A stretch of 64,000 nucleotides of DNA from an uncultured virus (IMG/VR IMGVR_UViG_3300010157_000038) (IMGVR_UViG_3300010157_000038); one strand, 5' to 3'; shown: positions 1 through 64,000, counted from the stretch's first letter. Numbers and translations: made by a program. Notes: generated from the sequence alone by a model not told the origin.

Positions 1-1593
1 CAAGGTACTCAAGGTACTCAAGGTATTCAAGGTATTCAAGGTACACAAGGTACACAAGGTATTCAGGGTATTCAAGGAACCGCTATTACTCCTGGAATTC
101 TTTCATATACTTTTGATAGCGGAAGCGTAATGGCTGATCCTGGAGTGGGCATGATTCGATACAACTCCGGGGTTGGTTATAGCGTTACTGTTGTTGGTTA
201 TATCGGGCCTATTGCCGACCTAAAAATTAGTTCTATTACAAATGGACCAATTGAAGTTGGAATGACGGTAACTGGCCCAGGAATTACTACAACTGTTACT
301 GTTACACAATTGCCTGTTGCTGGTGGAAACTCCATTGGAACATATAAAATTTCTGGGCAAACTTCAAACGTTGGATCGTCAGGTGCACCAGTTACCTTTA
401 CCCTTACTTCGGTTACTGGAACTTTACCAGCCACAACAAATATTGCAATTAGTGGAACTACATCGGATCTTTATAATGTATCAAATTATATTGCAACATG
501 GGACGATTCAACCAATATTCCAAAAGGAAATCTTGTTGTTAAGAGTCTAACTTCTCCTTCGACCTATAGTATTTTTGCAATTAATTCTGTTACTTTTAAT
601 ACCACGTGGTTACAGTTAGGTGTTTCTTATGTGTCGGGAGTTGTTCCTGCAAATGATGAAAATCTCATGGCTGAATTTTGCAGAACCGGTGATGCTGGTG
701 CACAGGGAGTTCAAGGTACTCAGGGTACACAAGGTCGCCAAGGTATTCAAGGACTACAAGGTACATTAGGCTCTCAGGGTATTCAAGGGAATACGGGTGC
801 TCAAGGCACACAAGGTATTCAAGGTCGCCAAGGTATTACAGGTTCACAGGGTATTACAGGAGCCGATGGAGCACAAGGTACTCAAGGTATTCAGGGTCGC
901 CAAGGTATTACAGGTTCACAAGGTATTACAGGTTCACAAGGCACTCAGGGCACTCAGGGCACTCAGGGCACTCAAGGTATTCAAGGCACATTAGGAGCAC
1001 AAGGTATTCAAGGTATTAGTGGTGCATATGCCGCGCAAGGTATTCAAGGGAATACGGGTGCTCAAGGCACACAAGGTATTCAAGGTCGCCAAGGTATTAC
1101 AGGTTCACAAGGTATTACAGGTTCACAAGGTATTACAGGTTCACAAGGTATTCAGGGCACTCAGGGCACTCAAGGTATTCAAGGCACATTAGGAGCACAA
1201 GGTATTCAGGGCACTCAAGGTGCACAAGGTATTAGTGCAACAACAAATGGCGCAGTGTATTCATTAGGTCTTAAAAACGCTTCTACTGGAACTGTTGCCT
1301 ATGACTGTGCTGCAACCGATTCTTTTTATCATACCGCTCCTGCAGCAAATTGGACCGCAAATCTTACAAACCTAAATTTAACTTCAAATACAACTCGAAA
1401 TATCCATTTATATATTGCTCAAGGCGATCCTGCATATACTCCAACGACTATTCAAATTGGTGGAGTTACAAAAACCGTACTTTATAGTGGCGGAACTGCT
1501 GGACATAGAAATACAACGGATATATTTGAATTAAGGGTATTGAATGTTTCCGGTACATATTTTGTTTACGGTGACATTTCTGCATACAACTAA
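1..1593 (+). CDS. Collagen-like (Gly-X-Gln repeat) tail fibre/structural protein, 5'-truncated
   Basis: Frame 1 is open from base 1 (QGTQGTQGIQG...). A long GXQ tract spans ~691-1230, flanked by beta-rich domains. Lies just upstream of gp15. Confidence 0.8.
   Translation, partial: QGTQGTQGIQGIQGTQGTQGIQGIQGTAITPGILSYTFDSGSVMADPGVGMIRYNSGVGYSVTVVGYIGPIADLKISSITNGPIEVGMTVTGPGITTTVTVTQLPVAGGNSIGTYKISGQTSNVGSSGAPVTFTLTSVTGTLPATTNIAISGTTSDLYNVSNYIATWDDSTNIPKGNLVVKSLTSPSTYSIFAINSVTFNTTWLQLGVSYVSGVVPANDENLMAEFCRTGDAGAQGVQGTQGTQGRQGIQGLQGTLGSQGIQGNTGAQGTQGIQGRQGITGSQGITGADGAQGTQGIQGRQGITGSQGITGSQGTQGTQGTQGTQGIQGTLGAQGIQGISGAYAAQGIQGNTGAQGTQGIQGRQGITGSQGITGSQGITGSQGIQGTQGTQGIQGTLGAQGIQGTQGAQGISATTNGAVYSLGLKNASTGTVAYDCAATDSFYHTAPAANWTANLTNLNLTSNTTRNIHLYIAQGDPAYTPTTIQIGGVTKTVLYSGGTAGHRNTTDIFELRVLNVSGTYFVYGDISAYN
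691..1233 (+). repeat. 9-bp-period coding repeat (caaggtact/caaggtatt) with a ~70-nt exact internal duplication
   Basis: gtattcaagggaatacgggtgctcaaggcacacaaggtattcaaggtcgccaaggtattacaggttcaca occurs at ~779 and ~1040. Confidence 0.9.
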
Positions 1594-1600
1594 TTTTTAA

Positions 1601-2584
1601 ATGCTAAACAGTCATTTCTATCACGCGACAGTTCGAAAGATCGTATCGGTATTCGGTACGGTCTTCAATAACATTTCCGTGGTTCGTCGTGATCAAACCG
1701 GTAAAGTTATCAATATCCAGAGAGTTCCTCTGGCGTATGGTCCAAAGCAAAAGTTTCTGGCTCGTATCGATGAACAGCCTGATCTCAATGCTCCAAAGAT
1801 TGCGATCAAGCTCCCTCGCATGAGCTTTGAGATCGTAACGATGGTCTATGACGCCTCGACAAAGATCAATAGAAACAATTTAATTTCAACTAATAATCCG
1901 GCTGACTCGATGAGTAAGCTTTCAGTCCGACAATTCGCGCCATATAGAATGGGTATAGAGTTATCCATCATGGCAAAGAATCAAGATGATGCATTACAGG
2001 TCATTGAGCAGATACTACCTTATTTTCAGCCCGAGTATACAGTCACTATGAAAGACGTGGAAGGTATGGACATACTGAACGACATACCAATCGTATTAAC
2101 AAACGTTGTAATGAATGAGGACTACGAAGGTGATTTCATGACTCGCAGAGCGATCATTTACACGCTTACTTTTGAGTTAAGAGTAAGGTTCTACGGTCCT
2201 ACACAGACAACTGGAGTGATTAAACAAGTCATCGCTGACATCATCAATAATGAGACGAATCAGCCTATTGAGAGAATTACTGCAACCGTAGATCCTTTAA
2301 CCGCCACACAAACCCAGGCACACCGCATATTAAACGCCATTTCTTTCTTTACAAATACTACATCATTCAATCTGCATATGAATGCAGGCACCGGAATTTA
2401 TGCAGCGAATGAGAGTGTAGTAGGTACAACTTCTGGAACCAGCGCTAGTGTAGTTAGTTTTACAAATAATGTTTTACTAGTAAAGAATGCTACAGGAATA
2501 TTTAAAGTAGGAGAAACTGTCGTAGGTCAGAACTCAAATACCACGAGAGTCATAGGTACGATTGTTCCTACCTACGACGCTTAA
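1601..2584 (+). CDS. gp15: Tail sheath stabilizer/terminator gp15 with C-terminal extension
   Basis: FGTVFNNI, VPLAYGPKQKF, LPRMSFE, QILPYFQP motifs; T4 gene order. Confidence 0.92.
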   Translation: MLNSHFYHATVRKIVSVFGTVFNNISVVRRDQTGKVINIQRVPLAYGPKQKFLARIDEQPDLNAPKIAIKLPRMSFEIVTMVYDASTKINRNNLISTNNPADSMSKLSVRQFAPYRMGIELSIMAKNQDDALQVIEQILPYFQPEYTVTMKDVEGMDILNDIPIVLTNVVMNEDYEGDFMTRRAIIYTLTFELRVRFYGPTQTTGVIKQVIADIINNETNQPIERITATVDPLTATQTQAHRILNAISFFTNTTSFNLHMNAGTGIYAANESVVGTTSGTSASVVSFTNNVLLVKNATGIFKVGETVVGQNSNTTRVIGTIVPTYDA

Positions 2585-2599
2585 AGCTTTCTTTATATA

Positions 2600-3076
2600 A
2601 TGAATAACTCTGAAAAAAATAAATTAGATCAAGAAGAGATAAAAAAGAGGTTAGAGGCAAACTTACCTTCTGACTTAGTAGCAGGAGTAATAAAAACAGA
2701 TACTGCTGTGGAAATTGATAAGTCGATAAAGTCTGAAAAAGATATTGATGACGACTATGAATTTTCTCGAAAGACTTATAGAGATTTAGTCGATAAATCA
2801 AACCACGCGATAGAGTCTATGCTAGAATTGGCGAGTAATTCTGAACACCCAAGAGCGTTTGAAGTACTTTCAAACATGTTAAAGAATACTTCTGATATGA
2901 CTCAAAAATTAATGGATCTTCAAAAAGATAAAAAGGCAATAAAGAAAGCTGAAGAAAAGTCTCAAGCAAATTCTACAAATACTACGAATAACAATCTATT
3001 TGTTGGATCCACGTCTGACCTGCAGAAGCACTTGATATTAAAATTATCTGAAAACAATGTCACAGATGTTCGTTAA
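2600..3076 (+). CDS. gp16: Terminase small subunit
   Basis: DDDYEFSR, SEHPRAFEV, NNLFVGSTSDLQK; directly upstream of gp17. Confidence 0.9.
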   Translation: MNNSEKNKLDQEEIKKRLEANLPSDLVAGVIKTDTAVEIDKSIKSEKDIDDDYEFSRKTYRDLVDKSNHAIESMLELASNSEHPRAFEVLSNMLKNTSDMTQKLMDLQKDKKAIKKAEEKSQANSTNTTNNNLFVGSTSDLQKHLILKLSENNVTDVR

Positions 3077-4670
3077 GCCTTCCCATCTCGGATATCTCGG
3101 AAATCCGCAAGTGAAACGAGATGGCGTAAATCAACAATTTACGAACGAAGAGGTGTCTGAATATCTCAAGTGCATGAAAGATCCAGTTTATTTTGCAAAA
3201 ACTTACGTAAAGGTCATAAGTTTAGATAAAGGATTGGTTCCATTCGAACCGTATCCTTATCAGAAAAAAATGTTTGAGCATTTTAATGAAAATCGTTTCT
3301 CTATCGTTCTTGCGTGTCGCCAGTCAGGAAAATCGATCTCGTCAGTGATATACATCCTTTGGTACGCGCTGTTTCAACCAGATAAAACCATTGCAGTTCT
3401 TGCGAATAAGGGCTCTACTTCTCAAGAGATGCTATCGCGTATCACACTAGCGCTTGAGAATTTACCTTTCTTTCTTCAACCGGGCTGTAAAGCTCTGAAT
3501 AAAAGATCCATTGAGTTCTCAAATAACTCAAGAATAATAGCTTCTGCAACATCTGGATCTTCAATTCGTGGACTTTCAGTCAATCTACTTTTTCTCGATG
3601 AGTTTGCCTTTGTTGAGAAAGCTGGCACATTTTATACGTCGACCTATCCAGTAATTACTTCTGGTAATACTTCTCGCGTGATTATCACTTCTACCGCTAA
3701 TGGAGTTGGGAACATGTATCATAGGTTATGGGAAGGATCGGTGCAAAAAACAAATTCATATCAATCATTTCGTGTGGACTGGTGGGACGTTCCTGGAAGA
3801 GATGAAAAATGGAAAGCACAAACGATATCAAATACTTCAGCCCTTCAGTTTGAACAAGAGTTTGGTAACTCATTTGTAGGTACGGGATCAACTTTGATTA
3901 ATGCAGAGACGCTTTTATCATTAAGAGCTGAAAACCCATTAAGAACAAAGGATAAGACTTCGATCTATGAAGATGCTATTCCAGGTCACAACTATGTAAT
4001 GACCGTTGACGTCGCTAAAGGAAGAGGTCAAGACTTCTCGACCTTCTCAATCATAGACATATCTGTGAAACCGTTCAAGGCTGTGGCTTGTTTTCGAGAT
4101 AATCTAATGTCTCCTTTACTATTTCCTGATACGATTCATAGGTACGCAAAGATGTATAATAAGGCGTATGTACTCGTGGAATCAAACGACTCAGGTTCTG
4201 TAGTATGCAATGGGTTATATTATGATTTAGAATACGAGAATATGTTTGTGGAATCTGTGGTAAAAGCCAGTTCGATCGGTGTTACCATGACTAAAAAGAC
4301 AAAGAGAATCGGCTGCTCTCATTTAAAAGATATGATTGAGACCAAGAAACTGATCGTTACTGATGCAGAAACAATCGCCGAATTAAGTACTTTTGAAGAG
4401 AATGGTAGTTCGTACGAAGCTTCCGATGGAAATCATGACGATCTCGTTATGAATCTAGTGCTTTTTGCGTGGTTTGCGGCCACTGACCTATTTGCCTCGA
4501 TGGCAGACGTCGATTTAAAGTCTATGCTTTATTCAGAAAGGCTTAAGATGGCAGAAGAAGACATCGCTCCAGTTGGAGTATTTTCTGAGAAAGAAACTTT
4601 AAAAGACAGATACGAAGTAGATAAAGACGGAAACATATGGGAAGAAGTGTCACACCACTGGCTATCTTAA
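3057..4670 (+). CDS. gp17: Terminase large subunit
   Basis: Walker A CRQSGKS, LFLDEFAFV, ITSTANG, nuclease motifs VDVAKGRGQD and HDDLVM. Confidence 0.97.
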   Translation: MSQMFVKPSHLGYLGNPQVKRDGVNQQFTNEEVSEYLKCMKDPVYFAKTYVKVISLDKGLVPFEPYPYQKKMFEHFNENRFSIVLACRQSGKSISSVIYILWYALFQPDKTIAVLANKGSTSQEMLSRITLALENLPFFLQPGCKALNKRSIEFSNNSRIIASATSGSSIRGLSVNLLFLDEFAFVEKAGTFYTSTYPVITSGNTSRVIITSTANGVGNMYHRLWEGSVQKTNSYQSFRVDWWDVPGRDEKWKAQTISNTSALQFEQEFGNSFVGTGSTLINAETLLSLRAENPLRTKDKTSIYEDAIPGHNYVMTVDVAKGRGQDFSTFSIIDISVKPFKAVACFRDNLMSPLLFPDTIHRYAKMYNKAYVLVESNDSGSVVCNGLYYDLEYENMFVESVVKASSIGVTMTKKTKRIGCSHLKDMIETKKLIVTDAETIAELSTFEENGSSYEASDGNHDDLVMNLVLFAWFAATDLFASMADVDLKSMLYSERLKMAEEDIAPVGVFSEKETLKDRYEVDKDGNIWEEVSHHWLS

Positions 4671-4682
4671 AATAGCTCTACT

Positions 4683-4690
4683 TATAAATA
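4683..4690 (+). promoter_or_regulatory. T4-type late promoter TATAAATA (gp18)
   Basis: Exact gp55 consensus in the intergenic region before the sheath gene. Confidence 0.85.
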
Positions 4691-4750
4691 GATACAGTCT
4701 ATTGAATTCCTCGTATTATGTTTCTTATTAACATCTAACTCATCACGAAC

Positions 4751-6454
4751 ATGGCATTTTTAGTTTCTCCAGGAGTTCAGGTCAATGAAGTTGACTTGAC
4801 CAATGTCGTACCAGCAGTCTCTACCTCAATCGGTGGATACGCAGGTGCTTTCGAGTGGGGTCCAATCAACGAGTACGTAACAGTAGGATTCGAAAAAGAT
4901 CTTGTTACAAACTTTGGAACACCTACCGCAACAACAGCAGAATCATTCTTTACCGCAGCTTCATTTTTGAAGTACGGTACAGCTCTTAAAGTAGTACGCG
5001 CAGCAACCTTAACCGGTGGCTCAACAGTACTCAATTCAACAACTAGTCATTTAGGTACTTCAGGTATCTTGATAGCAAATCGTGCAGCTTACGAAGGTCT
5101 ATCATTAGGTACAAATACAGTTGGTGAGTTTGCAGCTAAATGGGCAGGTGCTTATGGCAATAGCTTAACATTAAGCGTATGTCCAGCGAGCTCTGTTGCT
5201 TTTAGTTCATGGGCTTACAAATCGTTATTCACTGCTGCTCCTAGCACTTCTGATTATGCCGCTTCAACAGGTTCTTCTAAGGATGAACTTCATATCGTGG
5301 TAGTAGATGCTAATGGACTCTTTACCGGAACACCCGGCACCGTCCTAGAAACATTCTCCTTTGTTTCTCAAGCGCCTGATGCTCTTACAAACGATGGTAC
5401 TTCAAACTACTACGTCAACGTATTAGCAACAGCATCCAAATACATCTGGTGGTTAGCACACCCTGCTACATTAACTAATGCAGGCACTGCTTCAACTACT
5501 CTCGCTGGTGCTTATACTACTGGCACAACGGCTCTCAGTTACACATTCACTGGCGGAGCAAACTTAACACCTGCTACAGGTGATGTAGAAACCGCACTTA
5601 GTGTATTAGCTGACGCAGAAACAGTTGACGTAAACTTACTCTTTGCAGTACCAGATGGAGCTTCAGTTATTGCTGGACAATTAATCAGTATTGCAGAAGC
5701 ACGTAGAGATCTTGTGGCTTTCTTATCGCCTCCAATCTCTGCTACTGTTAACAGCGCTACTCCTAATTCTTCAGTTATGACTTGGGCAAATGCAATCACA
5801 TCAAGCTCTTACGCGGTGATGGATTCAACAGCTCTTAAAGTTTATAACAAGTATAATGACACATATATCTGGATTCCAGCTTGTGGTCATATCGCCGGTC
5901 TATGTGCTCATACAGATAATGTATCTGACGCTTGGTTCTCACCAGCAGGATACAACCGTGGTAATCTCTTAGGAGTAACAAAGCTTGCTTATAATCCAGC
6001 TCAAGCCGATCGTGATACACTCTATAAAGGACGTGTTAACCCAATCGTCTCGTTCCCTGGCCAAGGCATCCTGCTCTATGGAGATAAGACTGCTCAAGCA
6101 AAGCCTTCCGCATTCGATCGTATCAATGTACGTCGTCTCTTCATCGTTCTTGAAAAAGCAATTGCTACTGCAGCAAAGTATCAATTATTTGAGTTCAATG
6201 ATCAGTTCACGCAAGCCATGTTCCGTAACATGACTGAACCATTCTTACGTGACGTTCAAGGTCGCCGTGGTATCACTGCTTTTAAGGTTATCTGTGATAG
6301 CACGAACAACACTCCTCAGATTGTTGATTCCAACCAGTTCAGAGCTGATATCTACATTCAACCAGCCCGTTCTATCAACTTCATTACGCTTAACTTCATT
6401 GCTACTCGCACTGGCGTAAGCTTCACGGAATTAGTTGGTACTAATGCGGGTTAA
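4751..6454 (+). CDS. gp18: Tail sheath protein
   Basis: SPGVQVNEVDLT, WFSPAGYNRG, FDRINVRRLF, FEFND. Confidence 0.97.
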   Translation: MAFLVSPGVQVNEVDLTNVVPAVSTSIGGYAGAFEWGPINEYVTVGFEKDLVTNFGTPTATTAESFFTAASFLKYGTALKVVRAATLTGGSTVLNSTTSHLGTSGILIANRAAYEGLSLGTNTVGEFAAKWAGAYGNSLTLSVCPASSVAFSSWAYKSLFTAAPSTSDYAASTGSSKDELHIVVVDANGLFTGTPGTVLETFSFVSQAPDALTNDGTSNYYVNVLATASKYIWWLAHPATLTNAGTASTTLAGAYTTGTTALSYTFTGGANLTPATGDVETALSVLADAETVDVNLLFAVPDGASVIAGQLISIAEARRDLVAFLSPPISATVNSATPNSSVMTWANAITSSSYAVMDSTALKVYNKYNDTYIWIPACGHIAGLCAHTDNVSDAWFSPAGYNRGNLLGVTKLAYNPAQADRDTLYKGRVNPIVSFPGQGILLYGDKTAQAKPSAFDRINVRRLFIVLEKAIATAAKYQLFEFNDQFTQAMFRNMTEPFLRDVQGRRGITAFKVICDSTNNTPQIVDSNQFRADIYIQPARSINFITLNFIATRTGVSFTELVGTNAG

Positions 6455-6509
6455 TACGAATACCAGCAATAAATACTATCAACAATCCATAAAATAGGAA
6501 AACACTCAC

Positions 6510-7040
6510 ATGGCAACTTTAGGAATTAATGACTTTAAGTCAAAACTAGTCGGCGGTGGTGCACGTAACAACTTATTTCAAGTTACGTGTAACTTTCCAG
6601 CATTTGCAGGAGGCAATAGCGAACTTGCTTCCTTTTTAATCAAGGCAGCTCAACTTCCTTCATCAATCATATCCCCAATTGTCGTACCATTTCGTGGTCG
6701 TCACTTAACGATTGCAGGAGATCGTTCGTTTGATCCTTGGAATATTACTATCATTAATGATTCAAATATGTCCATACGTAACGCATTTGAGCGTTGGGTA
6801 GGTAACATCAATAACAATGCATATAATACTGGTCTAGTAACTCCAGCGAGCTATATGGTAGATATGTCCGTATCACAACTTGATAAAACAGGTCGTACTA
6901 CTAAGACTTATATAATTCGTAGCGCTTGGCCATCAGTAGTTTCAGCTATTGATCTAAGTTACGATACAGAAAATGCTATCGAAGAGTTCACTGTACAGCT
7001 AGAAATGCTTTACTGGGAATCTCCTGAGTCAGCTGTTTAA
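6510..7040 (+). CDS. gp19: Tail tube protein
   Basis: GGGARNNLF, FRGR..AGDRSFDPW, IEEFTV. Confidence 0.95.
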   Translation: MATLGINDFKSKLVGGGARNNLFQVTCNFPAFAGGNSELASFLIKAAQLPSSIISPIVVPFRGRHLTIAGDRSFDPWNITIINDSNMSIRNAFERWVGNINNNAYNTGLVTPASYMVDMSVSQLDKTGRTTKTYIIRSAWPSVVSAIDLSYDTENAIEEFTVQLEMLYWESPESAV

Positions 7041-7074
7041 TCAATAATAGTCATATAACGACTTAAAAACGTTG

Positions 7075-7082
7075 TATAAATA
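7075..7082 (+). promoter_or_regulatory. Late promoter TATAAATA (gp20)
   Basis: Exact consensus. Confidence 0.8.
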
Positions 7083-7124
7083 ATGGAGGAGGGTGCGAGT
7101 AATGATCTCGCCCTCCTCTATTTT
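7082..7124 (+). terminator. GC-rich hairpin (terminator or 5' stabilising stem)
   Basis: AATGGAGGAGGG(TG)CGAG / CTCGCCCTCCTCTATT followed by T-rich tail. Confidence 0.6.
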
Positions 7125-7157
7125 ATTACTACTGAATAACAATTATATTACAAAAAA

Positions 7158-8795
7158 ATGGAATTCTTCGGTTTCAGCATCACACGCAATCCTAATACGC
7201 CGGAAGAGAAAAAGAAAAAGCTGCAATCACAGTCAGATTCTTTTGTCCCGCCCTCAAGTGAAGATGGATCTTCAGCAATCGCAGCGGGTGGTTACTATGG
7301 CCAATACTTGGACATGGATGGAGATGCAGCAAAGTCTGACATCGATCTAATTCGTAAGTATCGTTTAACTGCAGAACAGCCAGAATGTGACGCCGCAATT
7401 GATGATATCGTAAATGAAGTAGTGGTTAGTGACGATGATGCAGGACCGGTTAATTTAAATTTAGATAGACTAGATCAACCAGAAAGTATTAAGAAAGAAA
7501 TACGCAATGAATTTGAACAAGTCATTCGATTACTTAATTTCAATATCAATGGTACGGATATATTCCGTCGCTGGTACGTTGATGGACGCCTGTATTATCA
7601 TATCATTGTAGATGATGAAGATCGTAAGGCAGGTATCAAGGAGCTACGAGGCATTGACGCACTTCGCATGCGTAAGGTTAGAGAAGTAAAAGAAGACGTA
7701 GATTTAAAAACAGGCGCAAAGATCATTAAAACACTTGACGAGTACTTCTTATATCAAGAGGGTGGACTACAAAAGTCAGATATAGGTATCAAGATCAATA
7801 AAGATGCAATCTGCTATGTCCCATCAGGAATTTTGGATTCCACTCGTAAGCGCGTTCTTTCGGCATTGCATAAGGCAGTCAAACCAGTGAACCAATTAAG
7901 GTTCATGGAAGACTCACTCGTAATTTATCGTTTAGCTAGAGCTCCTGAACGTCGTATATTTTATATCGATGTTGGAAACTTGCCAAAGGGTAAAGCTGAA
8001 GAGTATCTTCGTACTGTTATGAATCAGTACAGAAATAAGATAGTATATGATTCTGCAACCGGCGAGATACGCGATGACCGTAAGCATATGTCAATGCTTG
8101 AAGACTTTTGGCTACCTCGCCGTGAGGGTGGAAGAGGAACCGAGATCACAACCTTACCGGGCGGAGAGAATCTAGGTCAAATCGATGACATCATTTTCTT
8201 CCAAAAGAAGCTGTATCGCGCGTTAAATGTTCCAATCTCACGCATGGAGCCAGAAACTGGGTTTAATATTGGAAAATCGTCAGAGATTACCCGCGACGAG
8301 ATTAAGTTTCAGAAGTTTGTCGATAAGATGCGTAAGAAATTCTCATTACTTTTCTTTGAAGTACTTAAAGTACAACTTATCTTAAAAGGCGTTATTACTC
8401 TAGAGGATTGGCCTGAATTCCGTGAATGTATGGTCATTGACTATAAGAAAGATAACCACTTTTCTGAATTAAAGGAAAATGAGATATTGATGGATAGGGT
8501 CAACATGCTGACTCAGCTCGCTCCATACGTGGGTAGGTTCTATTCAGAGCATTGGATACGTCGTAATGTTCTTCGTCAAACTGATGAAGATATCGAAGTC
8601 ATGGATGAACAGATTTCAGAAGAAGGATCCAATGACACCTATAATCAACTCAATGATTTAGAGATGACTGACGACAAACAAACTGCTGCAGATGGTGAAA
8701 ATGAAGAGGTTTTAGATGATTCTGATGAAGAAAATGATAAAAAATCTCAAAAATCTAATAAAAGCAAGGCAATAAAGAAGCCTTCTAAAAAATAA
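7158..8795 (+). CDS. gp20: Portal protein
   Basis: RRWYVDGR, YRLARAPERRIFYIDVGNLPK, EDFWLPRREGGRGTEI. Confidence 0.97.
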   Translation: MEFFGFSITRNPNTPEEKKKKLQSQSDSFVPPSSEDGSSAIAAGGYYGQYLDMDGDAAKSDIDLIRKYRLTAEQPECDAAIDDIVNEVVVSDDDAGPVNLNLDRLDQPESIKKEIRNEFEQVIRLLNFNINGTDIFRRWYVDGRLYYHIIVDDEDRKAGIKELRGIDALRMRKVREVKEDVDLKTGAKIIKTLDEYFLYQEGGLQKSDIGIKINKDAICYVPSGILDSTRKRVLSALHKAVKPVNQLRFMEDSLVIYRLARAPERRIFYIDVGNLPKGKAEEYLRTVMNQYRNKIVYDSATGEIRDDRKHMSMLEDFWLPRREGGRGTEITTLPGGENLGQIDDIIFFQKKLYRALNVPISRMEPETGFNIGKSSEITRDEIKFQKFVDKMRKKFSLLFFEVLKVQLILKGVITLEDWPEFRECMVIDYKKDNHFSELKENEILMDRVNMLTQLAPYVGRFYSEHWIRRNVLRQTDEDIEVMDEQISEEGSNDTYNQLNDLEMTDDKQTAADGENEEVLDDSDEENDKKSQKSNKSKAIKKPSKK

Positions 8796-8799
8796 AACA

Positions 8800-8807
8800 T
8801 ATAAATA
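8800..8807 (+). promoter_or_regulatory. Late promoter TATAAATA
   Basis: Exact consensus upstream of prohead core genes. Confidence 0.8.
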
Positions 8808-8817
8808 GATAATACAA

Positions 8818-9009
8818 ATGAATCTTTCTACGAATGTTTCAAATTTAGTTAGCTCTCTCGCTAAAGGTAAAATGTCAGAAGCTGAAACTTATTTTACTAG
8901 AGCTATGACTGAAAAGATGAATTCAGCCTTAGATGAACGCAAGATTGCTATTGCGAGCCAAATATACAATAAACCTTCTTTAGAATCACAAGCCGATAAA
9001 ACAGTATGA
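8818..9009 (+). CDS. Small prohead core protein (gp67-like)
   Basis: Position between gp20 and gp21; helical AMTEKMNSALDERKIAIA. Confidence 0.65.
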   Translation: MNLSTNVSNLVSSLAKGKMSEAETYFTRAMTEKMNSALDERKIAIASQIYNKPSLESQADKTV

Positions 9010-9650
9010 AACTCATCTCAGAAAGTTTAGATTCTAATATTCAGCTTATTTCAGAAGGAACTGGCGCGGATAAGAAGCTGTACATCAGTGGAGTTTTCAT
9101 GCAGGCCGAACAAAAAAATCGTAATGGACGTATATATCCTAAGAAAGTATTATTTCCTGCAGTTCAAAAATATGTTACAGAGCAAGTAAGCAAGGGTCGT
9201 GCAGTTGGAGAATTAAATCATCCTGACGGTCCTACAGTAAATTTAGATAAGGTTTCTCATCGTATTACTGAACTTACTTGGAACGGTGATGATGTAATGG
9301 GTAAAGCTCTCATACTTAATACTCCATCGGGTCAGATCGTAAAAGGTTTACTCGAAGGCGGAGTTTATGTAGGTGTTTCAACTCGCGGAATGGGCTCATT
9401 AGAACGAGTCGGCGACGCGATGTATGTAAAAAATGATTTTATTCTTGCTACCGTTGACATCGTACAAGATCCATCAGCACCAGATGCATTTGTAAATGGA
9501 ATAATGGAAGGTGTTGAATATTTTGTAAAAGGTAATGAGATCGTAGTAGAAAAAATACAGAAGAAGATTCATAATATGTCTTCAAAGCAATTGGCAGAAG
9601 CTCAAGTACAATTATTTAAAGATTTCTTAAAAGAGATCTCAAACAAATAA
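9006..9650 (+). CDS. gp21: Prohead protease
   Basis: KNRNGRIYP, GELNHP, GVSTRGMGS, DIVQDPSAPDAFV. Confidence 0.96.
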   Translation: MKLISESLDSNIQLISEGTGADKKLYISGVFMQAEQKNRNGRIYPKKVLFPAVQKYVTEQVSKGRAVGELNHPDGPTVNLDKVSHRITELTWNGDDVMGKALILNTPSGQIVKGLLEGGVYVGVSTRGMGSLERVGDAMYVKNDFILATVDIVQDPSAPDAFVNGIMEGVEYFVKGNEIVVEKIQKKIHNMSSKQLAEAQVQLFKDFLKEISNK

Positions 9651-9662
9651 CTAAGTGATATA

Positions 9663-9818
9663 ATGAGTTTTTTGCAAAAAGAAAAATTTTACGTTATGGG
9701 TGGGACAAAGGGTATTCTTAAACATGGAGACGTGAATATATGCCTCGAGTCGAAATTGAATAAACAGAGACTGAAATTAAGCTTCTTATCGAGCGAAGAT
9801 TTCCTCTCAAAACTTTAA
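9663..9818 (+). pseudogene. Degenerate duplicate of a gp21 3' end (51-codon ORF ending DFLSKL)
   Basis: ORF reads ..KGILK..EDFLSKL*. Another frame (9752-9781) reads EIE*TETEIK. Both match C-termini typical of T4-like gp21. Confidence 0.55.
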
Positions 9819-9851
9819 CCGCTATAATATTTATAGTAGGGAAAAAACACT

Positions 9852-11312
9852 ATGTCAAATAAATCAAAAGATCGACTCGATCTCATTGAAGACATCACTG
9901 TTGAGGAACTACGCGCAGATGGACTCGTTGAAGACGTTGAAGTTTCTCACGAGGAACCATCTACAGAGAAGAAGCTCGATGGTAAAGCAGTTGAAGCAAA
10001 GAATATTGAAGTGAAAGCTTCAGTAGACTCTTCAAAAGCCGCTCAAGACGCGACAAAGGAAGCACCTTATAATAAAACTAAAGGTGAACCAAAAGGACCG
10101 TCTGAACCAGCCGAAGTCAAAAAGGCCGAAGATGCTATAGCAGCAGGTATTGCAAAAGTAAGTCAGGCACCATTGAATAAAGTTCATGGCAAGCCAACTG
10201 ACGTTTCAATTCCTTCTGTAACAGAATCAGAAGCTCCAAAGACAAAAGCAGGTATCATCAATGCTGTCTATCAACATATGTCAGAAATGACGACCGAAGA
10301 ATTGGCGAACGTGTACCAAACGCTGACGAATCCTAGCGATATCCATCAAGCGCCGTACAATAAGCCAAATCCAGACGATGCAGTTGAGCCTAAACTGGGC
10401 GTGAAAACACCTGGTCAGGAAACTCAAGTCTTAGTAGACGAAGAAGATGCAGAAGATGCAGAAGAAAAGAAGCATGAAGACGACAAAGATTCCGAAGAGG
10501 ATGAAAAGAAGTCTGAAATGCCAATGAAGAAAGATGATGAAGACGAAGAAGATTCAGAAGAAAATGAAGAAGAAGCAAAAAAGAAAGTTGAAGAATCAAT
10601 CAACGCTCTTTTAAAAGCTGAAAAATCATTAACTGAAGAATTCCGTTCTAAAGCTTCAGGACTTTTTGAATCTGCAGTAAAGACAAAAGTGGCAAAACAA
10701 GTTCTCCGCCTAGAGGAAAACTACAAGACACAGTTAAACGAAGAGTTGGCGAAAGCTACTCAAGGTTTAGCTGAAAAAGTCGATAGCTATCTTAGCTATG
10801 TAGCCTCCACATGGATGGAAGAAAACAAAGTAGCCATTGAGTCAGGTCTTCGTACAGAGATTGCGGAAAACTTTATCAACTCTCTCAAGAGTGTGTTTAA
10901 AGAATCCTATATCGAAGTTCCAGAAGCAAAAGAAAACTTAGTTGATACTCTCAACAAAGAAGTTTCTAAGCTCGAAGAACAATTACTCAAGACGACAGAA
11001 TCCAATATGAAGCTCAACGAGACTGTAAACACTTTAAAGCGTTCACAGATCCTCGCAGAAGCATCCGCTGATCTCGCCTCAACAGAGGTAGTAAAGCTAA
11101 AATCTCTCACAGAATCAATCGGCTTCGATGATGTAAAGACTTTCCAACAGAAAGTAAAAAGTATCAAAGAGTCTTATTTCCGTAAGAATGTCATCTCACC
11201 CAAAGAAAACGAAATAGAAGTAGTTTTAAATGAAGACGGCCAAGAGGTCGATCTTAATCCAGTAATGGAAGCTTATTCTACAGCAATTACAAGGGCTTTA
11301 AAACAGCCTTAA
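9852..11312 (+). CDS. gp22: Prohead core scaffold protein, long acidic N-terminus
   Basis: LTEEFRSKASGLFESAV, KVDSYLSYV, WMEENKVAIESGLRTEIAE, KESYF. Confidence 0.92.
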   Translation: MSNKSKDRLDLIEDITVEELRADGLVEDVEVSHEEPSTEKKLDGKAVEAKNIEVKASVDSSKAAQDATKEAPYNKTKGEPKGPSEPAEVKKAEDAIAAGIAKVSQAPLNKVHGKPTDVSIPSVTESEAPKTKAGIINAVYQHMSEMTTEELANVYQTLTNPSDIHQAPYNKPNPDDAVEPKLGVKTPGQETQVLVDEEDAEDAEEKKHEDDKDSEEDEKKSEMPMKKDDEDEEDSEENEEEAKKKVEESINALLKAEKSLTEEFRSKASGLFESAVKTKVAKQVLRLEENYKTQLNEELAKATQGLAEKVDSYLSYVASTWMEENKVAIESGLRTEIAENFINSLKSVFKESYIEVPEAKENLVDTLNKEVSKLEEQLLKTTESNMKLNETVNTLKRSQILAEASADLASTEVVKLKSLTESIGFDDVKTFQQKVKSIKESYFRKNVISPKENEIEVVLNEDGQEVDLNPVMEAYSTAITRALKQP

Positions 11313-11343
11313 AAAACTAACAAAACAAAATCAGGACACTAAC

Positions 11344-12696
11344 ATGTTCAACTCAGAAAACCTAATCAAAAAGTGGGCACCAATCCTTGAACACAAGGAT
11401 CTCCCAAAGATCAAAGACACATACCGCAAGTCAATCACTGCGGTTATCCTTGAGAATCAAGAAAAAGCAATGCGCGAAGAGCGTGCTCAATCTTCATTCC
11501 AAGCTATCAACGAAACAGCAGCTAATGCTACTACAGGTGGCACAGGCTACATGGCTAATTGGGATCCAATCCTTATCAGCTTAGTACGCCGTTCAATGCC
11601 TAACCTCATTGCTTATGATATCTGTGGCGTTCAACCAATGAGCGGTCCAACAGGTTTAGTATTTGCTATGAAGAGCAAGTACACATCGCAAGGTGGCACA
11701 GAAGCAATGTATAACGAAGCTAACGATGCTTTCTCAGGCACCGGTTCAATGGGCAGCGATTCTTCTTCACTTCCTACCGTAACTGGTGGATCAGGTGCAG
11801 ATGCAGATGGAGTAAATGACTCTTTTGCAAATGGCGTTGGCATGAGCACAGCTTATGGTGAAGGTCTTGGTACTGGTTCTTCTGGTGCTGGCAGCTTTGC
11901 ACAGATGGCTTTCTCAATCGAAAAATCCACTGTTACAGCTACAACACGTGCACTCAAAGCTGAGTACACAATGGAATTAGCTCAAGATTTAAAAGCAGTT
12001 CACGGTCTAGATGCAGAGTCAGAATTGGCTAACATCCTTTCCGCTGAAATCTTAGCTGAAATCAATCGTGAAGTTATCCGTACAATCAATGTTAAATCTA
12101 TCTTAGGTTGCCAACAACAAGGCATCGCAGTCCCAGGTACATTCAACTTGTACACAGATGCAGATGGTCGTTGGTCCGCAGAAAAGTATCGTGGTCTATT
12201 AGTTCAGATCGACCGCGAAGCTAACAAGATCGCTAAAGATACACGTCGTGGTAAGGGCAATTTTGTACTATGTTCTTCGGACGTAGCTACAGCTCTTGCA
12301 GCTTCTGGTACTCTTGATTACGCTCCAGCATTATCAACTCAATTAGAAATTGATGATACAGGTAACACTTTCGCAGGTGTTCTCAATGGTCGTATCAAGG
12401 TTTATATCGATCCATATGCAACAGTTGACTACGTCACAGTTGGATACCGTGGAACAAATCCATATGATGCTGGTTTATTCTATTGCCCATACGTACCATT
12501 AACTATGGTCCGTGCAGTTGGTCAATCAGACTTCCAACCACGTATCGGATTCAAGACACGTTACGGTATGATCGCTAACCCATTCGCTGAATCCCCAACA
12601 GCACCACAAAATGGTGTTGGTAACAATCGCGCGAATAAGTACTTCCGTATCTTCGCGGTTAAAGGCGTTCTAAGTCCAGCACACCCAAGTAATTAA
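11344..12696 (+). CDS. gp23: Major capsid protein
   Basis: GVQPMSGPTGL, RALKAEYTMELAQDLKAVHGLDAE, FYCPYVPL, GFKTRYG. Confidence 0.98.
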   Translation: MFNSENLIKKWAPILEHKDLPKIKDTYRKSITAVILENQEKAMREERAQSSFQAINETAANATTGGTGYMANWDPILISLVRRSMPNLIAYDICGVQPMSGPTGLVFAMKSKYTSQGGTEAMYNEANDAFSGTGSMGSDSSSLPTVTGGSGADADGVNDSFANGVGMSTAYGEGLGTGSSGAGSFAQMAFSIEKSTVTATTRALKAEYTMELAQDLKAVHGLDAESELANILSAEILAEINREVIRTINVKSILGCQQQGIAVPGTFNLYTDADGRWSAEKYRGLLVQIDREANKIAKDTRRGKGNFVLCSSDVATALAASGTLDYAPALSTQLEIDDTGNTFAGVLNGRIKVYIDPYATVDYVTVGYRGTNPYDAGLFYCPYVPLTMVRAVGQSDFQPRIGFKTRYGMIANPFAESPTAPQNGVGNNRANKYFRIFAVKGVLSPAHPSN

Positions 12697-12743
12697 TCGT
12701 TGAGTACAGTTTAATCTGTATTTAATAAATTACTAATAAAATT

Positions 12744-12772
12744 AAGCCACTCCGAAAGGGGTGGCTTTTTTT
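12744..12772 (+). terminator. Rho-independent terminator after gp23
   Basis: AAGCCACTCC-GAAA-GGGGTGGCTT plus T-run. Confidence 0.9.
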
Positions 12773-12800
12773 GTTTATAGATATTATTAACAATAAGGTA

Positions 12801-12808
12801 TATAAATA
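12801..12808 (+). promoter_or_regulatory. Late promoter TATAAATA (gp3)
   Basis: Exact consensus. Confidence 0.8.
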
Positions 12809-12817
12809 AGAGTATAA

Positions 12818-13282
12818 ATGAGTAACTTAACCGCTAATAAAAATTATCTTTCTCCAACGGGGTTTAAAGTAACAATAAACTCCACATCGTTTGCTAATAT
12901 GGAGTATTTTTGCATTCGCACGTCAGTTCCTTCTATTAGTTTAGGCGAGATATCTCTTCCATTTCGTGCAACATCTAATTATGTATCTGGAGAGCGTATT
13001 GAGTGGGCTCCATTTGAGATGACATTTCAAGTATCTCAATTTCTTGAAAATTATGCAGAACTTTATAACTGGATTACAAATAATGCAAAATTAGATAAAT
13101 TTGTAAAATCTGATATGATACTTTCTATTCTTGATGCGCATAATAATGTATCAAAACAAATTAGGTATGTTGATGCTTTCCCTACATCAATTGGATCGAT
13201 TGATTTACATACTCAGAATACTGATGTTGAATACGTAACTGTAGATGCTTCATTTAGATATTCTTACTTTGAATTTTTATAA
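12818..13282 (+). CDS. gp3: Tail completion/tube terminator gp3-like
   Basis: NYLSPTGF, ENYAELYNWI, DAFPTSIG, FRYSYF. Confidence 0.85.
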   Translation: MSNLTANKNYLSPTGFKVTINSTSFANMEYFCIRTSVPSISLGEISLPFRATSNYVSGERIEWAPFEMTFQVSQFLENYAELYNWITNNAKLDKFVKSDMILSILDAHNNVSKQIRYVDAFPTSIGSIDLHTQNTDVEYVTVDASFRYSYFEFL

Positions 13283-13319
13283 TTTACTTTGTCAGTCGTT
13301 TGTGATAATTTAATACATT

Positions 13320-13766
13320 ATGTTAAACATTGAAGAACTGCTTGTAATGTGGAAAAAAGATTGTGAGATTGATGAAATGGCACTTGATGAATCATCGCTC
13401 GCAGGAATAAAACTTCATTCTAAATATCTCGAATTACATACTGTTATAAAACTGCAATTAAAGAAAAAAGAGTTAGAACAACAAGTATTATTAAGAGATA
13501 AATGGTTATACTTTAATGGTAAGATGGAAAAAGAAGACATGGATAAGCGCAATTGGCCTTACGATCCATTTAATGGATTAAAGATCATGAAATCAGACAT
13601 GGAATATTATTTTAATGCAGATCCTGAATTACAAAAAAGCGAGGAAAGAATAACGTATTTAAAGACTATGCTTGAAACTCTTGAAGAGATACTAGGAAAT
13701 CTTAAGTGGCGGCATAGCACGATAAAAAATTGTATAGATTGGCGTAGATTTACTTCAGGAGGTTAA
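13320..13766 (+). CDS. uvsY: Recombination mediator UvsY
   Basis: WKKDCEID, LHSKYL, IKNCIDWRRFTSG. Confidence 0.9.
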   Translation: MLNIEELLVMWKKDCEIDEMALDESSLAGIKLHSKYLELHTVIKLQLKKKELEQQVLLRDKWLYFNGKMEKEDMDKRNWPYDPFNGLKIMKSDMEYYFNADPELQKSEERITYLKTMLETLEEILGNLKWRHSTIKNCIDWRRFTSGG

Positions 13767-13781
13767 TAATAAATCTAACTG

Positions 13782-14036
13782 ATGATATCGAAACGAGTTG
13801 ATAATGCAGGTCCAAAAGATCAGCTATGGGCCAAATGGAATCTTTTGAGTGGAGATGAGAGACACGCTTATTTTGAACATGCGGATATGCTTGTGAAAAA
13901 AGGATACTTAGATAATCCTGATAATAGAGATATACTTGATATAGCTTTGTCAATATTTGCTTCTAAATCTGCCATGATAAATAAAGACACTACTAATAGT
14001 AATCATGGTAATATTAAAGATAAAAAAGAAGAATGA
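13782..14036 (+). CDS. Hypothetical protein
   Basis: 84-aa ORF filling the uvsY-uvsW gap. Confidence 0.55.
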   Translation: MISKRVDNAGPKDQLWAKWNLLSGDERHAYFEHADMLVKKGYLDNPDNRDILDIALSIFASKSAMINKDTTNSNHGNIKDKKEE

Positions 14037-15549
14037 GGTCTTTGTTAGAATAGACTGTGACGATAGCGGCACTCTTCAAGAACTGAGTGAATTTTTTACG
14101 TTCTTTGCGCCAGGCTATAAATGGATGCCCAGCTATAAGAATAAGTTTTGGGATGGCAAGGTTAGACTCTATAATTCTCGCGATCACACGTTATACGCCG
14201 GTTTAGTACCTTATCTTAAAGAATTTGCCGAAGTAAGACAATGTGAATTAGAATTTTTAGATGACAACTACTATGGACGTATAGATTCAGAGATTTTTAT
14301 AGATCAAAATCAATTAAATAAATTCATTGAAGACTTAAATCTATATGCGCATAATAAGCAGATAGAAGTTAGGGATTATCAATTAGATGCAGTAATACAA
14401 GTACTTACGCATACTAGAAAGCTTCTTCTAAGTCCTACCGCATCTGGTAAATCATTGATAATCTATATACTAATTCGCTGGTATTTAAGCAAGTTAAAAG
14501 AAATGCCAAATGAAAAAGTGTTGATTGTAGTTCCTACGACGTCATTGGTTGAACAGCTTTTTAAGGACTTTCAAGACTATTCCACGAATGACCAGGACAA
14601 TTGGAATAATGATGAGAAGTGTCATAAGATATACTCAGGTAAAGAGAAGATAAACATACAGCAAGAAGTTATAATAACTACCTGGCAATCTATTTATCAA
14701 ATGCCTCCCGGTTGGTTTGAAAACTTTCGAATGGTTATAGGAGACGAAGCGCATAACTTTAAGGCTAAATCGCTTGCTTCTATCATGGAGAAATTGAGGG
14801 ATTGTAAGTACCGCGTAGGAACCACCGGCACACTCGATGGCACTCAAACACATAAATTGGTATTAGAGGGTCTTTTTGGACCAGTATATCAGGTTACTAC
14901 CACTAAAGAGCTTATAGATTCGGAAGCACTTTCTCAACTCGATATCTCTATTCTTCTACTTAAGTACGATGATAAATACTGTCAAGAAATGAAAAAGAAG
15001 ACCTATCAAGAGGAGATAGATTTTTTAGTCAGTTATATACCTAGAAACAAATTTATTCGTAACTTAGCGCTTGCACAAGAAGGAAATACATTGATTCTTT
15101 ATAATTACGTAGAAAAGCATGGTAAACCAATATATGATATGATTCAGAAAAAACTGTCTGAATCTGCTCGTCCATCAGCCGCTCGTAAGTTATTCTTTGT
15201 ATCTGGGGATGTAGAAACTGATGAAAGAGAACGGATTCGTTCCATTACTGAGGGTGAAAAAGATGCAATTATAGTAGCTTCCATGGGCACATTCTCTACA
15301 GGAATCAATATCCGTAATCTTCATAATATAATATTTGCTTCTCCTTCTAAGTCACAGATACGAGTTCTTCAGTCGATAGGTAGAGGATTAAGAAAGGCAG
15401 ATAATAATCAAGGAACAAAAGTCTTTGATATCGCCGATGATTTGCATTGGAAAAGCAGTAGGAACTATACATTAGATCATGCTGGAGAAAGAATACGCAT
15501 TTATTCAAAAGAGAAGTTTAACTATACTATCCATGAAGTAAACGTATGA
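14005..15549 (+). CDS. uvsW: SF2 DNA helicase UvsW
   Basis: SPTASGKS, DEAH, GTTGT, LQSIGRGLR. Confidence 0.96.
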   Translation: MVILKIKKKNEVFVRIDCDDSGTLQELSEFFTFFAPGYKWMPSYKNKFWDGKVRLYNSRDHTLYAGLVPYLKEFAEVRQCELEFLDDNYYGRIDSEIFIDQNQLNKFIEDLNLYAHNKQIEVRDYQLDAVIQVLTHTRKLLLSPTASGKSLIIYILIRWYLSKLKEMPNEKVLIVVPTTSLVEQLFKDFQDYSTNDQDNWNNDEKCHKIYSGKEKINIQQEVIITTWQSIYQMPPGWFENFRMVIGDEAHNFKAKSLASIMEKLRDCKYRVGTTGTLDGTQTHKLVLEGLFGPVYQVTTTKELIDSEALSQLDISILLLKYDDKYCQEMKKKTYQEEIDFLVSYIPRNKFIRNLALAQEGNTLILYNYVEKHGKPIYDMIQKKLSESARPSAARKLFFVSGDVETDERERIRSITEGEKDAIIVASMGTFSTGINIRNLHNIIFASPSKSQIRVLQSIGRGLRKADNNQGTKVFDIADDLHWKSSRNYTLDHAGERIRIYSKEKFNYTIHEVNV

Positions 15550-15986
15550 GCGATCTAATAGAAGAAACCTCTCTTATTCTTAAATTGGTATCTGGAGATA
15601 CAATATTATGTCAAGTAATAAAAGACACCGATGATAATATACTCGTGAGAGATCCTTATCTAGTAAATCTTATACAAGGTAAAGCTGAGAATGAAGGTAG
15701 AGCTGTAGTATATTATTCTCAATGGTTTTTATCATCTGATTCTAGAATACATATGATTAGAAAGAATCACGTTCTTTCTGCAGCTATTCCAGATCAAGAT
15801 ACTAAAGATTATTATGCAGAGTTAGTTGAAAGAAAAGAAGATGGTTTATCTCAATCTAAAGATGTAAAGTCTACTACTACTACTAGTAAGAAGAAGAGTA
15901 ATAGCAATAATCCATTCTCAGATGATTTAAACTACAAATTAAATAATAAATCTAAGAGTGATCCAAACAATAGATTTAATAACTGA
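15546..15986 (+). CDS. Conserved T4-like hypothetical protein (Sm-like fold suspected)
   Basis: LKLVSGDTILC N-terminus; usual uvsW-gp55 position. Confidence 0.7.
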   Translation: MSDLIEETSLILKLVSGDTILCQVIKDTDDNILVRDPYLVNLIQGKAENEGRAVVYYSQWFLSSDSRIHMIRKNHVLSAAIPDQDTKDYYAELVERKEDGLSQSKDVKSTTTTSKKKSNSNNPFSDDLNYKLNNKSKSDPNNRFNN

Positions 15987-16169
15987 TATAGAATATAGGG
16001 TATACTTTGTTTCCCCCTGTATTCTGAATACAAAATAACAGCTTTCTAGGTCGATGTAAACACAATTTGAAACGAAATCTTTGTATTAAATTGAAATACA
16101 TTGATATTTACATTATAAAGTTTTTAGTATAGTTTATTTGATTAACAGAGATATGCTTACATAATTACT

Positions 16170-16832
16170 ATGATAGACAAATCAATTTCAGTTATTTCAA
16201 ATCCAACTAAAACTAGTGACAGCGCTAAGCCAAAGAGTTCTTCTCTTGCCATAAAAAGAGAAGGAGTTCACTATGTAAATAATAGGGATTTCTCGATGGC
16301 TGTAGTGGAATACGTAAAATCTGTGAAGGCTGCTAAACAAGCAAACAAAGATATTCCACGTATAACTGAATATATTGGTAGATGCTTCCTTCGTATAGCT
16401 GAAGGACTATCTCATAAACCTAATTTTATTCGATATACTTATAGAGAAGAAATGGTTATGGATGCAGTGGAAAACTGTATAAAAGCTATCATGAATTATA
16501 ACATTGATGCCGCAACCCGTACTGGAAATCCAAATGCGTTTGCGTATTTTACACAGATATCTTACTACGCATTTATTCGCAGAATAACTAAAGAGAAAAA
16601 GCAGCAGGATATTAAATACAGATACATAGAGCACGCCGGATTAGAAGATTTTGTAACAAATCCAGAAGATTCTAAAGGTGCAGATGTGCGTGGAAATATT
16701 AATTTAGGCGGTATTGAAAATGGATTTATTGATATCTTAAAGAAAAGAATTGATAAAGTTAAGAATGTTGATAAAGCAATCAAAGACTTTAAGAAGAGTA
16801 ATAAGTCACAACTAGATTTTTTCATGTCTTAA
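16170..16832 (+). CDS. gp55: Late-transcription sigma factor
   Basis: HYVNNRDF, IAEGLSHKPNF..YTYREEMVMDAVENC, NAFAYFTQI. Confidence 0.95.
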   Translation: MIDKSISVISNPTKTSDSAKPKSSSLAIKREGVHYVNNRDFSMAVVEYVKSVKAAKQANKDIPRITEYIGRCFLRIAEGLSHKPNFIRYTYREEMVMDAVENCIKAIMNYNIDAATRTGNPNAFAYFTQISYYAFIRRITKEKKQQDIKYRYIEHAGLEDFVTNPEDSKGADVRGNINLGGIENGFIDILKKRIDKVKNVDKAIKDFKKSNKSQLDFFMS

Positions 16833-16836
16833 TGAT

Positions 16837-17901
16837 ATGCTTTTAGCTGTTCTAAATGATACTCATGCAGGCTGTCGCAATTCTCATGATGTTTTTTTAA
16901 ACTATCATGGGAAGTTTTATAGTGATGTTTTCTTTCCATATTGCGAGAAGAATGGTATAAAACAAATTTTACATCTTGGAGACTTTTATGATCATCGCAA
17001 GTTTATTAATTTCAAAGCTTTAAATCATAACCGTAAAACATTCTTAGAGCCTATGAGGGATTTAGGTATGAGTATGGACATCATACCTGGAAATCATGAT
17101 GTAGTTTATAAGAACACTAATGATTTATGCTCTTTAAAGGAATTACTTGGTTACTTTGTAGAGAACGTGAACATCGTAATGTCACCTAAAGTTCTAAATT
17201 ACGATGGATGTAATATTGCACTTTTGCCTTGGATTAATTCTGAGAATTATGCTGAGTCGATGAAGTTTATAGAAAGTTGTGATGCTTCTATATTAGCAGC
17301 GCATTTAGAACTATCTGGCTTTGATTATATGCCAGGTATGCCAGCACCTCATGGAATGGATCCTGCGCTATTTTCCAGATTTGAGAGCGTTTGGTCTGGG
17401 CATTATCACACAAAATCTGAGAAAGGTAATATACACTACCTAGGAACACAGTATGAGATGTTTTGGAATGATGCAGATGATGCAAAGTTCTTTCACGTAT
17501 TTGATACTGAGACTAGGATATTGACACCAATACTAAATCCTAATACAATCTATTCTAAGTTATATTATGACGATGCTAAAGTAAATTACTCAAAGTATGA
17601 TGTAAGTACACTAAAGAATAAGTTTGTAAAAATAATAGTATCCAATAAAAACGATCTAGCAGGATTTGATAACTTTATTGACCAAATTCAAAAACAAGAA
17701 GTATTTGAGATTAAAGTTGCAGAAAACTATGATGAGTTTCAGGGTGAAAATATAGATGATAACTCCGTAGAGGTAGTTTCAGATACTTCAATTCTATTAG
17801 ACACATATGTAGATGCAGTACAGACTGCATTAGATAAAGACGTAATTAAATCTAAATTAAGAGAATTATATATAGAAGCTCAATCTAACGAATTCTCATG
17901 A
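16837..17901 (+). CDS. gp47: Recombination endonuclease subunit (Mre11-like)
   Basis: DTHAG, HLGDFYD, GNHD, SGHYH phosphoesterase motifs. Confidence 0.95.
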   Translation: MLLAVLNDTHAGCRNSHDVFLNYHGKFYSDVFFPYCEKNGIKQILHLGDFYDHRKFINFKALNHNRKTFLEPMRDLGMSMDIIPGNHDVVYKNTNDLCSLKELLGYFVENVNIVMSPKVLNYDGCNIALLPWINSENYAESMKFIESCDASILAAHLELSGFDYMPGMPAPHGMDPALFSRFESVWSGHYHTKSEKGNIHYLGTQYEMFWNDADDAKFFHVFDTETRILTPILNPNTIYSKLYYDDAKVNYSKYDVSTLKNKFVKIIVSNKNDLAGFDNFIDQIQKQEVFEIKVAENYDEFQGENIDDNSVEVVSDTSILLDTYVDAVQTALDKDVIKSKLRELYIEAQSNEFS

Positions 17902-19619
17902 TAATATTCTCACAAGTCCGTTGGAAAAACTTCCTCTCAACAGGAGATAAGTTTACGGAGATTGATCTTAACACTGGAGAATCTACGTTGATTGTAGGTA
18001 CTAATGGTGCTGGTAAGTCCACACTATTGGATGCAATCTCATTTGCGTTATTTGGCAAACCTCACCGTGATATTAAGAAGAACCAGATTGTTAATTCAAT
18101 CAATAATAAAGATTGCATTGTAGAAGTTGAGTTCTCTTTAGGCAATAACCGGTTTCGTATTATTCGAGGTATTAAGCCAAATATATTTGAGATATGGCAG
18201 AATGATCAACTGTTAAATCAAGAATCTCATACTCGTGATTATCAAAAGATACTTGAGCAAAATATACTTAAGCTCAATCATAAGTCTTTTCATCAAATTG
18301 TAATGTTAGGTTCCAGTTCTTTTATTCCTTTCATGCAGCTTCCGGCTCAGCATAGAAGAGAAGTGATAGAGGATCTATTGGACATTAATATTTTTACAAA
18401 GATGAATCAGCTTCTGAAAGAGAAGTCTTCTAAATTAAAAGATCAAATCTCAGCCATTGGTTATGAAGTTGACGTTATTGCTGAGAAAGTTAAAATGCAG
18501 TATAGGTATATTGCAGATCTTAAAAATCTAGATAAAGAACAGAAAGAAAAGGTTCAACAGCAGATACTTGAATTAAAAGCTGAGATTTATAAAATTACTC
18601 AAAGAAATGAAAAAGTTATAGATCTTGTAGAAAAGAATTATTCTCATCTTCAAAAAGAGATTGATGATAGTACAGCAATAAAGCAGAAACTCGTATCAAA
18701 TAAAAATGCTATTAATGCGGATGTAGCTTCTATCGTGAAAGAGGCTAAATTTTATGAAAACAATGATCAATGTCCTACCTGTGCTCAACCAATAGATTTA
18801 GATTTTAAGAAAGATAAAATACACACGTGTAAGAATAAAGCTAAGCAGCTCGCAAAGGATCAATCTATTTTAGAAAAGACTTTAGATGAAGTAACCAATA
18901 CTATTTCTGTAGTAATGGAAAAGATCAATGAAGGAAAGACACTTAATACTGAAATACACACTAATAACGTAACGATACGTAATCTTCAAAAGCAGATTAA
19001 TGAATTAGAGAAAGATCATTCTTCAGGAAAAAATATAGATATTAATGCTTCTGAGGAAGAGCTTATGAATCTTACTCTTAAGCAGAGTGACCTAGGAACT
19101 CAAAAGAATAAATTGTATGAAGAGAGTACGTATAATCAAGTGATTATAGAGATGTTAAAAGATACTGGTATTAAGACCAAGGTGATTAAACAGTATCTAC
19201 CAGTGATGAACAAACTAATTAATCAATATCTTCACATTCTAGATTTCTTTGTTTCGTTTAATTTAAATGAGACTTTTGAGGAAACCATTAAGTCTAGACA
19301 TCGTGACGACTTTTCTTATGCTTCCTTCTCTGAAGGAGAAAAACAAAGAATAAATTTAGCTCTACTATTTACTTGGAGACAAATTGCTAAAATGAAGAAC
19401 TCGGTCAGTACAAATTTATTGATTCTTGATGAAACTTTTGATTCATCGCTTGATTCTGATGGAGTTGATAACCTATTAAAAATACTTCAAACCTTAGATG
19501 ATAATACGTCAGTATTTGTAATATCTCATAAGACAGATATTCTAGATGGTAAGTTTAAGAATAAGATAGAATTTACAAAAGAAAAGAATTTTTCTATAAT
19601 TAATAAATATAACTCATGA
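17898..19619 (+). CDS. gp46: Recombination ATPase subunit (Rad50-like)
   Basis: GTNGAGKS, CPTC hook, FSEGEK, ILDE, ISH. Confidence 0.96.
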   Translation: MIIFSQVRWKNFLSTGDKFTEIDLNTGESTLIVGTNGAGKSTLLDAISFALFGKPHRDIKKNQIVNSINNKDCIVEVEFSLGNNRFRIIRGIKPNIFEIWQNDQLLNQESHTRDYQKILEQNILKLNHKSFHQIVMLGSSSFIPFMQLPAQHRREVIEDLLDINIFTKMNQLLKEKSSKLKDQISAIGYEVDVIAEKVKMQYRYIADLKNLDKEQKEKVQQQILELKAEIYKITQRNEKVIDLVEKNYSHLQKEIDDSTAIKQKLVSNKNAINADVASIVKEAKFYENNDQCPTCAQPIDLDFKKDKIHTCKNKAKQLAKDQSILEKTLDEVTNTISVVMEKINEGKTLNTEIHTNNVTIRNLQKQINELEKDHSSGKNIDINASEEELMNLTLKQSDLGTQKNKLYEESTYNQVIIEMLKDTGIKTKVIKQYLPVMNKLINQYLHILDFFVSFNLNETFEETIKSRHRDDFSYASFSEGEKQRINLALLFTWRQIAKMKNSVSTNLLILDETFDSSLDSDGVDNLLKILQTLDDNTSVFVISHKTDILDGKFKNKIEFTKEKNFSIINKYNS

Positions 19620-20707
19620 GTACCGGTATTAATAATTTTTACGTATGTATATTGGCAGGTGGAAGTGGCGAACGCTTTTGGCCGATGAGTCGCGATAAGA
19701 CGCCAAAGCACCTTTTAAAGCTCATTACTGATAAGACATTAATTGAGGAAACCGTTGATAGGCTAGAGGGTATAGTGCCTTTAGAGAATATCTTTATTCT
19801 AACTAGTAAGATACAAGTAGAAACTATTAGGAATTTATTGCCCAATATACCAGCTAATCAGGTGGTAGCTGAACCCGCTCGTAGAGATACTGGTCCCGCG
19901 TGTGCTTACGCTACTGCTTTAGTGCACGCTAAAAATCCTAATGGTGTATTGGCTTTGCTGCCTTGTGATAGCTTTATTAGAGATACAAAAACTTTTCAAA
20001 GACAATTAAGCTATGCTTTCGGTATTGTGGACATGAGTGGTAGTTCTAATACAATATATACTAATCCAATCATCTTAACCTTTGGAGTACAGCCTAGCTT
20101 TCCATCTACTGGCTTTGGTTATATGGAGCTAGAGACGAATAAGTTTGAAAGTGAGATTCATACGGTAATGCGCTTTGTGGAGAAACCTAACCTAGTTAAA
20201 GCTAAAGAATACTTTGAAAGTGGCAACTACGTTTGGAATGCAGGCATTTTTATTTGGAAAACAAGCACATTTATTTCTGAGGCTACTAGGTCTGCGCCGG
20301 AATTGGCTAACTTCATTAATCATTATCTTACTAATAATAGTAATGCTGATGATTATGTTGCTACTGTATTTCCTACATTGAATAAGATATCTGTGGATTA
20401 TGCTATCTTAGAAAAAGCTCTATGTGTAGTTACTATAAAAACAGAATTTGATTGGGATGATGTAGGTACTTGGACTGCTATTGAAAAGTATTTAAAGAAT
20501 GATGAATCTGGCAATGCTATACGTGGTAACGTACTATCGATTGAATCTAAAAACAATATAGTATTGAGTAATGGAAGAACGATTGCTTTATTTGGAGTAG
20601 AAGATCTCGTAGTAGTGGAAACGGAAGATGCAATTCTCGTATGTCACAAAGACGAAATACAAAATATTAAAAAGATTCACGGCCTGCTTCCATTAGAATT
20701 GAAGTAA
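19616..20707 (+). CDS. manC: Mannose-1-phosphate guanylyltransferase
   Basis: ILAGGSGERFWPMSR..PK, EPARRDT, FVEKP, WNAGIF, ISVDYA, WDDVGTW. Confidence 0.93.
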   Translation: MSTGINNFYVCILAGGSGERFWPMSRDKTPKHLLKLITDKTLIEETVDRLEGIVPLENIFILTSKIQVETIRNLLPNIPANQVVAEPARRDTGPACAYATALVHAKNPNGVLALLPCDSFIRDTKTFQRQLSYAFGIVDMSGSSNTIYTNPIILTFGVQPSFPSTGFGYMELETNKFESEIHTVMRFVEKPNLVKAKEYFESGNYVWNAGIFIWKTSTFISEATRSAPELANFINHYLTNNSNADDYVATVFPTLNKISVDYAILEKALCVVTIKTEFDWDDVGTWTAIEKYLKNDESGNAIRGNVLSIESKNNIVLSNGRTIALFGVEDLVVVETEDAILVCHKDEIQNIKKIHGLLPLELK

Positions 20708-20723
20708 TTATATCACAGTTTTG

Positions 20724-20792
20724 TAAGTTATTGGTTATCAATAACTTATGCTTTTCGTTTATGTGTACATATTCTACGAGATAGTGTATTAT
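20724..20792 (+). promoter_or_regulatory. Palindromic operator plus TGTACA-N17-TATTAT promoter
   Basis: TAAGTTATTG-N5-CAATAACTTA at 20724-20748; -35 at 20764, -10 at 20787. Confidence 0.75.
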
Positions 20793-20801
20793 ATTTACAG
20801 A

Positions 20802-22940
20802 ATGAAAAACGCGAATAAGAGCCAATCAGTACTTGCAAAACTACTTTCTCGTGAGAATATCACTATACAGCATGGCAATTATAAGACTGCTTTCTTTGAC
20901 GTAAAGAATAGAGTACTAGGTCTTCCAATATTAAAAGATAGCGGTAAAGATATCTATGACTTATTTGTTGGTCATGAAGTTGGTCACGCACTTTATACTC
21001 CAACCTTTGATTCAAATACATTTGAATGCCCAAGCAGATACGTGAATATTGTTGAAGATATACGTATTGAAAAGATGATACAAACAACTTATCCAGGCTT
21101 GATTGCATCTTTTCGTCGTGGTTATTTAGAATTAGTCGAGAAAAATTTCTTTGAAACAAAAGGTCGTTCTTTAGACTCATACAAGATAGCCGATAGAATA
21201 AATCTTCACGCAAAGATAGGATCTGTTTTAGACGTTAAATTTAAAGATTTTGAGCAAGTAATCTTAAAGCAAGTAATGTCAGTTTCTACTTGGGAGGATG
21301 TATTAGCTGCCGCAAAAGCACTTTATGTATTTTCTCAAGAACATAAAGAAAAGCAAAAGAAAGATAACTCTTCTATTTCATCAGACCAAGAAGAATTTTC
21401 TAAGAATAATACACAAGGTTTAGAAATAGAATTAGATGAAACTCCTCAAAATAGTAGTGACGACACAAATAGTCAAGTCACATCTAGTAATGGCGAATCA
21501 ACTCAAGATTCTTCAGAAGAAAATACAGAGACTGATGGATTTGATCAACCAATTGATAAGACTTTGTTTGAAGATACTATTGACGACTGTGAGACCGTAA
21601 ATGCTTTTGAGAAAAATTCAAAAACCCTTTTACAGGATCAAGATATAATTGATAGTATATTGTTTGCGTTTGAACCGTCAGTCAATGAAGTAAATCGCAA
21701 TATAATTGATTATAATACTTTGTTTAAATCTAGAGATAATTCAGAACAATATTTAAGAGCTACTAAGCGTTTTTCAAATGAAAAATATAGGCAATTCATA
21801 GACGAAACTCAAAGGTTTGTATCAGTATTAAGAAAAGAATTTGAATTGCGCAAAGCAGCTTATCAATATAGTAAAGCTACTGTATCTAAGACTGGAGTAA
21901 TTAATGTTGATAAACTCTATGGATATCGTTATACTGATGATATATTCTTAAGCACGATGCAATTAGCTAATGCCAAGAATCATGGTATGATAATGTTTAT
22001 AGATTACTCAGGTTCAATGTCTTCAGTGCTTAAACATGTCTTAAAACACATAATTACACTTTGTCTTTTTTGTAAATCAGTAGGAATACCTTTTCAAGTA
22101 TATACTTTTTGTGGTAATATTCTTGCCGTAGAGAGATATAAAAAACTTAAAATTGAATTTGAAAAAGAAAGCACTGTCGATATATCGCGTGTAGTTATGC
22201 TAGACTTAATTAATTCAAATATGAAAAAGTCTGAATTTCAAAGAGCTATTCAAGATCTCTATATTAGAAGTGAGCATTCGGACGCATTTTCTGAAATAGA
22301 ATATTTAGGAGATACTCCTTTAAATGAGGTGGTAATAATGGCACATAAGTTAGTTCCACAGTTTCAAGCTAAACATGGAGTACAAAAAATGAATGTGTTA
22401 TTTCTTACAGATGGTGATGGCTGCACATTAAATTTCATAAAGAATAATAGATATGATGAAAAAACTTACGACCGAAAAGGATACGCTCGCCGGGTCGATA
22501 TGTCTTTGAATGGTAAAAAGTTTATCTCAGAGCTTCATCAAGGCGACTGCTGCGAAAAGCTTTTAGGACATCTAAAAGCTACTACTGGGTGTAACATTAT
22601 TGGATTCTATATACCTTCAACCAGAGCAAATACAAAGACTAGAATAATAGGTGCACTTGCAAAAAAAGAAGGCAATAACTGGATGAAAGGCGCACAGCTT
22701 TGGGATGATAAATTCCAATACGAATACCGTAATAACAAGTCAATTTGTATATCAAAGGTGCATGGCTATGATCAGTACTTCGTAGTTGCTTCTGGGAATG
22801 ATTTAGACGTACAGTCGGATGAATTAGAGATTACCGAAAACATGAGCCGTAGCACTATGGCTAAAGAGTTCTCAAAATTTAATAAATCTAAGAAAAATAA
22901 TAGAATATTTGCAACTAAGTTCGCAGAGTCACTTTCATAA
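20802..22940 (+). CDS. HExxH metallopeptidase-like plus VWA (CobT-like) protein
   Basis: GHEVGHAL; MIDAS DYSGSM and LTDGD. ATG 20802 is preferred because the upstream ORF extension overlaps the promoter. Confidence 0.85.
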   Translation: MKNANKSQSVLAKLLSRENITIQHGNYKTAFFDVKNRVLGLPILKDSGKDIYDLFVGHEVGHALYTPTFDSNTFECPSRYVNIVEDIRIEKMIQTTYPGLIASFRRGYLELVEKNFFETKGRSLDSYKIADRINLHAKIGSVLDVKFKDFEQVILKQVMSVSTWEDVLAAAKALYVFSQEHKEKQKKDNSSISSDQEEFSKNNTQGLEIELDETPQNSSDDTNSQVTSSNGESTQDSSEENTETDGFDQPIDKTLFEDTIDDCETVNAFEKNSKTLLQDQDIIDSILFAFEPSVNEVNRNIIDYNTLFKSRDNSEQYLRATKRFSNEKYRQFIDETQRFVSVLRKEFELRKAAYQYSKATVSKTGVINVDKLYGYRYTDDIFLSTMQLANAKNHGMIMFIDYSGSMSSVLKHVLKHIITLCLFCKSVGIPFQVYTFCGNILAVERYKKLKIEFEKESTVDISRVVMLDLINSNMKKSEFQRAIQDLYIRSEHSDAFSEIEYLGDTPLNEVVIMAHKLVPQFQAKHGVQKMNVLFLTDGDGCTLNFIKNNRYDEKTYDRKGYARRVDMSLNGKKFISELHQGDCCEKLLGHLKATTGCNIIGFYIPSTRANTKTRIIGALAKKEGNNWMKGAQLWDDKFQYEYRNNKSICISKVHGYDQYFVVASGNDLDVQSDELEITENMSRSTMAKEFSKFNKSKKNNRIFATKFAESLS

Positions 22941-23006
22941 GTAATTGGTAATTAACAACTTATACTTTTTGTTTATATGTACATATTCTACGAAATATTG
23001 TAAGAT
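22938..23006 (+). promoter_or_regulatory. Second copy of palindrome plus TGTACA-N17-TAAGAT promoter
   Basis: ~65 bp highly similar to 20724-20790. Confidence 0.75.
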
Positions 23007-23025
23007 ATGTAATCTTCTTTTTATT

Positions 23026-24189
23026 ATGAATACATTGAATACATACTCAAATACTATCATTGCTCAACTTAAGAGCAATTTTCCTGACAAAACAGAATTT
23101 CGCCGTAAACAAATCGATGATGCGGCTCAATCGCTTTCACTCGAATTGAAGCAGTATAAAGAACTGTTAGATGACAAATATAGGATTCATAGAGGTCTTT
23201 ATGACTATAGTTCCTTTATTGCCGTTAATAGCAATAATCCTCAGTCATCTGCAAAAATTATGAAGCTTGCGGCACCAGTGACTTCAATCATAAACACTGA
23301 CACCTATATACCTTTAAAAGATGCTACTTATCAGAAATGGGGAAATTATTCAGATATCTTAAATATTCTTAAATCTAAAAATTTCTATCCATGTTATATT
23401 TCTGGATTATCTGGAAATGGTAAAACTATGATGATAGAACAGGCTTGTGCAGATCTAGAGCGCGAGTATATTCGAGTGCAAATCTCTCCAGAGACTGATG
23501 AAGACGATCTTATTGGAGGATTTCGACTACTTAACGGAGAGACAGTATTTGCAAAAGGTCCTGTAGTAAAAGCTATGGAGCGCGGAGCAATACTTCTTAT
23601 AGATGAAATAGATAGATCTACGAGTAAAATTATGTGCCTTCAAGGAGTACTAGAAGGCAAACCAATTATGATTAAGAAAACTGGCGAAGTTATTCAGCCG
23701 GCTCGAGGATTTAATGTATTTGCTACTGCAAACACAAAAGGCAGAGGTTCTGAAGATGGAAAGTTTGTAACTGCCACTATGATTGACGAAGCTTTCTTAG
23801 AACGTTTTGTCGTAACATTTGAACAATCTTATCCAACATTAGCTATTGAAAAAAAGATTATCTTGAATCACATGGAAAAATACGGAAAGTGCGATAATGA
23901 TTTTGCAGAAAAATTAGCCACGTGGTCTGAAGTTATTCGTAAAACCTATGAAGCTGAAGGAGTGGATGAATTAGTTTCTACGCGTAGACTTTGCCATATT
24001 ACTCAAACATTTTCAATCTTCCAAGACCGCTTAAAATCTATACAACTTTGTATATCTAGATTTGATGAAGATACGAAGATAGCCTTCCTTGATCTTTACA
24101 CTAAAATAGATGCTAGCGTAAATAGACCTAAAGATAGTATTGTTGAGAATACGATAAGTGTTACTGAAAATCAACCTTTAACAGTATAA
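23026..24189 (+). CDS. cobS: CobS/MoxR-like AAA+ ATPase
   Basis: GLSGNGKT, LLIDEID, ATANTKGRG, STRRL; paired with the VWA protein. Confidence 0.9.
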   Translation: MNTLNTYSNTIIAQLKSNFPDKTEFRRKQIDDAAQSLSLELKQYKELLDDKYRIHRGLYDYSSFIAVNSNNPQSSAKIMKLAAPVTSIINTDTYIPLKDATYQKWGNYSDILNILKSKNFYPCYISGLSGNGKTMMIEQACADLEREYIRVQISPETDEDDLIGGFRLLNGETVFAKGPVVKAMERGAILLIDEIDRSTSKIMCLQGVLEGKPIMIKKTGEVIQPARGFNVFATANTKGRGSEDGKFVTATMIDEAFLERFVVTFEQSYPTLAIEKKIILNHMEKYGKCDNDFAEKLATWSEVIRKTYEAEGVDELVSTRRLCHITQTFSIFQDRLKSIQLCISRFDEDTKIAFLDLYTKIDASVNRPKDSIVENTISVTENQPLTV

Positions 24190-24324
24190 TAATAATAAAG
24201 TTTATATCGCTGCAATTTTAATATTTACAATTATATTAATTTGCTTTATATTAATTTATTACAGTAATTTCGATCTTTACTGTAATATTAAATGAATGAT
24301 CGAACTAACATATAGAAAGATCAT

Positions 24325-24546
24325 ATGGCTACAGCAAGTAATCAACAAACACGTTTGTATAACTATCTTACTAAAACCAAGAGAGTTACTACGGCGCAGG
24401 CACAAGCACATCTAAATATTGCCAATCCATCAGCAGTCGTAGCGCGGATGCGTGATGAAGGCATTGCTATTCGTTCAAGTGTCCGTGTTAACAAACAAGG
24501 AAACAAAGTTTTTGAGTATCGTTTAGATACAAAAAACTCTAAGTAA
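24325..24546 (+). CDS. Small winged-HTH DNA-binding protein
   Basis: VTTAQAQAHLNIANPSAVVARMRDEG..YRL pattern. Confidence 0.75.
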   Translation: MATASNQQTRLYNYLTKTKRVTTAQAQAHLNIANPSAVVARMRDEGIAIRSSVRVNKQGNKVFEYRLDTKNSK

Positions 24547-24557
24547 AGTTGAAATCG

Positions 24558-24594
24558 TAGAGGCTGGAGAAACCCCACTCCAGCCTCTATTCTT
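24558..24594 (+). terminator. Hairpin terminator
   Basis: Perfect 12-bp stem TAGAGGCTGGAG / CTCCAGCCTCTA. Confidence 0.75.
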
Positions 24595-24631
24595 ACTTTA
24601 TTAATTGAGCATAATGATCATTGAGTAAATC

Positions 24632-24964
24632 ATGACTAATATTAATACAAAATATCCTAATACTTTTGGACGTAAATTTGACAACGATAAACCTGAATAC
24701 GGTTTAATTCCACCAAATGCTCTTAATGAATTAGCGACAGTTTTAACTATTGGCGCTAAAAAGTATGAGAGAGAAAATTGGAGATATGTTCCAGAATCTA
24801 AAAGAAGATATTATGATGCTGCACAGCGCCATATGTGGGCATGGAAAAAAGGAGAACAAATGGATCCTGAAACTGGAAAACATCATTTAGCACACGCAGC
24901 ATGTTGTTTATTTTTTTTATATGAACACGATATCGGAACAGCCAACCCAAATACTGATAAATAA
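24632..24964 (+). CDS. dATP/dGTP diphosphohydrolase-domain (DUF5664-type) protein
   Basis: GRKFDNDKP, GAKKYERENWR, DPETGKHHLAHAAC. Confidence 0.85.
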   Translation: MTNINTKYPNTFGRKFDNDKPEYGLIPPNALNELATVLTIGAKKYERENWRYVPESKRRYYDAAQRHMWAWKKGEQMDPETGKHHLAHAACCLFFLYEHDIGTANPNTDK

Positions 24965-24976
24965 GTCATTTATATT

Positions 24977-25651
24977 ATGAAACTATCTGAAACTACAATA
25001 GACGTACTGAAAAACTTTTCAGTCATTAATCCTAACATGGTTTTTAAGCCAGGTAAGACCATTTCAACAATTGCGGAAGCTAAAAACATTCTTGCGAGTG
25101 CAAAAATTGAAGAAGATATACCAAATCAATTTGGTATATATGATTTGACAGAATTTTTATCTACGCTTTCTTTAGTAGATAATCCTGACATTGAATTTAC
25201 TTCCGATTCAATTGCAATAAATGAAGGTAATACGTCTATTCGCTATTATTACTCGTCACCTGAGCTTCTTACCGCACCAAGTAAAAATGTTACGATGCCA
25301 AAAGCAGAAGTAAAGTTTGCTCTTTCTGCATCTTATATTAATAAAATTAAAAAGGCTGCATCGGTTTTGGGTCACGCTACTCTTGAAATTATTGGATCAA
25401 ATGGAGTGATAACTCTTCAAGTAAGTGATATAAAAAATGCATCGGCTAATAAGTATAGCCTCGTAGTTGATAGCGATAATGAGTGTAAAGAACCATTTTC
25501 ATTCGTAATAGTGATTGGAAATCTTAAGATGATGCCAGGAGATTATGCAGTTTCAATTAGTTCTAAGCTTATAAGTCATTTTGAGAATACTACAGTTCCT
25601 GTAAATTATTACATTGCTTTAGAAAAAATTAGTACATTTGGCAAACAATAA
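24977..25651 (+). CDS. gp45: Sliding clamp
   Basis: MKLSETTIDVLKNFSVIN, FGIYDLTEFL, YYIALE. Confidence 0.95.
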   Translation: MKLSETTIDVLKNFSVINPNMVFKPGKTISTIAEAKNILASAKIEEDIPNQFGIYDLTEFLSTLSLVDNPDIEFTSDSIAINEGNTSIRYYYSSPELLTAPSKNVTMPKAEVKFALSASYINKIKKAASVLGHATLEIIGSNGVITLQVSDIKNASANKYSLVVDSDNECKEPFSFVIVIGNLKMMPGDYAVSISSKLISHFENTTVPVNYYIALEKISTFGKQ

Positions 25652-25668
25652 CTTTAATATATAATAAT

Positions 25669-25926
25669 ATGTCTACTGATAATACACCTAATTTACCTCC
25701 ACCAGGTCCACAATTAAGCTTAATTGACTTGCAAAACGCGGTCATTTTAATTAATTTAGCTAAAGATGCTGGAGTTTATCCAGATGATCAAGCAAGACTT
25801 GTTAGTGTGACTCTAAATCGTTTCATTGATTTTCTTTCAGTTGCTATTCCCATGGTTCAAAATCAAGCTATGGCTTCGATTCAAGGTCCAGTAGATACTG
25901 ATAATACTAGTGGTGCAAATATTTAA
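25669..25926 (+). CDS. Hypothetical protein
   Basis: 85-aa ORF with LSLIDLQNAVILI helix. Confidence 0.7.
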   Translation: MSTDNTPNLPPPGPQLSLIDLQNAVILINLAKDAGVYPDDQARLVSVTLNRFIDFLSVAIPMVQNQAMASIQGPVDTDNTSGANI

Positions 25927-25998
25927 TATTAATTAATAAGTAAATTAGTAAATAGACTTTTGGAGCGCAGTCTTTAAACAGCGCTCTATTTTTATATT

Positions 25999-26256
25999 AT
26001 GAGCAATATTCCAAATACACCAGAAGATGTACAAGCTATTAAAATAGCATTAGATCAAATTTCAGAAGTGCTTTCTGATATTAAGACACAGCAAATTCAA
26101 ATTAATGAAATTGCTAAAGCTTTAGAAGACAAGTACAAAATATCTGCAAAAACTTTTCGGAAAGTTGCAAATCTCTATCATCGTCAGAGCGTTGCTCAGT
26201 TTGAGAACGAGGATGCAGAGATTAGAGATATGTACATGTCGATAATACTTGGTTAG
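25999..26256 (+). CDS. DsbA-like small dsDNA-binding protein
   Basis: Helical; KYKISAKTFRKVANLYHRQ resembles the T4 DsbA family. Confidence 0.6.
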   Translation: MSNIPNTPEDVQAIKIALDQISEVLSDIKTQQIQINEIAKALEDKYKISAKTFRKVANLYHRQSVAQFENEDAEIRDMYMSIILG

Positions 26257-26268
26257 TATCATATTTTT

Positions 26269-27216
26269 ATGATAACTAAAGATGAGTTCCTATGGACGGA
26301 GCGGTATAGACCCGCGCATTTACAAGATTGTATTCTTCCAGATAATCTAAAACAAACTTTTCAAAAGATTGTAGATTCTGGAGAAATGCATAATCTTATT
26401 TTATCTGGTACTGCTGGCCTAGGTAAGACGACAGTTGCAAGAGCGATGTGCGAAACTCTTAATCTAGACTATATCCTTATAAATGGATCTGAAGAATCTG
26501 GTATTGATATACTTCGTACAAAGATAAAGCAATTTGCAAGTTCGATCTCATTAATGAATAGCGGTCCTAAGGTCGTTATTCTCGATGAGGCAGATTATTT
26601 AAATCCGCAGTCTACTCAACCCGCACTTCGTGGATTTATTGAAGAGTTTTCAAATAACTGTCGATTCATTCTTACCTGTAATTTTAAAAATCGAATTATA
26701 GAACCTCTTCATTCTAGATGCGCAGTTATTGAATTTAATACTTCAAAGAAGCAACTTGCAGATCTTGCAAGTAAATTTATGAAACGCTTAGAGATGATTT
26801 TAAAGACTGAAAAAGTCTCTTACGAGTCAAAGGTTTTGGCAGATATGATATGTCGCTTTGCGCCAGACTGGAGAAGAGTTATTGGAGAATGCCAAAGATA
26901 TAGTGTATCTGGTAAAATTGATAGCGGTATATTGATCAATCTATCTGATGTTAGTATAGCATCTCTTATGAAATCTTTAAAAGACAAAGATTTTAAAAGT
27001 ATGAGGTCTTGGGTTGTAAATAATGTGGATGTTGAGCCGGCTGTCATATTTCGTAAAATATATGACAATATGGTTGAATATTCAAAACCAGAAAGTGTTC
27101 CTCAAATAGTTCTTATCTTAGCAGAGTATCAATATAAGAATAGCTTTGTTGCTGATCATGAACTAAATATAGTAGCATGTATGACTGAATTAATGGCATC
27201 GGTAGAATGGAAATAA
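26269..27216 (+). CDS. gp44: Clamp loader large subunit
   Basis: LWTERYRP, GTAGLGKT, ILDEAD, LHSRC. Confidence 0.96.
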   Translation: MITKDEFLWTERYRPAHLQDCILPDNLKQTFQKIVDSGEMHNLILSGTAGLGKTTVARAMCETLNLDYILINGSEESGIDILRTKIKQFASSISLMNSGPKVVILDEADYLNPQSTQPALRGFIEEFSNNCRFILTCNFKNRIIEPLHSRCAVIEFNTSKKQLADLASKFMKRLEMILKTEKVSYESKVLADMICRFAPDWRRVIGECQRYSVSGKIDSGILINLSDVSIASLMKSLKDKDFKSMRSWVVNNVDVEPAVIFRKIYDNMVEYSKPESVPQIVLILAEYQYKNSFVADHELNIVACMTELMASVEWK

Positions 27217-27226
27217 ACTATAATAA

Positions 27227-27610
27227 ATGAATCCATTTGAGTACTTAAACGCTATAAACTATAGTAAAAAGGATATCATGGTCGATGATATCGCCGAAAA
27301 GGCCTATGATCCCTATCTGATAAATCGAAGTCTTTCTTATTTTGCAGATACTATATTGTTAGTTAATGAGATGAATATACATCATTTTTTGGATAATAGG
27401 TTACAATTTGATTTTTGTATAAATAGTATCAGTAAGAAAAAAAGATTCAGCAAGTGGATTAAATCCCACGAACCTGATTCTCTCAAGATAATTAAAGAAT
27501 ATTATAGCTGCAGTAATGAAAAGGCCAAATCTGCTTTAAGAATATTGAGTCAAGGGCAAATTGAAGCTATTAAATTAAAATTAAATACCGGTGGACGACG
27601 AAACAAATAA
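27227..27610 (+). CDS. gp62: Clamp loader small subunit
   Basis: YLINRSLS, KKRFSKW, C-terminal TGG. Confidence 0.92.
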   Translation: MNPFEYLNAINYSKKDIMVDDIAEKAYDPYLINRSLSYFADTILLVNEMNIHHFLDNRLQFDFCINSISKKKRFSKWIKSHEPDSLKIIKEYYSCSNEKAKSALRILSQGQIEAIKLKLNTGGRRNK

Positions 27611-28052
27611 GGTAGTAAATAATGCAGTAATAGAGATTCCAGTAGATTGGAATCCTACTATGATGCTTGAAATTACTCTCAACGAACCAGATGATTTTCT
27701 GAAAGTGAGGGAAACTTTAACGCGTATAGGAGTTGCATCTAGAAAAGAAGCAAATAAACTTTATCAGTCTTGTCATATTTTACATAAACAAGGTAGATAT
27801 TTTATAGTACACTTTAAAGAATTATTTTTACTCGATGGTAAGCCTTCAAATTTAACTGAGAATGACCTTCAACGAAGAAATACTATTGCTACTTTATTAT
27901 CGGATTGGGGTCTATTAAGCATAACTAACCCAACACAAGTACTTTTAAAAGCACCACTTCGCCAAATTAAAATTATCCCGCATAAAGATAAAGCAAATTG
28001 GCAACTTTTACCTAAATATTCTATTGGTAACACTGGTAAATCATATAAATAA
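27591..28052 (+). CDS. regA: Translational repressor RegA
   Basis: DDFLKVRETLTRIG, LYQSCHILHKQGRYFIVHFKELF. Confidence 0.96.
   Translation: MDDETNKVVNNAVIEIPVDWNPTMMLEITLNEPDDFLKVRETLTRIGVASRKEANKLYQSCHILHKQGRYFIVHFKELFLLDGKPSNLTENDLQRRNTIATLLSDWGLLSITNPTQVLLKAPLRQIKIIPHKDKANWQLLPKYSIGNTGKSYK
28044..28051 (+). promoter_or_regulatory. Late promoter TATAAATA (hsp20)
   Basis: Exact consensus overlapping the regA stop. Confidence 0.7.
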
Positions 28053-28135
28053 AATTGAACGGTAATTCCATCGTTCACAGAGATGCTTAACTGGTCTCTG
28101 AGTTTATAACCTCGCTTAATTGGAGGATCAGATAC

Positions 28136-28576
28136 ATGACAGCTACAACATATACATTCCCGCGCGCATCCTTTATTGGATTCGACCAACTCTTTAATCA
28201 GATTGGTACTGCGCTTAACTCGGAAGTTCCTAACTATCCACCACATAATGTGGTCAAAATAGATGAGGATCATTACCTAATAGAGATAGCAGTTGCAGGT
28301 TTCAAAGAAGAAAACCTCGACATTGAACAGAAGGAATCGGTACTCACCGTGACCGGTACTAAGGATGACGAGAGAGCATATATTCATAAGGGTATATCCA
28401 GTCGTAACTTTACAAGAGTGTTTACTTTGAACGAACATGTTCAGATTACTAGCACTTCTTTGGAAAACGGTTTCCTTACTATTGGTTTAGAAAGAGTGAT
28501 TCCTGAAGAACAAAAACCTAAGAAGATCAAGATTGGCAATAACTTTGAAAAAAAGAAGTCTTTTCTTAAAGGTTAA
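28136..28576 (+). CDS. hsp20: Small heat-shock protein Hsp20 (IbpA-like)
   Basis: IGFDQLF, NYPPHNV, IAVAGF, HKGISSRNFTRVF, ENGFL. Confidence 0.95.
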   Translation: MTATTYTFPRASFIGFDQLFNQIGTALNSEVPNYPPHNVVKIDEDHYLIEIAVAGFKEENLDIEQKESVLTVTGTKDDERAYIHKGISSRNFTRVFTLNEHVQITSTSLENGFLTIGLERVIPEEQKPKKIKIGNNFEKKKSFLKG

Positions 28577-28662
28577 TAAGAGCTAATATATATAGAGACT
28601 ATTAAGTACTGTTGAGAAGCAACACACTGAACTTTAATCGTTAGCCAATAATCAAATACATT

Positions 28663-28953
28663 ATGAGCAATATAAAAATTGTACGTTTAACATCGGGGGA
28701 AGAAATTCTTTGCGATCTAGCTGTTATAGGAGAAAAATATCTACTAAAACTGCCAGCAGTAATTATTCCAACCGGCAATGGAAACATTGGGTTTTCTCAT
28801 TGGCTACCTTATGCAAAAAACGAAGCCGTATGCATTTCATCAAAATACGTAGTCTTCATCGTTGATCCTACGACTCAGCTGATGAATGAATATATAAAAA
28901 TGCATTCAAACCTTATCGTACCACAAGATAAAGAAATTATTGGAGTTGCTTAA
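28663..28953 (+). CDS. Conserved T4-like hypothetical protein
   Basis: IKIVRLTSGEEIL, WLPY; usual hsp20-gp43 position. Confidence 0.75.
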   Translation: MSNIKIVRLTSGEEILCDLAVIGEKYLLKLPAVIIPTGNGNIGFSHWLPYAKNEAVCISSKYVVFIVDPTTQLMNEYIKMHSNLIVPQDKEIIGVA

Positions 28954-28978
28954 AATACTAAGTTAATAGATTCTTTTT

Positions 28979-29015
28979 AGCCAGATGTACTTTAAATTGT
29001 ACATCTGGCTTTTTT
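28979..29015 (+). terminator. Terminator hairpin overlapping a TGTACA -35 box
   Basis: AGCCAGATGTAC / GTACATCTGGCT plus T5. Confidence 0.8.
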
Positions 29016-29037
29016 ATAATTACTGTATTGATATATC

Positions 29038-31629
29038 GTGAAATTCTATACAAATGTAAGTAGATTTGGGTCTGACATTCTTTATCGTGGTTATGATAAT
29101 GGTCGTCAAATCCGTGAAAAGATAAAGTTTAAGCCCACTCTGTTTATTCCTTCAAAGGCCGAAAAGACACAATGGCATTCACTCGATGGAACAAACCTAG
29201 AAGCTTTAAATTTCTCTTCTATGAGAGAGGCAAAAGATTTCACTGAAAAGTACGAAGGTATATCGTCTTTTAATATCTTTGGAAATACTAGATGGACTGC
29301 GCAGTTCATGCGCGAAAGATTTCCTGATGAAATCTACTTTGATAGAAATCTTATTAACGTTGCCGTCTTGGATATTGAAGTAAAGTCTGACGATGGATTT
29401 CCTCATGCCGATCAAGCTCTACACACGATAACAGCAATAAGTATAAAAAATAACATTGATAATATTTTTCACGTCTGGGGAATAAAGGAATATGACCCAG
29501 AGATTTCAATCTTTAAAGGTAAGGTAGATTATCACCAATTCTCTGAAGAAAGTGATATGTTGTTAGATTTTGTTTCCTGGTTTAGTAATGGAACTAATAC
29601 ACCTGATGTAATCACTGGCTGGAATAGCAGAGGATTTGATATTCCTTATTTAATTAATAGAATAATACGTTTATTTGGAGAAGAAACTGCAAAACGTTTA
29701 TCTCCTTGGGGAAAGGTAGAAGAGAAAGAGCAACAAATAAAAGGTAAAGTAATGAAGACGTGGGAGATAACTGGAATCTCTCAACTAGATTATATGGATC
29801 TGTTTAAGAAGTTTACTACACTTACATATGGACAACAAGAATCTTATCGTTTAGGAAATATTGCTCACGTTGTTTTAGGAACGACTAAACTGTCCTACGA
29901 AGAGTATGGAAATTTAAATAATTTATATGAACAGAATTTTCAAAAGTATATTGATTACAATATAACTGACGTAGATCTAGTAGAAAAATTAGAAGATAAA
30001 TTAGGTCTTATAACATTAGTTATGACTCTAGCTTATATCGGCGGAGTAAATTATTCAGATACTTTAGGAACTACTGCAATTTGGGACTCTATCATTTATA
30101 GAGATCTCGCGAGAAAATTTATTGCTCCAAGCATTAATCAGATAAAACCTATTCATAATTATATTGTAAGAGGCGCTGATGTAGGATCCAGGAGTGGTAC
30201 GAGTGGAAAGATTTCAACTTTTGCGGGAGGTTATGTAAAAGATCCAGTAGTAGGGCTTCACAATTGGGTTTGTTCTTTTGACTTAAATTCTCTGTATCCA
30301 AATCTAATTATTCAATATAACATGTCGCCTGAAACGATATGTAAAGAGATAACACCGCACATTAGCCCTGAGTTAATTTTAAATGAGGAAACTTGGACTC
30401 CTGTTTTAGATAACGTTATAACTGCTGCAAATGGTGTTCATTTTAGAACAGATAAAGTTGGAATCATTCCTCGAATCATTAATGAGATCTATGATAAGCG
30501 AGTTATTTTAAAGAAAGCAAAGATTGATGCTCAGAAGAAAAAATCTACTATTCCGAAAGGAGATAAGGTAGAAATTTATAAACTTGAAAGAGATATATCG
30601 CGCTTAGATAATCAACAGACGGCCGTAAAAATCCTTTTAAATTCTTTGTACGGAGCTTTAGGCAATCAATATTTCCGTTACTTTGACGTAGGAGTTGCTG
30701 AGGCAGTAACTATATCTGGCCAAACAGCAATTTGTTGGGCAGAAAAGGCAGTCAATAAGTATTTAAATCAAATTCTTAAAAGTAATAATGTAGATTACGT
30801 AATTGCGATTGATACTGATTCTTTATATGTGAATATGGCCAAGGTTGTAGAAAAGTTTCAACCTAAGAATCCAGTCAAGTTTCTAGATGAGTTTTGCGGT
30901 AAAGGAGTCACTCCTATTCTAAATACCGCTTATGAAAAATTAGCAAAGCAAATGGGCTGTCCTACAAATCGTATGTCAATGAAACGAGAAGCAATTGCTG
31001 ATCGTGGTATCTGGACGGGAAAGAAAAGATACATTTTAAATGTTCATAATAATGAAGGAGTTCAATACGACAAACCCGAGATTAAGATCATGGGAATTGA
31101 AGCCATCAAGTCTTCTACTCCTGAAGTTTGTAGAGATGCAATGAAAGGTCTATTTAAGACTATAATGACTGCAAATGAAGTTGCAGTTCAGAAAGAAATT
31201 GCTGAATTCCGTTCATCATTTGAGCAACTACCACCAGAAAAAATAGCGTTTCCTCGAAGTGTTTCTAATTTAAGTGAATGGTCTTCAGCTTCTACGATAT
31301 ACAAGAAATCAGGAGGAACAGGCACTCCTATTCATGTAAGAGGTTCTTTATTATTTAATCATCATATTAAAAAGAATGGTCTTGAGAAGAAATACGAATT
31401 GATTAAGAACGGTGAGAAAATAAAGTTTACGTACTTAAAGGTTCCAAATGTAATTCAAGAGAATGTTATATCTTTTGTAGATGTATTACCCAAGGAATTG
31501 AATCTTCATAAGTATGTAGATAGAGATAAACAATTTGAGAAAACGTTCCTTGACCCACTGTCTCAGATACTTGAAGCTGTTGGTTGGAGAGCTGAAGGCG
31601 GATCAAATCTAGAAGATTTCTTTTCTTGA
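29038..31629 (+). CDS. gp43: Family B DNA polymerase
   Basis: Exo[35 protein letters not shown] start. Confidence 0.97.
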
Positions 31630-31666
31630 TTTACATTTTAACTAAAACAATATATTCTATTAACAC

Positions 31667-32071
31667 ATGAGCAAAGATTGGCCACAAGACATTAAAGACA
31701 TGCACGATAAGTTTGGAGTGAATCCTGTCGTGCGAAACTTCGATAACGATAAGCTTTTAGCTTTCTTAGGATTTCGAATTAGATTTTTGGAAGAAGAACT
31801 GAATGAATTAAAACTGGCAGATAACGCCGATGATGTAGTTGATGCCCTTGTCGATTTATGTGTTGTCGCAATAGGCACATTAAATGCATTTGATGTTGAT
31901 TCCTATAAAGCTTGGGATGAAGTGCATAAGGCAAACATGTCTAAACAAGTAGGAATTAAAGCGAGTAGACCGAATCCTTTAGGTCTTCCAGATTTGATTA
32001 AGCCAGAGGGATGGATTACTCCTACGCATCAAGAGAATACTGGAATGTTAAGCAGACTGAATGAAGTATAG
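31667..32071 (+). CDS. MazG-like/all-alpha NTP pyrophosphohydrolase (candidate dCTPase)
   Basis: LEEELNE, DVVDALVD, WDEVHKANMSK, DLIKPEGW. Confidence 0.8.
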   Translation: MSKDWPQDIKDMHDKFGVNPVVRNFDNDKLLAFLGFRIRFLEEELNELKLADNADDVVDALVDLCVVAIGTLNAFDVDSYKAWDEVHKANMSKQVGIKASRPNPLGLPDLIKPEGWITPTHQENTGMLSRLNEV

Positions 32072-33014
32072 TCTTACATTGTTTAGATCTATTTTTGATA
32101 ATACGACCTCAAAGCGAATGGACTTTGGGACATGGCAGACCTTTGAGCGTTTACTTTACAGTCTTTCAAAGTTGCCAGGATATAAAGCAAAGCGCGGAGA
32201 GCGAAAAAGATCTTCACCATTAATATCTCCAGCAATTTATAAACCAGATTGCACTAGGTCTAACGCAAATGTGATAGAATGGGCCGGATGGGCGGCACTA
32301 GATGTAGATAATTATGAGGGTAAATTTGAAGATATAATCGAAAAGTATAAAAATAAATATTATTTTGTTTGCTATTCTACAGCATCTTCTACTAAAGAAA
32401 AACCAAAGTTTCGTTTAGTATTTCCATTAAGTTGTCCTGTCTCAAATGAAAAAATTCGACATTTTTGGTACGCGTTAAGCAAAGAATTTAATTCTATTGG
32501 AGACGAACAGGCAAAAGACTTTAGTCGTATGTACTATGTTCCTGCACAATATCCAAATGCAGATAACTTTATATTTACAGTAAAAGGCGAGATTATGAAT
32601 CCTGCTGAGCTAATGTCAAAGCATGAATTCTCTGAAAAGATTGGAACAGGATTCTTAGATAGACTTCCTGATAATATAAAGAAAGAGATTCTTAAGTTTA
32701 GAAAAGAATCAATGTTGAATCGCGATGTGAAATGGAATTCTTATAGAGATTGTCCATTCGTTAATAAGAAACTTATCAATGAGTATAAAAGTATAGCATT
32801 AATAGATGGTTCTGGTAGATACCGAATGATATATAAGCTTATGACGAGTATAGCTTGTAATGCAGTTAAGAATAAGTATGCAATCACTTCTGGAGAAATC
32901 GCTGAAATCATTCGTCAATTGGATATGGATACAGCGAATATATATCAGCAGCGACCTCTCAAGAATGAAGCAGACCGAGCAATAGAATACGCATATAGAC
33001 ACGCTACAGCATGA
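32061..33014 (+). CDS. AEP/PrimPol-like protein
   Basis: AALDVD, YSTASST, KFRLVFPL, KDFSRMYY. Confidence 0.7.
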   Translation: MKYSLTLFRSIFDNTTSKRMDFGTWQTFERLLYSLSKLPGYKAKRGERKRSSPLISPAIYKPDCTRSNANVIEWAGWAALDVDNYEGKFEDIIEKYKNKYYFVCYSTASSTKEKPKFRLVFPLSCPVSNEKIRHFWYALSKEFNSIGDEQAKDFSRMYYVPAQYPNADNFIFTVKGEIMNPAELMSKHEFSEKIGTGFLDRLPDNIKKEILKFRKESMLNRDVKWNSYRDCPFVNKKLINEYKSIALIDGSGRYRMIYKLMTSIACNAVKNKYAITSGEIAEIIRQLDMDTANIYQQRPLKNEADRAIEYAYRHATA

Positions 33015-33646
33015 TCACTACTACTACTACTACTAGCTTTTACCCATTTAATGATGTAGTAATGACGGCTTTACAGAATATTGTCATCATCAATGTAAAA
33101 GAAGATTATTCAGATAAGCTGAATAAGTTTGTGAATAATATCGTAATTGAACAAAAGTTTAAACCTGGCCATCCTAGATATCGAACTAAAGAGATGATCG
33201 AATCAAATTCTGAAGCAGGTATAGGTGGTGAAGAGGCTCTATTATTAACTGGTCACTTTAAAGAGTATTCTCCTGCAGTAGAAAATGCAAAAAGTAATCT
33301 CTCTTACGCAGATCGCCAGATAGACTTAACCTGTGAGGATAGAAATATTCAAGTGAAAACTCTTCACATGAAATCTAAAGCTCCTACTTGGTACATATCT
33401 CAGAGCACGATGGCATCATTGATGAATAGCTCAAAGTATTGTGACGTACTAATAGTGGTTGGATATGAACTATTGAAGGATTCCACCTATCGCTATACTC
33501 CTTTATGGATGATAGACCTAAAGGCACTGGCTGCCCAACAAGGCTACTTTAGAAAGAATGAATATGACAATGGTAGGATAGGTTATGAATTTAATGAATT
33601 TGCTGCAAATAAGCGTAATATTTTGATAGATTTACGCATTTTGTAG
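33011..33646 (+). CDS. Hypothetical protein, possible PD-(D/E)XK nuclease
   Basis: GEEA...ID..(N)IQVKT spacing. Confidence 0.45.
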   Translation: MITTTTTTSFYPFNDVVMTALQNIVIINVKEDYSDKLNKFVNNIVIEQKFKPGHPRYRTKEMIESNSEAGIGGEEALLLTGHFKEYSPAVENAKSNLSYADRQIDLTCEDRNIQVKTLHMKSKAPTWYISQSTMASLMNSSKYCDVLIVVGYELLKDSTYRYTPLWMIDLKALAAQQGYFRKNEYDNGRIGYEFNEFAANKRNILIDLRIL

Positions 33647-33684
33647 TTTACAAACTACAGCTCTAAGTGTAGTATTTTTTCTTT

Positions 33685-34044
33685 ATGAAAGAATCCATTA
33701 AAGTTCTACAAGAATGCGCCGAACTACAGACTAAAAAGTCTAACGATTATCAGAATCCTAATAGTAGGATTCGTCAAGCCGATTATTATCCAAGAGGAAT
33801 TGCTTCTATTCTTGATGTCATTCACGCTAAAACCTTAAGAATGAGATCCGTGTTAGAAGCAATGGAAAATGATCCTAGCTATCAACCTAACTTCGAATCG
33901 ATTGAAGATTCTGCCAAAGATCTTATCAATTATTCATCTTTTATTGTTGCATATATACGCAATGGTATTGACGGTCAACTAGACGATCGCGATTTCTTAA
34001 ATCGTCCAATTAAGAAAAACAATGATAAACCTTCCAAGAGTTAA
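33685..34044 (+). CDS. Nucleotide-modification-associated (Nmad1-like) protein
   Basis: KKSNDY, K.LR, ESIEDSAKDLINY; overlaps gp42. Confidence 0.7.
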   Translation: MKESIKVLQECAELQTKKSNDYQNPNSRIRQADYYPRGIASILDVIHAKTLRMRSVLEAMENDPSYQPNFESIEDSAKDLINYSSFIVAYIRNGIDGQLDDRDFLNRPIKKNNDKPSKS

Positions 34045-34702
34045 AGACATACGTCAGTACTTCCGTGACGAATTAGCAGCAGGAAGATTCGTTACAGATA
34101 AGACGGGCGTAAAAACGATTGAAATGATTGGCGCAAACTTCATTGCCGATGAAGAAGCTATCTTTGGTAAAGTTACCGAATATGCCGATCGTGAAGTTCA
34201 ATGGTATGACTCACTATCTTTAAAAGTAGACGATATTCCTGGCGGTGCTCCGCAGATCTGGAAGCACGTTGCATCTACTAAAGGCGAAATCAATTCTAAT
34301 TATGGCTGGTGTGTATATTCATCTCAGAATCATAAACAATACTGGTCAACTCTTTTAGAATTACTCTCGAATCCCAATAGCCGTAGAGCGATAATGATTT
34401 ACACTCGTCCGACGATGCATCAAGATTATTGTAAAGATGGAATGTCAGACTTCATGTGCACTAATGCAGTACAATATCTTATTCGTGATAATAAGCTTCA
34501 CGCTGTAGTACAGATGCGTAGCAATGATGTTTTATTTGGATATAAAAATGATCGCTATTGGCAATCGATAGTACAAGATCGTTTGCTTCAAGATCTAAAT
34601 ATTAAATCGGAAGAGAACTATCAAAAAGGTGACATTATCTGGAATGTAGGGTCTTTACACGTATATGAAAGACATTTTAACCTTTTAACAAATGAACAGT
34701 AA
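34022..34702 (+). CDS. gp42: dCMP hydroxymethylase
   Basis: DKTGVKTIE, GEINSNYGW, DGMSDFMCTN (catalytic Cys), MRSNDV.FG..ND (cytosine-specifying Asp), GSLHVY, as in T4 gp42. Confidence 0.93.
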   Translation: MINLPRVKDIRQYFRDELAAGRFVTDKTGVKTIEMIGANFIADEEAIFGKVTEYADREVQWYDSLSLKVDDIPGGAPQIWKHVASTKGEINSNYGWCVYSSQNHKQYWSTLLELLSNPNSRRAIMIYTRPTMHQDYCKDGMSDFMCTNAVQYLIRDNKLHAVVQMRSNDVLFGYKNDRYWQSIVQDRLLQDLNIKSEENYQKGDIIWNVGSLHVYERHFNLLTNEQ

Positions 34703-35132
34703 ATGGAAAGGTAGGTATTTAAGTCTTGCTAAAGAAGTTGCTTCATGGTCTAAAGATCCATCACGTAAGATTGGTGCAGTAGCGATTGGAGATCGAGGTC
34801 AGGTGCTTTCTCAAGGATATAACGGTTTTCCTAGAGGAATTGAAGATTCTGAAGAAAGATATAACAACAGAGAAATTAAATATAAGTATGTAGTACATGC
34901 AGAGATGAATGTAATCTATAATGCTTCAATGAATGGAGTATCTCTTCGAGATTCTACAATGTTTATTCATGGACTACCTGCTTGTTCTGAATGCGCAAAA
35001 GGAATGATCCAAGTTGGTTGCAAGCATGTCGTTATGCCTAAAATAGATATTGCTGGAACCTGGAAAGATTCGTGCGAATTAACTCTAAGCTTATTTGAAG
35101 AGGCGAGAGTGACATGGGAGTTTAGCGAATGA
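34692..35132 (+). CDS. cd: dCMP deaminase
   Basis: SKDPS, GYNGFPRG, HAEMN, C..CAK. Confidence 0.92.
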   Translation: MNSKWKGRYLSLAKEVASWSKDPSRKIGAVAIGDRGQVLSQGYNGFPRGIEDSEERYNNREIKYKYVVHAEMNVIYNASMNGVSLRDSTMFIHGLPACSECAKGMIQVGCKHVVMPKIDIAGTWKDSCELTLSLFEEARVTWEFSE

Positions 35133-35500
35133 AAGAGAAAGTTCTAATACTGGGTTCAAATCCTGCTTCCGGTAAAGGTTTTCCACATAAGAATACTACT
35201 ATGAATCGTATCGCTCGATGGGCCGAACGGCTGGAAGTTCCTTACGATTTTGCGAATGTTATACCGTATCACGTGGATAAAGAAGATCCTAAGTTAGTAG
35301 ATCAATCTCGCATATTAGGTATTACTAAAACTTATAAACATATTCTTACATTAGGAAATTTCTCGCATCACACTCTAGAGAAGCTAAATATAACTCATTA
35401 CCCTCTACCGCACCCATCTTCTCGAAATAGAAAATTTAACGATAAGAACTTTGAAGAAGATACTTTAAAAAAACTTATAGCATCTAAATACCTCTCATGA
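35129..35500 (+). CDS. Uracil-DNA-glycosylase-superfamily small protein
   Basis: LGSNP and LPHPSSRN motifs. Confidence 0.65.
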   Translation: MKEKVLILGSNPASGKGFPHKNTTMNRIARWAERLEVPYDFANVIPYHVDKEDPKLVDQSRILGITKTYKHILTLGNFSHHTLEKLNITHYPLPHPSSRNRKFNDKNFEEDTLKKLIASKYLS

Positions 35501-36564
35501 AGATATTAGTCACAGGAATGAATTCAGCACAGTGTATCGAAAACTTCTGGTTAAGGCAGGATCTAGAAGTAGTGAACACTCAGTACGCGCTCATACACGC
35601 TCTTAGAGATATGGGACACACTGTTCATCACACTCATGCGGTAATAGGTGAGAGTTTAGATTCTTACGATAAAGTAATTGCTTTCATTCATAATCCAGCT
35701 GGATTTGCTCGATATCTTTACAATGGTCTCTGGGCCATCAGCCAGAGGCCGGATTGTATACTCGCCATCGATGATTGGCAGGCCGATTCTATCTGGGACG
35801 CAGTCTCAGCTCTCGATAAGGATAACTTATTTCGACCTTACCTTAGAGACATGCAAGAGATCGTGCCGAATGATGTTGAGAAGTATCTACCTCAATTCTT
35901 AGAAGCTCTTGAAACTATCAAAGCGATGAAGAACAAGATGCTGATTGCCGGTTTCTTAGGAGGCGATATCTCAATGATGCTACCTCAGTATCCTAAAGAA
36001 TTATTTCATACTTGGTTACTTAATCCTTATCATTTAAACCGTCGTCCCGAGAACAATTTTACAGGAGATGATTCCGCAGTATTTCTTGATAGTATGCTGA
36101 TTGATGCAAAAGACAAGAAGAGAGAGTGGGTCTTTACGTCATTGATGCAGGGAAAGACCCGTAAGTATCTCGATAGTTTGAATCTCGGTAGCGGATGGAA
36201 GGTCAATATCTATGGAGGACTCAGGGGTCAATTTAAAACTCCTCGGTTGATCGAGGCGGATATGTGTAACGCGTATCAGCAACATTGGGCCGCATTGGTA
36301 CCTAAGTACTATCATTCGGGTTCAGGTTTCTGGCGCCCTCGCGTGTTTCAGGTGGCTGACGCTAATTCTATTCTTGTTGTAGATTCCTCAGAAGGAAAAC
36401 TTTATTCCGAAGCTCACACCGGTATCAATACAAAGGATATAGAAGCTATGGACCTAGGACAACTTATAGATCTCGCGAAGCGCCAGAAAGAAAGTCTATA
36501 CGACAATCAACCTCTGGATAAAAAAATAACTCGCAAACAATTAACTGCCGCTCTAGAATCATGA
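35497..36564 (+). CDS. Putative GT-B glycosyltransferase acting on modified cytosine
   Basis: MKILVTG..ALRDMGHTV N-terminal Rossmann; GSGFWRPRVFQ C-terminal motif; in the gp42 operon. Confidence 0.6.
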   Translation: MKILVTGMNSAQCIENFWLRQDLEVVNTQYALIHALRDMGHTVHHTHAVIGESLDSYDKVIAFIHNPAGFARYLYNGLWAISQRPDCILAIDDWQADSIWDAVSALDKDNLFRPYLRDMQEIVPNDVEKYLPQFLEALETIKAMKNKMLIAGFLGGDISMMLPQYPKELFHTWLLNPYHLNRRPENNFTGDDSAVFLDSMLIDAKDKKREWVFTSLMQGKTRKYLDSLNLGSGWKVNIYGGLRGQFKTPRLIEADMCNAYQQHWAALVPKYYHSGSGFWRPRVFQVADANSILVVDSSEGKLYSEAHTGINTKDIEAMDLGQLIDLAKRQKESLYDNQPLDKKITRKQLTAALES

Positions 36565-37583
36565 AAAAAATAGCAATCATTGGTGCTGGCTGGTACGGTT
36601 GTCACATAGCTTTATCGCTAAAAGAACTTGGCTTTGAGGTCTCGGTGTTCGAAAGAGACTCAGACGTGCTGACTCGAGCGTCCGGAAACAACCAATTCAG
36701 ACTTCATCTTGGATTTCATTACGCAAGAAATTATGACACTCGCATTCAATCTCGTAATGGGTACCAACGATTCGTAGAGCGCTATCCCACGCTAACAAAG
36801 GAATGGGAAAACGGCAATATCTATTCTGTGCCTACACTGGATTCACTCGTAGATTTCAAAACATACAAGTTGATCATGACTGCGAGTGGAATAGAATTTA
36901 ATGAAGTAGCCAATCCACAATGGAGTAAAGGTCTAGCAGGCAGTGTGAGTTGTCAAGAACGAGTGATTCTTACTCAAACCGCAAGAAATTACTTCAAAGA
37001 AAAACTTGGGTCCATACTTAGATTGAACACTCCGGTCACTTCGGTAGATATGGACTCCACTCAATTGAATGACGAAAAATTTGACTTCATCATCGATTGT
37101 ACGTGGGGACATTTTCGTCCTGCGCGTTCTGATACATTTTATGAGTCAACGATACTGCTGTACTACAGCACGAAAGAGAAGTTTCCTGCTTTTACTCTCG
37201 TAGATGGTCCTCTCGCTTCCATATATCCTACAGAAACTCCTGGAATCTATACTCTCTCGAGTGTCATTCATACGCCATTAAAGACCTTTGATAGTTCGGC
37301 AAAAGCTCAGAAATACTTGGATAAAGATTTTAATAAGTACATATTGAATCAGAAGATCGCCGCGATGGAAGAGCATATCTCTCGTTACGTTCCAGATTTT
37401 TCTGATATTTTCAAGTACGAATCTCCGCAGCTAGCGATTAAAACAAAGATAATAGGCGCAACCGACGATCGCAGCTGTTCTGTCAAATGCGAAGGTAAAT
37501 ACATCTCAGTCATGTCTGGCAAGATAGATACGATCTTTCACGGTATGGAACGAGTCTTATATCATATCCAATCTTATGTCTAG
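36561..37583 (+). CDS. FAD-dependent oxidoreductase
   Basis: IIGAGWYG, VFE, ASGNNQFRLHLGFHY, SGKID. Confidence 0.85.
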   Translation: MKKIAIIGAGWYGCHIALSLKELGFEVSVFERDSDVLTRASGNNQFRLHLGFHYARNYDTRIQSRNGYQRFVERYPTLTKEWENGNIYSVPTLDSLVDFKTYKLIMTASGIEFNEVANPQWSKGLAGSVSCQERVILTQTARNYFKEKLGSILRLNTPVTSVDMDSTQLNDEKFDFIIDCTWGHFRPARSDTFYESTILLYYSTKEKFPAFTLVDGPLASIYPTETPGIYTLSSVIHTPLKTFDSSAKAQKYLDKDFNKYILNQKIAAMEEHISRYVPDFSDIFKYESPQLAIKTKIIGATDDRSCSVKCEGKYISVMSGKIDTIFHGMERVLYHIQSYV

Positions 37584-38322
37584 TAATAATAATAATGCAC
37601 TTATAGGTTACACCGGATTCGTTGGGACCACTCTTATGGCTCAAACGAAATTTGATTATTTGTACAGATCCACAAATATCGAAGATATAAAATATAAGAA
37701 TTTTGACACTATAGTCTGCGCAGCAGCACCGGCTCAGAAATGGATAGCAAATAAAGAACCTGAAAAGGATATATCAAACATTAATAAGCTCATAGAATGT
37801 CTTAAGCACGTCAAGTGCAATAAGTTTATTCTTATCAGCACCGTCGACGTGTACAAAACACCAGTGAATGTAGACGAGAATATGGCGATAGATGAGGAAG
37901 GACTTCATCCTTACGGCCTAAACAGAAGACATTTAGAAAAATTTGTAGAAGGAAACTTTAGTAATCATTTTATAGCACGTTTGCCAGGACTCGTCGGTGA
38001 TGGGTTGAAGAAAAATATCATTTACGATTTGAAAAATAATAATAATGTCGATCAGATCAATCACGATAATATATTTCAATTCTATCCTATGAAGAATCTA
38101 TGGAAGGATATACATGAATTTTGCCGCCATACTGATATCATGAATTTTGCCACAGAACCAGTTCAAGTTAGTGATATCGCAGAAAGATGCTTTGGTAAGA
38201 CTCTAAACAATCCAGCAAAGAATAAAGTGTCTTACGACATGAGAACTATCTATGGTTATAAAGGCTATATCTACAATCAAGAGGATGTAATGGCCACGAT
38301 ATCGGCCTACGCGAAATCATGA
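37576..38322 (+). CDS. NAD-dependent epimerase/dehydratase (SDR)
   Basis: GYTGFVG, ISTVDVY, YGLNR (YxxxK variant), RLPGLVG. Confidence 0.85.
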   Translation: MSSNNNNALIGYTGFVGTTLMAQTKFDYLYRSTNIEDIKYKNFDTIVCAAAPAQKWIANKEPEKDISNINKLIECLKHVKCNKFILISTVDVYKTPVNVDENMAIDEEGLHPYGLNRRHLEKFVEGNFSNHFIARLPGLVGDGLKKNIIYDLKNNNNVDQINHDNIFQFYPMKNLWKDIHEFCRHTDIMNFATEPVQVSDIAERCFGKTLNNPAKNKVSYDMRTIYGYKGYIYNQEDVMATISAYAKS

Positions 38323-39113
38323 GTATCTCTATCTCAAATATCGCTTGGGCTGAGAACAATAATGTCGAGATGTGTAAGATCTTAAACGATAATGGTATAA
38401 CACGCATCGATGTAGCTCCAGGAAAACTGTTTCGAGATATAAGCAGTGTAAAGATGGATGAAATTAAAAGAGTAAAGTATTGGTGGAACCAAAGAGGTAT
38501 TGAATTGGTAGGAATGCAATCTTTACTATTCGGCACCACCGGATTGAATCTATTTGCAGAAAATAGCTACTTGATGCTGGATCATTTAGAAAACATATGT
38601 GAAATAGCATCAGGACTCGGTATCACTAAACTTACCTTTGGATCGCCGAAGAATAGAGATCGTTTATCATTTAATGAAGAGCAAGCCAGAAATATCGCAG
38701 CTTTCTTCTTTCGTAGATTAGCCGATATAGCAGATTCTTATGAAGTCGTTATCTGTCTCGAGCCAAACCCTGTAGATTACGGATGTAATTTTATGACAAC
38801 TACTTCAGAGACTGCCGCTATGGTATCCGAAGTCGACAGACCATCAATCAGGCTTCAGCTCGATACGGGTGCTATGTTCATGAACAATGAAAATATAACC
38901 AGCACTATCGAAAAATATTCTAATCTCGTAGGGCATATTCATATATCGGAACCAAAACTAAGTGCTATAAATCCTGAAAATAACTCTCATACAGAAGTTT
39001 CAGAATCTTTAAAAAGGTTTCTGCCTAGTCGCATATATACAATTGAGATGCTCTCAGGGGATCTAATCCAGATCAATAACTCTCTGAAATTCGTAATGAA
39101 ACAATATATATGA
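38319..39113 (+). CDS. Sugar-phosphate isomerase/epimerase (xylose-isomerase-like TIM barrel)
   Basis: ISNIAW, FGSPKNR, CLEPNP, LDTG, HIHISEP, IEM. Confidence 0.85.
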   Translation: MSISISNIAWAENNNVEMCKILNDNGITRIDVAPGKLFRDISSVKMDEIKRVKYWWNQRGIELVGMQSLLFGTTGLNLFAENSYLMLDHLENICEIASGLGITKLTFGSPKNRDRLSFNEEQARNIAAFFFRRLADIADSYEVVICLEPNPVDYGCNFMTTTSETAAMVSEVDRPSIRLQLDTGAMFMNNENITSTIEKYSNLVGHIHISEPKLSAINPENNSHTEVSESLKRFLPSRIYTIEMLSGDLIQINNSLKFVMKQYI

Positions 39114-40309
39114 AATACGCTTCTATAGTACCATTGATTGGTGGCGAGACTATCGCCATGCAGAATGTTTTTGGCTCAAGACCTGAATACATCTTATCGT
39201 ATTCACCTTTTGCAAATAACGACCAACACATCGTAAAGCACTATAATAATGAAGTTCAATACGCGCTCATCGATAAGAACGATAGGGTATCATTGAAGAA
39301 AGGTAAGATCGATGTAGTGAATACCGTATGTCCTTGCGCCGGATTAAGCTCTCTATCTCCTTCGGCAAAATCTGACGCTTCTGCGAACGATTGGATGAGT
39401 GAGACGGCGAAGTACGTACTAGCGAATATTCAACCTCGAGTATTCTGGGGAGAGAATGCACCTCGTTTGGCATCTAAGATGGGTGAACCTGTAGTGGCCA
39501 AACTTCGTAAGATCGGTAAAGAACATGGTTATAGTTTCATGATCTATAAAACCAAGTCAATTCTTCATGGTCTGTCTCAAGTTCGAGATCGTACTTTCTA
39601 TTTCTTTTTTAAAGGCACCAAAGTTCCTGTTTTTAAATTCTACGATCGACCTCACGAGCGTATAGAAGATACTATTCGAAACGCACTAGCTCCAAGTGAC
39701 GATCCGATGAACCAGCTTACGAATAAGAAACTGCCGAGTCAGGATCCTTTCTATCGATTTGTTCTAGAAAGCATCCATAACGGTATATCTCATAGAGAGT
39801 TCCAGAGACAGATCGAGAAGTCTATCGGCGCTATGGAGTATATAGAGAATATGAAATACGATTACCGCGCTGTAGCATCTTGGTTCGATGAAAAAGGAAT
39901 GAACTCTAAGCTCATATCCAGATGCAAGATGATGCAGAAGAAATTGGATTCCGGTGGTAACATCATGAGAAAAATCACCGAGATTCCAAAAGATTATATC
40001 GGAGCGTTTGTTGGTCACTATCCGACAAATCTGACTCATCCTGATGATGACCGCTATCTTACGATTCGCGAATGTCTAGCGATCATGAAACTTCCAAAAG
40101 ATTTTCAACTTCAAGGAGGACTCAAGAACTTGAATCATATATGCCAGAATGTGCCTGTCACTACGGCGCAAGATATGGCCTTTGAGATATCACAATATCT
40201 TGAAGATGATTTATCTATGATGGATACCGATTTTGCAGTTATCAATAATAAGACGAAGAGTTATTCATCAAATTATAAGCCAGAATCTTTAGACAAATTT
40301 TTCACTTAA
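39110..40309 (+). CDS. C5 DNA-cytosine methyltransferase-fold protein with atypical motif I
   Basis: CPCAGLS (IV), GENAP (VI), QVRDR (VIII), RYLTIRE (IX), QNVP (X); motif I reads IVPLIGG. Confidence 0.8.
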   Translation: MKYASIVPLIGGETIAMQNVFGSRPEYILSYSPFANNDQHIVKHYNNEVQYALIDKNDRVSLKKGKIDVVNTVCPCAGLSSLSPSAKSDASANDWMSETAKYVLANIQPRVFWGENAPRLASKMGEPVVAKLRKIGKEHGYSFMIYKTKSILHGLSQVRDRTFYFFFKGTKVPVFKFYDRPHERIEDTIRNALAPSDDPMNQLTNKKLPSQDPFYRFVLESIHNGISHREFQRQIEKSIGAMEYIENMKYDYRAVASWFDEKGMNSKLISRCKMMQKKLDSGGNIMRKITEIPKDYIGAFVGHYPTNLTHPDDDRYLTIRECLAIMKLPKDFQLQGGLKNLNHICQNVPVTTAQDMAFEISQYLEDDLSMMDTDFAVINNKTKSYSSNYKPESLDKFFT

Positions 40310-40366
40310 AATGCAATAAGTTGTACATTCATCAATTTTGTATTATAGTCAGTTTATATATCTTTT

Positions 40367-41413
40367 ATGTCTACACTGCTCGAAAAACTCAAGAAGAACT
40401 CTAAGCTAGAACTTACATCGGTCCTTTCGGAATCGAAAATCTTTAATAAGAAAGACGATATCCCGACCGACGTCCCAATGCTCAATGTTGCTCTCTCCGG
40501 AGACCTAGAGCACGGATTAACGAGTGGACTTACGGTATTAGCCGGTCCCTCAAAGCATTTTAAAACTTCATTCGGATTGATAATGGTTGCTTCATATTTG
40601 AGGCAGTATCCTGATGCGGCAATCCTTTTTTACGATTCAGAATTTGGTTCGCCTTTCGACTATTGGAAGACGTTCGGCATCGACACGAGCAAAGTTATTC
40701 ATAGCCCTATTCGTAATGTTGAAGAATTAAAGTTCGATATCATGAATCAATTGGCCAATATCTCAAAAGGAGATAAGATTATGATCTTTATCGATTCCGT
40801 TGGTAATTTGGCCTCAAAGAAAGAAGTCGAAGACGCGTTGAACGAGAAGTCTGTCGCAGATATGACTCGAGCGAAAGCGTTCAAGAGTCTATTCCGCATG
40901 GTGACTCCATACTTGCATTTGAATGACATCCCTCTGCTGTGTGTCGGTCATACTTATAAAACACAGGATATGTATCCAAAGGATGTTCTATCTGGTGGTA
41001 CCGGTATCTACTACAGCGCCGATACCGTTTGGATCTTAGGTCGTCAGCAGGACAAAGATGCGGAAGGTCTCAATGGTTATAACTTCGTGATCAACGTTGA
41101 TAAGAGCCGTTTTGTTCGCGAAAAGAGTAAAGTTCCAGTCTCAGTATCATTCGCTCGCGGTATAGAAAAATACTCGGGTCTTCTTGATGTCGCATTAGAG
41201 GGAGGCTTTGTAGTAAAACCAAGCATGGGTTGGTACTCTATTAAAGACTCTCAGAAGAAGCATCGCGAAGCGGATACTTACACGAAAGAGTTCTGGGATC
41301 CTATCTTAACTTCTCAAGAGTTTAAAGACTACATTCGTTCCAAGTATAAACTTGGAATGGGTGCGGTCAATCTAAATACACCTTCTATCAAAGATGACGA
41401 CGAAGAAACCTAA
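40367..41413 (+). CDS. uvsX: RecA-like recombinase UvsX
   Basis: AGPSKHFKT, YDSEFG, IDSVGNLASKKE, GGTG. Confidence 0.96.
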   Translation: MSTLLEKLKKNSKLELTSVLSESKIFNKKDDIPTDVPMLNVALSGDLEHGLTSGLTVLAGPSKHFKTSFGLIMVASYLRQYPDAAILFYDSEFGSPFDYWKTFGIDTSKVIHSPIRNVEELKFDIMNQLANISKGDKIMIFIDSVGNLASKKEVEDALNEKSVADMTRAKAFKSLFRMVTPYLHLNDIPLLCVGHTYKTQDMYPKDVLSGGTGIYYSADTVWILGRQQDKDAEGLNGYNFVINVDKSRFVREKSKVPVSVSFARGIEKYSGLLDVALEGGFVVKPSMGWYSIKDSQKKHREADTYTKEFWDPILTSQEFKDYIRSKYKLGMGAVNLNTPSIKDDDEET

Positions 41414-41771
41414 TATAATTACAGAAGACGATTACACTTTAGTAGAAAAGCCAGATTCACTGATGTACTCAGTGAAGATTAAAAAGGGAAAATATACTGA
41501 CGTAATCGTAACTTATGGGGAAGTAAGAATAAAAGCTGATCCAGAAAATGATAAAGCCGATCTCCATTTTAAATATCAAATAATAGAATCACCAAAAAAA
41601 TTAAATGTACAAGAGCTTGAAAAGAGTGTAGAGTTTAATAATCTGCTAGGCGATATTTTAACTTACATCTTGCAAACGGCCTTTGATACTGGAAATTATA
41701 AATTAGGCTCAAAAGAAAAAACAAATGGTATCGAATCTACAACTGACGATTCTGCAGAAACTGATCAATGA
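41394..41771 (+). CDS. Conserved protein in gp40 (head assembly chaperone) position
   Basis: Between uvsX and gp41; GKYTDVIVTYG..FNNLLGDIL. Confidence 0.6.
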   Translation: MTTKKPNIITEDDYTLVEKPDSLMYSVKIKKGKYTDVIVTYGEVRIKADPENDKADLHFKYQIIESPKKLNVQELEKSVEFNNLLGDILTYILQTAFDTGNYKLGSKEKTNGIESTTDDSAETDQ

Positions 41772-43119
41772 TGAAAAGTTCTGTAGAAAGGTTTTACCGT
41801 TTATTAAAACGGAATATTTTGAAGGTGCAAACAAATCGGTCTATAAGGTTATACTGGATTTCATTGGTAAATATAATAAATTACCGACATCTATTTCTCT
41901 TGGAATAGATTTAGATTCTGCAAATCTTTCTGAAGACATATATCCTGAAGCAGTAAAAATCATAGACTCTTTAGGTGAAAATCCTTTAGTTGAAGATCAG
42001 TGGCTGATTGAGCATACTGAAAAGTGGTGCAAAGATCGTGCAGTATTCTTAGCTATCATGGAGTCAATTCAGATTATTGATGGAAAAAGTAAAAATAAAG
42101 TACAAACTGCAATTCCAGATATTCTTCAAAAGGCATTAAGTATTAGTTTTGATGATAGTGTAGGTCACGATTATATTGCTGATGCTGAAGAAAGATTTGA
42201 CTTTTATCACAAAACTGAAGATAAACTTCCGTTTGATCTCGATATGTTTAATACAATAACTAAAGGCGGTGTTCCTAGAAAAACATTGAATATTGCCTTG
42301 GCTGGTACCGGCGTAGGAAAGAGCTTGTTTATGTGTCATGTCGCAGCATCTGCGCTGTCTCAAGGAAAGAATGTTTTGTATATTACACTTGAAATGTCGG
42401 AAGAAAGAATTGCAGAACGAGTAGATGCAAATCTTATGAATGTAGCGATAGACCAATTAGAAATTTTACCTCGTGATACTTTTGAAAATAAAATAACAAA
42501 GATTGCTGCGAATACTACAGGCAAATTAATTATTAAAGAGTATCCGACTGCTTCTGCGCACGCCGGTCATTTTCGTGCGCTTTTAAATGAATTGAAATTA
42601 AAGAAGAATTTTAAACCAGATGTAATCTTTATAGATTATTTAAATATATGTTCTTCTGAAAGAATTAGAGGTTTAAGCGGCGGTGTTAATACATATTCAT
42701 TAGTTAAAGCAATTGCTGAAGAGATTCGTGGACTCGCTGTAGAATTTGATGTTCCTATATTCTCAGCAACTCAAACTACAAGGTCTGGATTTGGCAATAC
42801 TGATGTTGAACTTACTGATACCTCTGAGTCTTTTGGTTTACCTGCTACAGCGGATCTTATGTTTGCATTAATATCTACTGAAGAACTAGAAAAGATAGGG
42901 CAGATCATGGTAAAGCAATTAAAAAATAGATACAATGACGTGGTAAAGAATAAAAGATTTGTTATAGGAGTAGATAGATCTAAGATGAAATTATATGATG
43001 TTGAAGACAAAGCTCAGAATCTTTCTAGCGATTCTAGTGGCGGCCATAAAAAAAATATATCGAAAATAGCTTCAACTTCAGCAGCAAAACATAATTTCAA
43101 TGGATTTCAAGTAGAATAA
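41725..43119 (+). CDS. gp41: Replicative helicase
   Basis: AGTGVGKS, IDYLNIC, ATQTTR, SESFGLPATAD, KQLKNRY. Confidence 0.96.
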   Translation: MVSNLQLTILQKLINDEKFCRKVLPFIKTEYFEGANKSVYKVILDFIGKYNKLPTSISLGIDLDSANLSEDIYPEAVKIIDSLGENPLVEDQWLIEHTEKWCKDRAVFLAIMESIQIIDGKSKNKVQTAIPDILQKALSISFDDSVGHDYIADAEERFDFYHKTEDKLPFDLDMFNTITKGGVPRKTLNIALAGTGVGKSLFMCHVAASALSQGKNVLYITLEMSEERIAERVDANLMNVAIDQLEILPRDTFENKITKIAANTTGKLIIKEYPTASAHAGHFRALLNELKLKKNFKPDVIFIDYLNICSSERIRGLSGGVNTYSLVKAIAEEIRGLAVEFDVPIFSATQTTRSGFGNTDVELTDTSESFGLPATADLMFALISTEELEKIGQIMVKQLKNRYNDVVKNKRFVIGVDRSKMKLYDVEDKAQNLSSDSSGGHKKNISKIASTSAAKHNFNGFQVE

Positions 43120-43141
43120 TAATAATAATAGTAATAATTTT

Positions 43142-43291
43142 ATGTTAATAAATAATAATAGCCAAACAACATTTGCAGATATATCAATAAGCTTTGAGGC
43201 ATACGTTGAAAAAACGATACACACTCACTTAAATCAAATTCAATATGAATTTGATTTCAATATGTTTCGATATACTGTTAGTTTAGATTGA
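43142..43291 (+). CDS. Small hypothetical protein (49 aa)
   Basis: ATG-TGA ORF filling the gap; below the ORF-track cutoff. Confidence 0.35.
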   Translation: MLINNNSQTTFADISISFEAYVEKTIHTHLNQIQYEFDFNMFRYTVSLD

Positions 43292-43375
43292 TAATTAATC
43301 ATTTTAAATTGTACAATTTATATTTACTCGTGTATATTTAATCTTTAAGTAAACAATTAAACTATTAATATTATT

Positions 43376-43987
43376 ATGAGCATGTTCGATTATATAGACT
43401 ACAGAGGTAAGTTACCATGTAATGCGGAAATGTCACTTTTGAAATTAAATGAAGTAGCGGAATGGAATCTTCAAACCAAGGATCTCAAGGATCTCGCAGA
43501 CGTTTTATCAGAATACGTAGTTAAAGCGAAGATACTTTATGTTAAAAAATATAAGGTATCAGAATGGGTAGAAAATGACTCAGAAAGTAATAATCCGATG
43601 GATCGGTTGGGTCATTTTCGTAATGAAGGTGAATATCTCGATAAGTCCGATTATACTGGCGAATTAAATGCTTATACGAGTCTTTATGATATAAATGATA
43701 GATGGGACTGTTGGTTAGAATGGAAGTTTACTTTTGTAAAAGGAAAACTTGTAAAAACTAAATTGTTTAACTTTAAATCAGAATCTAATCAAGCTCGCCT
43801 AGCTGCTCGAGCAGCTCGCCTAGAACGAGACAAGCTATTCCTAGAAGAAATTGCTTATCGAAACAGTGTTTGGTATAATAAGTATCTATTTCATACAATA
43901 GCTTACAGCTGGATTCGTCGTAAAACTAGTTATATATTATATACTACTGGAAATTTTATAGCGTCTTTATCATATAAATTACCTTAA
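43376..43987 (+). CDS. Hypothetical protein
   Basis: MSMFDYI..QTKDL..FVKGKL; preceded by TGTACA-N17-TATATT at 43310. Confidence 0.75.
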   Translation: MSMFDYIDYRGKLPCNAEMSLLKLNEVAEWNLQTKDLKDLADVLSEYVVKAKILYVKKYKVSEWVENDSESNNPMDRLGHFRNEGEYLDKSDYTGELNAYTSLYDINDRWDCWLEWKFTFVKGKLVKTKLFNFKSESNQARLAARAARLERDKLFLEEIAYRNSVWYNKYLFHTIAYSWIRRKTSYILYTTGNFIASLSYKLP

Positions 43988-43994
43988 TAACATC

Positions 43995-44300
43995 ATGGAA
44001 TCAAAAAATTCAAATACCTCAGAGTTTAATCCGTCACATTATCGCTTATTCGATTCAAAAAACTATCGCAAAAAAGTTAAGCGTTTAGTCGAAATGGTAA
44101 AATACTGTCGTAATATTACATCATTTCCTCGCCCAGCTCCACAGCTCAAGTCTAATGCTACTGCAAATGAGAGGGCAAAGCGTATGGACTTTGAAGATCT
44201 TCGTCTATCCTCAAATACTATGCATTGGTTTGCACAGCCATATGAAAGTCAACGGAATAGCCAACAATCTTCGTCGAAAATGCATGAATTCCAAACTTGA
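43995..44300 (+). CDS. Hypothetical protein
   Basis: 101-aa basic ORF in tandem. Confidence 0.55.
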   Translation: MESKNSNTSEFNPSHYRLFDSKNYRKKVKRLVEMVKYCRNITSFPRPAPQLKSNATANERAKRMDFEDLRLSSNTMHWFAQPYESQRNSQQSSSKMHEFQT

Positions 44301-44483
44301 AAAGACCATATTTGACAAATATCCTAAGATATTTGTCGATCATACTAAGTCTCTTCAAGATACTAATATGGTTTATGGCTTATAGATAGGAGATGGCCAG
44401 TAGTTATAATTAATATGATTCACGAGTTTTATAATCCTATTCCTGTTATAGTAGAAAATAAACAAGAAGATAAAATTTTATAG
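44284..44483 (+). pseudogene. Two decayed gene fragments
   Basis: MNSKLEKTIFDKYPKIF..YGL*IGDG with an internal TAG, then the 22-codon MIHEFYNPIPVIVE stub at 44415. Confidence 0.5.
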
Positions 44484-44509
44484 ATTAATAAAAGCTCAGA
44501 TTTTACACA

Positions 44510-45202
44510 ATGAATAACTTTATTTCCAATTACGAGATAAAAGATGAAGAATACGATATCGATACCCTCGATAAGTATTTAAATCTTCCATTAAATAAAC
44601 GCCAGAAAACAGTTTGGTTTTGGCCGTGTTCAATATATCTCACTCCGATAACCATGAAGTCGGATTTACGATCCAAGAATAAAAGCGAGTGGGAGAAATT
44701 TTATCTATACGTGTATAGCAACTATCCAATACAATTTTTCTTTCGATATACGCTTGACATACAACTTTCTTACATTAAAAGAAATATCAGAGAGTGTTAT
44801 TATAAGTTAAAATATAGAATATCGAATCCTCATAAAGAAATGAGAGACAGTGTATTTCCTCCAGCGTATCAAGATCTGCCAAATATCATTATAAAGTTCC
44901 ATATGGAATGTTTGATTGAGTATGTAGAACGCGAAGATTGCTTTGGTAAGATAGATTGGAATTCTTCAAAAGAACATAAGAAGCTTGCAAAGCTGATTCG
45001 TTATTACTATGACTATGCAAAATCTGGAAGAGACGAACTTCAGAAGAATCTAGATGAAGCTTATGATAGAGTTGAAGTTAATTCAAATAAGCCATATCTA
45101 ACCATATATCATGATGTTCATTTAGCTGAAAATAGATTAAAAGATGCCGATACTAAACTTTGCAAATGGGTAATAGATAATAGAGAACACTTATGGTCTT
45201 AA
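44510..45202 (+). CDS. Hypothetical protein
   Basis: 230-aa ORF ending WVIDNREHLWS. Confidence 0.75.
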   Translation: MNNFISNYEIKDEEYDIDTLDKYLNLPLNKRQKTVWFWPCSIYLTPITMKSDLRSKNKSEWEKFYLYVYSNYPIQFFFRYTLDIQLSYIKRNIRECYYKLKYRISNPHKEMRDSVFPPAYQDLPNIIIKFHMECLIEYVEREDCFGKIDWNSSKEHKKLAKLIRYYYDYAKSGRDELQKNLDEAYDRVEVNSNKPYLTIYHDVHLAENRLKDADTKLCKWVIDNREHLWS

Positions 45203-45281
45203 GTTGTTGGTAATCAACAACTTAAAAAATATACAGTTTTGTCACTTTATTATTTACAAAGACCTTGATTTTCCATAGTAT
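45200..45281 (+). promoter_or_regulatory. Third palindrome copy plus TTTACA-N17-TAGTAT promoter
   Basis: TAAGTTGTTG-N5-CAACAACTTA at 45200-45224; -35 at 45253. Confidence 0.75.
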
Positions 45282-45307
45282 TTTTTACGGATTAAAACCA
45301 ATAAAAT

Positions 45308-45685
45308 ATGTTAAACAATAATACTACTACTACAAATAATAATACTGTTTCTGTTAATGCTGTTTCTGCAACAGCAGCAAAGACAAAAACTCCCGCTCCA
45401 TCGGCTCCATCGGCTCCAAAAAAGCCAGTGAAGCAACCGAAGCCATCCGTGAAGGAAAGCTTCCGCAGAGGTCTAAAAAAGGCTGAAGCCGTCTCAATCA
45501 TAGAGAATTTTAATTTTCCAAAAGAGCCTTTTACTCTCTCTGAGATTTGTGAAAAAACCGGCATCTGTCACTGGTACTTGATCGAATTCGTAAAAAAGAA
45601 CGGTAAGATCGTAGGCGATTCTAGCAAGAGACCAGGCGCTCGTGGTAAAGCAGCAAAGCTTTATCAAATTACTCTAGGTAGCTAA
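45308..45685 (+). CDS. Basic Pro/Lys-rich protein with wHTH-like C-terminus
   Basis: FTLSEICEKTGI..GARGKAAKLY. Confidence 0.7.
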   Translation: MLNNNTTTTNNNTVSVNAVSATAAKTKTPAPSAPSAPKKPVKQPKPSVKESFRRGLKKAEAVSIIENFNFPKEPFTLSEICEKTGICHWYLIEFVKKNGKIVGDSSKRPGARGKAAKLYQITLGS

Positions 45686-45695
45686 TACTAATAAA

Positions 45696-45845
45696 ATGAT
45701 TATACTATCGATTGGTATTATTCTATGTATCGTTGCGTTTTGTGCAGAATGTGCATTTGGTGATAAATTAGTACATGATACTACTGATGAAGTAAAAGCT
45801 GAAGCAGAAAAGCTTGAAAAAGATATTAAATCTAATAAGTCTTAA
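45696..45845 (+). CDS. Small membrane-anchored protein (49 aa)
   Basis: MIILSIGIILCIVAF hydrophobic segment then a charged helix. Confidence 0.6.
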   Translation: MIILSIGIILCIVAFCAECAFGDKLVHDTTDEVKAEAEKLEKDIKSNKS

Positions 45846-45863
45846 TTAAGATTTTATTAAATC

Positions 45864-45900
45864 ATAGCTGGTCGCGCTAAACACGTGACCAGCTATTTTT
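45864..45900 (+). terminator. Rho-independent terminator
   Basis: ATAGCTGGTCGCG / CGTGACCAGCTAT plus T-run. Confidence 0.85.
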
Positions 45901-45951
45901 ATAGTTCTTTAGAATATTAATAGTAACAATAACTTTAAAGTAAGTCAGTCA

Positions 45952-46155
45952 ATGAAATTCACAACGGCTCTCCCAGATGGAAGACATCGAGTAAATAAGT
46001 CTGATATAATTAAATATCTAATTAAGTTAAAAAAATATAAACAGAAAGCTACAGTACTAGGAACTATTCCGGTATCTCCTCGCGAAATTCAACAAGAAGC
46101 CAAAGAATTAATACAATATACGGCTGATAAATTTATAAATCAATCTGACGACTAG
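45952..46155 (+). CDS. Hypothetical protein
   Basis: 67-aa ORF in tandem. Confidence 0.55.
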   Translation: MKFTTALPDGRHRVNKSDIIKYLIKLKKYKQKATVLGTIPVSPREIQQEAKELIQYTADKFINQSDD

Positions 46156-46166
46156 TACCTAATATA

Positions 46167-46664
46167 ATGGAAAGCAATATAGCAATTTCTGGAGGATCGA
46201 TACTGCAGAGGAAAATAGTGTCACAAGCTGCAAAATTCTATTTAAAGAAATTGCTTCCTAAAAACTATTTTGAAGTTACTCTCGTAATAAAACTTAAAAA
46301 GAATTATTACGAGCGAAGTGGTTCTCGTGCCGACATGATACCAGATGATGATCAAGACTCAGATGACTATCCTCGCGAATTTGAGCTTCAATTAGATTCA
46401 AGCATGAAAATGTGTGGATTATTAAGAGCTTTAGCTCATGAGTGCGTGCACGTAAAGCAATATGTACTTTATGAAATGGAAGATACTAGTAATATACACA
46501 TAGTTTGTTGGAACAAGAAAAAATACGATACTCGTAAAATAAATTATTTCGATCTGCCTTGGGAAATAGATGCCTATGGTAGAGAAATTGGGCTTCATTC
46601 TATTTTTATAGAACGATTTAAGTATTTAAAAGCTAAATGGAATCAATACGATCCAGATTACTAA
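46167..46664 (+). CDS. HExxH metallopeptidase-like (SprT-type) protein
   Basis: LAHECVHVKQY and PWEIDAYG. Confidence 0.8.
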   Translation: MESNIAISGGSILQRKIVSQAAKFYLKKLLPKNYFEVTLVIKLKKNYYERSGSRADMIPDDDQDSDDYPREFELQLDSSMKMCGLLRALAHECVHVKQYVLYEMEDTSNIHIVCWNKKKYDTRKINYFDLPWEIDAYGREIGLHSIFIERFKYLKAKWNQYDPDY

Positions 46665-46679
46665 TAATAAATATTAGAT

Positions 46680-47510
46680 ATGATTTCCAATAACTTTATC
46701 TCAAATCTAAGTAAACTTCAAATGATGTATGTTCTTGCAGATAAAAATTGGGGAAAGATATCAGCAGAAGTTAGAAATCAATATAATAAGTATTTAATAG
46801 AAGCTTCAAAGTCTGAAATTGACATTGCTCTCGGTAGAGCAAATAAAATGACAATAGAGTTTTTAAAGTGGTCTCATCAAAATAATTATTCAGGAAGCAT
46901 AAGGGGAGTATGGTTAGTTAACCACAAGAGAGATGTGGAAAGAATAGCGGGAATACAATTATCATCTATCGAAGATCCATTTCAATTTTTAGTTCAATTT
47001 AGTTCTGGTCCGGCAAACGGTTATATCGGTGTATCTTTAAACTATTTCATAGGCAAAAAGAAGCAGTTATCTATTAAGTGCCCTACCCTCGAGTCAATAG
47101 ATAAATCTTTAAAAACTACACTTTTTAAAGATTCAAAGGCTTTAATATTAAAGCAAAAAAAGGATAAAAAAATAAATATCCTCAAAGAATTAAAAAATGA
47201 ATTATATGATACACTTTCTAACTTAAAGCCGAATGAGCTGCTATGTCATATTGTAGATCTATGGGTAGATGCTGACGTAACATATCCTCCATTTGTAAGA
47301 ATAATTGGAAAAAACTATCAAGAACCATTTTTAGCAGACGTCTATCACTTCGTTTCAGATAAAAGAGCCGAATGTATTTCAAACTATGGAATACAACTCA
47401 AGAACCTTAAAAATTGTATTGAAGTGACCTCTGATACTACGCATATAATGAATATATGTTTTGAGTTCGACGAGGATAAGCCCAATTGTGTAATTATTAC
47501 TGTCTCATGA
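46680..47510 (+). CDS. Hypothetical protein, possible degenerate restriction-endonuclease fold
   Basis: DPFQFLVQF..YIGVSLN resembles an eroded (P)D..GISLK motif. Confidence 0.4.
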   Translation: MISNNFISNLSKLQMMYVLADKNWGKISAEVRNQYNKYLIEASKSEIDIALGRANKMTIEFLKWSHQNNYSGSIRGVWLVNHKRDVERIAGIQLSSIEDPFQFLVQFSSGPANGYIGVSLNYFIGKKKQLSIKCPTLESIDKSLKTTLFKDSKALILKQKKDKKINILKELKNELYDTLSNLKPNELLCHIVDLWVDADVTYPPFVRIIGKNYQEPFLADVYHFVSDKRAECISNYGIQLKNLKNCIEVTSDTTHIMNICFEFDEDKPNCVIITVS

Positions 47511-48265
47511 TTCTAGGGATAACACATTTTGGAGATAAAGCATTTCTACCATTACTCAATGAGTGGTTAGAAGTTTATGCAAATTCGGGTTGCAAGTATA
47601 ACGTCGTGATCCTTGCAGATCTAACAGTTCCTTTACCAGACAATTGTGTTCCATATAACACACAAGATACTGCTCGATTATCTTATCTTAGATTTGATCC
47701 GCTCTTAGACATTAAGATAGTTAGAAAGAAAATGGCGTTTGATATAAAAGGCGCGTTGATCTGTCAGGCGCTGAAAGTACTGCCTAGATGTATTATATTA
47801 GACTCAGATGCCTTTTTCGTCAAAGACCCTAGTAAACTTATAGAAGCTTTACCTAAAGTCGCCATGGGCATCGGAGAAGATCCTAATACTCGGTATATAG
47901 CTGGATTGCAAGAATATATTAGAGAAAGGAACGCCGGAGTACTATACTTTGGAACTAATGACTCCCTCGATAGGGATAAAGTTATTGCTTTATATAAAAC
48001 TAGCTTTATATCAGCTAAAGAATGTAATAACAATACTATGCTTGAACAAATAGCATGGACTTTAACTTCCCATATTTTGTTTAATAGCAAGCAGTGTGTG
48101 GAACTTCCTAAAGAGCTTAATTGGTCTCATCAGTGGGGTAAAAATACAAATTCGACATATATACTCCATATGCATGGCCCATCAAAATACTTGACTCTTA
48201 AGAATGCTGAACGCGGCCCGTCAGGAGAAATATCACCTAAATATAAAGACTACTACTATGCTTGA
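47507..48265 (+). CDS. GT-A glycosyltransferase-like protein
   Basis: DIKG..ILDSDAF (DxD), RNAGVLY, EQ, LN, ILHMHG. Confidence 0.75.
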   Translation: MILGITHFGDKAFLPLLNEWLEVYANSGCKYNVVILADLTVPLPDNCVPYNTQDTARLSYLRFDPLLDIKIVRKKMAFDIKGALICQALKVLPRCIILDSDAFFVKDPSKLIEALPKVAMGIGEDPNTRYIAGLQEYIRERNAGVLYFGTNDSLDRDKVIALYKTSFISAKECNNNTMLEQIAWTLTSHILFNSKQCVELPKELNWSHQWGKNTNSTYILHMHGPSKYLTLKNAERGPSGEISPKYKDYYYA

Positions 48266-48992
48266 TTATAACGATGTTATTGGAATCGTCCATGCACACG
48301 CTTCAGCCAGAGATACCGTTCTTAGGCATCTACCTTATTGGCTAAGGACGTGTAAGAAAATAGTCGTCGTGACTCCATTGGGACACGACCTAAAACTAGA
48401 TCATCCAAGGGTAGATGAGGTTCAAAAGATTGAGAATGGTAGTTCTTATTCAAGGCAGACCAATATGAGGACCTATGAATGTCTAAATCTAGCAAGAGAA
48501 AAGTATAAGAAATATCCCTACGTCATGCTATTTGAATATGATAGCTTATGCTGGGGACCGATACCGGATAAGGCAATACCTAGATCTGGTGCAATATCTG
48601 CAACTAAGTTCATGAATGAGACCGCTTCTCCAGTTAAAGGTAAGACTTTCTTAGCTAGTTACTACTTACATTATCCTCAGATTTATTCAAGGGAAGCACT
48701 TGATGCCATCCTATGTTCGATGGAATCAAAAATCAACTTTGATGCGGAACACGGATACACTGATAGATTCTTAGGACTAGCTGCTGAAAGGGCGCAAATA
48801 CCGATATTAAATCTATTAGAACTAGGGTTATCATACTCTTGGGAGAACATATCTGTAAGTAAGTATCCTCAGCGAGTAAAAGAATGCATATCTGCTATAA
48901 AAGGCGGAGCATTTATGTCACACGGTATAAAAGACATAGAAACGCTTAAAATTATAGCTGAAAACTCACCTTTCGGGTACCTAAAAGAGTAA
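48258..48992 (+). CDS. Putative glycosyltransferase-like protein
   Basis: YVMLFEYDSL (ExD), TDRFLG, SHGIK; coupled to the preceding GT. Confidence 0.5.
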   Translation: MLDYNDVIGIVHAHASARDTVLRHLPYWLRTCKKIVVVTPLGHDLKLDHPRVDEVQKIENGSSYSRQTNMRTYECLNLAREKYKKYPYVMLFEYDSLCWGPIPDKAIPRSGAISATKFMNETASPVKGKTFLASYYLHYPQIYSREALDAILCSMESKINFDAEHGYTDRFLGLAAERAQIPILNLLELGLSYSWENISVSKYPQRVKECISAIKGGAFMSHGIKDIETLKIIAENSPFGYLKE

Positions 48993-48997
48993 TATAG

Positions 48998-49005
48998 TAT
49001 AAATA
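48998..49005 (+). promoter_or_regulatory. Late promoter TATAAATA heading the His-rich gene cluster
   Basis: Exact consensus. Confidence 0.8.
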
Positions 49006-49062
49006 GTATTACTATATTACTGGGTAAAATATCACTTTTTACTCTATGGGAACCTCGAAACA

Positions 49063-49272
49063 ATGCTCTCGTTTAAAGATTTTATCACAGTCAATTATGC
49101 TGGTGGTCAGTCCGAAATGCAGGACTATTATGCAGCAAAGCGCCATCATGGCGTAAACATCCCTGAAGAAAAGACTGAATTAGAGACAAAATTGGAGTCT
49201 CATTGGGAAGATAGCCGTAACAAACAGAAGAAGAACATTCATAGTCTTCATGGAAAGGCTCAGCGACCATGA
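49063..49272 (+). CDS. Small late protein
   Basis: MLSFKDFI N-terminus (capsid-targeting-like). Confidence 0.6.
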   Translation: MLSFKDFITVNYAGGQSEMQDYYAAKRHHGVNIPEEKTELETKLESHWEDSRNKQKKNIHSLHGKAQRP

Positions 49273-50219
49273 TTAAATCCTTCTCACAGTTTGTAGTTGA
49301 GAATGCTCCAAAAGAGATTGTAGTTGCATTTGAGAAGTTTAATCCGCCTAATATTGAGCACGAGAAGTTCTTAAATAAGATATTTGAACACGCTCGTGGC
49401 AGACCTTATAGGATATATGTCTCTAATACGGTGGATTCAAAGAATAATCCACTAGCGCTTGAAGAAAAGGTAAAATGGATGCGTAAGATGTTTCCAAAAC
49501 ACGCTCGCAATATAGTGTTGGAAAGTGTTTCAGAGATTCGCGATATATGCGGTAAACTTTATGAACAAGGATTTACTTCAGTAGAATTTGCAGTCAATGA
49601 AGATCAATTGGTACAATACGACACGGTATTAAAGTTTAATAACGGAGTATTTCTAGAAGGTGAGAGCTCAAAGTTTTTTAATTTTAAAAAGTTATGCGTC
49701 GTATCACTCGTAGAAAGTAACGACATGGAACAAAAGATGAGATTAGCGGCAATGGCAAATGATTTTAATGGTTTTTCAAAGTGCATTTCAGCTTCATTCA
49801 TTGACGGAGAAGATCTTTTTAATGCCGTTAGAAATGGTCTTGGATTAAAAGAATCAAAGAATTTTCGAAAGCACTTGCAACTAGAACCAGTATCTGAAAG
49901 GCGCGAAGCCTATGTCGCAGGAGATCTTTTTGAGGTAGGCGATCAAGTCGTCATCAAGGAATCAGAGGAAGTCGGAAAAATTTCAAGCTGTGGACCAAAC
50001 TATTTGATTGTAAATTTAAATGACGGTCGCAAGGTTCGCAAATGGCTGAATGCCGTCGAACTCATAGAGAAGAAGGTTATAGCAAATGAGAAACTAGACG
50101 CTGCACCATTACCAATTCAAAAACCAATTCAAGTTAGAACACCCTCGCGCGCTGGTATTCCGATCAGTAAAATTCGTACTTTTAAAGATATAACAAACAG
50201 CAATAGAAATAAAGCATGA
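49269..50219 (+). CDS. Cytidyltransferase-like protein with degenerate active site
   Basis: AFEKFNPPNIEHEK, KNNPL, KMFPKH, REAYVAGDLFEVGD. Confidence 0.75.
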   Translation: MIKSFSQFVVENAPKEIVVAFEKFNPPNIEHEKFLNKIFEHARGRPYRIYVSNTVDSKNNPLALEEKVKWMRKMFPKHARNIVLESVSEIRDICGKLYEQGFTSVEFAVNEDQLVQYDTVLKFNNGVFLEGESSKFFNFKKLCVVSLVESNDMEQKMRLAAMANDFNGFSKCISASFIDGEDLFNAVRNGLGLKESKNFRKHLQLEPVSERREAYVAGDLFEVGDQVVIKESEEVGKISSCGPNYLIVNLNDGRKVRKWLNAVELIEKKVIANEKLDAAPLPIQKPIQVRTPSRAGIPISKIRTFKDITNSNRNKA

Positions 50220-51370
50220 AAACCTTAAAGCAAATCAGAGAAGAGCATGGTGCGGGCGAATGGGGAACTCCTGAACTCCTTAATAAGTATAAGCAATCAA
50301 CTCCAGGCCAAGACGTGATTCCTGATAAGATTGCAACGAACGAGTTGACTGGTTATCCTACAACTTACGATGAGGCAACAAGTCTAAAGCCTTTAGGACA
50401 TCTTTCATATCACGCGGCAAGTCTATCTGCAGCAGCTTTAAAGGCACCTTCAAGGACAGCTCACTTAAAGGCAATGAATGCTCATCAGATGGCTCATTCA
50501 GTAGCAAAAGGTGGTGCGGTTGAGTACCATGCAGATAAAGCTCGCGAGCACATGAAAGCTGCAAAACTAATGAGTGAAAGTGCTGCTCAAACTGAAGAAA
50601 CTATTCATCAGTATGCTCATGGACAGATTGTAAAGCATCTTGACGCTTTAAAACATCACTTGGAGCAAGCAAAGACTGATAAAGCAAACGCTGCATGGCA
50701 TTATGACCAAGCCGACTATCACTCAGATAGAGCTATAAAGCATGGCGCAACTAAAAAGCATTTAATGGCTCATGTATCAGAAAGTTTAAAGGACGCTTGT
50801 TGGAAAGGCTATGAAGCTATTGGAATGAAAGATAAAAATGGTAGAAAAGTTCCAAATTGTGTTCCAAAGGAAATGACTGAGAATCTTTCTGATTATGCGG
50901 CAAAGGCACATTCAGCTTCAGAATTGGCAAATAAAACAGGTAGTGCAAAGCATCACGAATTAGCTTCAAGAGCTCACGTTGCCGCGCATACCGCTCATAA
51001 GATGGCTGGTCAATCTCATGAAGCGGATCATCATTTAGATAAAGCAGGACAGCATGCAGCTATGGCAGCTAGAGCCCACGATCACGCTATGGGAATGAAA
51101 GAAGAGATGGATTATAAAGAAGACGAGGCTGAAGAAGTCGGAATGGCATGTCGCCAACTTCGTAAGATCGCTTCCATGTCCATGATTATAGAATCTAAGT
51201 TAATGAATGACAGTGAAGCACTACAGGCTTGGATGCAGTCAAAGATTGCAATTGCTTCTGATAAGATTGACGAAGTTTTTAGTAACATAGTATTCTCTAG
51301 CCCCAATGATGCAGATCGTAAGTATGAAGAACAGGAAGAGCAGTCAGAAGAAGAAGAAAAAAAATCATAA
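50216..51370 (+). CDS. His/Ala-rich modular protein, putative internal head protein
   Basis: MKTLKQIREE start; His-rich helices; CWKGY..VPNCV module; WMQSKI module. Confidence 0.7.
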   Translation: MKTLKQIREEHGAGEWGTPELLNKYKQSTPGQDVIPDKIATNELTGYPTTYDEATSLKPLGHLSYHAASLSAAALKAPSRTAHLKAMNAHQMAHSVAKGGAVEYHADKAREHMKAAKLMSESAAQTEETIHQYAHGQIVKHLDALKHHLEQAKTDKANAAWHYDQADYHSDRAIKHGATKKHLMAHVSESLKDACWKGYEAIGMKDKNGRKVPNCVPKEMTENLSDYAAKAHSASELANKTGSAKHHELASRAHVAAHTAHKMAGQSHEADHHLDKAGQHAAMAARAHDHAMGMKEEMDYKEDEAEEVGMACRQLRKIASMSMIIESKLMNDSEALQAWMQSKIAIASDKIDEVFSNIVFSSPNDADRKYEEQEEQSEEEEKKS

Positions 51371-51382
51371 AGCAAAATAGAC

Positions 51383-51790
51383 ATGTCAATTCCTCCATCA
51401 GATCGTAGTCACGGCGAGATAATAAACAAGAAAGGTTTATCTTGGTCTTTCGTTATTAGAGCAATATTTTGGGTAACTCCTATTTTAGTTGCTGCGACGT
51501 TAGCTTATTTTAGAACCCAGTTTGCGAGTCATGACGAGCTAGATGGTCTCGCATCACAAGTGAAAGACAACATCGCAGACACTCGATTGCATGTGACTTC
51601 ACTCGAAGAATTTAAAACTAGAACTGAGATACATCAAACGAATCTTACTGAAACGCTTCAAGCAATCATTAAAGAACAAGCTTCTCAAAGAGCAGTGTTA
51701 GAATCGGTAAAGTCAGGTCAGGACCGTATATTCAATCGTTTAGACACGCTTTCAGATCGTTCATTAACAAAACAAGATTATTCTAAATAA
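51383..51790 (+). CDS. Single-TM coiled-coil membrane protein
   Basis: WSFVIRAIFWVTPILVAATLAYF then heptads. Confidence 0.7.
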   Translation: MSIPPSDRSHGEIINKKGLSWSFVIRAIFWVTPILVAATLAYFRTQFASHDELDGLASQVKDNIADTRLHVTSLEEFKTRTEIHQTNLTETLQAIIKEQASQRAVLESVKSGQDRIFNRLDTLSDRSLTKQDYSK

Positions 51791-51801
51791 ACTTATAAGT
51801 C

Positions 51802-52446
51802 ATGCACTCAGCGCCTTCAGCAATCTCTCATGATACTACTACTACTACTAGTAAAGAGTTACCTCTTCAAGATATAGCATCGACTTATCGCGATATGAAG
51901 GCTGTAGAGAATAGTCAAGAAGAATTGACTTTGCCTAAACATATATGCAACTGTGCTTGGGATGCTTCTGAGCTAGCTCACAATATGAGTAAAGACACAG
52001 AATTAAATGCAAGTAAACACGGCGACGCTCAAGCGGCGCACTTTCATGCGGCTGAATTACATGGATTAGCTTCTGATATGTTAGGAACTGAACATCCTGA
52101 ATATAACGCTCATATGGAAGCTGAAGAGATGCATAGCACAAAGTGGGAACATCATAGGCGATTGCAGCATGGAATAGAAGAATCTTTTATTGAAGAAAAT
52201 AAGTACAAGTCAGAGACCGGTGGTTTAACTAGAGCTGGAGTAAATAAATATAATAGAGAAAATCCAGGCCATCACTTGAAGATGGCAGTCACTACTCCTC
52301 CAAGTAAGTTAGATCCTAAAGGTAAAGCAGCCGGTAGACGTCGTTCCTTCTGTGCAAGAATGAAAGGCGTTAAAGGCCCAATGAAAGATGAACACGGAAA
52401 ACCTACTAGAAAAGCTTTAGCGCTTCGCAAATGGAACTGTCATTAA
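51802..52446 (+). CDS. His-rich protein with conserved basic C-terminal domain
   Basis: HFHAAELH helix; GGLTRAG..RRRSFCARM..ALRKWNC domain typical of T4-like phages. Confidence 0.75.
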   Translation: MHSAPSAISHDTTTTTSKELPLQDIASTYRDMKAVENSQEELTLPKHICNCAWDASELAHNMSKDTELNASKHGDAQAAHFHAAELHGLASDMLGTEHPEYNAHMEAEEMHSTKWEHHRRLQHGIEESFIEENKYKSETGGLTRAGVNKYNRENPGHHLKMAVTTPPSKLDPKGKAAGRRRSFCARMKGVKGPMKDEHGKPTRKALALRKWNCH

Positions 52447-52496
52447 TTAATTAATTAATAATACTAATAATAATAATAAAAATCTTACATAATAAT

Positions 52497-53123
52497 ATGG
52501 ACTCCGTACCATCAGCCATCTCAGACGACAAAAACGACAAAACATTGAAATCAACCGATATTGCTCAAGCATATCGTGAGATGTATCAAGAAAGCACGGA
52601 TCACGTTCATTCAAATCCGATACATGTAGGACATACGCCTAATAATAAAAAACTTGATTATACTAGCTATCATCAACGTGCCCATGGCGTTCATACTAAA
52701 TGGCATAAGGACAATACTATTACGTTTCATGGACCAAAGGCAAATGTTCGTAAAGCGATTACTGATCATACGGGCGAAGATCCTCACAGCGAAGACCTTC
52801 ACGCGCAACATCCTCATATATTTAACGAGGAAGTTCATATGCCATCTCACTTATCTATGCATGCTCATAGAGCAAGTACAGATGCTCATAACAGTAGCGG
52901 AGAAACACATTTAGAACCTACATTTTCAAAACATTTAGCGGCTCATGCAAAGCATTATCATGCAGCAGAGCTTCATTCTATGGCTTCTCAAGCTCATGGT
53001 AAAGATCATCCAGCTTTTCAAAATCATAATGAAAAGGAAGCTATTCATACCAATAAAGCAGCTGAACATAAAGCTGAATTACATAAGATGATGGCTCCTA
53101 AGAAACCAGCTAAAACAAAATAA
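52497..53123 (+). CDS. His-rich modular protein (paralogous modules)
   Basis: Shares its N-terminus and HAAELH module with 51802, and the FHGPK module with 53188. Confidence 0.75.
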   Translation: MDSVPSAISDDKNDKTLKSTDIAQAYREMYQESTDHVHSNPIHVGHTPNNKKLDYTSYHQRAHGVHTKWHKDNTITFHGPKANVRKAITDHTGEDPHSEDLHAQHPHIFNEEVHMPSHLSMHAHRASTDAHNSSGETHLEPTFSKHLAAHAKHYHAAELHSMASQAHGKDHPAFQNHNEKEAIHTNKAAEHKAELHKMMAPKKPAKTK

Positions 53124-53187
53124 TTTTAAAATTAACTAACTAACTAATTAACAACAGATAAAAACCACTCACAGAAAGAAAATCATC

Positions 53188-54825
53188 ATGGAAACCACAT
53201 CCCAGACCAACAAATCAATCCGTTCAGTTGCTGAGGCATACTTTGCAATGCAGAACGCTAGCGTAGATCGCCCAAATTGGGTGCCAGCGGCTATCACCAA
53301 TGAGCAAGTAGAAGGCTTCACTAAAGCTATACATGAGGCTCGTGTCAATAAGCAATCTATCGTTGAGTTTGCTGGCAAGCAGTACAAAATTAAAGAAGCA
53401 GTGTTTCCTGAGCTTGGGCATGAAAAAGAAATTCAAAAAACTGATCTAGATGCAGCTCATAAAGAACCGATGCATGATGCACCTACTCAAGCAGAAAAGA
53501 AAGAAATGGAAGATGAATGCTGGGATAAAGGCAATGCTCCTGAGTACGTTGACATGGGCAAAAAGATTCAAGCAGCAAATAAAGACGATAAAGAAACAGC
53601 TGATTCTGCAGCAGGTATGATGCGTCCATCGATGGCTGAACGTAAAGAAGAAGAAGATGAGAATGATTTAGCAGCAGCTCATTCCGAAAAAGCTTTAGAA
53701 GAAGGCTTATATACAACTGAAGAAGTTAAGCAAGAAGATGAAAACGTAGGAACTTTCCATTTCAAGAAAGAAAAGGCAGTTCAGGCTGGTAAATCATCTT
53801 TCTCTGTAGATGGTAAAACCTTCCCTGTTAAAGCGGAATCCACTCAGGATGCATTCGAGACTAAACAAAATATGGATGAAGTATTGAACCCAAGTGATCC
53901 AGCTTCAAAGTGGATACATGATTTCGTTCATAGCAAGAACCCTAAATTTGCTGGTAAATCCAAGGAAATGCGTCAGAAGATGGCATTAGGCGCTTATTAT
54001 TCATCTCAAAAAGAATCAGTTCAAGTTAATAGCACAAAAAATATGCTCAGTGTAGCTGAAGCGTATGCTCAAATGAATAAAGTTTCTGTTACTGAAAGTA
54101 CTGATCTAAATGAATCTGTCAAAATGGATGAAGAACATATAGATTCTGGTACAGCTCAGCATAATCTTTTAGATCATGAAAGAGCAAAACATGCAGCTTA
54201 TATGAATAAGAAGCATGGGGTAACTACTAAGTTTCATGGCGATGACGAATTATCATTTCATGGTCCAAAAAAGAATGTAAAATCTGCACTAATAAATCAC
54301 TATCATGGCGAGCGAGATGATGCAAAAGAAATGCATCCTCATGTATTTGATGAAGCTGATCACAAGGAGATGATGCATGACTATCATGGAATTAGTGAAG
54401 CTATAAACTATCATATGGATTCTGCCGATCAACATTTAGATATGGCAAATAAACATTTAGATCAAGCAGACAAACATAGTAAAAAAAGTCCTCAGCATAG
54501 ATTCCATAAAGACGAAGCGAGCTATCATCATAGTATGGCAAAGTCTTACATGAAACGCGCGCGTCAGAAGATGAAAACTGGCATGAATGAATCCACTGAA
54601 GATATAGCCATTCATAATCCAGAAATGGGAAGTCCAGATCATTCAGTAGCAGGTCCAGAAGTAATGGATCCAACAACACAGAAAATGCGCGACTTACATG
54701 TTAAAAATGTAAAAATTGAGGATCGTTTTAATATTGGATACGCTCAAGATGGCGCAAATGAGTTACAACACGCAGAATTAAATCGTTCTAAGCCAGAAGA
54801 TGCAGTAATTCCAAAGATCAAATAA
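53188..54825 (+). CDS. Large acidic/His-rich modular protein
   Basis: SVAEAY..M occurs twice; WIHDFVHSKNPKFAGKSK module; FHGPK module. Confidence 0.75.
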   Translation: METTSQTNKSIRSVAEAYFAMQNASVDRPNWVPAAITNEQVEGFTKAIHEARVNKQSIVEFAGKQYKIKEAVFPELGHEKEIQKTDLDAAHKEPMHDAPTQAEKKEMEDECWDKGNAPEYVDMGKKIQAANKDDKETADSAAGMMRPSMAERKEEEDENDLAAAHSEKALEEGLYTTEEVKQEDENVGTFHFKKEKAVQAGKSSFSVDGKTFPVKAESTQDAFETKQNMDEVLNPSDPASKWIHDFVHSKNPKFAGKSKEMRQKMALGAYYSSQKESVQVNSTKNMLSVAEAYAQMNKVSVTESTDLNESVKMDEEHIDSGTAQHNLLDHERAKHAAYMNKKHGVTTKFHGDDELSFHGPKKNVKSALINHYHGERDDAKEMHPHVFDEADHKEMMHDYHGISEAINYHMDSADQHLDMANKHLDQADKHSKKSPQHRFHKDEASYHHSMAKSYMKRARQKMKTGMNESTEDIAIHNPEMGSPDHSVAGPEVMDPTTQKMRDLHVKNVKIEDRFNIGYAQDGANELQHAELNRSKPEDAVIPKIK

Positions 54826-54828
54826 TAT

Positions 54829-55155
54829 ATGAACATATTCGACCAGATAGCTTCTTACATAGGTAGCCTATTCTCAAGCCGCAATAAAAGGCAAGATACT
54901 AGCTATCTTGCTGAACTTGCCAAAGAAGACTTCAAGACTAAGAATCTCTCAGAAGAGATTAGTCTAGAAGACTTAGAATTCGATGGCGAAGAGGAGCTAA
55001 TTATCACTAACGAATCTTTAAAAAAGATGAATAGAAAAGATCTGGTCGAGATATGCGACATACTATTGATTAAAGTATTAGCTAGAGATAATAAGAAGAT
55101 ACTAATCAATAAAATATCTAAAGAAGTAAAATTAAGAGAAAAATCCCATGACTAA
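54829..55155 (+). CDS. Hypothetical protein with Rho-N/HEH-like C-terminus
   Basis: LKKMNRKDLVEIC..KKILINKI. Confidence 0.55.
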   Translation: MNIFDQIASYIGSLFSSRNKRQDTSYLAELAKEDFKTKNLSEEISLEDLEFDGEEELIITNESLKKMNRKDLVEICDILLIKVLARDNKKILINKISKEVKLREKSHD

Positions 55156-55411
55156 TACAAATCCATTTGATACTTACCGGGTAATGCTTAAGGAAGATAC
55201 TTCTGGAGATGTGATATCTTTAGACGTTCCTCTTCTTATTCGTATCCTTGAAGCGGCGCGTGAAGATATTAAAAATGACGTAGAGCTTCATAAGTTTGTA
55301 GAGAACATGATCAAGATCAGTGATCGTGGAGTCCTTACTATGAAAGACTACGACGATATATGTTCTTGCTGGAAAAAGAACGGAGACGTACCACCATCCG
55401 AGACGACCTAA
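55148..55411 (+). CDS. Conserved hypothetical protein
   Basis: DVPLLIRILEAARED..LH..LTMKDY. Confidence 0.7.
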   Translation: MTNTNPFDTYRVMLKEDTSGDVISLDVPLLIRILEAAREDIKNDVELHKFVENMIKISDRGVLTMKDYDDICSCWKKNGDVPPSETT

Positions 55412-55427
55412 TAAATACTCTCTATAT

Positions 55428-55796
55428 ATGAGAGTATTTGATGAATTAAACGATCAGAATTTCCTGCTTTTTGCATCCAAAAACTATAACAATCCACAAT
55501 GTGTAGACATTGCTGAATTTAACGATGATATTTCCAGATTTAAGTATATCAAACGACTTCTTCGAAGATACAGACAATCGGGTGAAATTCAAGAAAGATT
55601 AGTTCTTAATCACATCATCATACTTTATAACGTCTTTGGAATACCAGCCGCAAACAAAATGATCTTTTTTAAAATAGAGCAAGAGCTATGGCCAGCCATT
55701 AAGACATTTTTAGTCTATCTGGACTACATTTCTGAGAATGAACGCGTGGAAGTTCCTGTTGATATGAAGATCGCTGAAATACTTCGAAAGATATGA
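55428..55796 (+). CDS. Conserved T4-like hypothetical protein
   Basis: YNNPQC..RFKYIKRL..ERLVLNH..NVFG. Confidence 0.8.
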   Translation: MRVFDELNDQNFLLFASKNYNNPQCVDIAEFNDDISRFKYIKRLLRRYRQSGEIQERLVLNHIIILYNVFGIPAANKMIFFKIEQELWPAIKTFLVYLDYISENERVEVPVDMKIAEILRKI

Positions 55797-56380
55797 GCAT
55801 TCTAGGGCAAGCAGCAGATGCGGTTTATTCTTATAAATTCCTGAAGTTACTCGTAACTCCATGGGATAAGACTGATGCGTATAAGCTTGGAATTGTGAAT
55901 GCTGATGGAAAGCCTTTAAAGAAAGCTTCAGATTTAAAGACATCTCAAGAAAGAAATGCCTATAGTGTATTCAATCGCCTCGTATTCAATATTAAGAGGC
56001 TATTGAACAAATTACCTTTAGGAAAAACCACTCTTGCGTCTTATGCAGCAGCATTATATCTCATAAAAGAAAATACAAGAATGACAGATAATGGTATTAC
56101 AAAGATATTTGATAAGTTAGAGATACCAGTAGACATGTCTCTAAATGAGAATACTTGGTTTCTGAATGATAATGGACAGCTTCAACCTGGCTCATATAGG
56201 TTAGTAAGTGAATGTCCAATCGTAAGTAATGGAGAATTTAGGGCTTATCCTCACTCTCACATATACGTCAAAGAGGCATTAAGCCCAGTTGGATCGGTAC
56301 TAGGGATTCCTGTATTTTTTGTAAAGCATCACGAGACACAGCAAACAATTTGTATTTCAACAGAGGATATTACCAGATGA
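55793..56380 (+). CDS. Conserved T4-like hypothetical protein
   Basis: FLKLLVTPW..AYKLGI..RLVFNIKRLL..SYAAAL.LIKE. Confidence 0.8.
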   Translation: MSILGQAADAVYSYKFLKLLVTPWDKTDAYKLGIVNADGKPLKKASDLKTSQERNAYSVFNRLVFNIKRLLNKLPLGKTTLASYAAALYLIKENTRMTDNGITKIFDKLEIPVDMSLNENTWFLNDNGQLQPGSYRLVSECPIVSNGEFRAYPHSHIYVKEALSPVGSVLGIPVFFVKHHETQQTICISTEDITR

Positions 56381-56754
56381 TCAAATCATTCAAAAGCTTT
56401 ACAACTGAAGACGGTGGTGGATCAGGTGGTGGTGGATCAGGTGGATCGGGTGGAACAGGTTCAGTTGCTGCAAATGTCACTGGAGACAGTCCTACTATGG
56501 CAATGCCACCGACATCTGGAGGTTTAATGCGACGCAAGTATAAGTCCTTTGATGTTGAACCAGAACTATTTAAGAAATTTCAGACGGGAAGAATGAAGTT
56601 TGAAAGATGGGCAAGGAATCTAGATCTTCAGAACGAGAAGCATAAGCAGATATATGACTATGCAACTCGATATAAGAAGCATGTAGTGGTATTAAAGGAT
56701 TCTTCTACAGGGGCTTTAAGAGCTATCCGTAGAAAGTCGGTGGATGGAATGTGA
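56377..56754 (+). CDS. Hypothetical protein with Gly/Ser linker
   Basis: MIKSFKSFTTE then GGGSGGGGSGGSGG. Confidence 0.7.
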   Translation: MIKSFKSFTTEDGGGSGGGGSGGSGGTGSVAANVTGDSPTMAMPPTSGGLMRRKYKSFDVEPELFKKFQTGRMKFERWARNLDLQNEKHKQIYDYATRYKKHVVVLKDSSTGALRAIRRKSVDGM

Positions 56755-56946
56755 TCGTAGCAGGCAGTAATAATAATAATTATTATTACTATTACTACTA
56801 TTTAATCATTTTTAAAAAAGTTTTAGAGTATAGATAGATTATTGTTGCATACATTCTCGAATAAGAATGTACATTCCACTTAACTTTTGGTAGTCTATAG
56901 GAGTAGTACTCCTATTTCTATTAAAATTTACATCCTATAACTTCTT

Positions 56947-57918
56947 ATGATTTTTGACGAACAGATATCTCGCAAGCCTGACCACTATCCGTGGACGCAG
57001 GAATATATAGAAGCCATGCAGAATGGTTTCTGGACTCATAGAGAGTTCAATTTCCAAAGTGATAATCAAGACTTTCGAGTCGCACTTTCCCCGCAAGAAA
57101 AAGAAATAATAATTAGGGCACTGTCTACTATTGGTCAATTAGAGATTTCTGTAAAGAAGTTTTGGGCCAAGTTGGGTGAAAATCTTCCTCATCCTACAAT
57201 CAATGATCTCGGCTATGTAATGGCCAATTCTGAAGTGATTCATGGAGATGCCTATGAGAGGCTATTAGAAGTCTTAGGAATAACAGATTCCTTTGATGAT
57301 ATACTTAAACTTCCTATTATTCAAGGTCGTGTCAACTACTTAAGAAAGTATTTGAGTCACTTTCATACTGATAATAAGAAGCAGTTCATCTATAGTATGA
57401 TCCTATTTACTCTATTTGTAGAGAACATTGCACTATTCTCGCAATTTTATACGATTGGCTACTTTGGTCGTTACCGAAATCTTTTAAAGGATACCAATAA
57501 GCAAGTGGAGTATACTTCGAGAGAAGAGAATCTTCATGCAATGATTGGTATCAAGATCGTCAATGTAATTCGCGAAGAACATCCTGAACTCTTTGATGCT
57601 GAGTTAGAAGAGAAGATTCTGTCTGAAGCGAAAGAAGCAATCAAGTATGAGACAAAAATCATTGAATGGATCGTGAATGGATATGGTGAAGAAAGGCTGA
57701 ACTCGGAGCTTCTCAAACACTTTATCATGAATCGTATGAACGAGTCTCTTGTTCAAATCGGATATAGGAAAATCTTTGAAGTAGATCAAGAGTTGATAAA
57801 GAAAACTATATGGTTTGAAGAACAAATTCTAGGTAATAATATGACTGATTTCTTTCATAGCCGTCCTATCGAGTATTCTAAGAAATCACAGAGTTTCTCG
57901 GAATCAGATCTATTTTAA
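56947..57918 (+). CDS. nrdB: Ribonucleotide reductase beta subunit, class Id-like
   Basis: QLEISVKKFW, EVIHGDAY, ENIALFSQF, EENLH, DFF. Confidence 0.93.
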   Translation: MIFDEQISRKPDHYPWTQEYIEAMQNGFWTHREFNFQSDNQDFRVALSPQEKEIIIRALSTIGQLEISVKKFWAKLGENLPHPTINDLGYVMANSEVIHGDAYERLLEVLGITDSFDDILKLPIIQGRVNYLRKYLSHFHTDNKKQFIYSMILFTLFVENIALFSQFYTIGYFGRYRNLLKDTNKQVEYTSREENLHAMIGIKIVNVIREEHPELFDAELEEKILSEAKEAIKYETKIIEWIVNGYGEERLNSELLKHFIMNRMNESLVQIGYRKIFEVDQELIKKTIWFEEQILGNNMTDFFHSRPIEYSKKSQSFSESDLF

Positions 57919-57945
57919 TAATTAATATATAATACTACTATTCAG

Positions 57946-59607
57946 ATGTCATCGTCAAATACAGAAAAATACTATTGGTTAAACAATCACTCCAGGCTCT
58001 ACCTAGAGCGTGGATACTTGGAAGAAGGTGTAACTCCAGAAAAAAGAATAAGCCAGATAGCTCTTAATGCAGAGACTATTTTAGGAATAGAAGGATTTGC
58101 GACTAAGTTTGAGGATTACATGTCAAAAGGCTTCTATTCTCTTTCTACTCCAGTCTGGACAAACTTTGGAAATAAGAGAGGTCTTCCAGTTTCATGCTTC
58201 AATTCTCACATCTCAGATAAGATGGAAGAGATACTCTATAAAGCAGCTGAGGTTGGAATCATGTCCAAGCACGGGGGTGGAACTTCTGGCTATTTTGGAG
58301 ATCTACGTTCTCGCGGTACTAAAATCTCTGTTGGTGGGGAGTCTTCTGGTCCAGTTCATTTCATGGAACTCTTTGATACGATTGCTGATGTAATTTCGCA
58401 AGGATCTGCACGTAGAGGATCATTTGCAGCTTATTTACCGATAGAGCATCCAGACATACAAGAATTCTTGCAGATCAGAAGCGACGGTCATCCTATTCAA
58501 AACATGAGTATTGGTGTTACAGTTACTGACGCTTGGATGAAGTCCATGACTGAAGGTAATAAAGAGAAGCGTGGTATCTGGAGTAAAGTCATTCAGAAAC
58601 GTTTTGAGACTGGTTATCCTTACATCTTCTTTACAGACAATGTCAATAAAGTAGCTCCAAAGGTCTATAAAGAAAAAGGAAGAAAGATCAATGCGAGTAA
58701 CCTCTGTTCAGAGATCATGCTTAGTTCAAATGAAAATGAAAGTTTCGTGTGTGTTCTTTCGTCATTAAATCTATTGCATTGGGAAGAAATGCAGAAGACT
58801 GATGCAGTTCAGACTATGATTTACTTCTTAGATGCAGTGAACGAGGAGTTTGTACATAAGACCATAGGAATGAAGTTCATGGAACACCCACATAACTTTG
58901 CAAAGAATCAAAGGGCACTTGGTCTAGGAGTACTCGGTTGGCACTCGCTGCTTCAATCAAAATCGATTGCATTTGAATCTTTAGAAGCCAAATTGCTAAA
59001 CACTTCTATCTGGCAAACAATTAGATTTAGAGCCGATGAAGCTACAGAATGGTTGGCATCTAAATTTGGTGAACCAGAAATGCTAAAAGGAACTGGAAGA
59101 CGTAATGTAACTACACTAGCAGTTGCTCCTACAACGTCTTCTAGCTTTATTCTAGGTCAGGTATCACCAAGTATTGAGCCATTAAATTCAAATTACTTCG
59201 TAAAGAAATTGGCAAAAGGTTCATTCACATATAAGAATCCATATTTAAAAGATGTTTTAAGGAAATATGATAAGAACGACGAAGAGACTTGGAAGTCCAT
59301 TCTCGTTCATGGTGGATCGGTTCAGCACCTAAAGTTTTTAAATGATTCGGAAAGGGATATATTTAAGACTTTTGGAGAACTTTCCCAGAAAGAAATATTG
59401 ATTCAGGCTGCAACACGCCAGAAATACATCGATCAGGGTCAGTCAATCAATATCATGGTTCATCCAAAGACACCTCCGAAAGAAGTCAATCAACTCATGA
59501 TCTTTGCTTGGGAGCAAGGAATCAAAACATTATACTACCAGCGCGGAACACATCCAGCACAAGAGCTTAGCCGCAACTTGCTGAATTGTGCTTCGTGTGA
59601 AGGATGA
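57946..59607 (+). CDS. nrdA: Ribonucleotide reductase alpha subunit (no ATP cone)
   Basis: PVSCF, SNLCSE, APTTSSS, TLYY, C-terminal CASC. Confidence 0.95.
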   Translation: MSSSNTEKYYWLNNHSRLYLERGYLEEGVTPEKRISQIALNAETILGIEGFATKFEDYMSKGFYSLSTPVWTNFGNKRGLPVSCFNSHISDKMEEILYKAAEVGIMSKHGGGTSGYFGDLRSRGTKISVGGESSGPVHFMELFDTIADVISQGSARRGSFAAYLPIEHPDIQEFLQIRSDGHPIQNMSIGVTVTDAWMKSMTEGNKEKRGIWSKVIQKRFETGYPYIFFTDNVNKVAPKVYKEKGRKINASNLCSEIMLSSNENESFVCVLSSLNLLHWEEMQKTDAVQTMIYFLDAVNEEFVHKTIGMKFMEHPHNFAKNQRALGLGVLGWHSLLQSKSIAFESLEAKLLNTSIWQTIRFRADEATEWLASKFGEPEMLKGTGRRNVTTLAVAPTTSSSFILGQVSPSIEPLNSNYFVKKLAKGSFTYKNPYLKDVLRKYDKNDEETWKSILVHGGSVQHLKFLNDSERDIFKTFGELSQKEILIQAATRQKYIDQGQSINIMVHPKTPPKEVNQLMIFAWEQGIKTLYYQRGTHPAQELSRNLLNCASCEG

Positions 59608-59610
59608 TCT

Positions 59611-59811
59611 ATGAAATTACATAAAGAATGCTCATGTTGCGCCGCCACTTATGTGGTAGCATTTACAGTCAGAGAAAATCCAATAGAATGGCCAGAGGAA
59701 AGTGAGAATGCTGATACGGATATGGACTTTAACCAATATCCAGAATTCTGTCCATTCTGTGGAAAGCATGAGGCAGATTCTGAAGACGATTTTCTTGATG
59801 AAGAAGAGTAA
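59611..59811 (+). CDS. Small Zn-ribbon protein
   Basis: CSCC..CPFCG with acidic tail. Confidence 0.7.
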   Translation: MKLHKECSCCAATYVVAFTVRENPIEWPEESENADTDMDFNQYPEFCPFCGKHEADSEDDFLDEEE

Positions 59812-59838
59812 AATAATTAGCTAATAAATACCACTATA

Positions 59839-60249
59839 ATGTGGTATTATAAAGATCAACCTTACGAACCTATTAACTTAGATCCAAAAAAAGATATTGG
59901 ATTTGTATACTTAATAAAAAATAAGGTTAGCGGAAAGCTTTATGTTGGTAAAAAACTGTTTTTCTTTAAAGGCTTTAAAAAAATAAAAGGAAAAAGGAAG
60001 CGAACTTACATAGAGTCAGACTGGAAAGAATACTATGGATCAAACAGGCTGTTACAGGAAGACGTACAGGTATCAGGACCAGAAAACTTTGAAAGAACTA
60101 TATTGCATCTATGCTCCTCAAAAGGTCACTGTAACTATCTAGAGCTGTATGAACAGATTACACGAAATGCTATTATAGATCCTGGGTATTATAATGACTT
60201 AATATGGGTTAGGATCAATAGAAGTCATTTAAAGAATATTAAATTTTAG
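59839..60249 (+). CDS. GIY-YIG endonuclease
   Basis: GFVYLIKN..LYVGKK, ESDWKEYYGS, YYN. Confidence 0.85.
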   Translation: MWYYKDQPYEPINLDPKKDIGFVYLIKNKVSGKLYVGKKLFFFKGFKKIKGKRKRTYIESDWKEYYGSNRLLQEDVQVSGPENFERTILHLCSSKGHCNYLELYEQITRNAIIDPGYYNDLIWVRINRSHLKNIKF

Positions 60250-60286
60250 TATTTACATATCTTATAGTTCAATCTACTATTTACAA

Positions 60287-61138
60287 ATGATCATCTTAGA
60301 TTATTCTGGAATAGCTATAGCGAGTGCTTTCAGTCAAAACTTTGAAATGAAAGAAGGCATTATACGTCATTTGATATTAAATTCTCTTCGCATGTATAAC
60401 GTAAAGTACCGTGAAGAATATGGCCAAATGGTTATAGCGTGTGATGGTGGGTCAAACTGGAGAAAGAAAGTGTATCCTCACTATAAGGCTCATCGCAAAA
60501 AGAATAGAGACGATTCTGGATTAGACTGGAAAGAATTTTTTAAAATATTAGATCTTATTAAGGAAGAAATAAAAGAAAATCTTCCTTATAAAGTCATTCA
60601 CCTCGATGAAGTTGAAGCCGATGATGTTATAGCAACTCTCGTAGATTCCACACAGCAGTTTGGAAGTGATGAGCCAGTAATGATTATATCTTCTGATAAA
60701 GACTTTATTCAGCTTCAACGATATAATAATGTTAAGCAATTTTCTCCAATGTCTAAGACTTTTATAAAAGAAAGTGATCCTATTAGAGCACTTAGAGAAA
60801 AAATACTTAGAGGTGATTCTGGAGATGGAGTACCGAATGTGTTAAGTTATGACTCTACTTTTGTGGATAACGTTCGTCAAAAGACGCTTTCTTCAAAGAA
60901 AGTTGATGAATGGATTAAAGATTGGGACAATCTGTCAAAGGTGATGGAAAGTGATGTATATCTTAACTTTCAGCGCAATAAAACTCTAATAGATTTATCA
61001 GAACTACCTCAAGACAAGAAAGCTGCTATTATAAATACATTTGAATCCGTTAAACCGAATTCAAACATACTCTCTTATCTTATATCAAAACGATGCTCTC
61101 AGCTAATTGAATGCGCCGAAGAATTTAATACTATATGA
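60287..61138 (+). CDS. rnh: RNase H / 5'-3' exonuclease
   Basis: NWRK, YKAHR, EADD, SSDKDF, GDSGDGVPN. Confidence 0.95.
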   Translation: MIILDYSGIAIASAFSQNFEMKEGIIRHLILNSLRMYNVKYREEYGQMVIACDGGSNWRKKVYPHYKAHRKKNRDDSGLDWKEFFKILDLIKEEIKENLPYKVIHLDEVEADDVIATLVDSTQQFGSDEPVMIISSDKDFIQLQRYNNVKQFSPMSKTFIKESDPIRALREKILRGDSGDGVPNVLSYDSTFVDNVRQKTLSSKKVDEWIKDWDNLSKVMESDVYLNFQRNKTLIDLSELPQDKKAAIINTFESVKPNSNILSYLISKRCSQLIECAEEFNTI

Positions 61139-61587
61139 TGCACTTAACATTACATGAAATCCTTGAAAAGGTTGCTGCGGCGCCTTCTAAGGCAGAAAAG
61201 ATTGATTTATTAAAACAGCACAATTGTCTAGCACTTAGAGACGTACTCAAGGCGTCATTTGATGATTCAATAGTGTTTCTTTTACCAAAGGGTATTCCTA
61301 AGTATGAGTCTGCGTTATCAGAAGAAGGCATGCCACCATCTGACTTAAAGCGTAGGACCGTAGAATTTACTTACTTTATAAAAGGTGGAATGGGCGAAAA
61401 ACTTGCTCCTGAAAAGAGGGAAAGAATGTTTATGGGCATCGTAGAAGGCGTGGATCCAAAAGACGCAGAACTACTATTCGCAATGAAAGACAAGAAGTTA
61501 AATAGGAGATACAAAGGTATCACAAAAGCTTTAGTTCAGCAGGTTTGGCCAAATTTGATCAAGGATGCTGAAATAATAAAAATCTAA
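61135..61587 (+). CDS. Conserved T4-like hypothetical protein
   Basis: LP.G.P.Y, KRERMF..EG..DAELL..KDK. Confidence 0.75.
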   Translation: MMHLTLHEILEKVAAAPSKAEKIDLLKQHNCLALRDVLKASFDDSIVFLLPKGIPKYESALSEEGMPPSDLKRRTVEFTYFIKGGMGEKLAPEKRERMFMGIVEGVDPKDAELLFAMKDKKLNRRYKGITKALVQQVWPNLIKDAEIIKI

Positions 61588-61655
61588 CTTGATAAGCAAT
61601 GTTTGCTTACTATATTATGCTCTCGTCAGTTAACGTTAGCAGATATAACAGTCAA

Positions 61656-61841
61656 ATGATAGAATCACAACTAGAACGGTTAAAACAAGATTCAGTTGAA
61701 CTCGATTACTACATACAGCGTCTTCAAAAGGAAGGCGATACAAAAAAAGTAGTTTCAATCCAAAAGAAGCGTCAATACTTATTGGATTACATAGAAACCC
61801 TTCAAGGCGGCCAGCGAGAAGAAATACTAATTGCAATTTAA
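61656..61841 (+). CDS. Small coiled-coil hypothetical protein
   Basis: MIESQLERLKQD; ATG 61656. Confidence 0.55.
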   Translation: MIESQLERLKQDSVELDYYIQRLQKEGDTKKVVSIQKKRQYLLDYIETLQGGQREEILIAI

Positions 61842-61888
61842 TTAATATTATTTACAAGTTATACCGAATAGTATAACTTGTCTTTTAA

Positions 61889-62449
61889 ATGAATATCTTT
61901 GTATTAGATTATGATCCCGTAAACGCCGCTAGAATGCAATGTAATGCTCATGTAGTAAAGATGATACTTGAGTCAGCGCAAATGCTTTCTACTGCTCACC
62001 GTATTCTTGACGGAAAGATGACTGTCTCCGTTAATGATAAAAATAGAAAAGTAAAGATTTGGACAATTACTGACGACCATGAACTAGATAATATTTTATA
62101 TAAATCAGTTCATGTGAATCATCCATGTACAAAATGGACAATGGCGAGTATTGCAAATTACCAATGGCATTATAAGCATTTTACAGCATTATGTGAAGAG
62201 TATAAATTTCGTTATGGAAAAATACATAAAACCGATAAGATGCTTAGAAATGTTCTTAGCAAAATTCCAATTAATATTTCAAGTTGCCCTCAAACGCAAT
62301 TTCCTCTCGCAATGAAATCTAATCCTGAATGCATGAATCCAGATGATCCTGTTACTTCTTATAGATTATTTTATCAGACAAAACAACAGCGCTTTAAAAT
62401 GAATTGGACTCATAGAAAAATGCCGGATTGGTTCATACGAACTGTATAA
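61889..62449 (+). CDS. Pyrimidine-dimer DNA glycosylase/DenV-family protein
   Basis: MNIFVLD..HVVKMILESAQML, HVNHPC, RYGKIH. Confidence 0.8.
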   Translation: MNIFVLDYDPVNAARMQCNAHVVKMILESAQMLSTAHRILDGKMTVSVNDKNRKVKIWTITDDHELDNILYKSVHVNHPCTKWTMASIANYQWHYKHFTALCEEYKFRYGKIHKTDKMLRNVLSKIPINISSCPQTQFPLAMKSNPECMNPDDPVTSYRLFYQTKQQRFKMNWTHRKMPDWFIRTV

Positions 62450-62457
62450 ATTATTTT

Positions 62458-62718
62458 ATGCCTACATACGATTATACCTGTGAAGCCTGCGGTCATACAT
62501 TTGATATGAATGTACAAGTAATGGAAAGAGATATTTTTGCTCAATCTACTCCATGTCCGGAATGTAAAAAGAAAAAATTAATTAGGGGAGTGTCTGCTGC
62601 AGCTTTTCATTATGACCATGGAGTGTCTATACATAAGAGAGCTGGAGATGGCTGGAAAGAAGTTCAAGATAGAATTAAGGCTGGATCCGCTAAAAAGAAT
62701 ACTATTACGACTAAATAA
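62458..62718 (+). CDS. FmdB-family Zn-ribbon protein
   Basis: MPTYDYTCEACG..CPEC. Confidence 0.85.
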   Translation: MPTYDYTCEACGHTFDMNVQVMERDIFAQSTPCPECKKKKLIRGVSAAAFHYDHGVSIHKRAGDGWKEVQDRIKAGSAKKNTITTK

Positions 62719-62730
62719 TAAATAATACTA

Positions 62731-63471
62731 ATGGCTAAAAAACCTAAAGGTCAACAGAAGATAAAAATTCAACCGTCTGGACTTGGACTTGAGAATTTAA
62801 AAGAAATAAGCCCTCTTACACTTATACAGAAAAAGGTATTTCAAGCTTTTAAAAAGAATAATAATCTTTGTTTATCTGGAAGCGCAGGTACTGGAAAGAC
62901 TTTCATAGCCATGTATCTAGCATTAGAAGAGATACTCTCAGGCGAATCAAAGGCTGAAAAGGTGATAGTAGTTAGATCGATTGTTCCTACGAGAGACATT
63001 GGTTTCTTACCTGGCGATAGAGCTGAAAAAGAAGCTACATACTTGTATCCATACATTTCGATCTGCTCAGAATTATTTGCAGATCCTCAAGCATGGACAA
63101 AACTCTGTGCGAGGAAACAGATGGAATTCTTAACCACATCTTTTGTAAGAGGTATCACTCTTCGCAATTCTATCGTAATTGTAGACGAAATGCAGAATCT
63201 TACATTCCATGAACTAGATTCAATTATTACACGTTTAGGAGAAAATTGTCGATTGATCATGTGTGGAGATTATTACCAGAGTGACCTTGAAAAGAGCCGA
63301 GATAAATTAGGTATCATAGATTTCATGAAGATCATCGAGCAAATGAAGTACTTTCATTGCGCAGAATTCGGTTGGCAAGATATTGTAAGATCTGGCTTAG
63401 TCCGAGATTACATAATGACAAAAGAGCTAGTACAAAAAGAAAACACAGGTAATAAGAAAAACAATGAATAA
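62731..63471 (+). CDS. phoH: PhoH-family ATPase
   Basis: GSAGTGKT, IGFLPG, RGIT, DEMQN, TRLG, GDYYQSD. Confidence 0.95.
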   Translation: MAKKPKGQQKIKIQPSGLGLENLKEISPLTLIQKKVFQAFKKNNNLCLSGSAGTGKTFIAMYLALEEILSGESKAEKVIVVRSIVPTRDIGFLPGDRAEKEATYLYPYISICSELFADPQAWTKLCARKQMEFLTTSFVRGITLRNSIVIVDEMQNLTFHELDSIITRLGENCRLIMCGDYYQSDLEKSRDKLGIIDFMKIIEQMKYFHCAEFGWQDIVRSGLVRDYIMTKELVQKENTGNKKNNE

Positions 63472-63637
63472 GAAATTGCAAGAGGACAAAGAACTCGAGT
63501 TCAAGTTATTAGAAAAGAAACCAAACAAAAAGCTACCTAAACCACAGAGAGTAGCCGAAGATCGTCTGATGGAAAAGAGGCATATTCGTGTCACTGACAT
63601 CGAAGACATCATAGACGACGATGATATTTACTCATGA
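63464..63637 (+). CDS. Small hypothetical protein (57 aa)
   Basis: ATG overlaps the phoH stop; ends DDDDIYS*. Confidence 0.55.
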   Translation: MNKKLQEDKELEFKLLEKKPNKKLPKPQRVAEDRLMEKRHIRVTDIEDIIDDDDIYS

Positions 63638-64000
63638 TCCTATAAAGTTAGACTACGAAGATCTCCTTTGCGAAACAAAAGAGAGTGGCAGGACCTATGC
63701 TACACCTCAAGGCAAGAAATATCCTTCTATAACGACGGTGCTTGCAATACTTTCTGAAGGCTATATTCAGAGTTGGAGGAATCGAGTAGGTGAAGAAGAA
63801 GCAAATAGAATAAGTAGAAAGGCTTGCAATAGGGGAACTGCAGTACATACACTAGTTGAGAAATACATCAATAATGAAACATTGACAAATGAAGGAGTGA
63901 TGCCGGATGTATTTCAAAATTTTAAGTCTTTATCTGTTATTCTAGATAATAGACTAAATAACATTCGGCTTCAAGAAAAACCATTATATTCTGATCATTT
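63621..64000 (+). CDS. PD-(D/E)XK (Cas4-like) exonuclease, 3'-truncated
   Basis: R.Y.TP.G.KYPSITTVL, WRNRVGEEEA, RGTAVH. Confidence 0.85.
   Translation, partial: MIFTHDPIKLDYEDLLCETKESGRTYATPQGKKYPSITTVLAILSEGYIQSWRNRVGEEEANRISRKACNRGTAVHTLVEKYINNETLTNEGVMPDVFQNFKSLSVILDNRLNNIRLQEKPLYSDH

Follow-up and report, generated by a model that had tools for sequence, protein, structure and literature searches.

Bacteriophage T4 encodes gp42, the gp56 dCTPase, a dCMP deaminase and alpha- and beta-glucosyltransferases, and the sugar donor is UDP-glucose of the host. Phages that provide the sugar donor for glycosylating cytosine themselves have already been described (PMC13326640; bioRxiv 10.1101/2023.12.21.572611). 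Here we describe a locus in a 64,000-nt stretch of DNA from an uncultured virus (IMG/VR IMGVR_UViG_3300010157_000038), referred to as the window, where a T4-type hydroxymethylase and a glycosyltransferase (GT) are accompanied by a three-gene cassette coding for an FAD protein, a short SDR-type protein and a TIM barrel. We consider it fairly probable that the operon serves cytosine hypermodification in a T4-like aquatic myovirus, and that the sugar which the GT puts on 5-hydroxymethylcytosine (5hmC, or hmC) comes from the cassette or is tailored by it. The support comes from gene order, folds, the signature residues of gp42 and the comparative pattern.

Nine open reading frames lie on the plus strand at 33685-40309, consecutive ones overlapping by 4 to 23 nt (junctions at 34022/34044, 34692/34702, 35129/35132, 35497/35500, 36561/36564, 37576/37583, 38319/38322 and 39110/39113), just as the first-pass annotation had described its nine overlapping or abutting genes. 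Its fold calls also hold up, as six domains score above the curated Pfam cut-off (Thymidylat_synt, 53.9 bits; dCMP_cyt_deam_1, 62.6; UDG, PF03167, 26.7 against a cut-off of 24.3; DAO, PF01266, 36.9 against 27.9; AP_endonuc_2, PF01261, 65.3 against 31.1; DNA_methylase, PF00145, 65.2 against 22), the GT is of GT-B fold in an AlphaFold2 model, and relatives lend support to the two calls in the window that fall below the cut-off, DUF1599 for the Nmad1-like protein and Epimerase for the SDR. The same annotation had placed all nine genes behind one promoter, and of this claim the motif itself stands: a sigma-70-like TTTACA-N17-TAGTAT (33647..33675, plus strand, 9/12 matches) is found in a 38-nt gap, the only intergenic one, where it overlaps an 8-2-8 palindrome (33642-33659). 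Promoter-like sites are no commoner within 28500-44000 than in shuffled sequence (50, compared with 57.7 +/- 7.1), and the presence of this one does not by itself argue for a promoter; since the chain of overlapping genes runs on upstream of it (31667-33646), a single promoter is not established.

The proposed gp42 is borne out. The gene at 34022..34702 (+) encodes a dCMP hydroxymethylase of T4 gp42 type that matches PDB 1b49_A at E 3.9e-85 (query 7-222 on chain 8-225) and keeps the signature residues. The motif GMSDFMCTN with the catalytic Cys is the same as that of T4 in the alignment (the Cys column holds S in the mutant chain 6a9a), and KND of the window aligns with RND of T4, where the mutant 6l18 has RNN. 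Opposite this KND, ThyA of B. subtilis (1bko) has PFN, an Asn-to-Asp change (T4 D179), and opposite SDFMC it has ALTPC, a Leu-to-Asp change that places an acidic residue before the Cys. According to passages of PMC13326640, from which the meaning of these positions for a hydroxymethylase is taken, the Asn of ThyA selects dUMP, and a 5-hydroxy-dCMP synthase of RB69 gp48 type is recognised by an Asn where E. coli ThyA has Asp169. The window protein reads RSND with the Asp retained, as in T4 gp42 and in ThyA 1bko, and 5-hydroxycytosine was rejected as its base since Asp, not Asn, stands at the ThyA-D169 position. Judged by its residues the protein is an orthodox T4-type dCMP hydroxymethylase, so its product would be 5hm-dCMP and the resulting base 5hmC.

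Several small genes lie around gp42. The first of the operon (33685..34044, +) encodes a small helical Nmad1/DUF1599-like protein (phrog_18404, 1.1e-12) that scores 18.8 bits against DUF1599 (PF07659, E 0.0022, cut-off 25); among ten relatives two exceed the cut-off (L029, 32.2; L022, 26.8), one stays below it (L067, 24.1) and seven have no match. The dCMP deaminase (34692..35132, +; Pfam 3.4e-17; phrog_174, 4.9e-37) shows the HAE and CSEC zinc motifs in its translation. It is followed by a 123-aa mini-UDG-superfamily protein (35129..35500, +), present in 30 of the 82 GT loci considered below; one of five relatives passes PF03167 (L036, 27.2), two are below the cut-off and two lack a match, and its Atlas neighbours are virus-only clusters of ~120 aa with PF03167 in 20-74% of members. 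Upstream of the operon, a MazG-type NTP pyrophosphatase (31667..32071, +; Pfam PRA-PH, 1.3e-08; phrog_671 nucleotide pyrophosphohydrolase, 1.6e-17) is a candidate dCTPase of the pathway; its gene occurs in 34 of the 82 loci, and its phage homologues are mostly from Rhizobium and Agrobacterium phages, with one from a Pelagibacter phage. As a search of the window found no dNMP kinase and the dCTPase is a candidate only, full replacement of cytosine stays a supposition.

The GT itself (35497..36564, +, 355 aa) has, as anticipated, a two-Rossmann GT-B fold in its AlphaFold2 model (pLDDT 87.8). T4 BGT is the nearest solved structure, coming first both in Foldseek (1qkj, E 3.5e-07) and in VIA (1c3j, Z 17.1, 291 aligned, rmsd 3.7), where T4 AGT is matched as well (1y6f, Z 15.3) and many GT-B enzymes that do not act on DNA follow just behind BGT (Z 14-16.6). 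Identity to T4 BGT in the structural alignment is 12-14%. No Pfam family matches at E <= 0.01, and a profile of 34 homologues found no GT among PDB sequences; membership of GT63 by sequence was rejected for these reasons. Relatives are encoded in 500 of 535 IMG/VR stretches, and we assign the protein to a large unnamed viral family on this similarity. The survey of neighbourhoods over 82 loci places gp42 with the GT in 70, an Nmad1-like gene in 66 and a C5-methyltransferase-like gene in 48, and phage C48C1 carries TET/JBP-GT-UGM without gp42, so that the GT is associated with hmC made in two different ways. From this gene context, 5hmC in duplex DNA is the candidate acceptor.

The slot immediately behind the GT is variable. 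Across the 73 loci with enough sequence there, it is occupied by UDP-galactopyranose mutase (UGM) in 33, by the C5-methyltransferase-like (MT-like) gene in 23, by other genes in 15 and by the FAD-SDR-TIM trio in two, one of them being the window itself and the other a relative at 74% identity. All eight slot neighbours tested carry the GLF domain (PF03275) of UGM (E 1e-40 to 1e-57), ORF0025 of phiAS4 is a GLF-domain UGM too, and UGM occurs in the slot with or without a GalE-type epimerase. Only two contigs in IMG/VR have the trio arrangement, one being the window, and a single metagenome contig likewise matches at 74%. In the relative L004 the whole operon is syntenic and all ORFs are intact, despite saturation of synonymous sites and a GC content of 50% versus 36%.

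The first cassette gene (36561..37583, +; Pfam DAO, 4e-09) encodes a DAO-family FAD dehydrogenase/oxidase whose AlphaFold2 model (pLDDT 91.8) has the two-domain GR2 fold. VIA matches it to GlpD (2qcu, Z 27.9, 320 aligned) and to glycine oxidase (4ysh, Z 27.5), and the enzymes closest to it in fold are oxidases or dehydrogenases of glycerol-3-phosphate, amines, opines or 2-hydroxy acids rather than of nucleotide sugars. It was also considered as a UGM and rejected, having no GLF (PF03275) match and a BLASTP E of 0.03 with the UGM of L007. The second gene (37576..38322, +) encodes a short SDR-type NAD(P)-binding protein with a GYTGFVG motif and always adjoins the FAD gene within the cassette; against Epimerase (PF01370, cut-off 20.9) the window protein scores 18.7, its orthologue in L004 21.1 and the fused protein of L201 31.4. 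The third (38319..39113, +; AP_endonuc_2, 8.8e-18) is a xylose-isomerase-like TIM barrel of the ketose 3-epimerase/IolO kind, matching tagatose 3-epimerase in the PDB (2.9e-06); the NCBIfam models for IolO (9.4e-13) and for psicose 3-epimerase (3e-10) match as well, though well short of their equivalog cut-offs.

The trio is also found elsewhere. Among 68 bacterial loci it is complete in 48, contiguous and in the same order in 46, and the parts are fused as SDR-TIM-FAD in one 852-aa ORF of a jumbo-phage contig (L201) and as SDR-TIM in one 507-aa ORF (L189); because of this contiguous co-occurrence and these fusions, the trio is predicted to be one functional unit, a conserved cassette. The bacterial copies belong to polysaccharide clusters and those of other viruses to glycan islands, with GT2, RgpF, rmlABCD, GT11, GT92, DegT and FkbM genes as neighbours, and a scan of the flanking genes at four bacterial and five viral loci put the cassette among glycan genes each time. 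No gp42 is near it in the 68 bacterial loci, and among 77 viral FAD loci only the two of the window lineage have one, which suggests that its native job is glycan synthesis, not DNA.

This distribution favours an alternative that we regard as unlikely, in which the GT uses an ordinary host nucleotide sugar and the cassette, perhaps together with a ManC-like gene (19616-20707), serves a non-DNA glycan on the host surface or on virion proteins and just happens to lie within the operon. Since 23 of 73 loci have no sugar gene in the slot, donors of the host can serve this family of GTs, and pelagimyophage glycosyltransferases are read as surface-modifying in passages of PMC7029224. What speaks against such a division of labour is the position of the cassette, which is translationally coupled between the GT and MT-like genes (overlaps of 4-8 nt) in the slot where relatives have UGM, in an operon without any other glycosyltransferase, and in an arrangement that has persisted in a relative whose synonymous sites are saturated.

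It is more doubtful still that the cassette edits the sugar on DNA, oxidising, epimerising and reducing glucosyl- or galactosyl-hmC in place, with no donor made. A DAO-type FAD enzyme acting on a hypermodified base in DNA has been reported (PaMx11 gp47; PMC8989533), and its chain 8z79 matches the FAD model (Z 18.3), but at rank 34, the better matches being small-molecule oxidases (Z 26-28). Editing would also suit a cassette with no nucleotidyltransferase among its domain matches; the same cassette, however, occurs in bacteria and jumbo phages without glycosylated DNA, and so accepts a non-DNA substrate there. That the GT-B protein instead glycosylates protein, lipid or a small molecule, leaving bare 5hmC partly 5-methylated by the MT-like enzyme, is very improbable, for although the fold is silent on the acceptor, non-DNA enzymes score close to BGT and neither Pfam nor PDB sequences link the protein to GT63, two independent hmC sources (gp42 in most GT loci, TET/JBP in C48C1) accompany it and the T4 enzymes are matched, BGT first in both fold searches.

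The conserved last gene of the operon (39110..40309, +; Pfam DNA_methylase, 9e-18) encodes the C5-cytosine methyltransferase-like enzyme. The AdoMet motif of C5-methyltransferases has the canonical form FxGxG; motif I here is PLIGG family-wide. PLIGG, CPCAGLS, WGEN.P, QVR.R.FYFFW and CQNVP are kept in 35 distinct family members, and PCAGLS aligns with PCQGFS of DNMT1; the catalytic PC, the ENV-like and the QxRxR motifs are thereby all represented. The enzyme is conserved and apparently active, and a genome with hmC throughout offers it no obvious task, which counts against the reading favoured here. As complete hmC replacement would leave no free C5, it might act on hmC or glycosyl-hmC, and we entertain, as a long shot, that the cassette provides a sugar never seen on a nucleobase while the Cys chemistry of the MT-like enzyme adds to the modified base. 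If true, this would mean a second, unknown modification layer.

Returning to the operon as a cytosine-hypermodification pathway, the T4-type hydroxymethylase would make 5hm-dCMP, the nucleotide pool is probably biased with the aid of the MazG-type pyrophosphatase and the Nmad1-like protein, and phosphorylation and replication would bring 5hmC into DNA, while the dCMP deaminase would feed dTMP synthesis as in T4. The GT-B transferase would then attach a sugar to the hydroxymethyl group. Where relatives have UGM or no sugar gene, this lineage has the cassette, and we infer that its three enzymes (an FAD dehydrogenase of GlpD/DAO type, the short SDR and a TIM barrel of ketose-3-epimerase type) convert a common sugar precursor to a less usual stereoisomer through oxidation to a keto-sugar, epimerisation beside the keto group and re-reduction. 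This stereoisomer would be the sugar that the GT transfers, editing after transfer being less likely. The first-pass annotation had likewise proposed that the phage builds its own unusual nucleotide sugar and puts it on hmC, giving an undescribed base. This is supported in part: gp42, the GT-B fold, the sugar and glycan pathways of the trio elsewhere and the UGM slot speak for it, whereas a nucleotide sugar as the product of the trio (a sugar phosphate would be another candidate), its destination on DNA and the newness of the adduct are conjectural; the idea as such was already in print. Similar reaction logic is known from mycobacterial DprE1/DprE2, an oxidise-then-reduce sugar epimerisation on lipid-linked ribose, and from the erythritol route, where EryB (GlpD-like FAD) and EryC (xylose-isomerase-like TIM) act on a tetritol phosphate. 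In both, oxidation by an FAD dehydrogenase yields a keto intermediate, and a TIM-barrel enzyme or reductase resets the stereochemistry; the likeness to the cassette lies in this logic.

Among viral systems, the metavirome C5-MT/TET/GT clusters (passages of bioRxiv 10.1101/2023.12.21.572611) resemble the locus in that the donor of a DNA GT comes from an adjacent sugar-converting enzyme, whereas their hmC is made on DNA, by methylation plus oxidation by TET, and a single epimerase acts as partner; the terms FAD, isomerase and mutase gave no hits in the text of that preprint without its supplements. Rhizobium phage RL38J1 and Pootjesviridae, as described in part of PMC13326640, share a phage sugar-converting flavoenzyme beside DNA GTs, but theirs is a UGM (GLF) and the base 5hoC, while the window FAD protein is of DAO/GlpD type with no GLF. 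The arabinosyl-5-hydroxycytosine system of RB69 and DLP3, with its phage-encoded UDP-arabinose route, is alike in clustering a thymidylate-synthase homologue, GT-B transferases and sugar-donor genes; according to the same passages, their 5hoC comes from a flavin-using homologue with Asn at ThyA-D169, where the window keeps Asp, and their donor genes are an isomerase, a phosphatase, a kinase and a uridylyltransferase in place of FAD-SDR-TIM. With T4 the locus shares the same type of dCMP hydroxymethylase (E 3.9e-85), the dCMP deaminase, a MazG-type pyrophosphatase and a GT-B whose nearest structure is BGT. Unlike T4, its GT is only 12-14% identical to BGT and without a Pfam family, and its genes form one tight operon, which also takes in three genes of sugar pathways and one for a C5-methyltransferase-like enzyme.

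We read the operon between 33685 and 40309 as a set of genes that makes hydroxymethylcytosine (hmC), places a sugar on it and supplies that sugar, and we consider this reading as a whole to stand at somewhat better than even odds. In the proposed pathway, gp42 makes 5hm-dCMP and the dCMP deaminase feeds dTMP synthesis, both steps being either shown here or based on established T4 biochemistry. A MazG-type enzyme would lower dCTP, a glycosyltransferase (GT) would glycosylate hmC on DNA, and a three-gene cassette would provide the sugar through oxidation, epimerisation beside a keto group, and reduction. Taken alone, the formation and glycosylation of hmC is very probable, while service of the cassette in that glycosylation is only slightly favoured.

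The PHROG matches of the window are those of a T4-like myovirus and include terminase, portal, major head, sheath and tube proteins, a gp43-type polymerase, clamp and clamp loader, UvsX/UvsY/UvsW-type proteins, a gp41-type helicase, a gp46/47-type nuclease, a gp55-type sigma factor, RegA, Hsp20, PhoH, and ribonucleotide reductase. The GT finds its best phage match in Phage C48C1, which is classed in Kyanoviridae, and we infer an aquatic phage akin to the cyano- or pelagi-myophages. Nine plus-strand ORFs lie between polymerase and uvsX, each overlapping its neighbour by 4 to 23 nt, which bears out the nine-gene chain of the first-pass annotation. The overlapping chain begins upstream of the operon with a MazG-type pyrophosphatase (31667), a primase-like gene and, directly before the operon, a 211-aa ORF (33011-33646, plus strand) that has no match in Pfam, PHROG or NCBIfam, is assigned to no family, and has a homologue in only 5 of 82 GT loci. 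The sole gap in the chain is 38 nt long (33647-33684) and contains TTTACA-N17-TAGTAT, previously taken for the operon promoter; the motif is present, but promoter-like sites in the operon region are no commoner than in shuffled sequences (50 versus 57.7 +/- 7.1), and thus the motif alone is not evidence of a promoter. A perfect 8-2-8 palindrome, TGTAGTTT-AC-AAACTACA (33642-33659), shares bases with the upstream ORF's stop codon and with the -35-like hexamer, and may act as an operator or form an RNA hairpin.

Judging from the sequence of gp42 (34022..34702, plus strand), the base of this phage is 5hmC. This thymidylate-synthase homologue matches the solved T4 dCMP hydroxymethylase over nearly its full length (E 3.9e-85), and the signature residues seen in the alignments confirm that it had been named correctly. 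The stretch GMSDFMCTN, including the catalytic Cys, is the same in the window and in T4; the dUMP-selecting Asn of ThyA is replaced by Asp (KND in the query, RND in T4, PFN in B. subtilis ThyA), as is the Leu that precedes the Cys in ThyA, and the Asp of RSND is kept. According to a recent study (PMC13326640, 2026), many phage thymidylate-synthase homologues make 5-hydroxy-dCMP and carry Asn at the position of the RSND Asp; the window gp42 lacks that Asn, so its predicted product is 5hm-dCMP and not 5-hydroxy-dCMP. The dCMP deaminase of the operon is clear (Pfam 3.4e-17, phrog_174 4.9e-37), and the window also encodes a 110-aa protein (24632-24964, plus strand) with a dATP/dGTP diphosphohydrolase N-terminal domain (PF18909, E 6.1e-35; phrog_801). 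The PF18909 family is tied to purine-pool editing in some phages. Homologues of the MazG protein belong mostly to Rhizobium and Agrobacterium phages, and glycosylated cytosine is reported for RL38J1, a Rhizobium phage of Pootjesviridae (PMC13326640). The lack of a dNMP kinase in the window counts against our reading, and so does the C5-methyltransferase-like enzyme (39110..40309, plus strand), which is conserved, has methyltransferase motifs, seems to be active and finds no explanation in an hmC genome.

The GT is a 355-aa protein (35497..36564, plus strand) that has no match in Pfam, NCBIfam or PDB sequences; a profile search of PDB sequences returned only OYE2 (E 0.2). Its AlphaFold2 model, built from 34 homologues (pLDDT 87.8), has a GT-B fold, as the first-pass annotation had supposed, and T4 beta-glucosyltransferase takes first rank both in Foldseek (1qkj, E 3.5e-07) and in a structure search independent of it (1c3j, Z 17.1, 291 aligned, rmsd 3.7). 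The model scores Z 15.3 against T4 alpha-glucosyltransferase and Z 13.7 against the glycosyltransferase of phage HY126. Since other GT-B enzymes come close behind T4 beta-glucosyltransferase (Z 14-16.6), the modeled fold can be called certain and the acceptor cannot.

The family to which this protein belongs is very large. At E <= 0.001 a protein search gave 166 homologues, a Pfam domain being present in none of the 120 that were listed, and a relative is encoded in 500 of 535 candidate IMG/VR stretches. Among the 82 GT loci examined (the best 80 from IMG/VR together with phages C48C1 and FBB1), the gene is accompanied by gp42 in 70, an Nmad1-like gene in 66, a C5-methyltransferase-like gene in 48, dCMP deaminase in 43, MazG in 34, and a mini-UDG in 30. 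The locus of Phage C48C1 (L001, 6586-10033) has no gp42; a TET/JBP dioxygenase, the GT homologue and a UDP-galactopyranose mutase (UGM) are consecutive there, all annotated as hypothetical proteins, and their order suggests a post-replicative hmC route joined to the same GT family. This association with two independent hmC routes (gp42 and TET/JBP) is the best evidence that the acceptor is hmC in DNA.

The gene position directly after the GT is filled in different ways. For 73 IMG/VR loci the sequence extends at least 1.2 kb beyond the GT, and the gene that follows it there is a UGM in 33, a methyltransferase-like gene in 23, the FAD gene of the cassette in two, and something else in 15. All eight neighbours scanned in this slot are GLF-domain mutases (E 1e-40 to 1e-57); the UGM found there is short (for example in loci L007, L021 and L033), and 19 of the 82 GT loci also contain a GalE-type epimerase. 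Within cultured Straboviridae, a UGM lies directly upstream of the GT homologue in Erwinia phage FBB1 (L002, 4889-7062) and Aeromonas phage phiAS4 (L231, 2895-5077). The pairing of GT and UGM predicts a hexofuranosyl cytosine adduct; a full-text literature search found no paper on galactofuranosyl-hmC.

The two cassette-bearing loci are the window's own 28-kb fragment (G001, identical to part of the window) and a relative with 74% GT identity (L004). The relative keeps the gene order from polymerase to gp41 exactly, and its identity to the window is 77% for FAD, 74% for GT, 63% for the methyltransferase, 55% for SDR and 47% for the TIM barrel, most genes lying at 63-80%. All of its ORFs are intact in spite of saturated synonymous sites and a shift in GC, which argues for selection on all genes. 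The GC content is about 50% in this relative, the closest with the same operon, and 36% in the window, an unusually large composition shift between syntenic phages. Elsewhere in the window, GC is higher around two ORFs (49269-51370, plus strand), of which the first has a match in phrog_395 'cytidyltransferase' (E 7.7e-44) and none in Pfam or NCBIfam. Scanning metagenomes with the GT turned up one locus, which equals the relative in its 74% identity and its operon layout, and scanning viruses with the TIM protein turned up nothing beyond the window's own fragment. Protein searches yielded about ten GT clusters (55-80% identical) and nine FAD clusters (57-79% identical), and in three GT/FAD cluster pairs the longest contig is equal in size (15249, 26924, 27693).

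The cassette consists of an FAD oxidoreductase (36561..37583), an SDR (37576..38322) and a TIM barrel (38319..39113), all on the plus strand. That the FAD protein is a divergent UGM was rejected, as it has no GLF domain, reaches only E 0.03 in BLASTP against the UGM of a relative, and has a DAO/GlpD-like fold. Its model (pLDDT 91.8) belongs to the DAO-family fold and lies nearest to glycerol-3-phosphate dehydrogenase (Z 27.9), a Bordetella structural-genomics protein (27.7) and glycine oxidase (27.5), followed by sarcosine oxidases, opine dehydrogenase and L-2-hydroxyglutarate dehydrogenase. These nearest folds of the modeled enzyme are not nucleotide-sugar enzymes, which is a point against our reading, and the lack of a nucleotidyltransferase in the operon is another. 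The SDR is a short protein with weak matches, and the closest matches of the TIM barrel are 5-keto-L-gluconate epimerase and the psicose and tagatose 3-epimerases, with scores far below every equivalog cut-off. A mannose-1-phosphate guanylyltransferase (ManC)-like gene (19616-20707, plus strand; TIGR01479 E 3.4e-83 over the guanylyltransferase part only; Pfam NTP_transferase and ManC beta-helix), flanked by the gp46-type nuclease on one side and a large 'peptidase' on the other, could supply a GDP-hexose; co-occurrence lends no support to its place in the pathway, the gene being absent from five of five UGM-type relative contigs (only one at least 90% complete) and from every cassette locus in bacteria and in other viruses.

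The FAD, SDR and TIM genes form one unit outside the window too. The FAD protein was found in 68 bacterial genome loci, mostly of Acetobacteraceae, Rhizobiales and roseobacters and also of Alteromonas, Thauera, planctomycetes and a verrucomicrobium; all three genes are present in 48, of which 46 have them side by side in an unchanged order. Cultured carriers of the cassette include Neorhizobium alkalisoli and Alteromonas confluentis (L083, L110). They also occur together in 32 of 77 viral FAD loci, including jumbo-phage and giant-virus contigs, and are naturally fused as SDR-TIM-FAD in one 852-aa ORF (L201, 7432-9990, on a 312-kb viral contig) and as SDR-TIM in one 507-aa ORF (L189, 10024-11547). 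The neighbours are GT2, RgpF-type and GT4 transferases, rmlABCD and a pyruvyl transferase in four bacterial loci scanned, and GT2, GT11, GT92, RgpF, DegT aminotransferase, GNAT, FkbM and C-methyltransferases in five viral ones. The home context of the cassette is glycan synthesis, which counts against our reading; gp42 is found in only two of the 77 viral FAD loci, both of the window lineage. In 41 of the 68 bacterial loci the cassette adjoins a 650-940-aa protein of no Pfam or NCBIfam family (L110 4342-7008; L123 2649-5471; L083 4899-6857), which may be a transferase using the cassette product. A tree of 128 FAD proteins groups the window with its relative (support 100) within a set in which 54 of the 58 rows are bacterial, apart from the clades that contain 60 of the 66 viral rows; the tree is rooted at midpoint only and hence gives no direction of transfer.

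Sugars on its cytosines protect phage DNA against both restriction enzymes and Cas nucleases, and hosts need new counter-measures for every new sugar. A family of transferases resembling T4 beta-glucosyltransferase with a swappable donor-supply slot, which holds nothing, a mutase with or without epimerase, or the FAD-SDR-TIM cassette, turns the diversification of phage DNA sugars into a testable, modular question. The uncharacterised cassette is frequent both in polysaccharide loci of proteobacteria (mostly alphaproteobacteria) and in contigs of jumbo phages and giant viruses, and the window links it to a nucleoside adduct measurable by LC-MS, a simple read-out that could reveal the cassette product. 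Systems of this kind are already known, since two earlier studies describe phage-encoded donor supply for cytosine glycosylation, namely the UDP-arabinose genes of RB69 and DLP3 and the mutase of RL38J1 (PMC13326640), and metavirome clusters with epimerase-dependent GTs (bioRxiv 10.1101/2023.12.21.572611). A full-text literature search found no paper on the FAD/TIM cassette with hmC, and the supplements of either study may list the GT family. Compared with these systems, what is new here is a very large unnamed GT family, the pattern of its slot, and the occupation of that slot, as a third option, by the FAD-SDR-TIM cassette.
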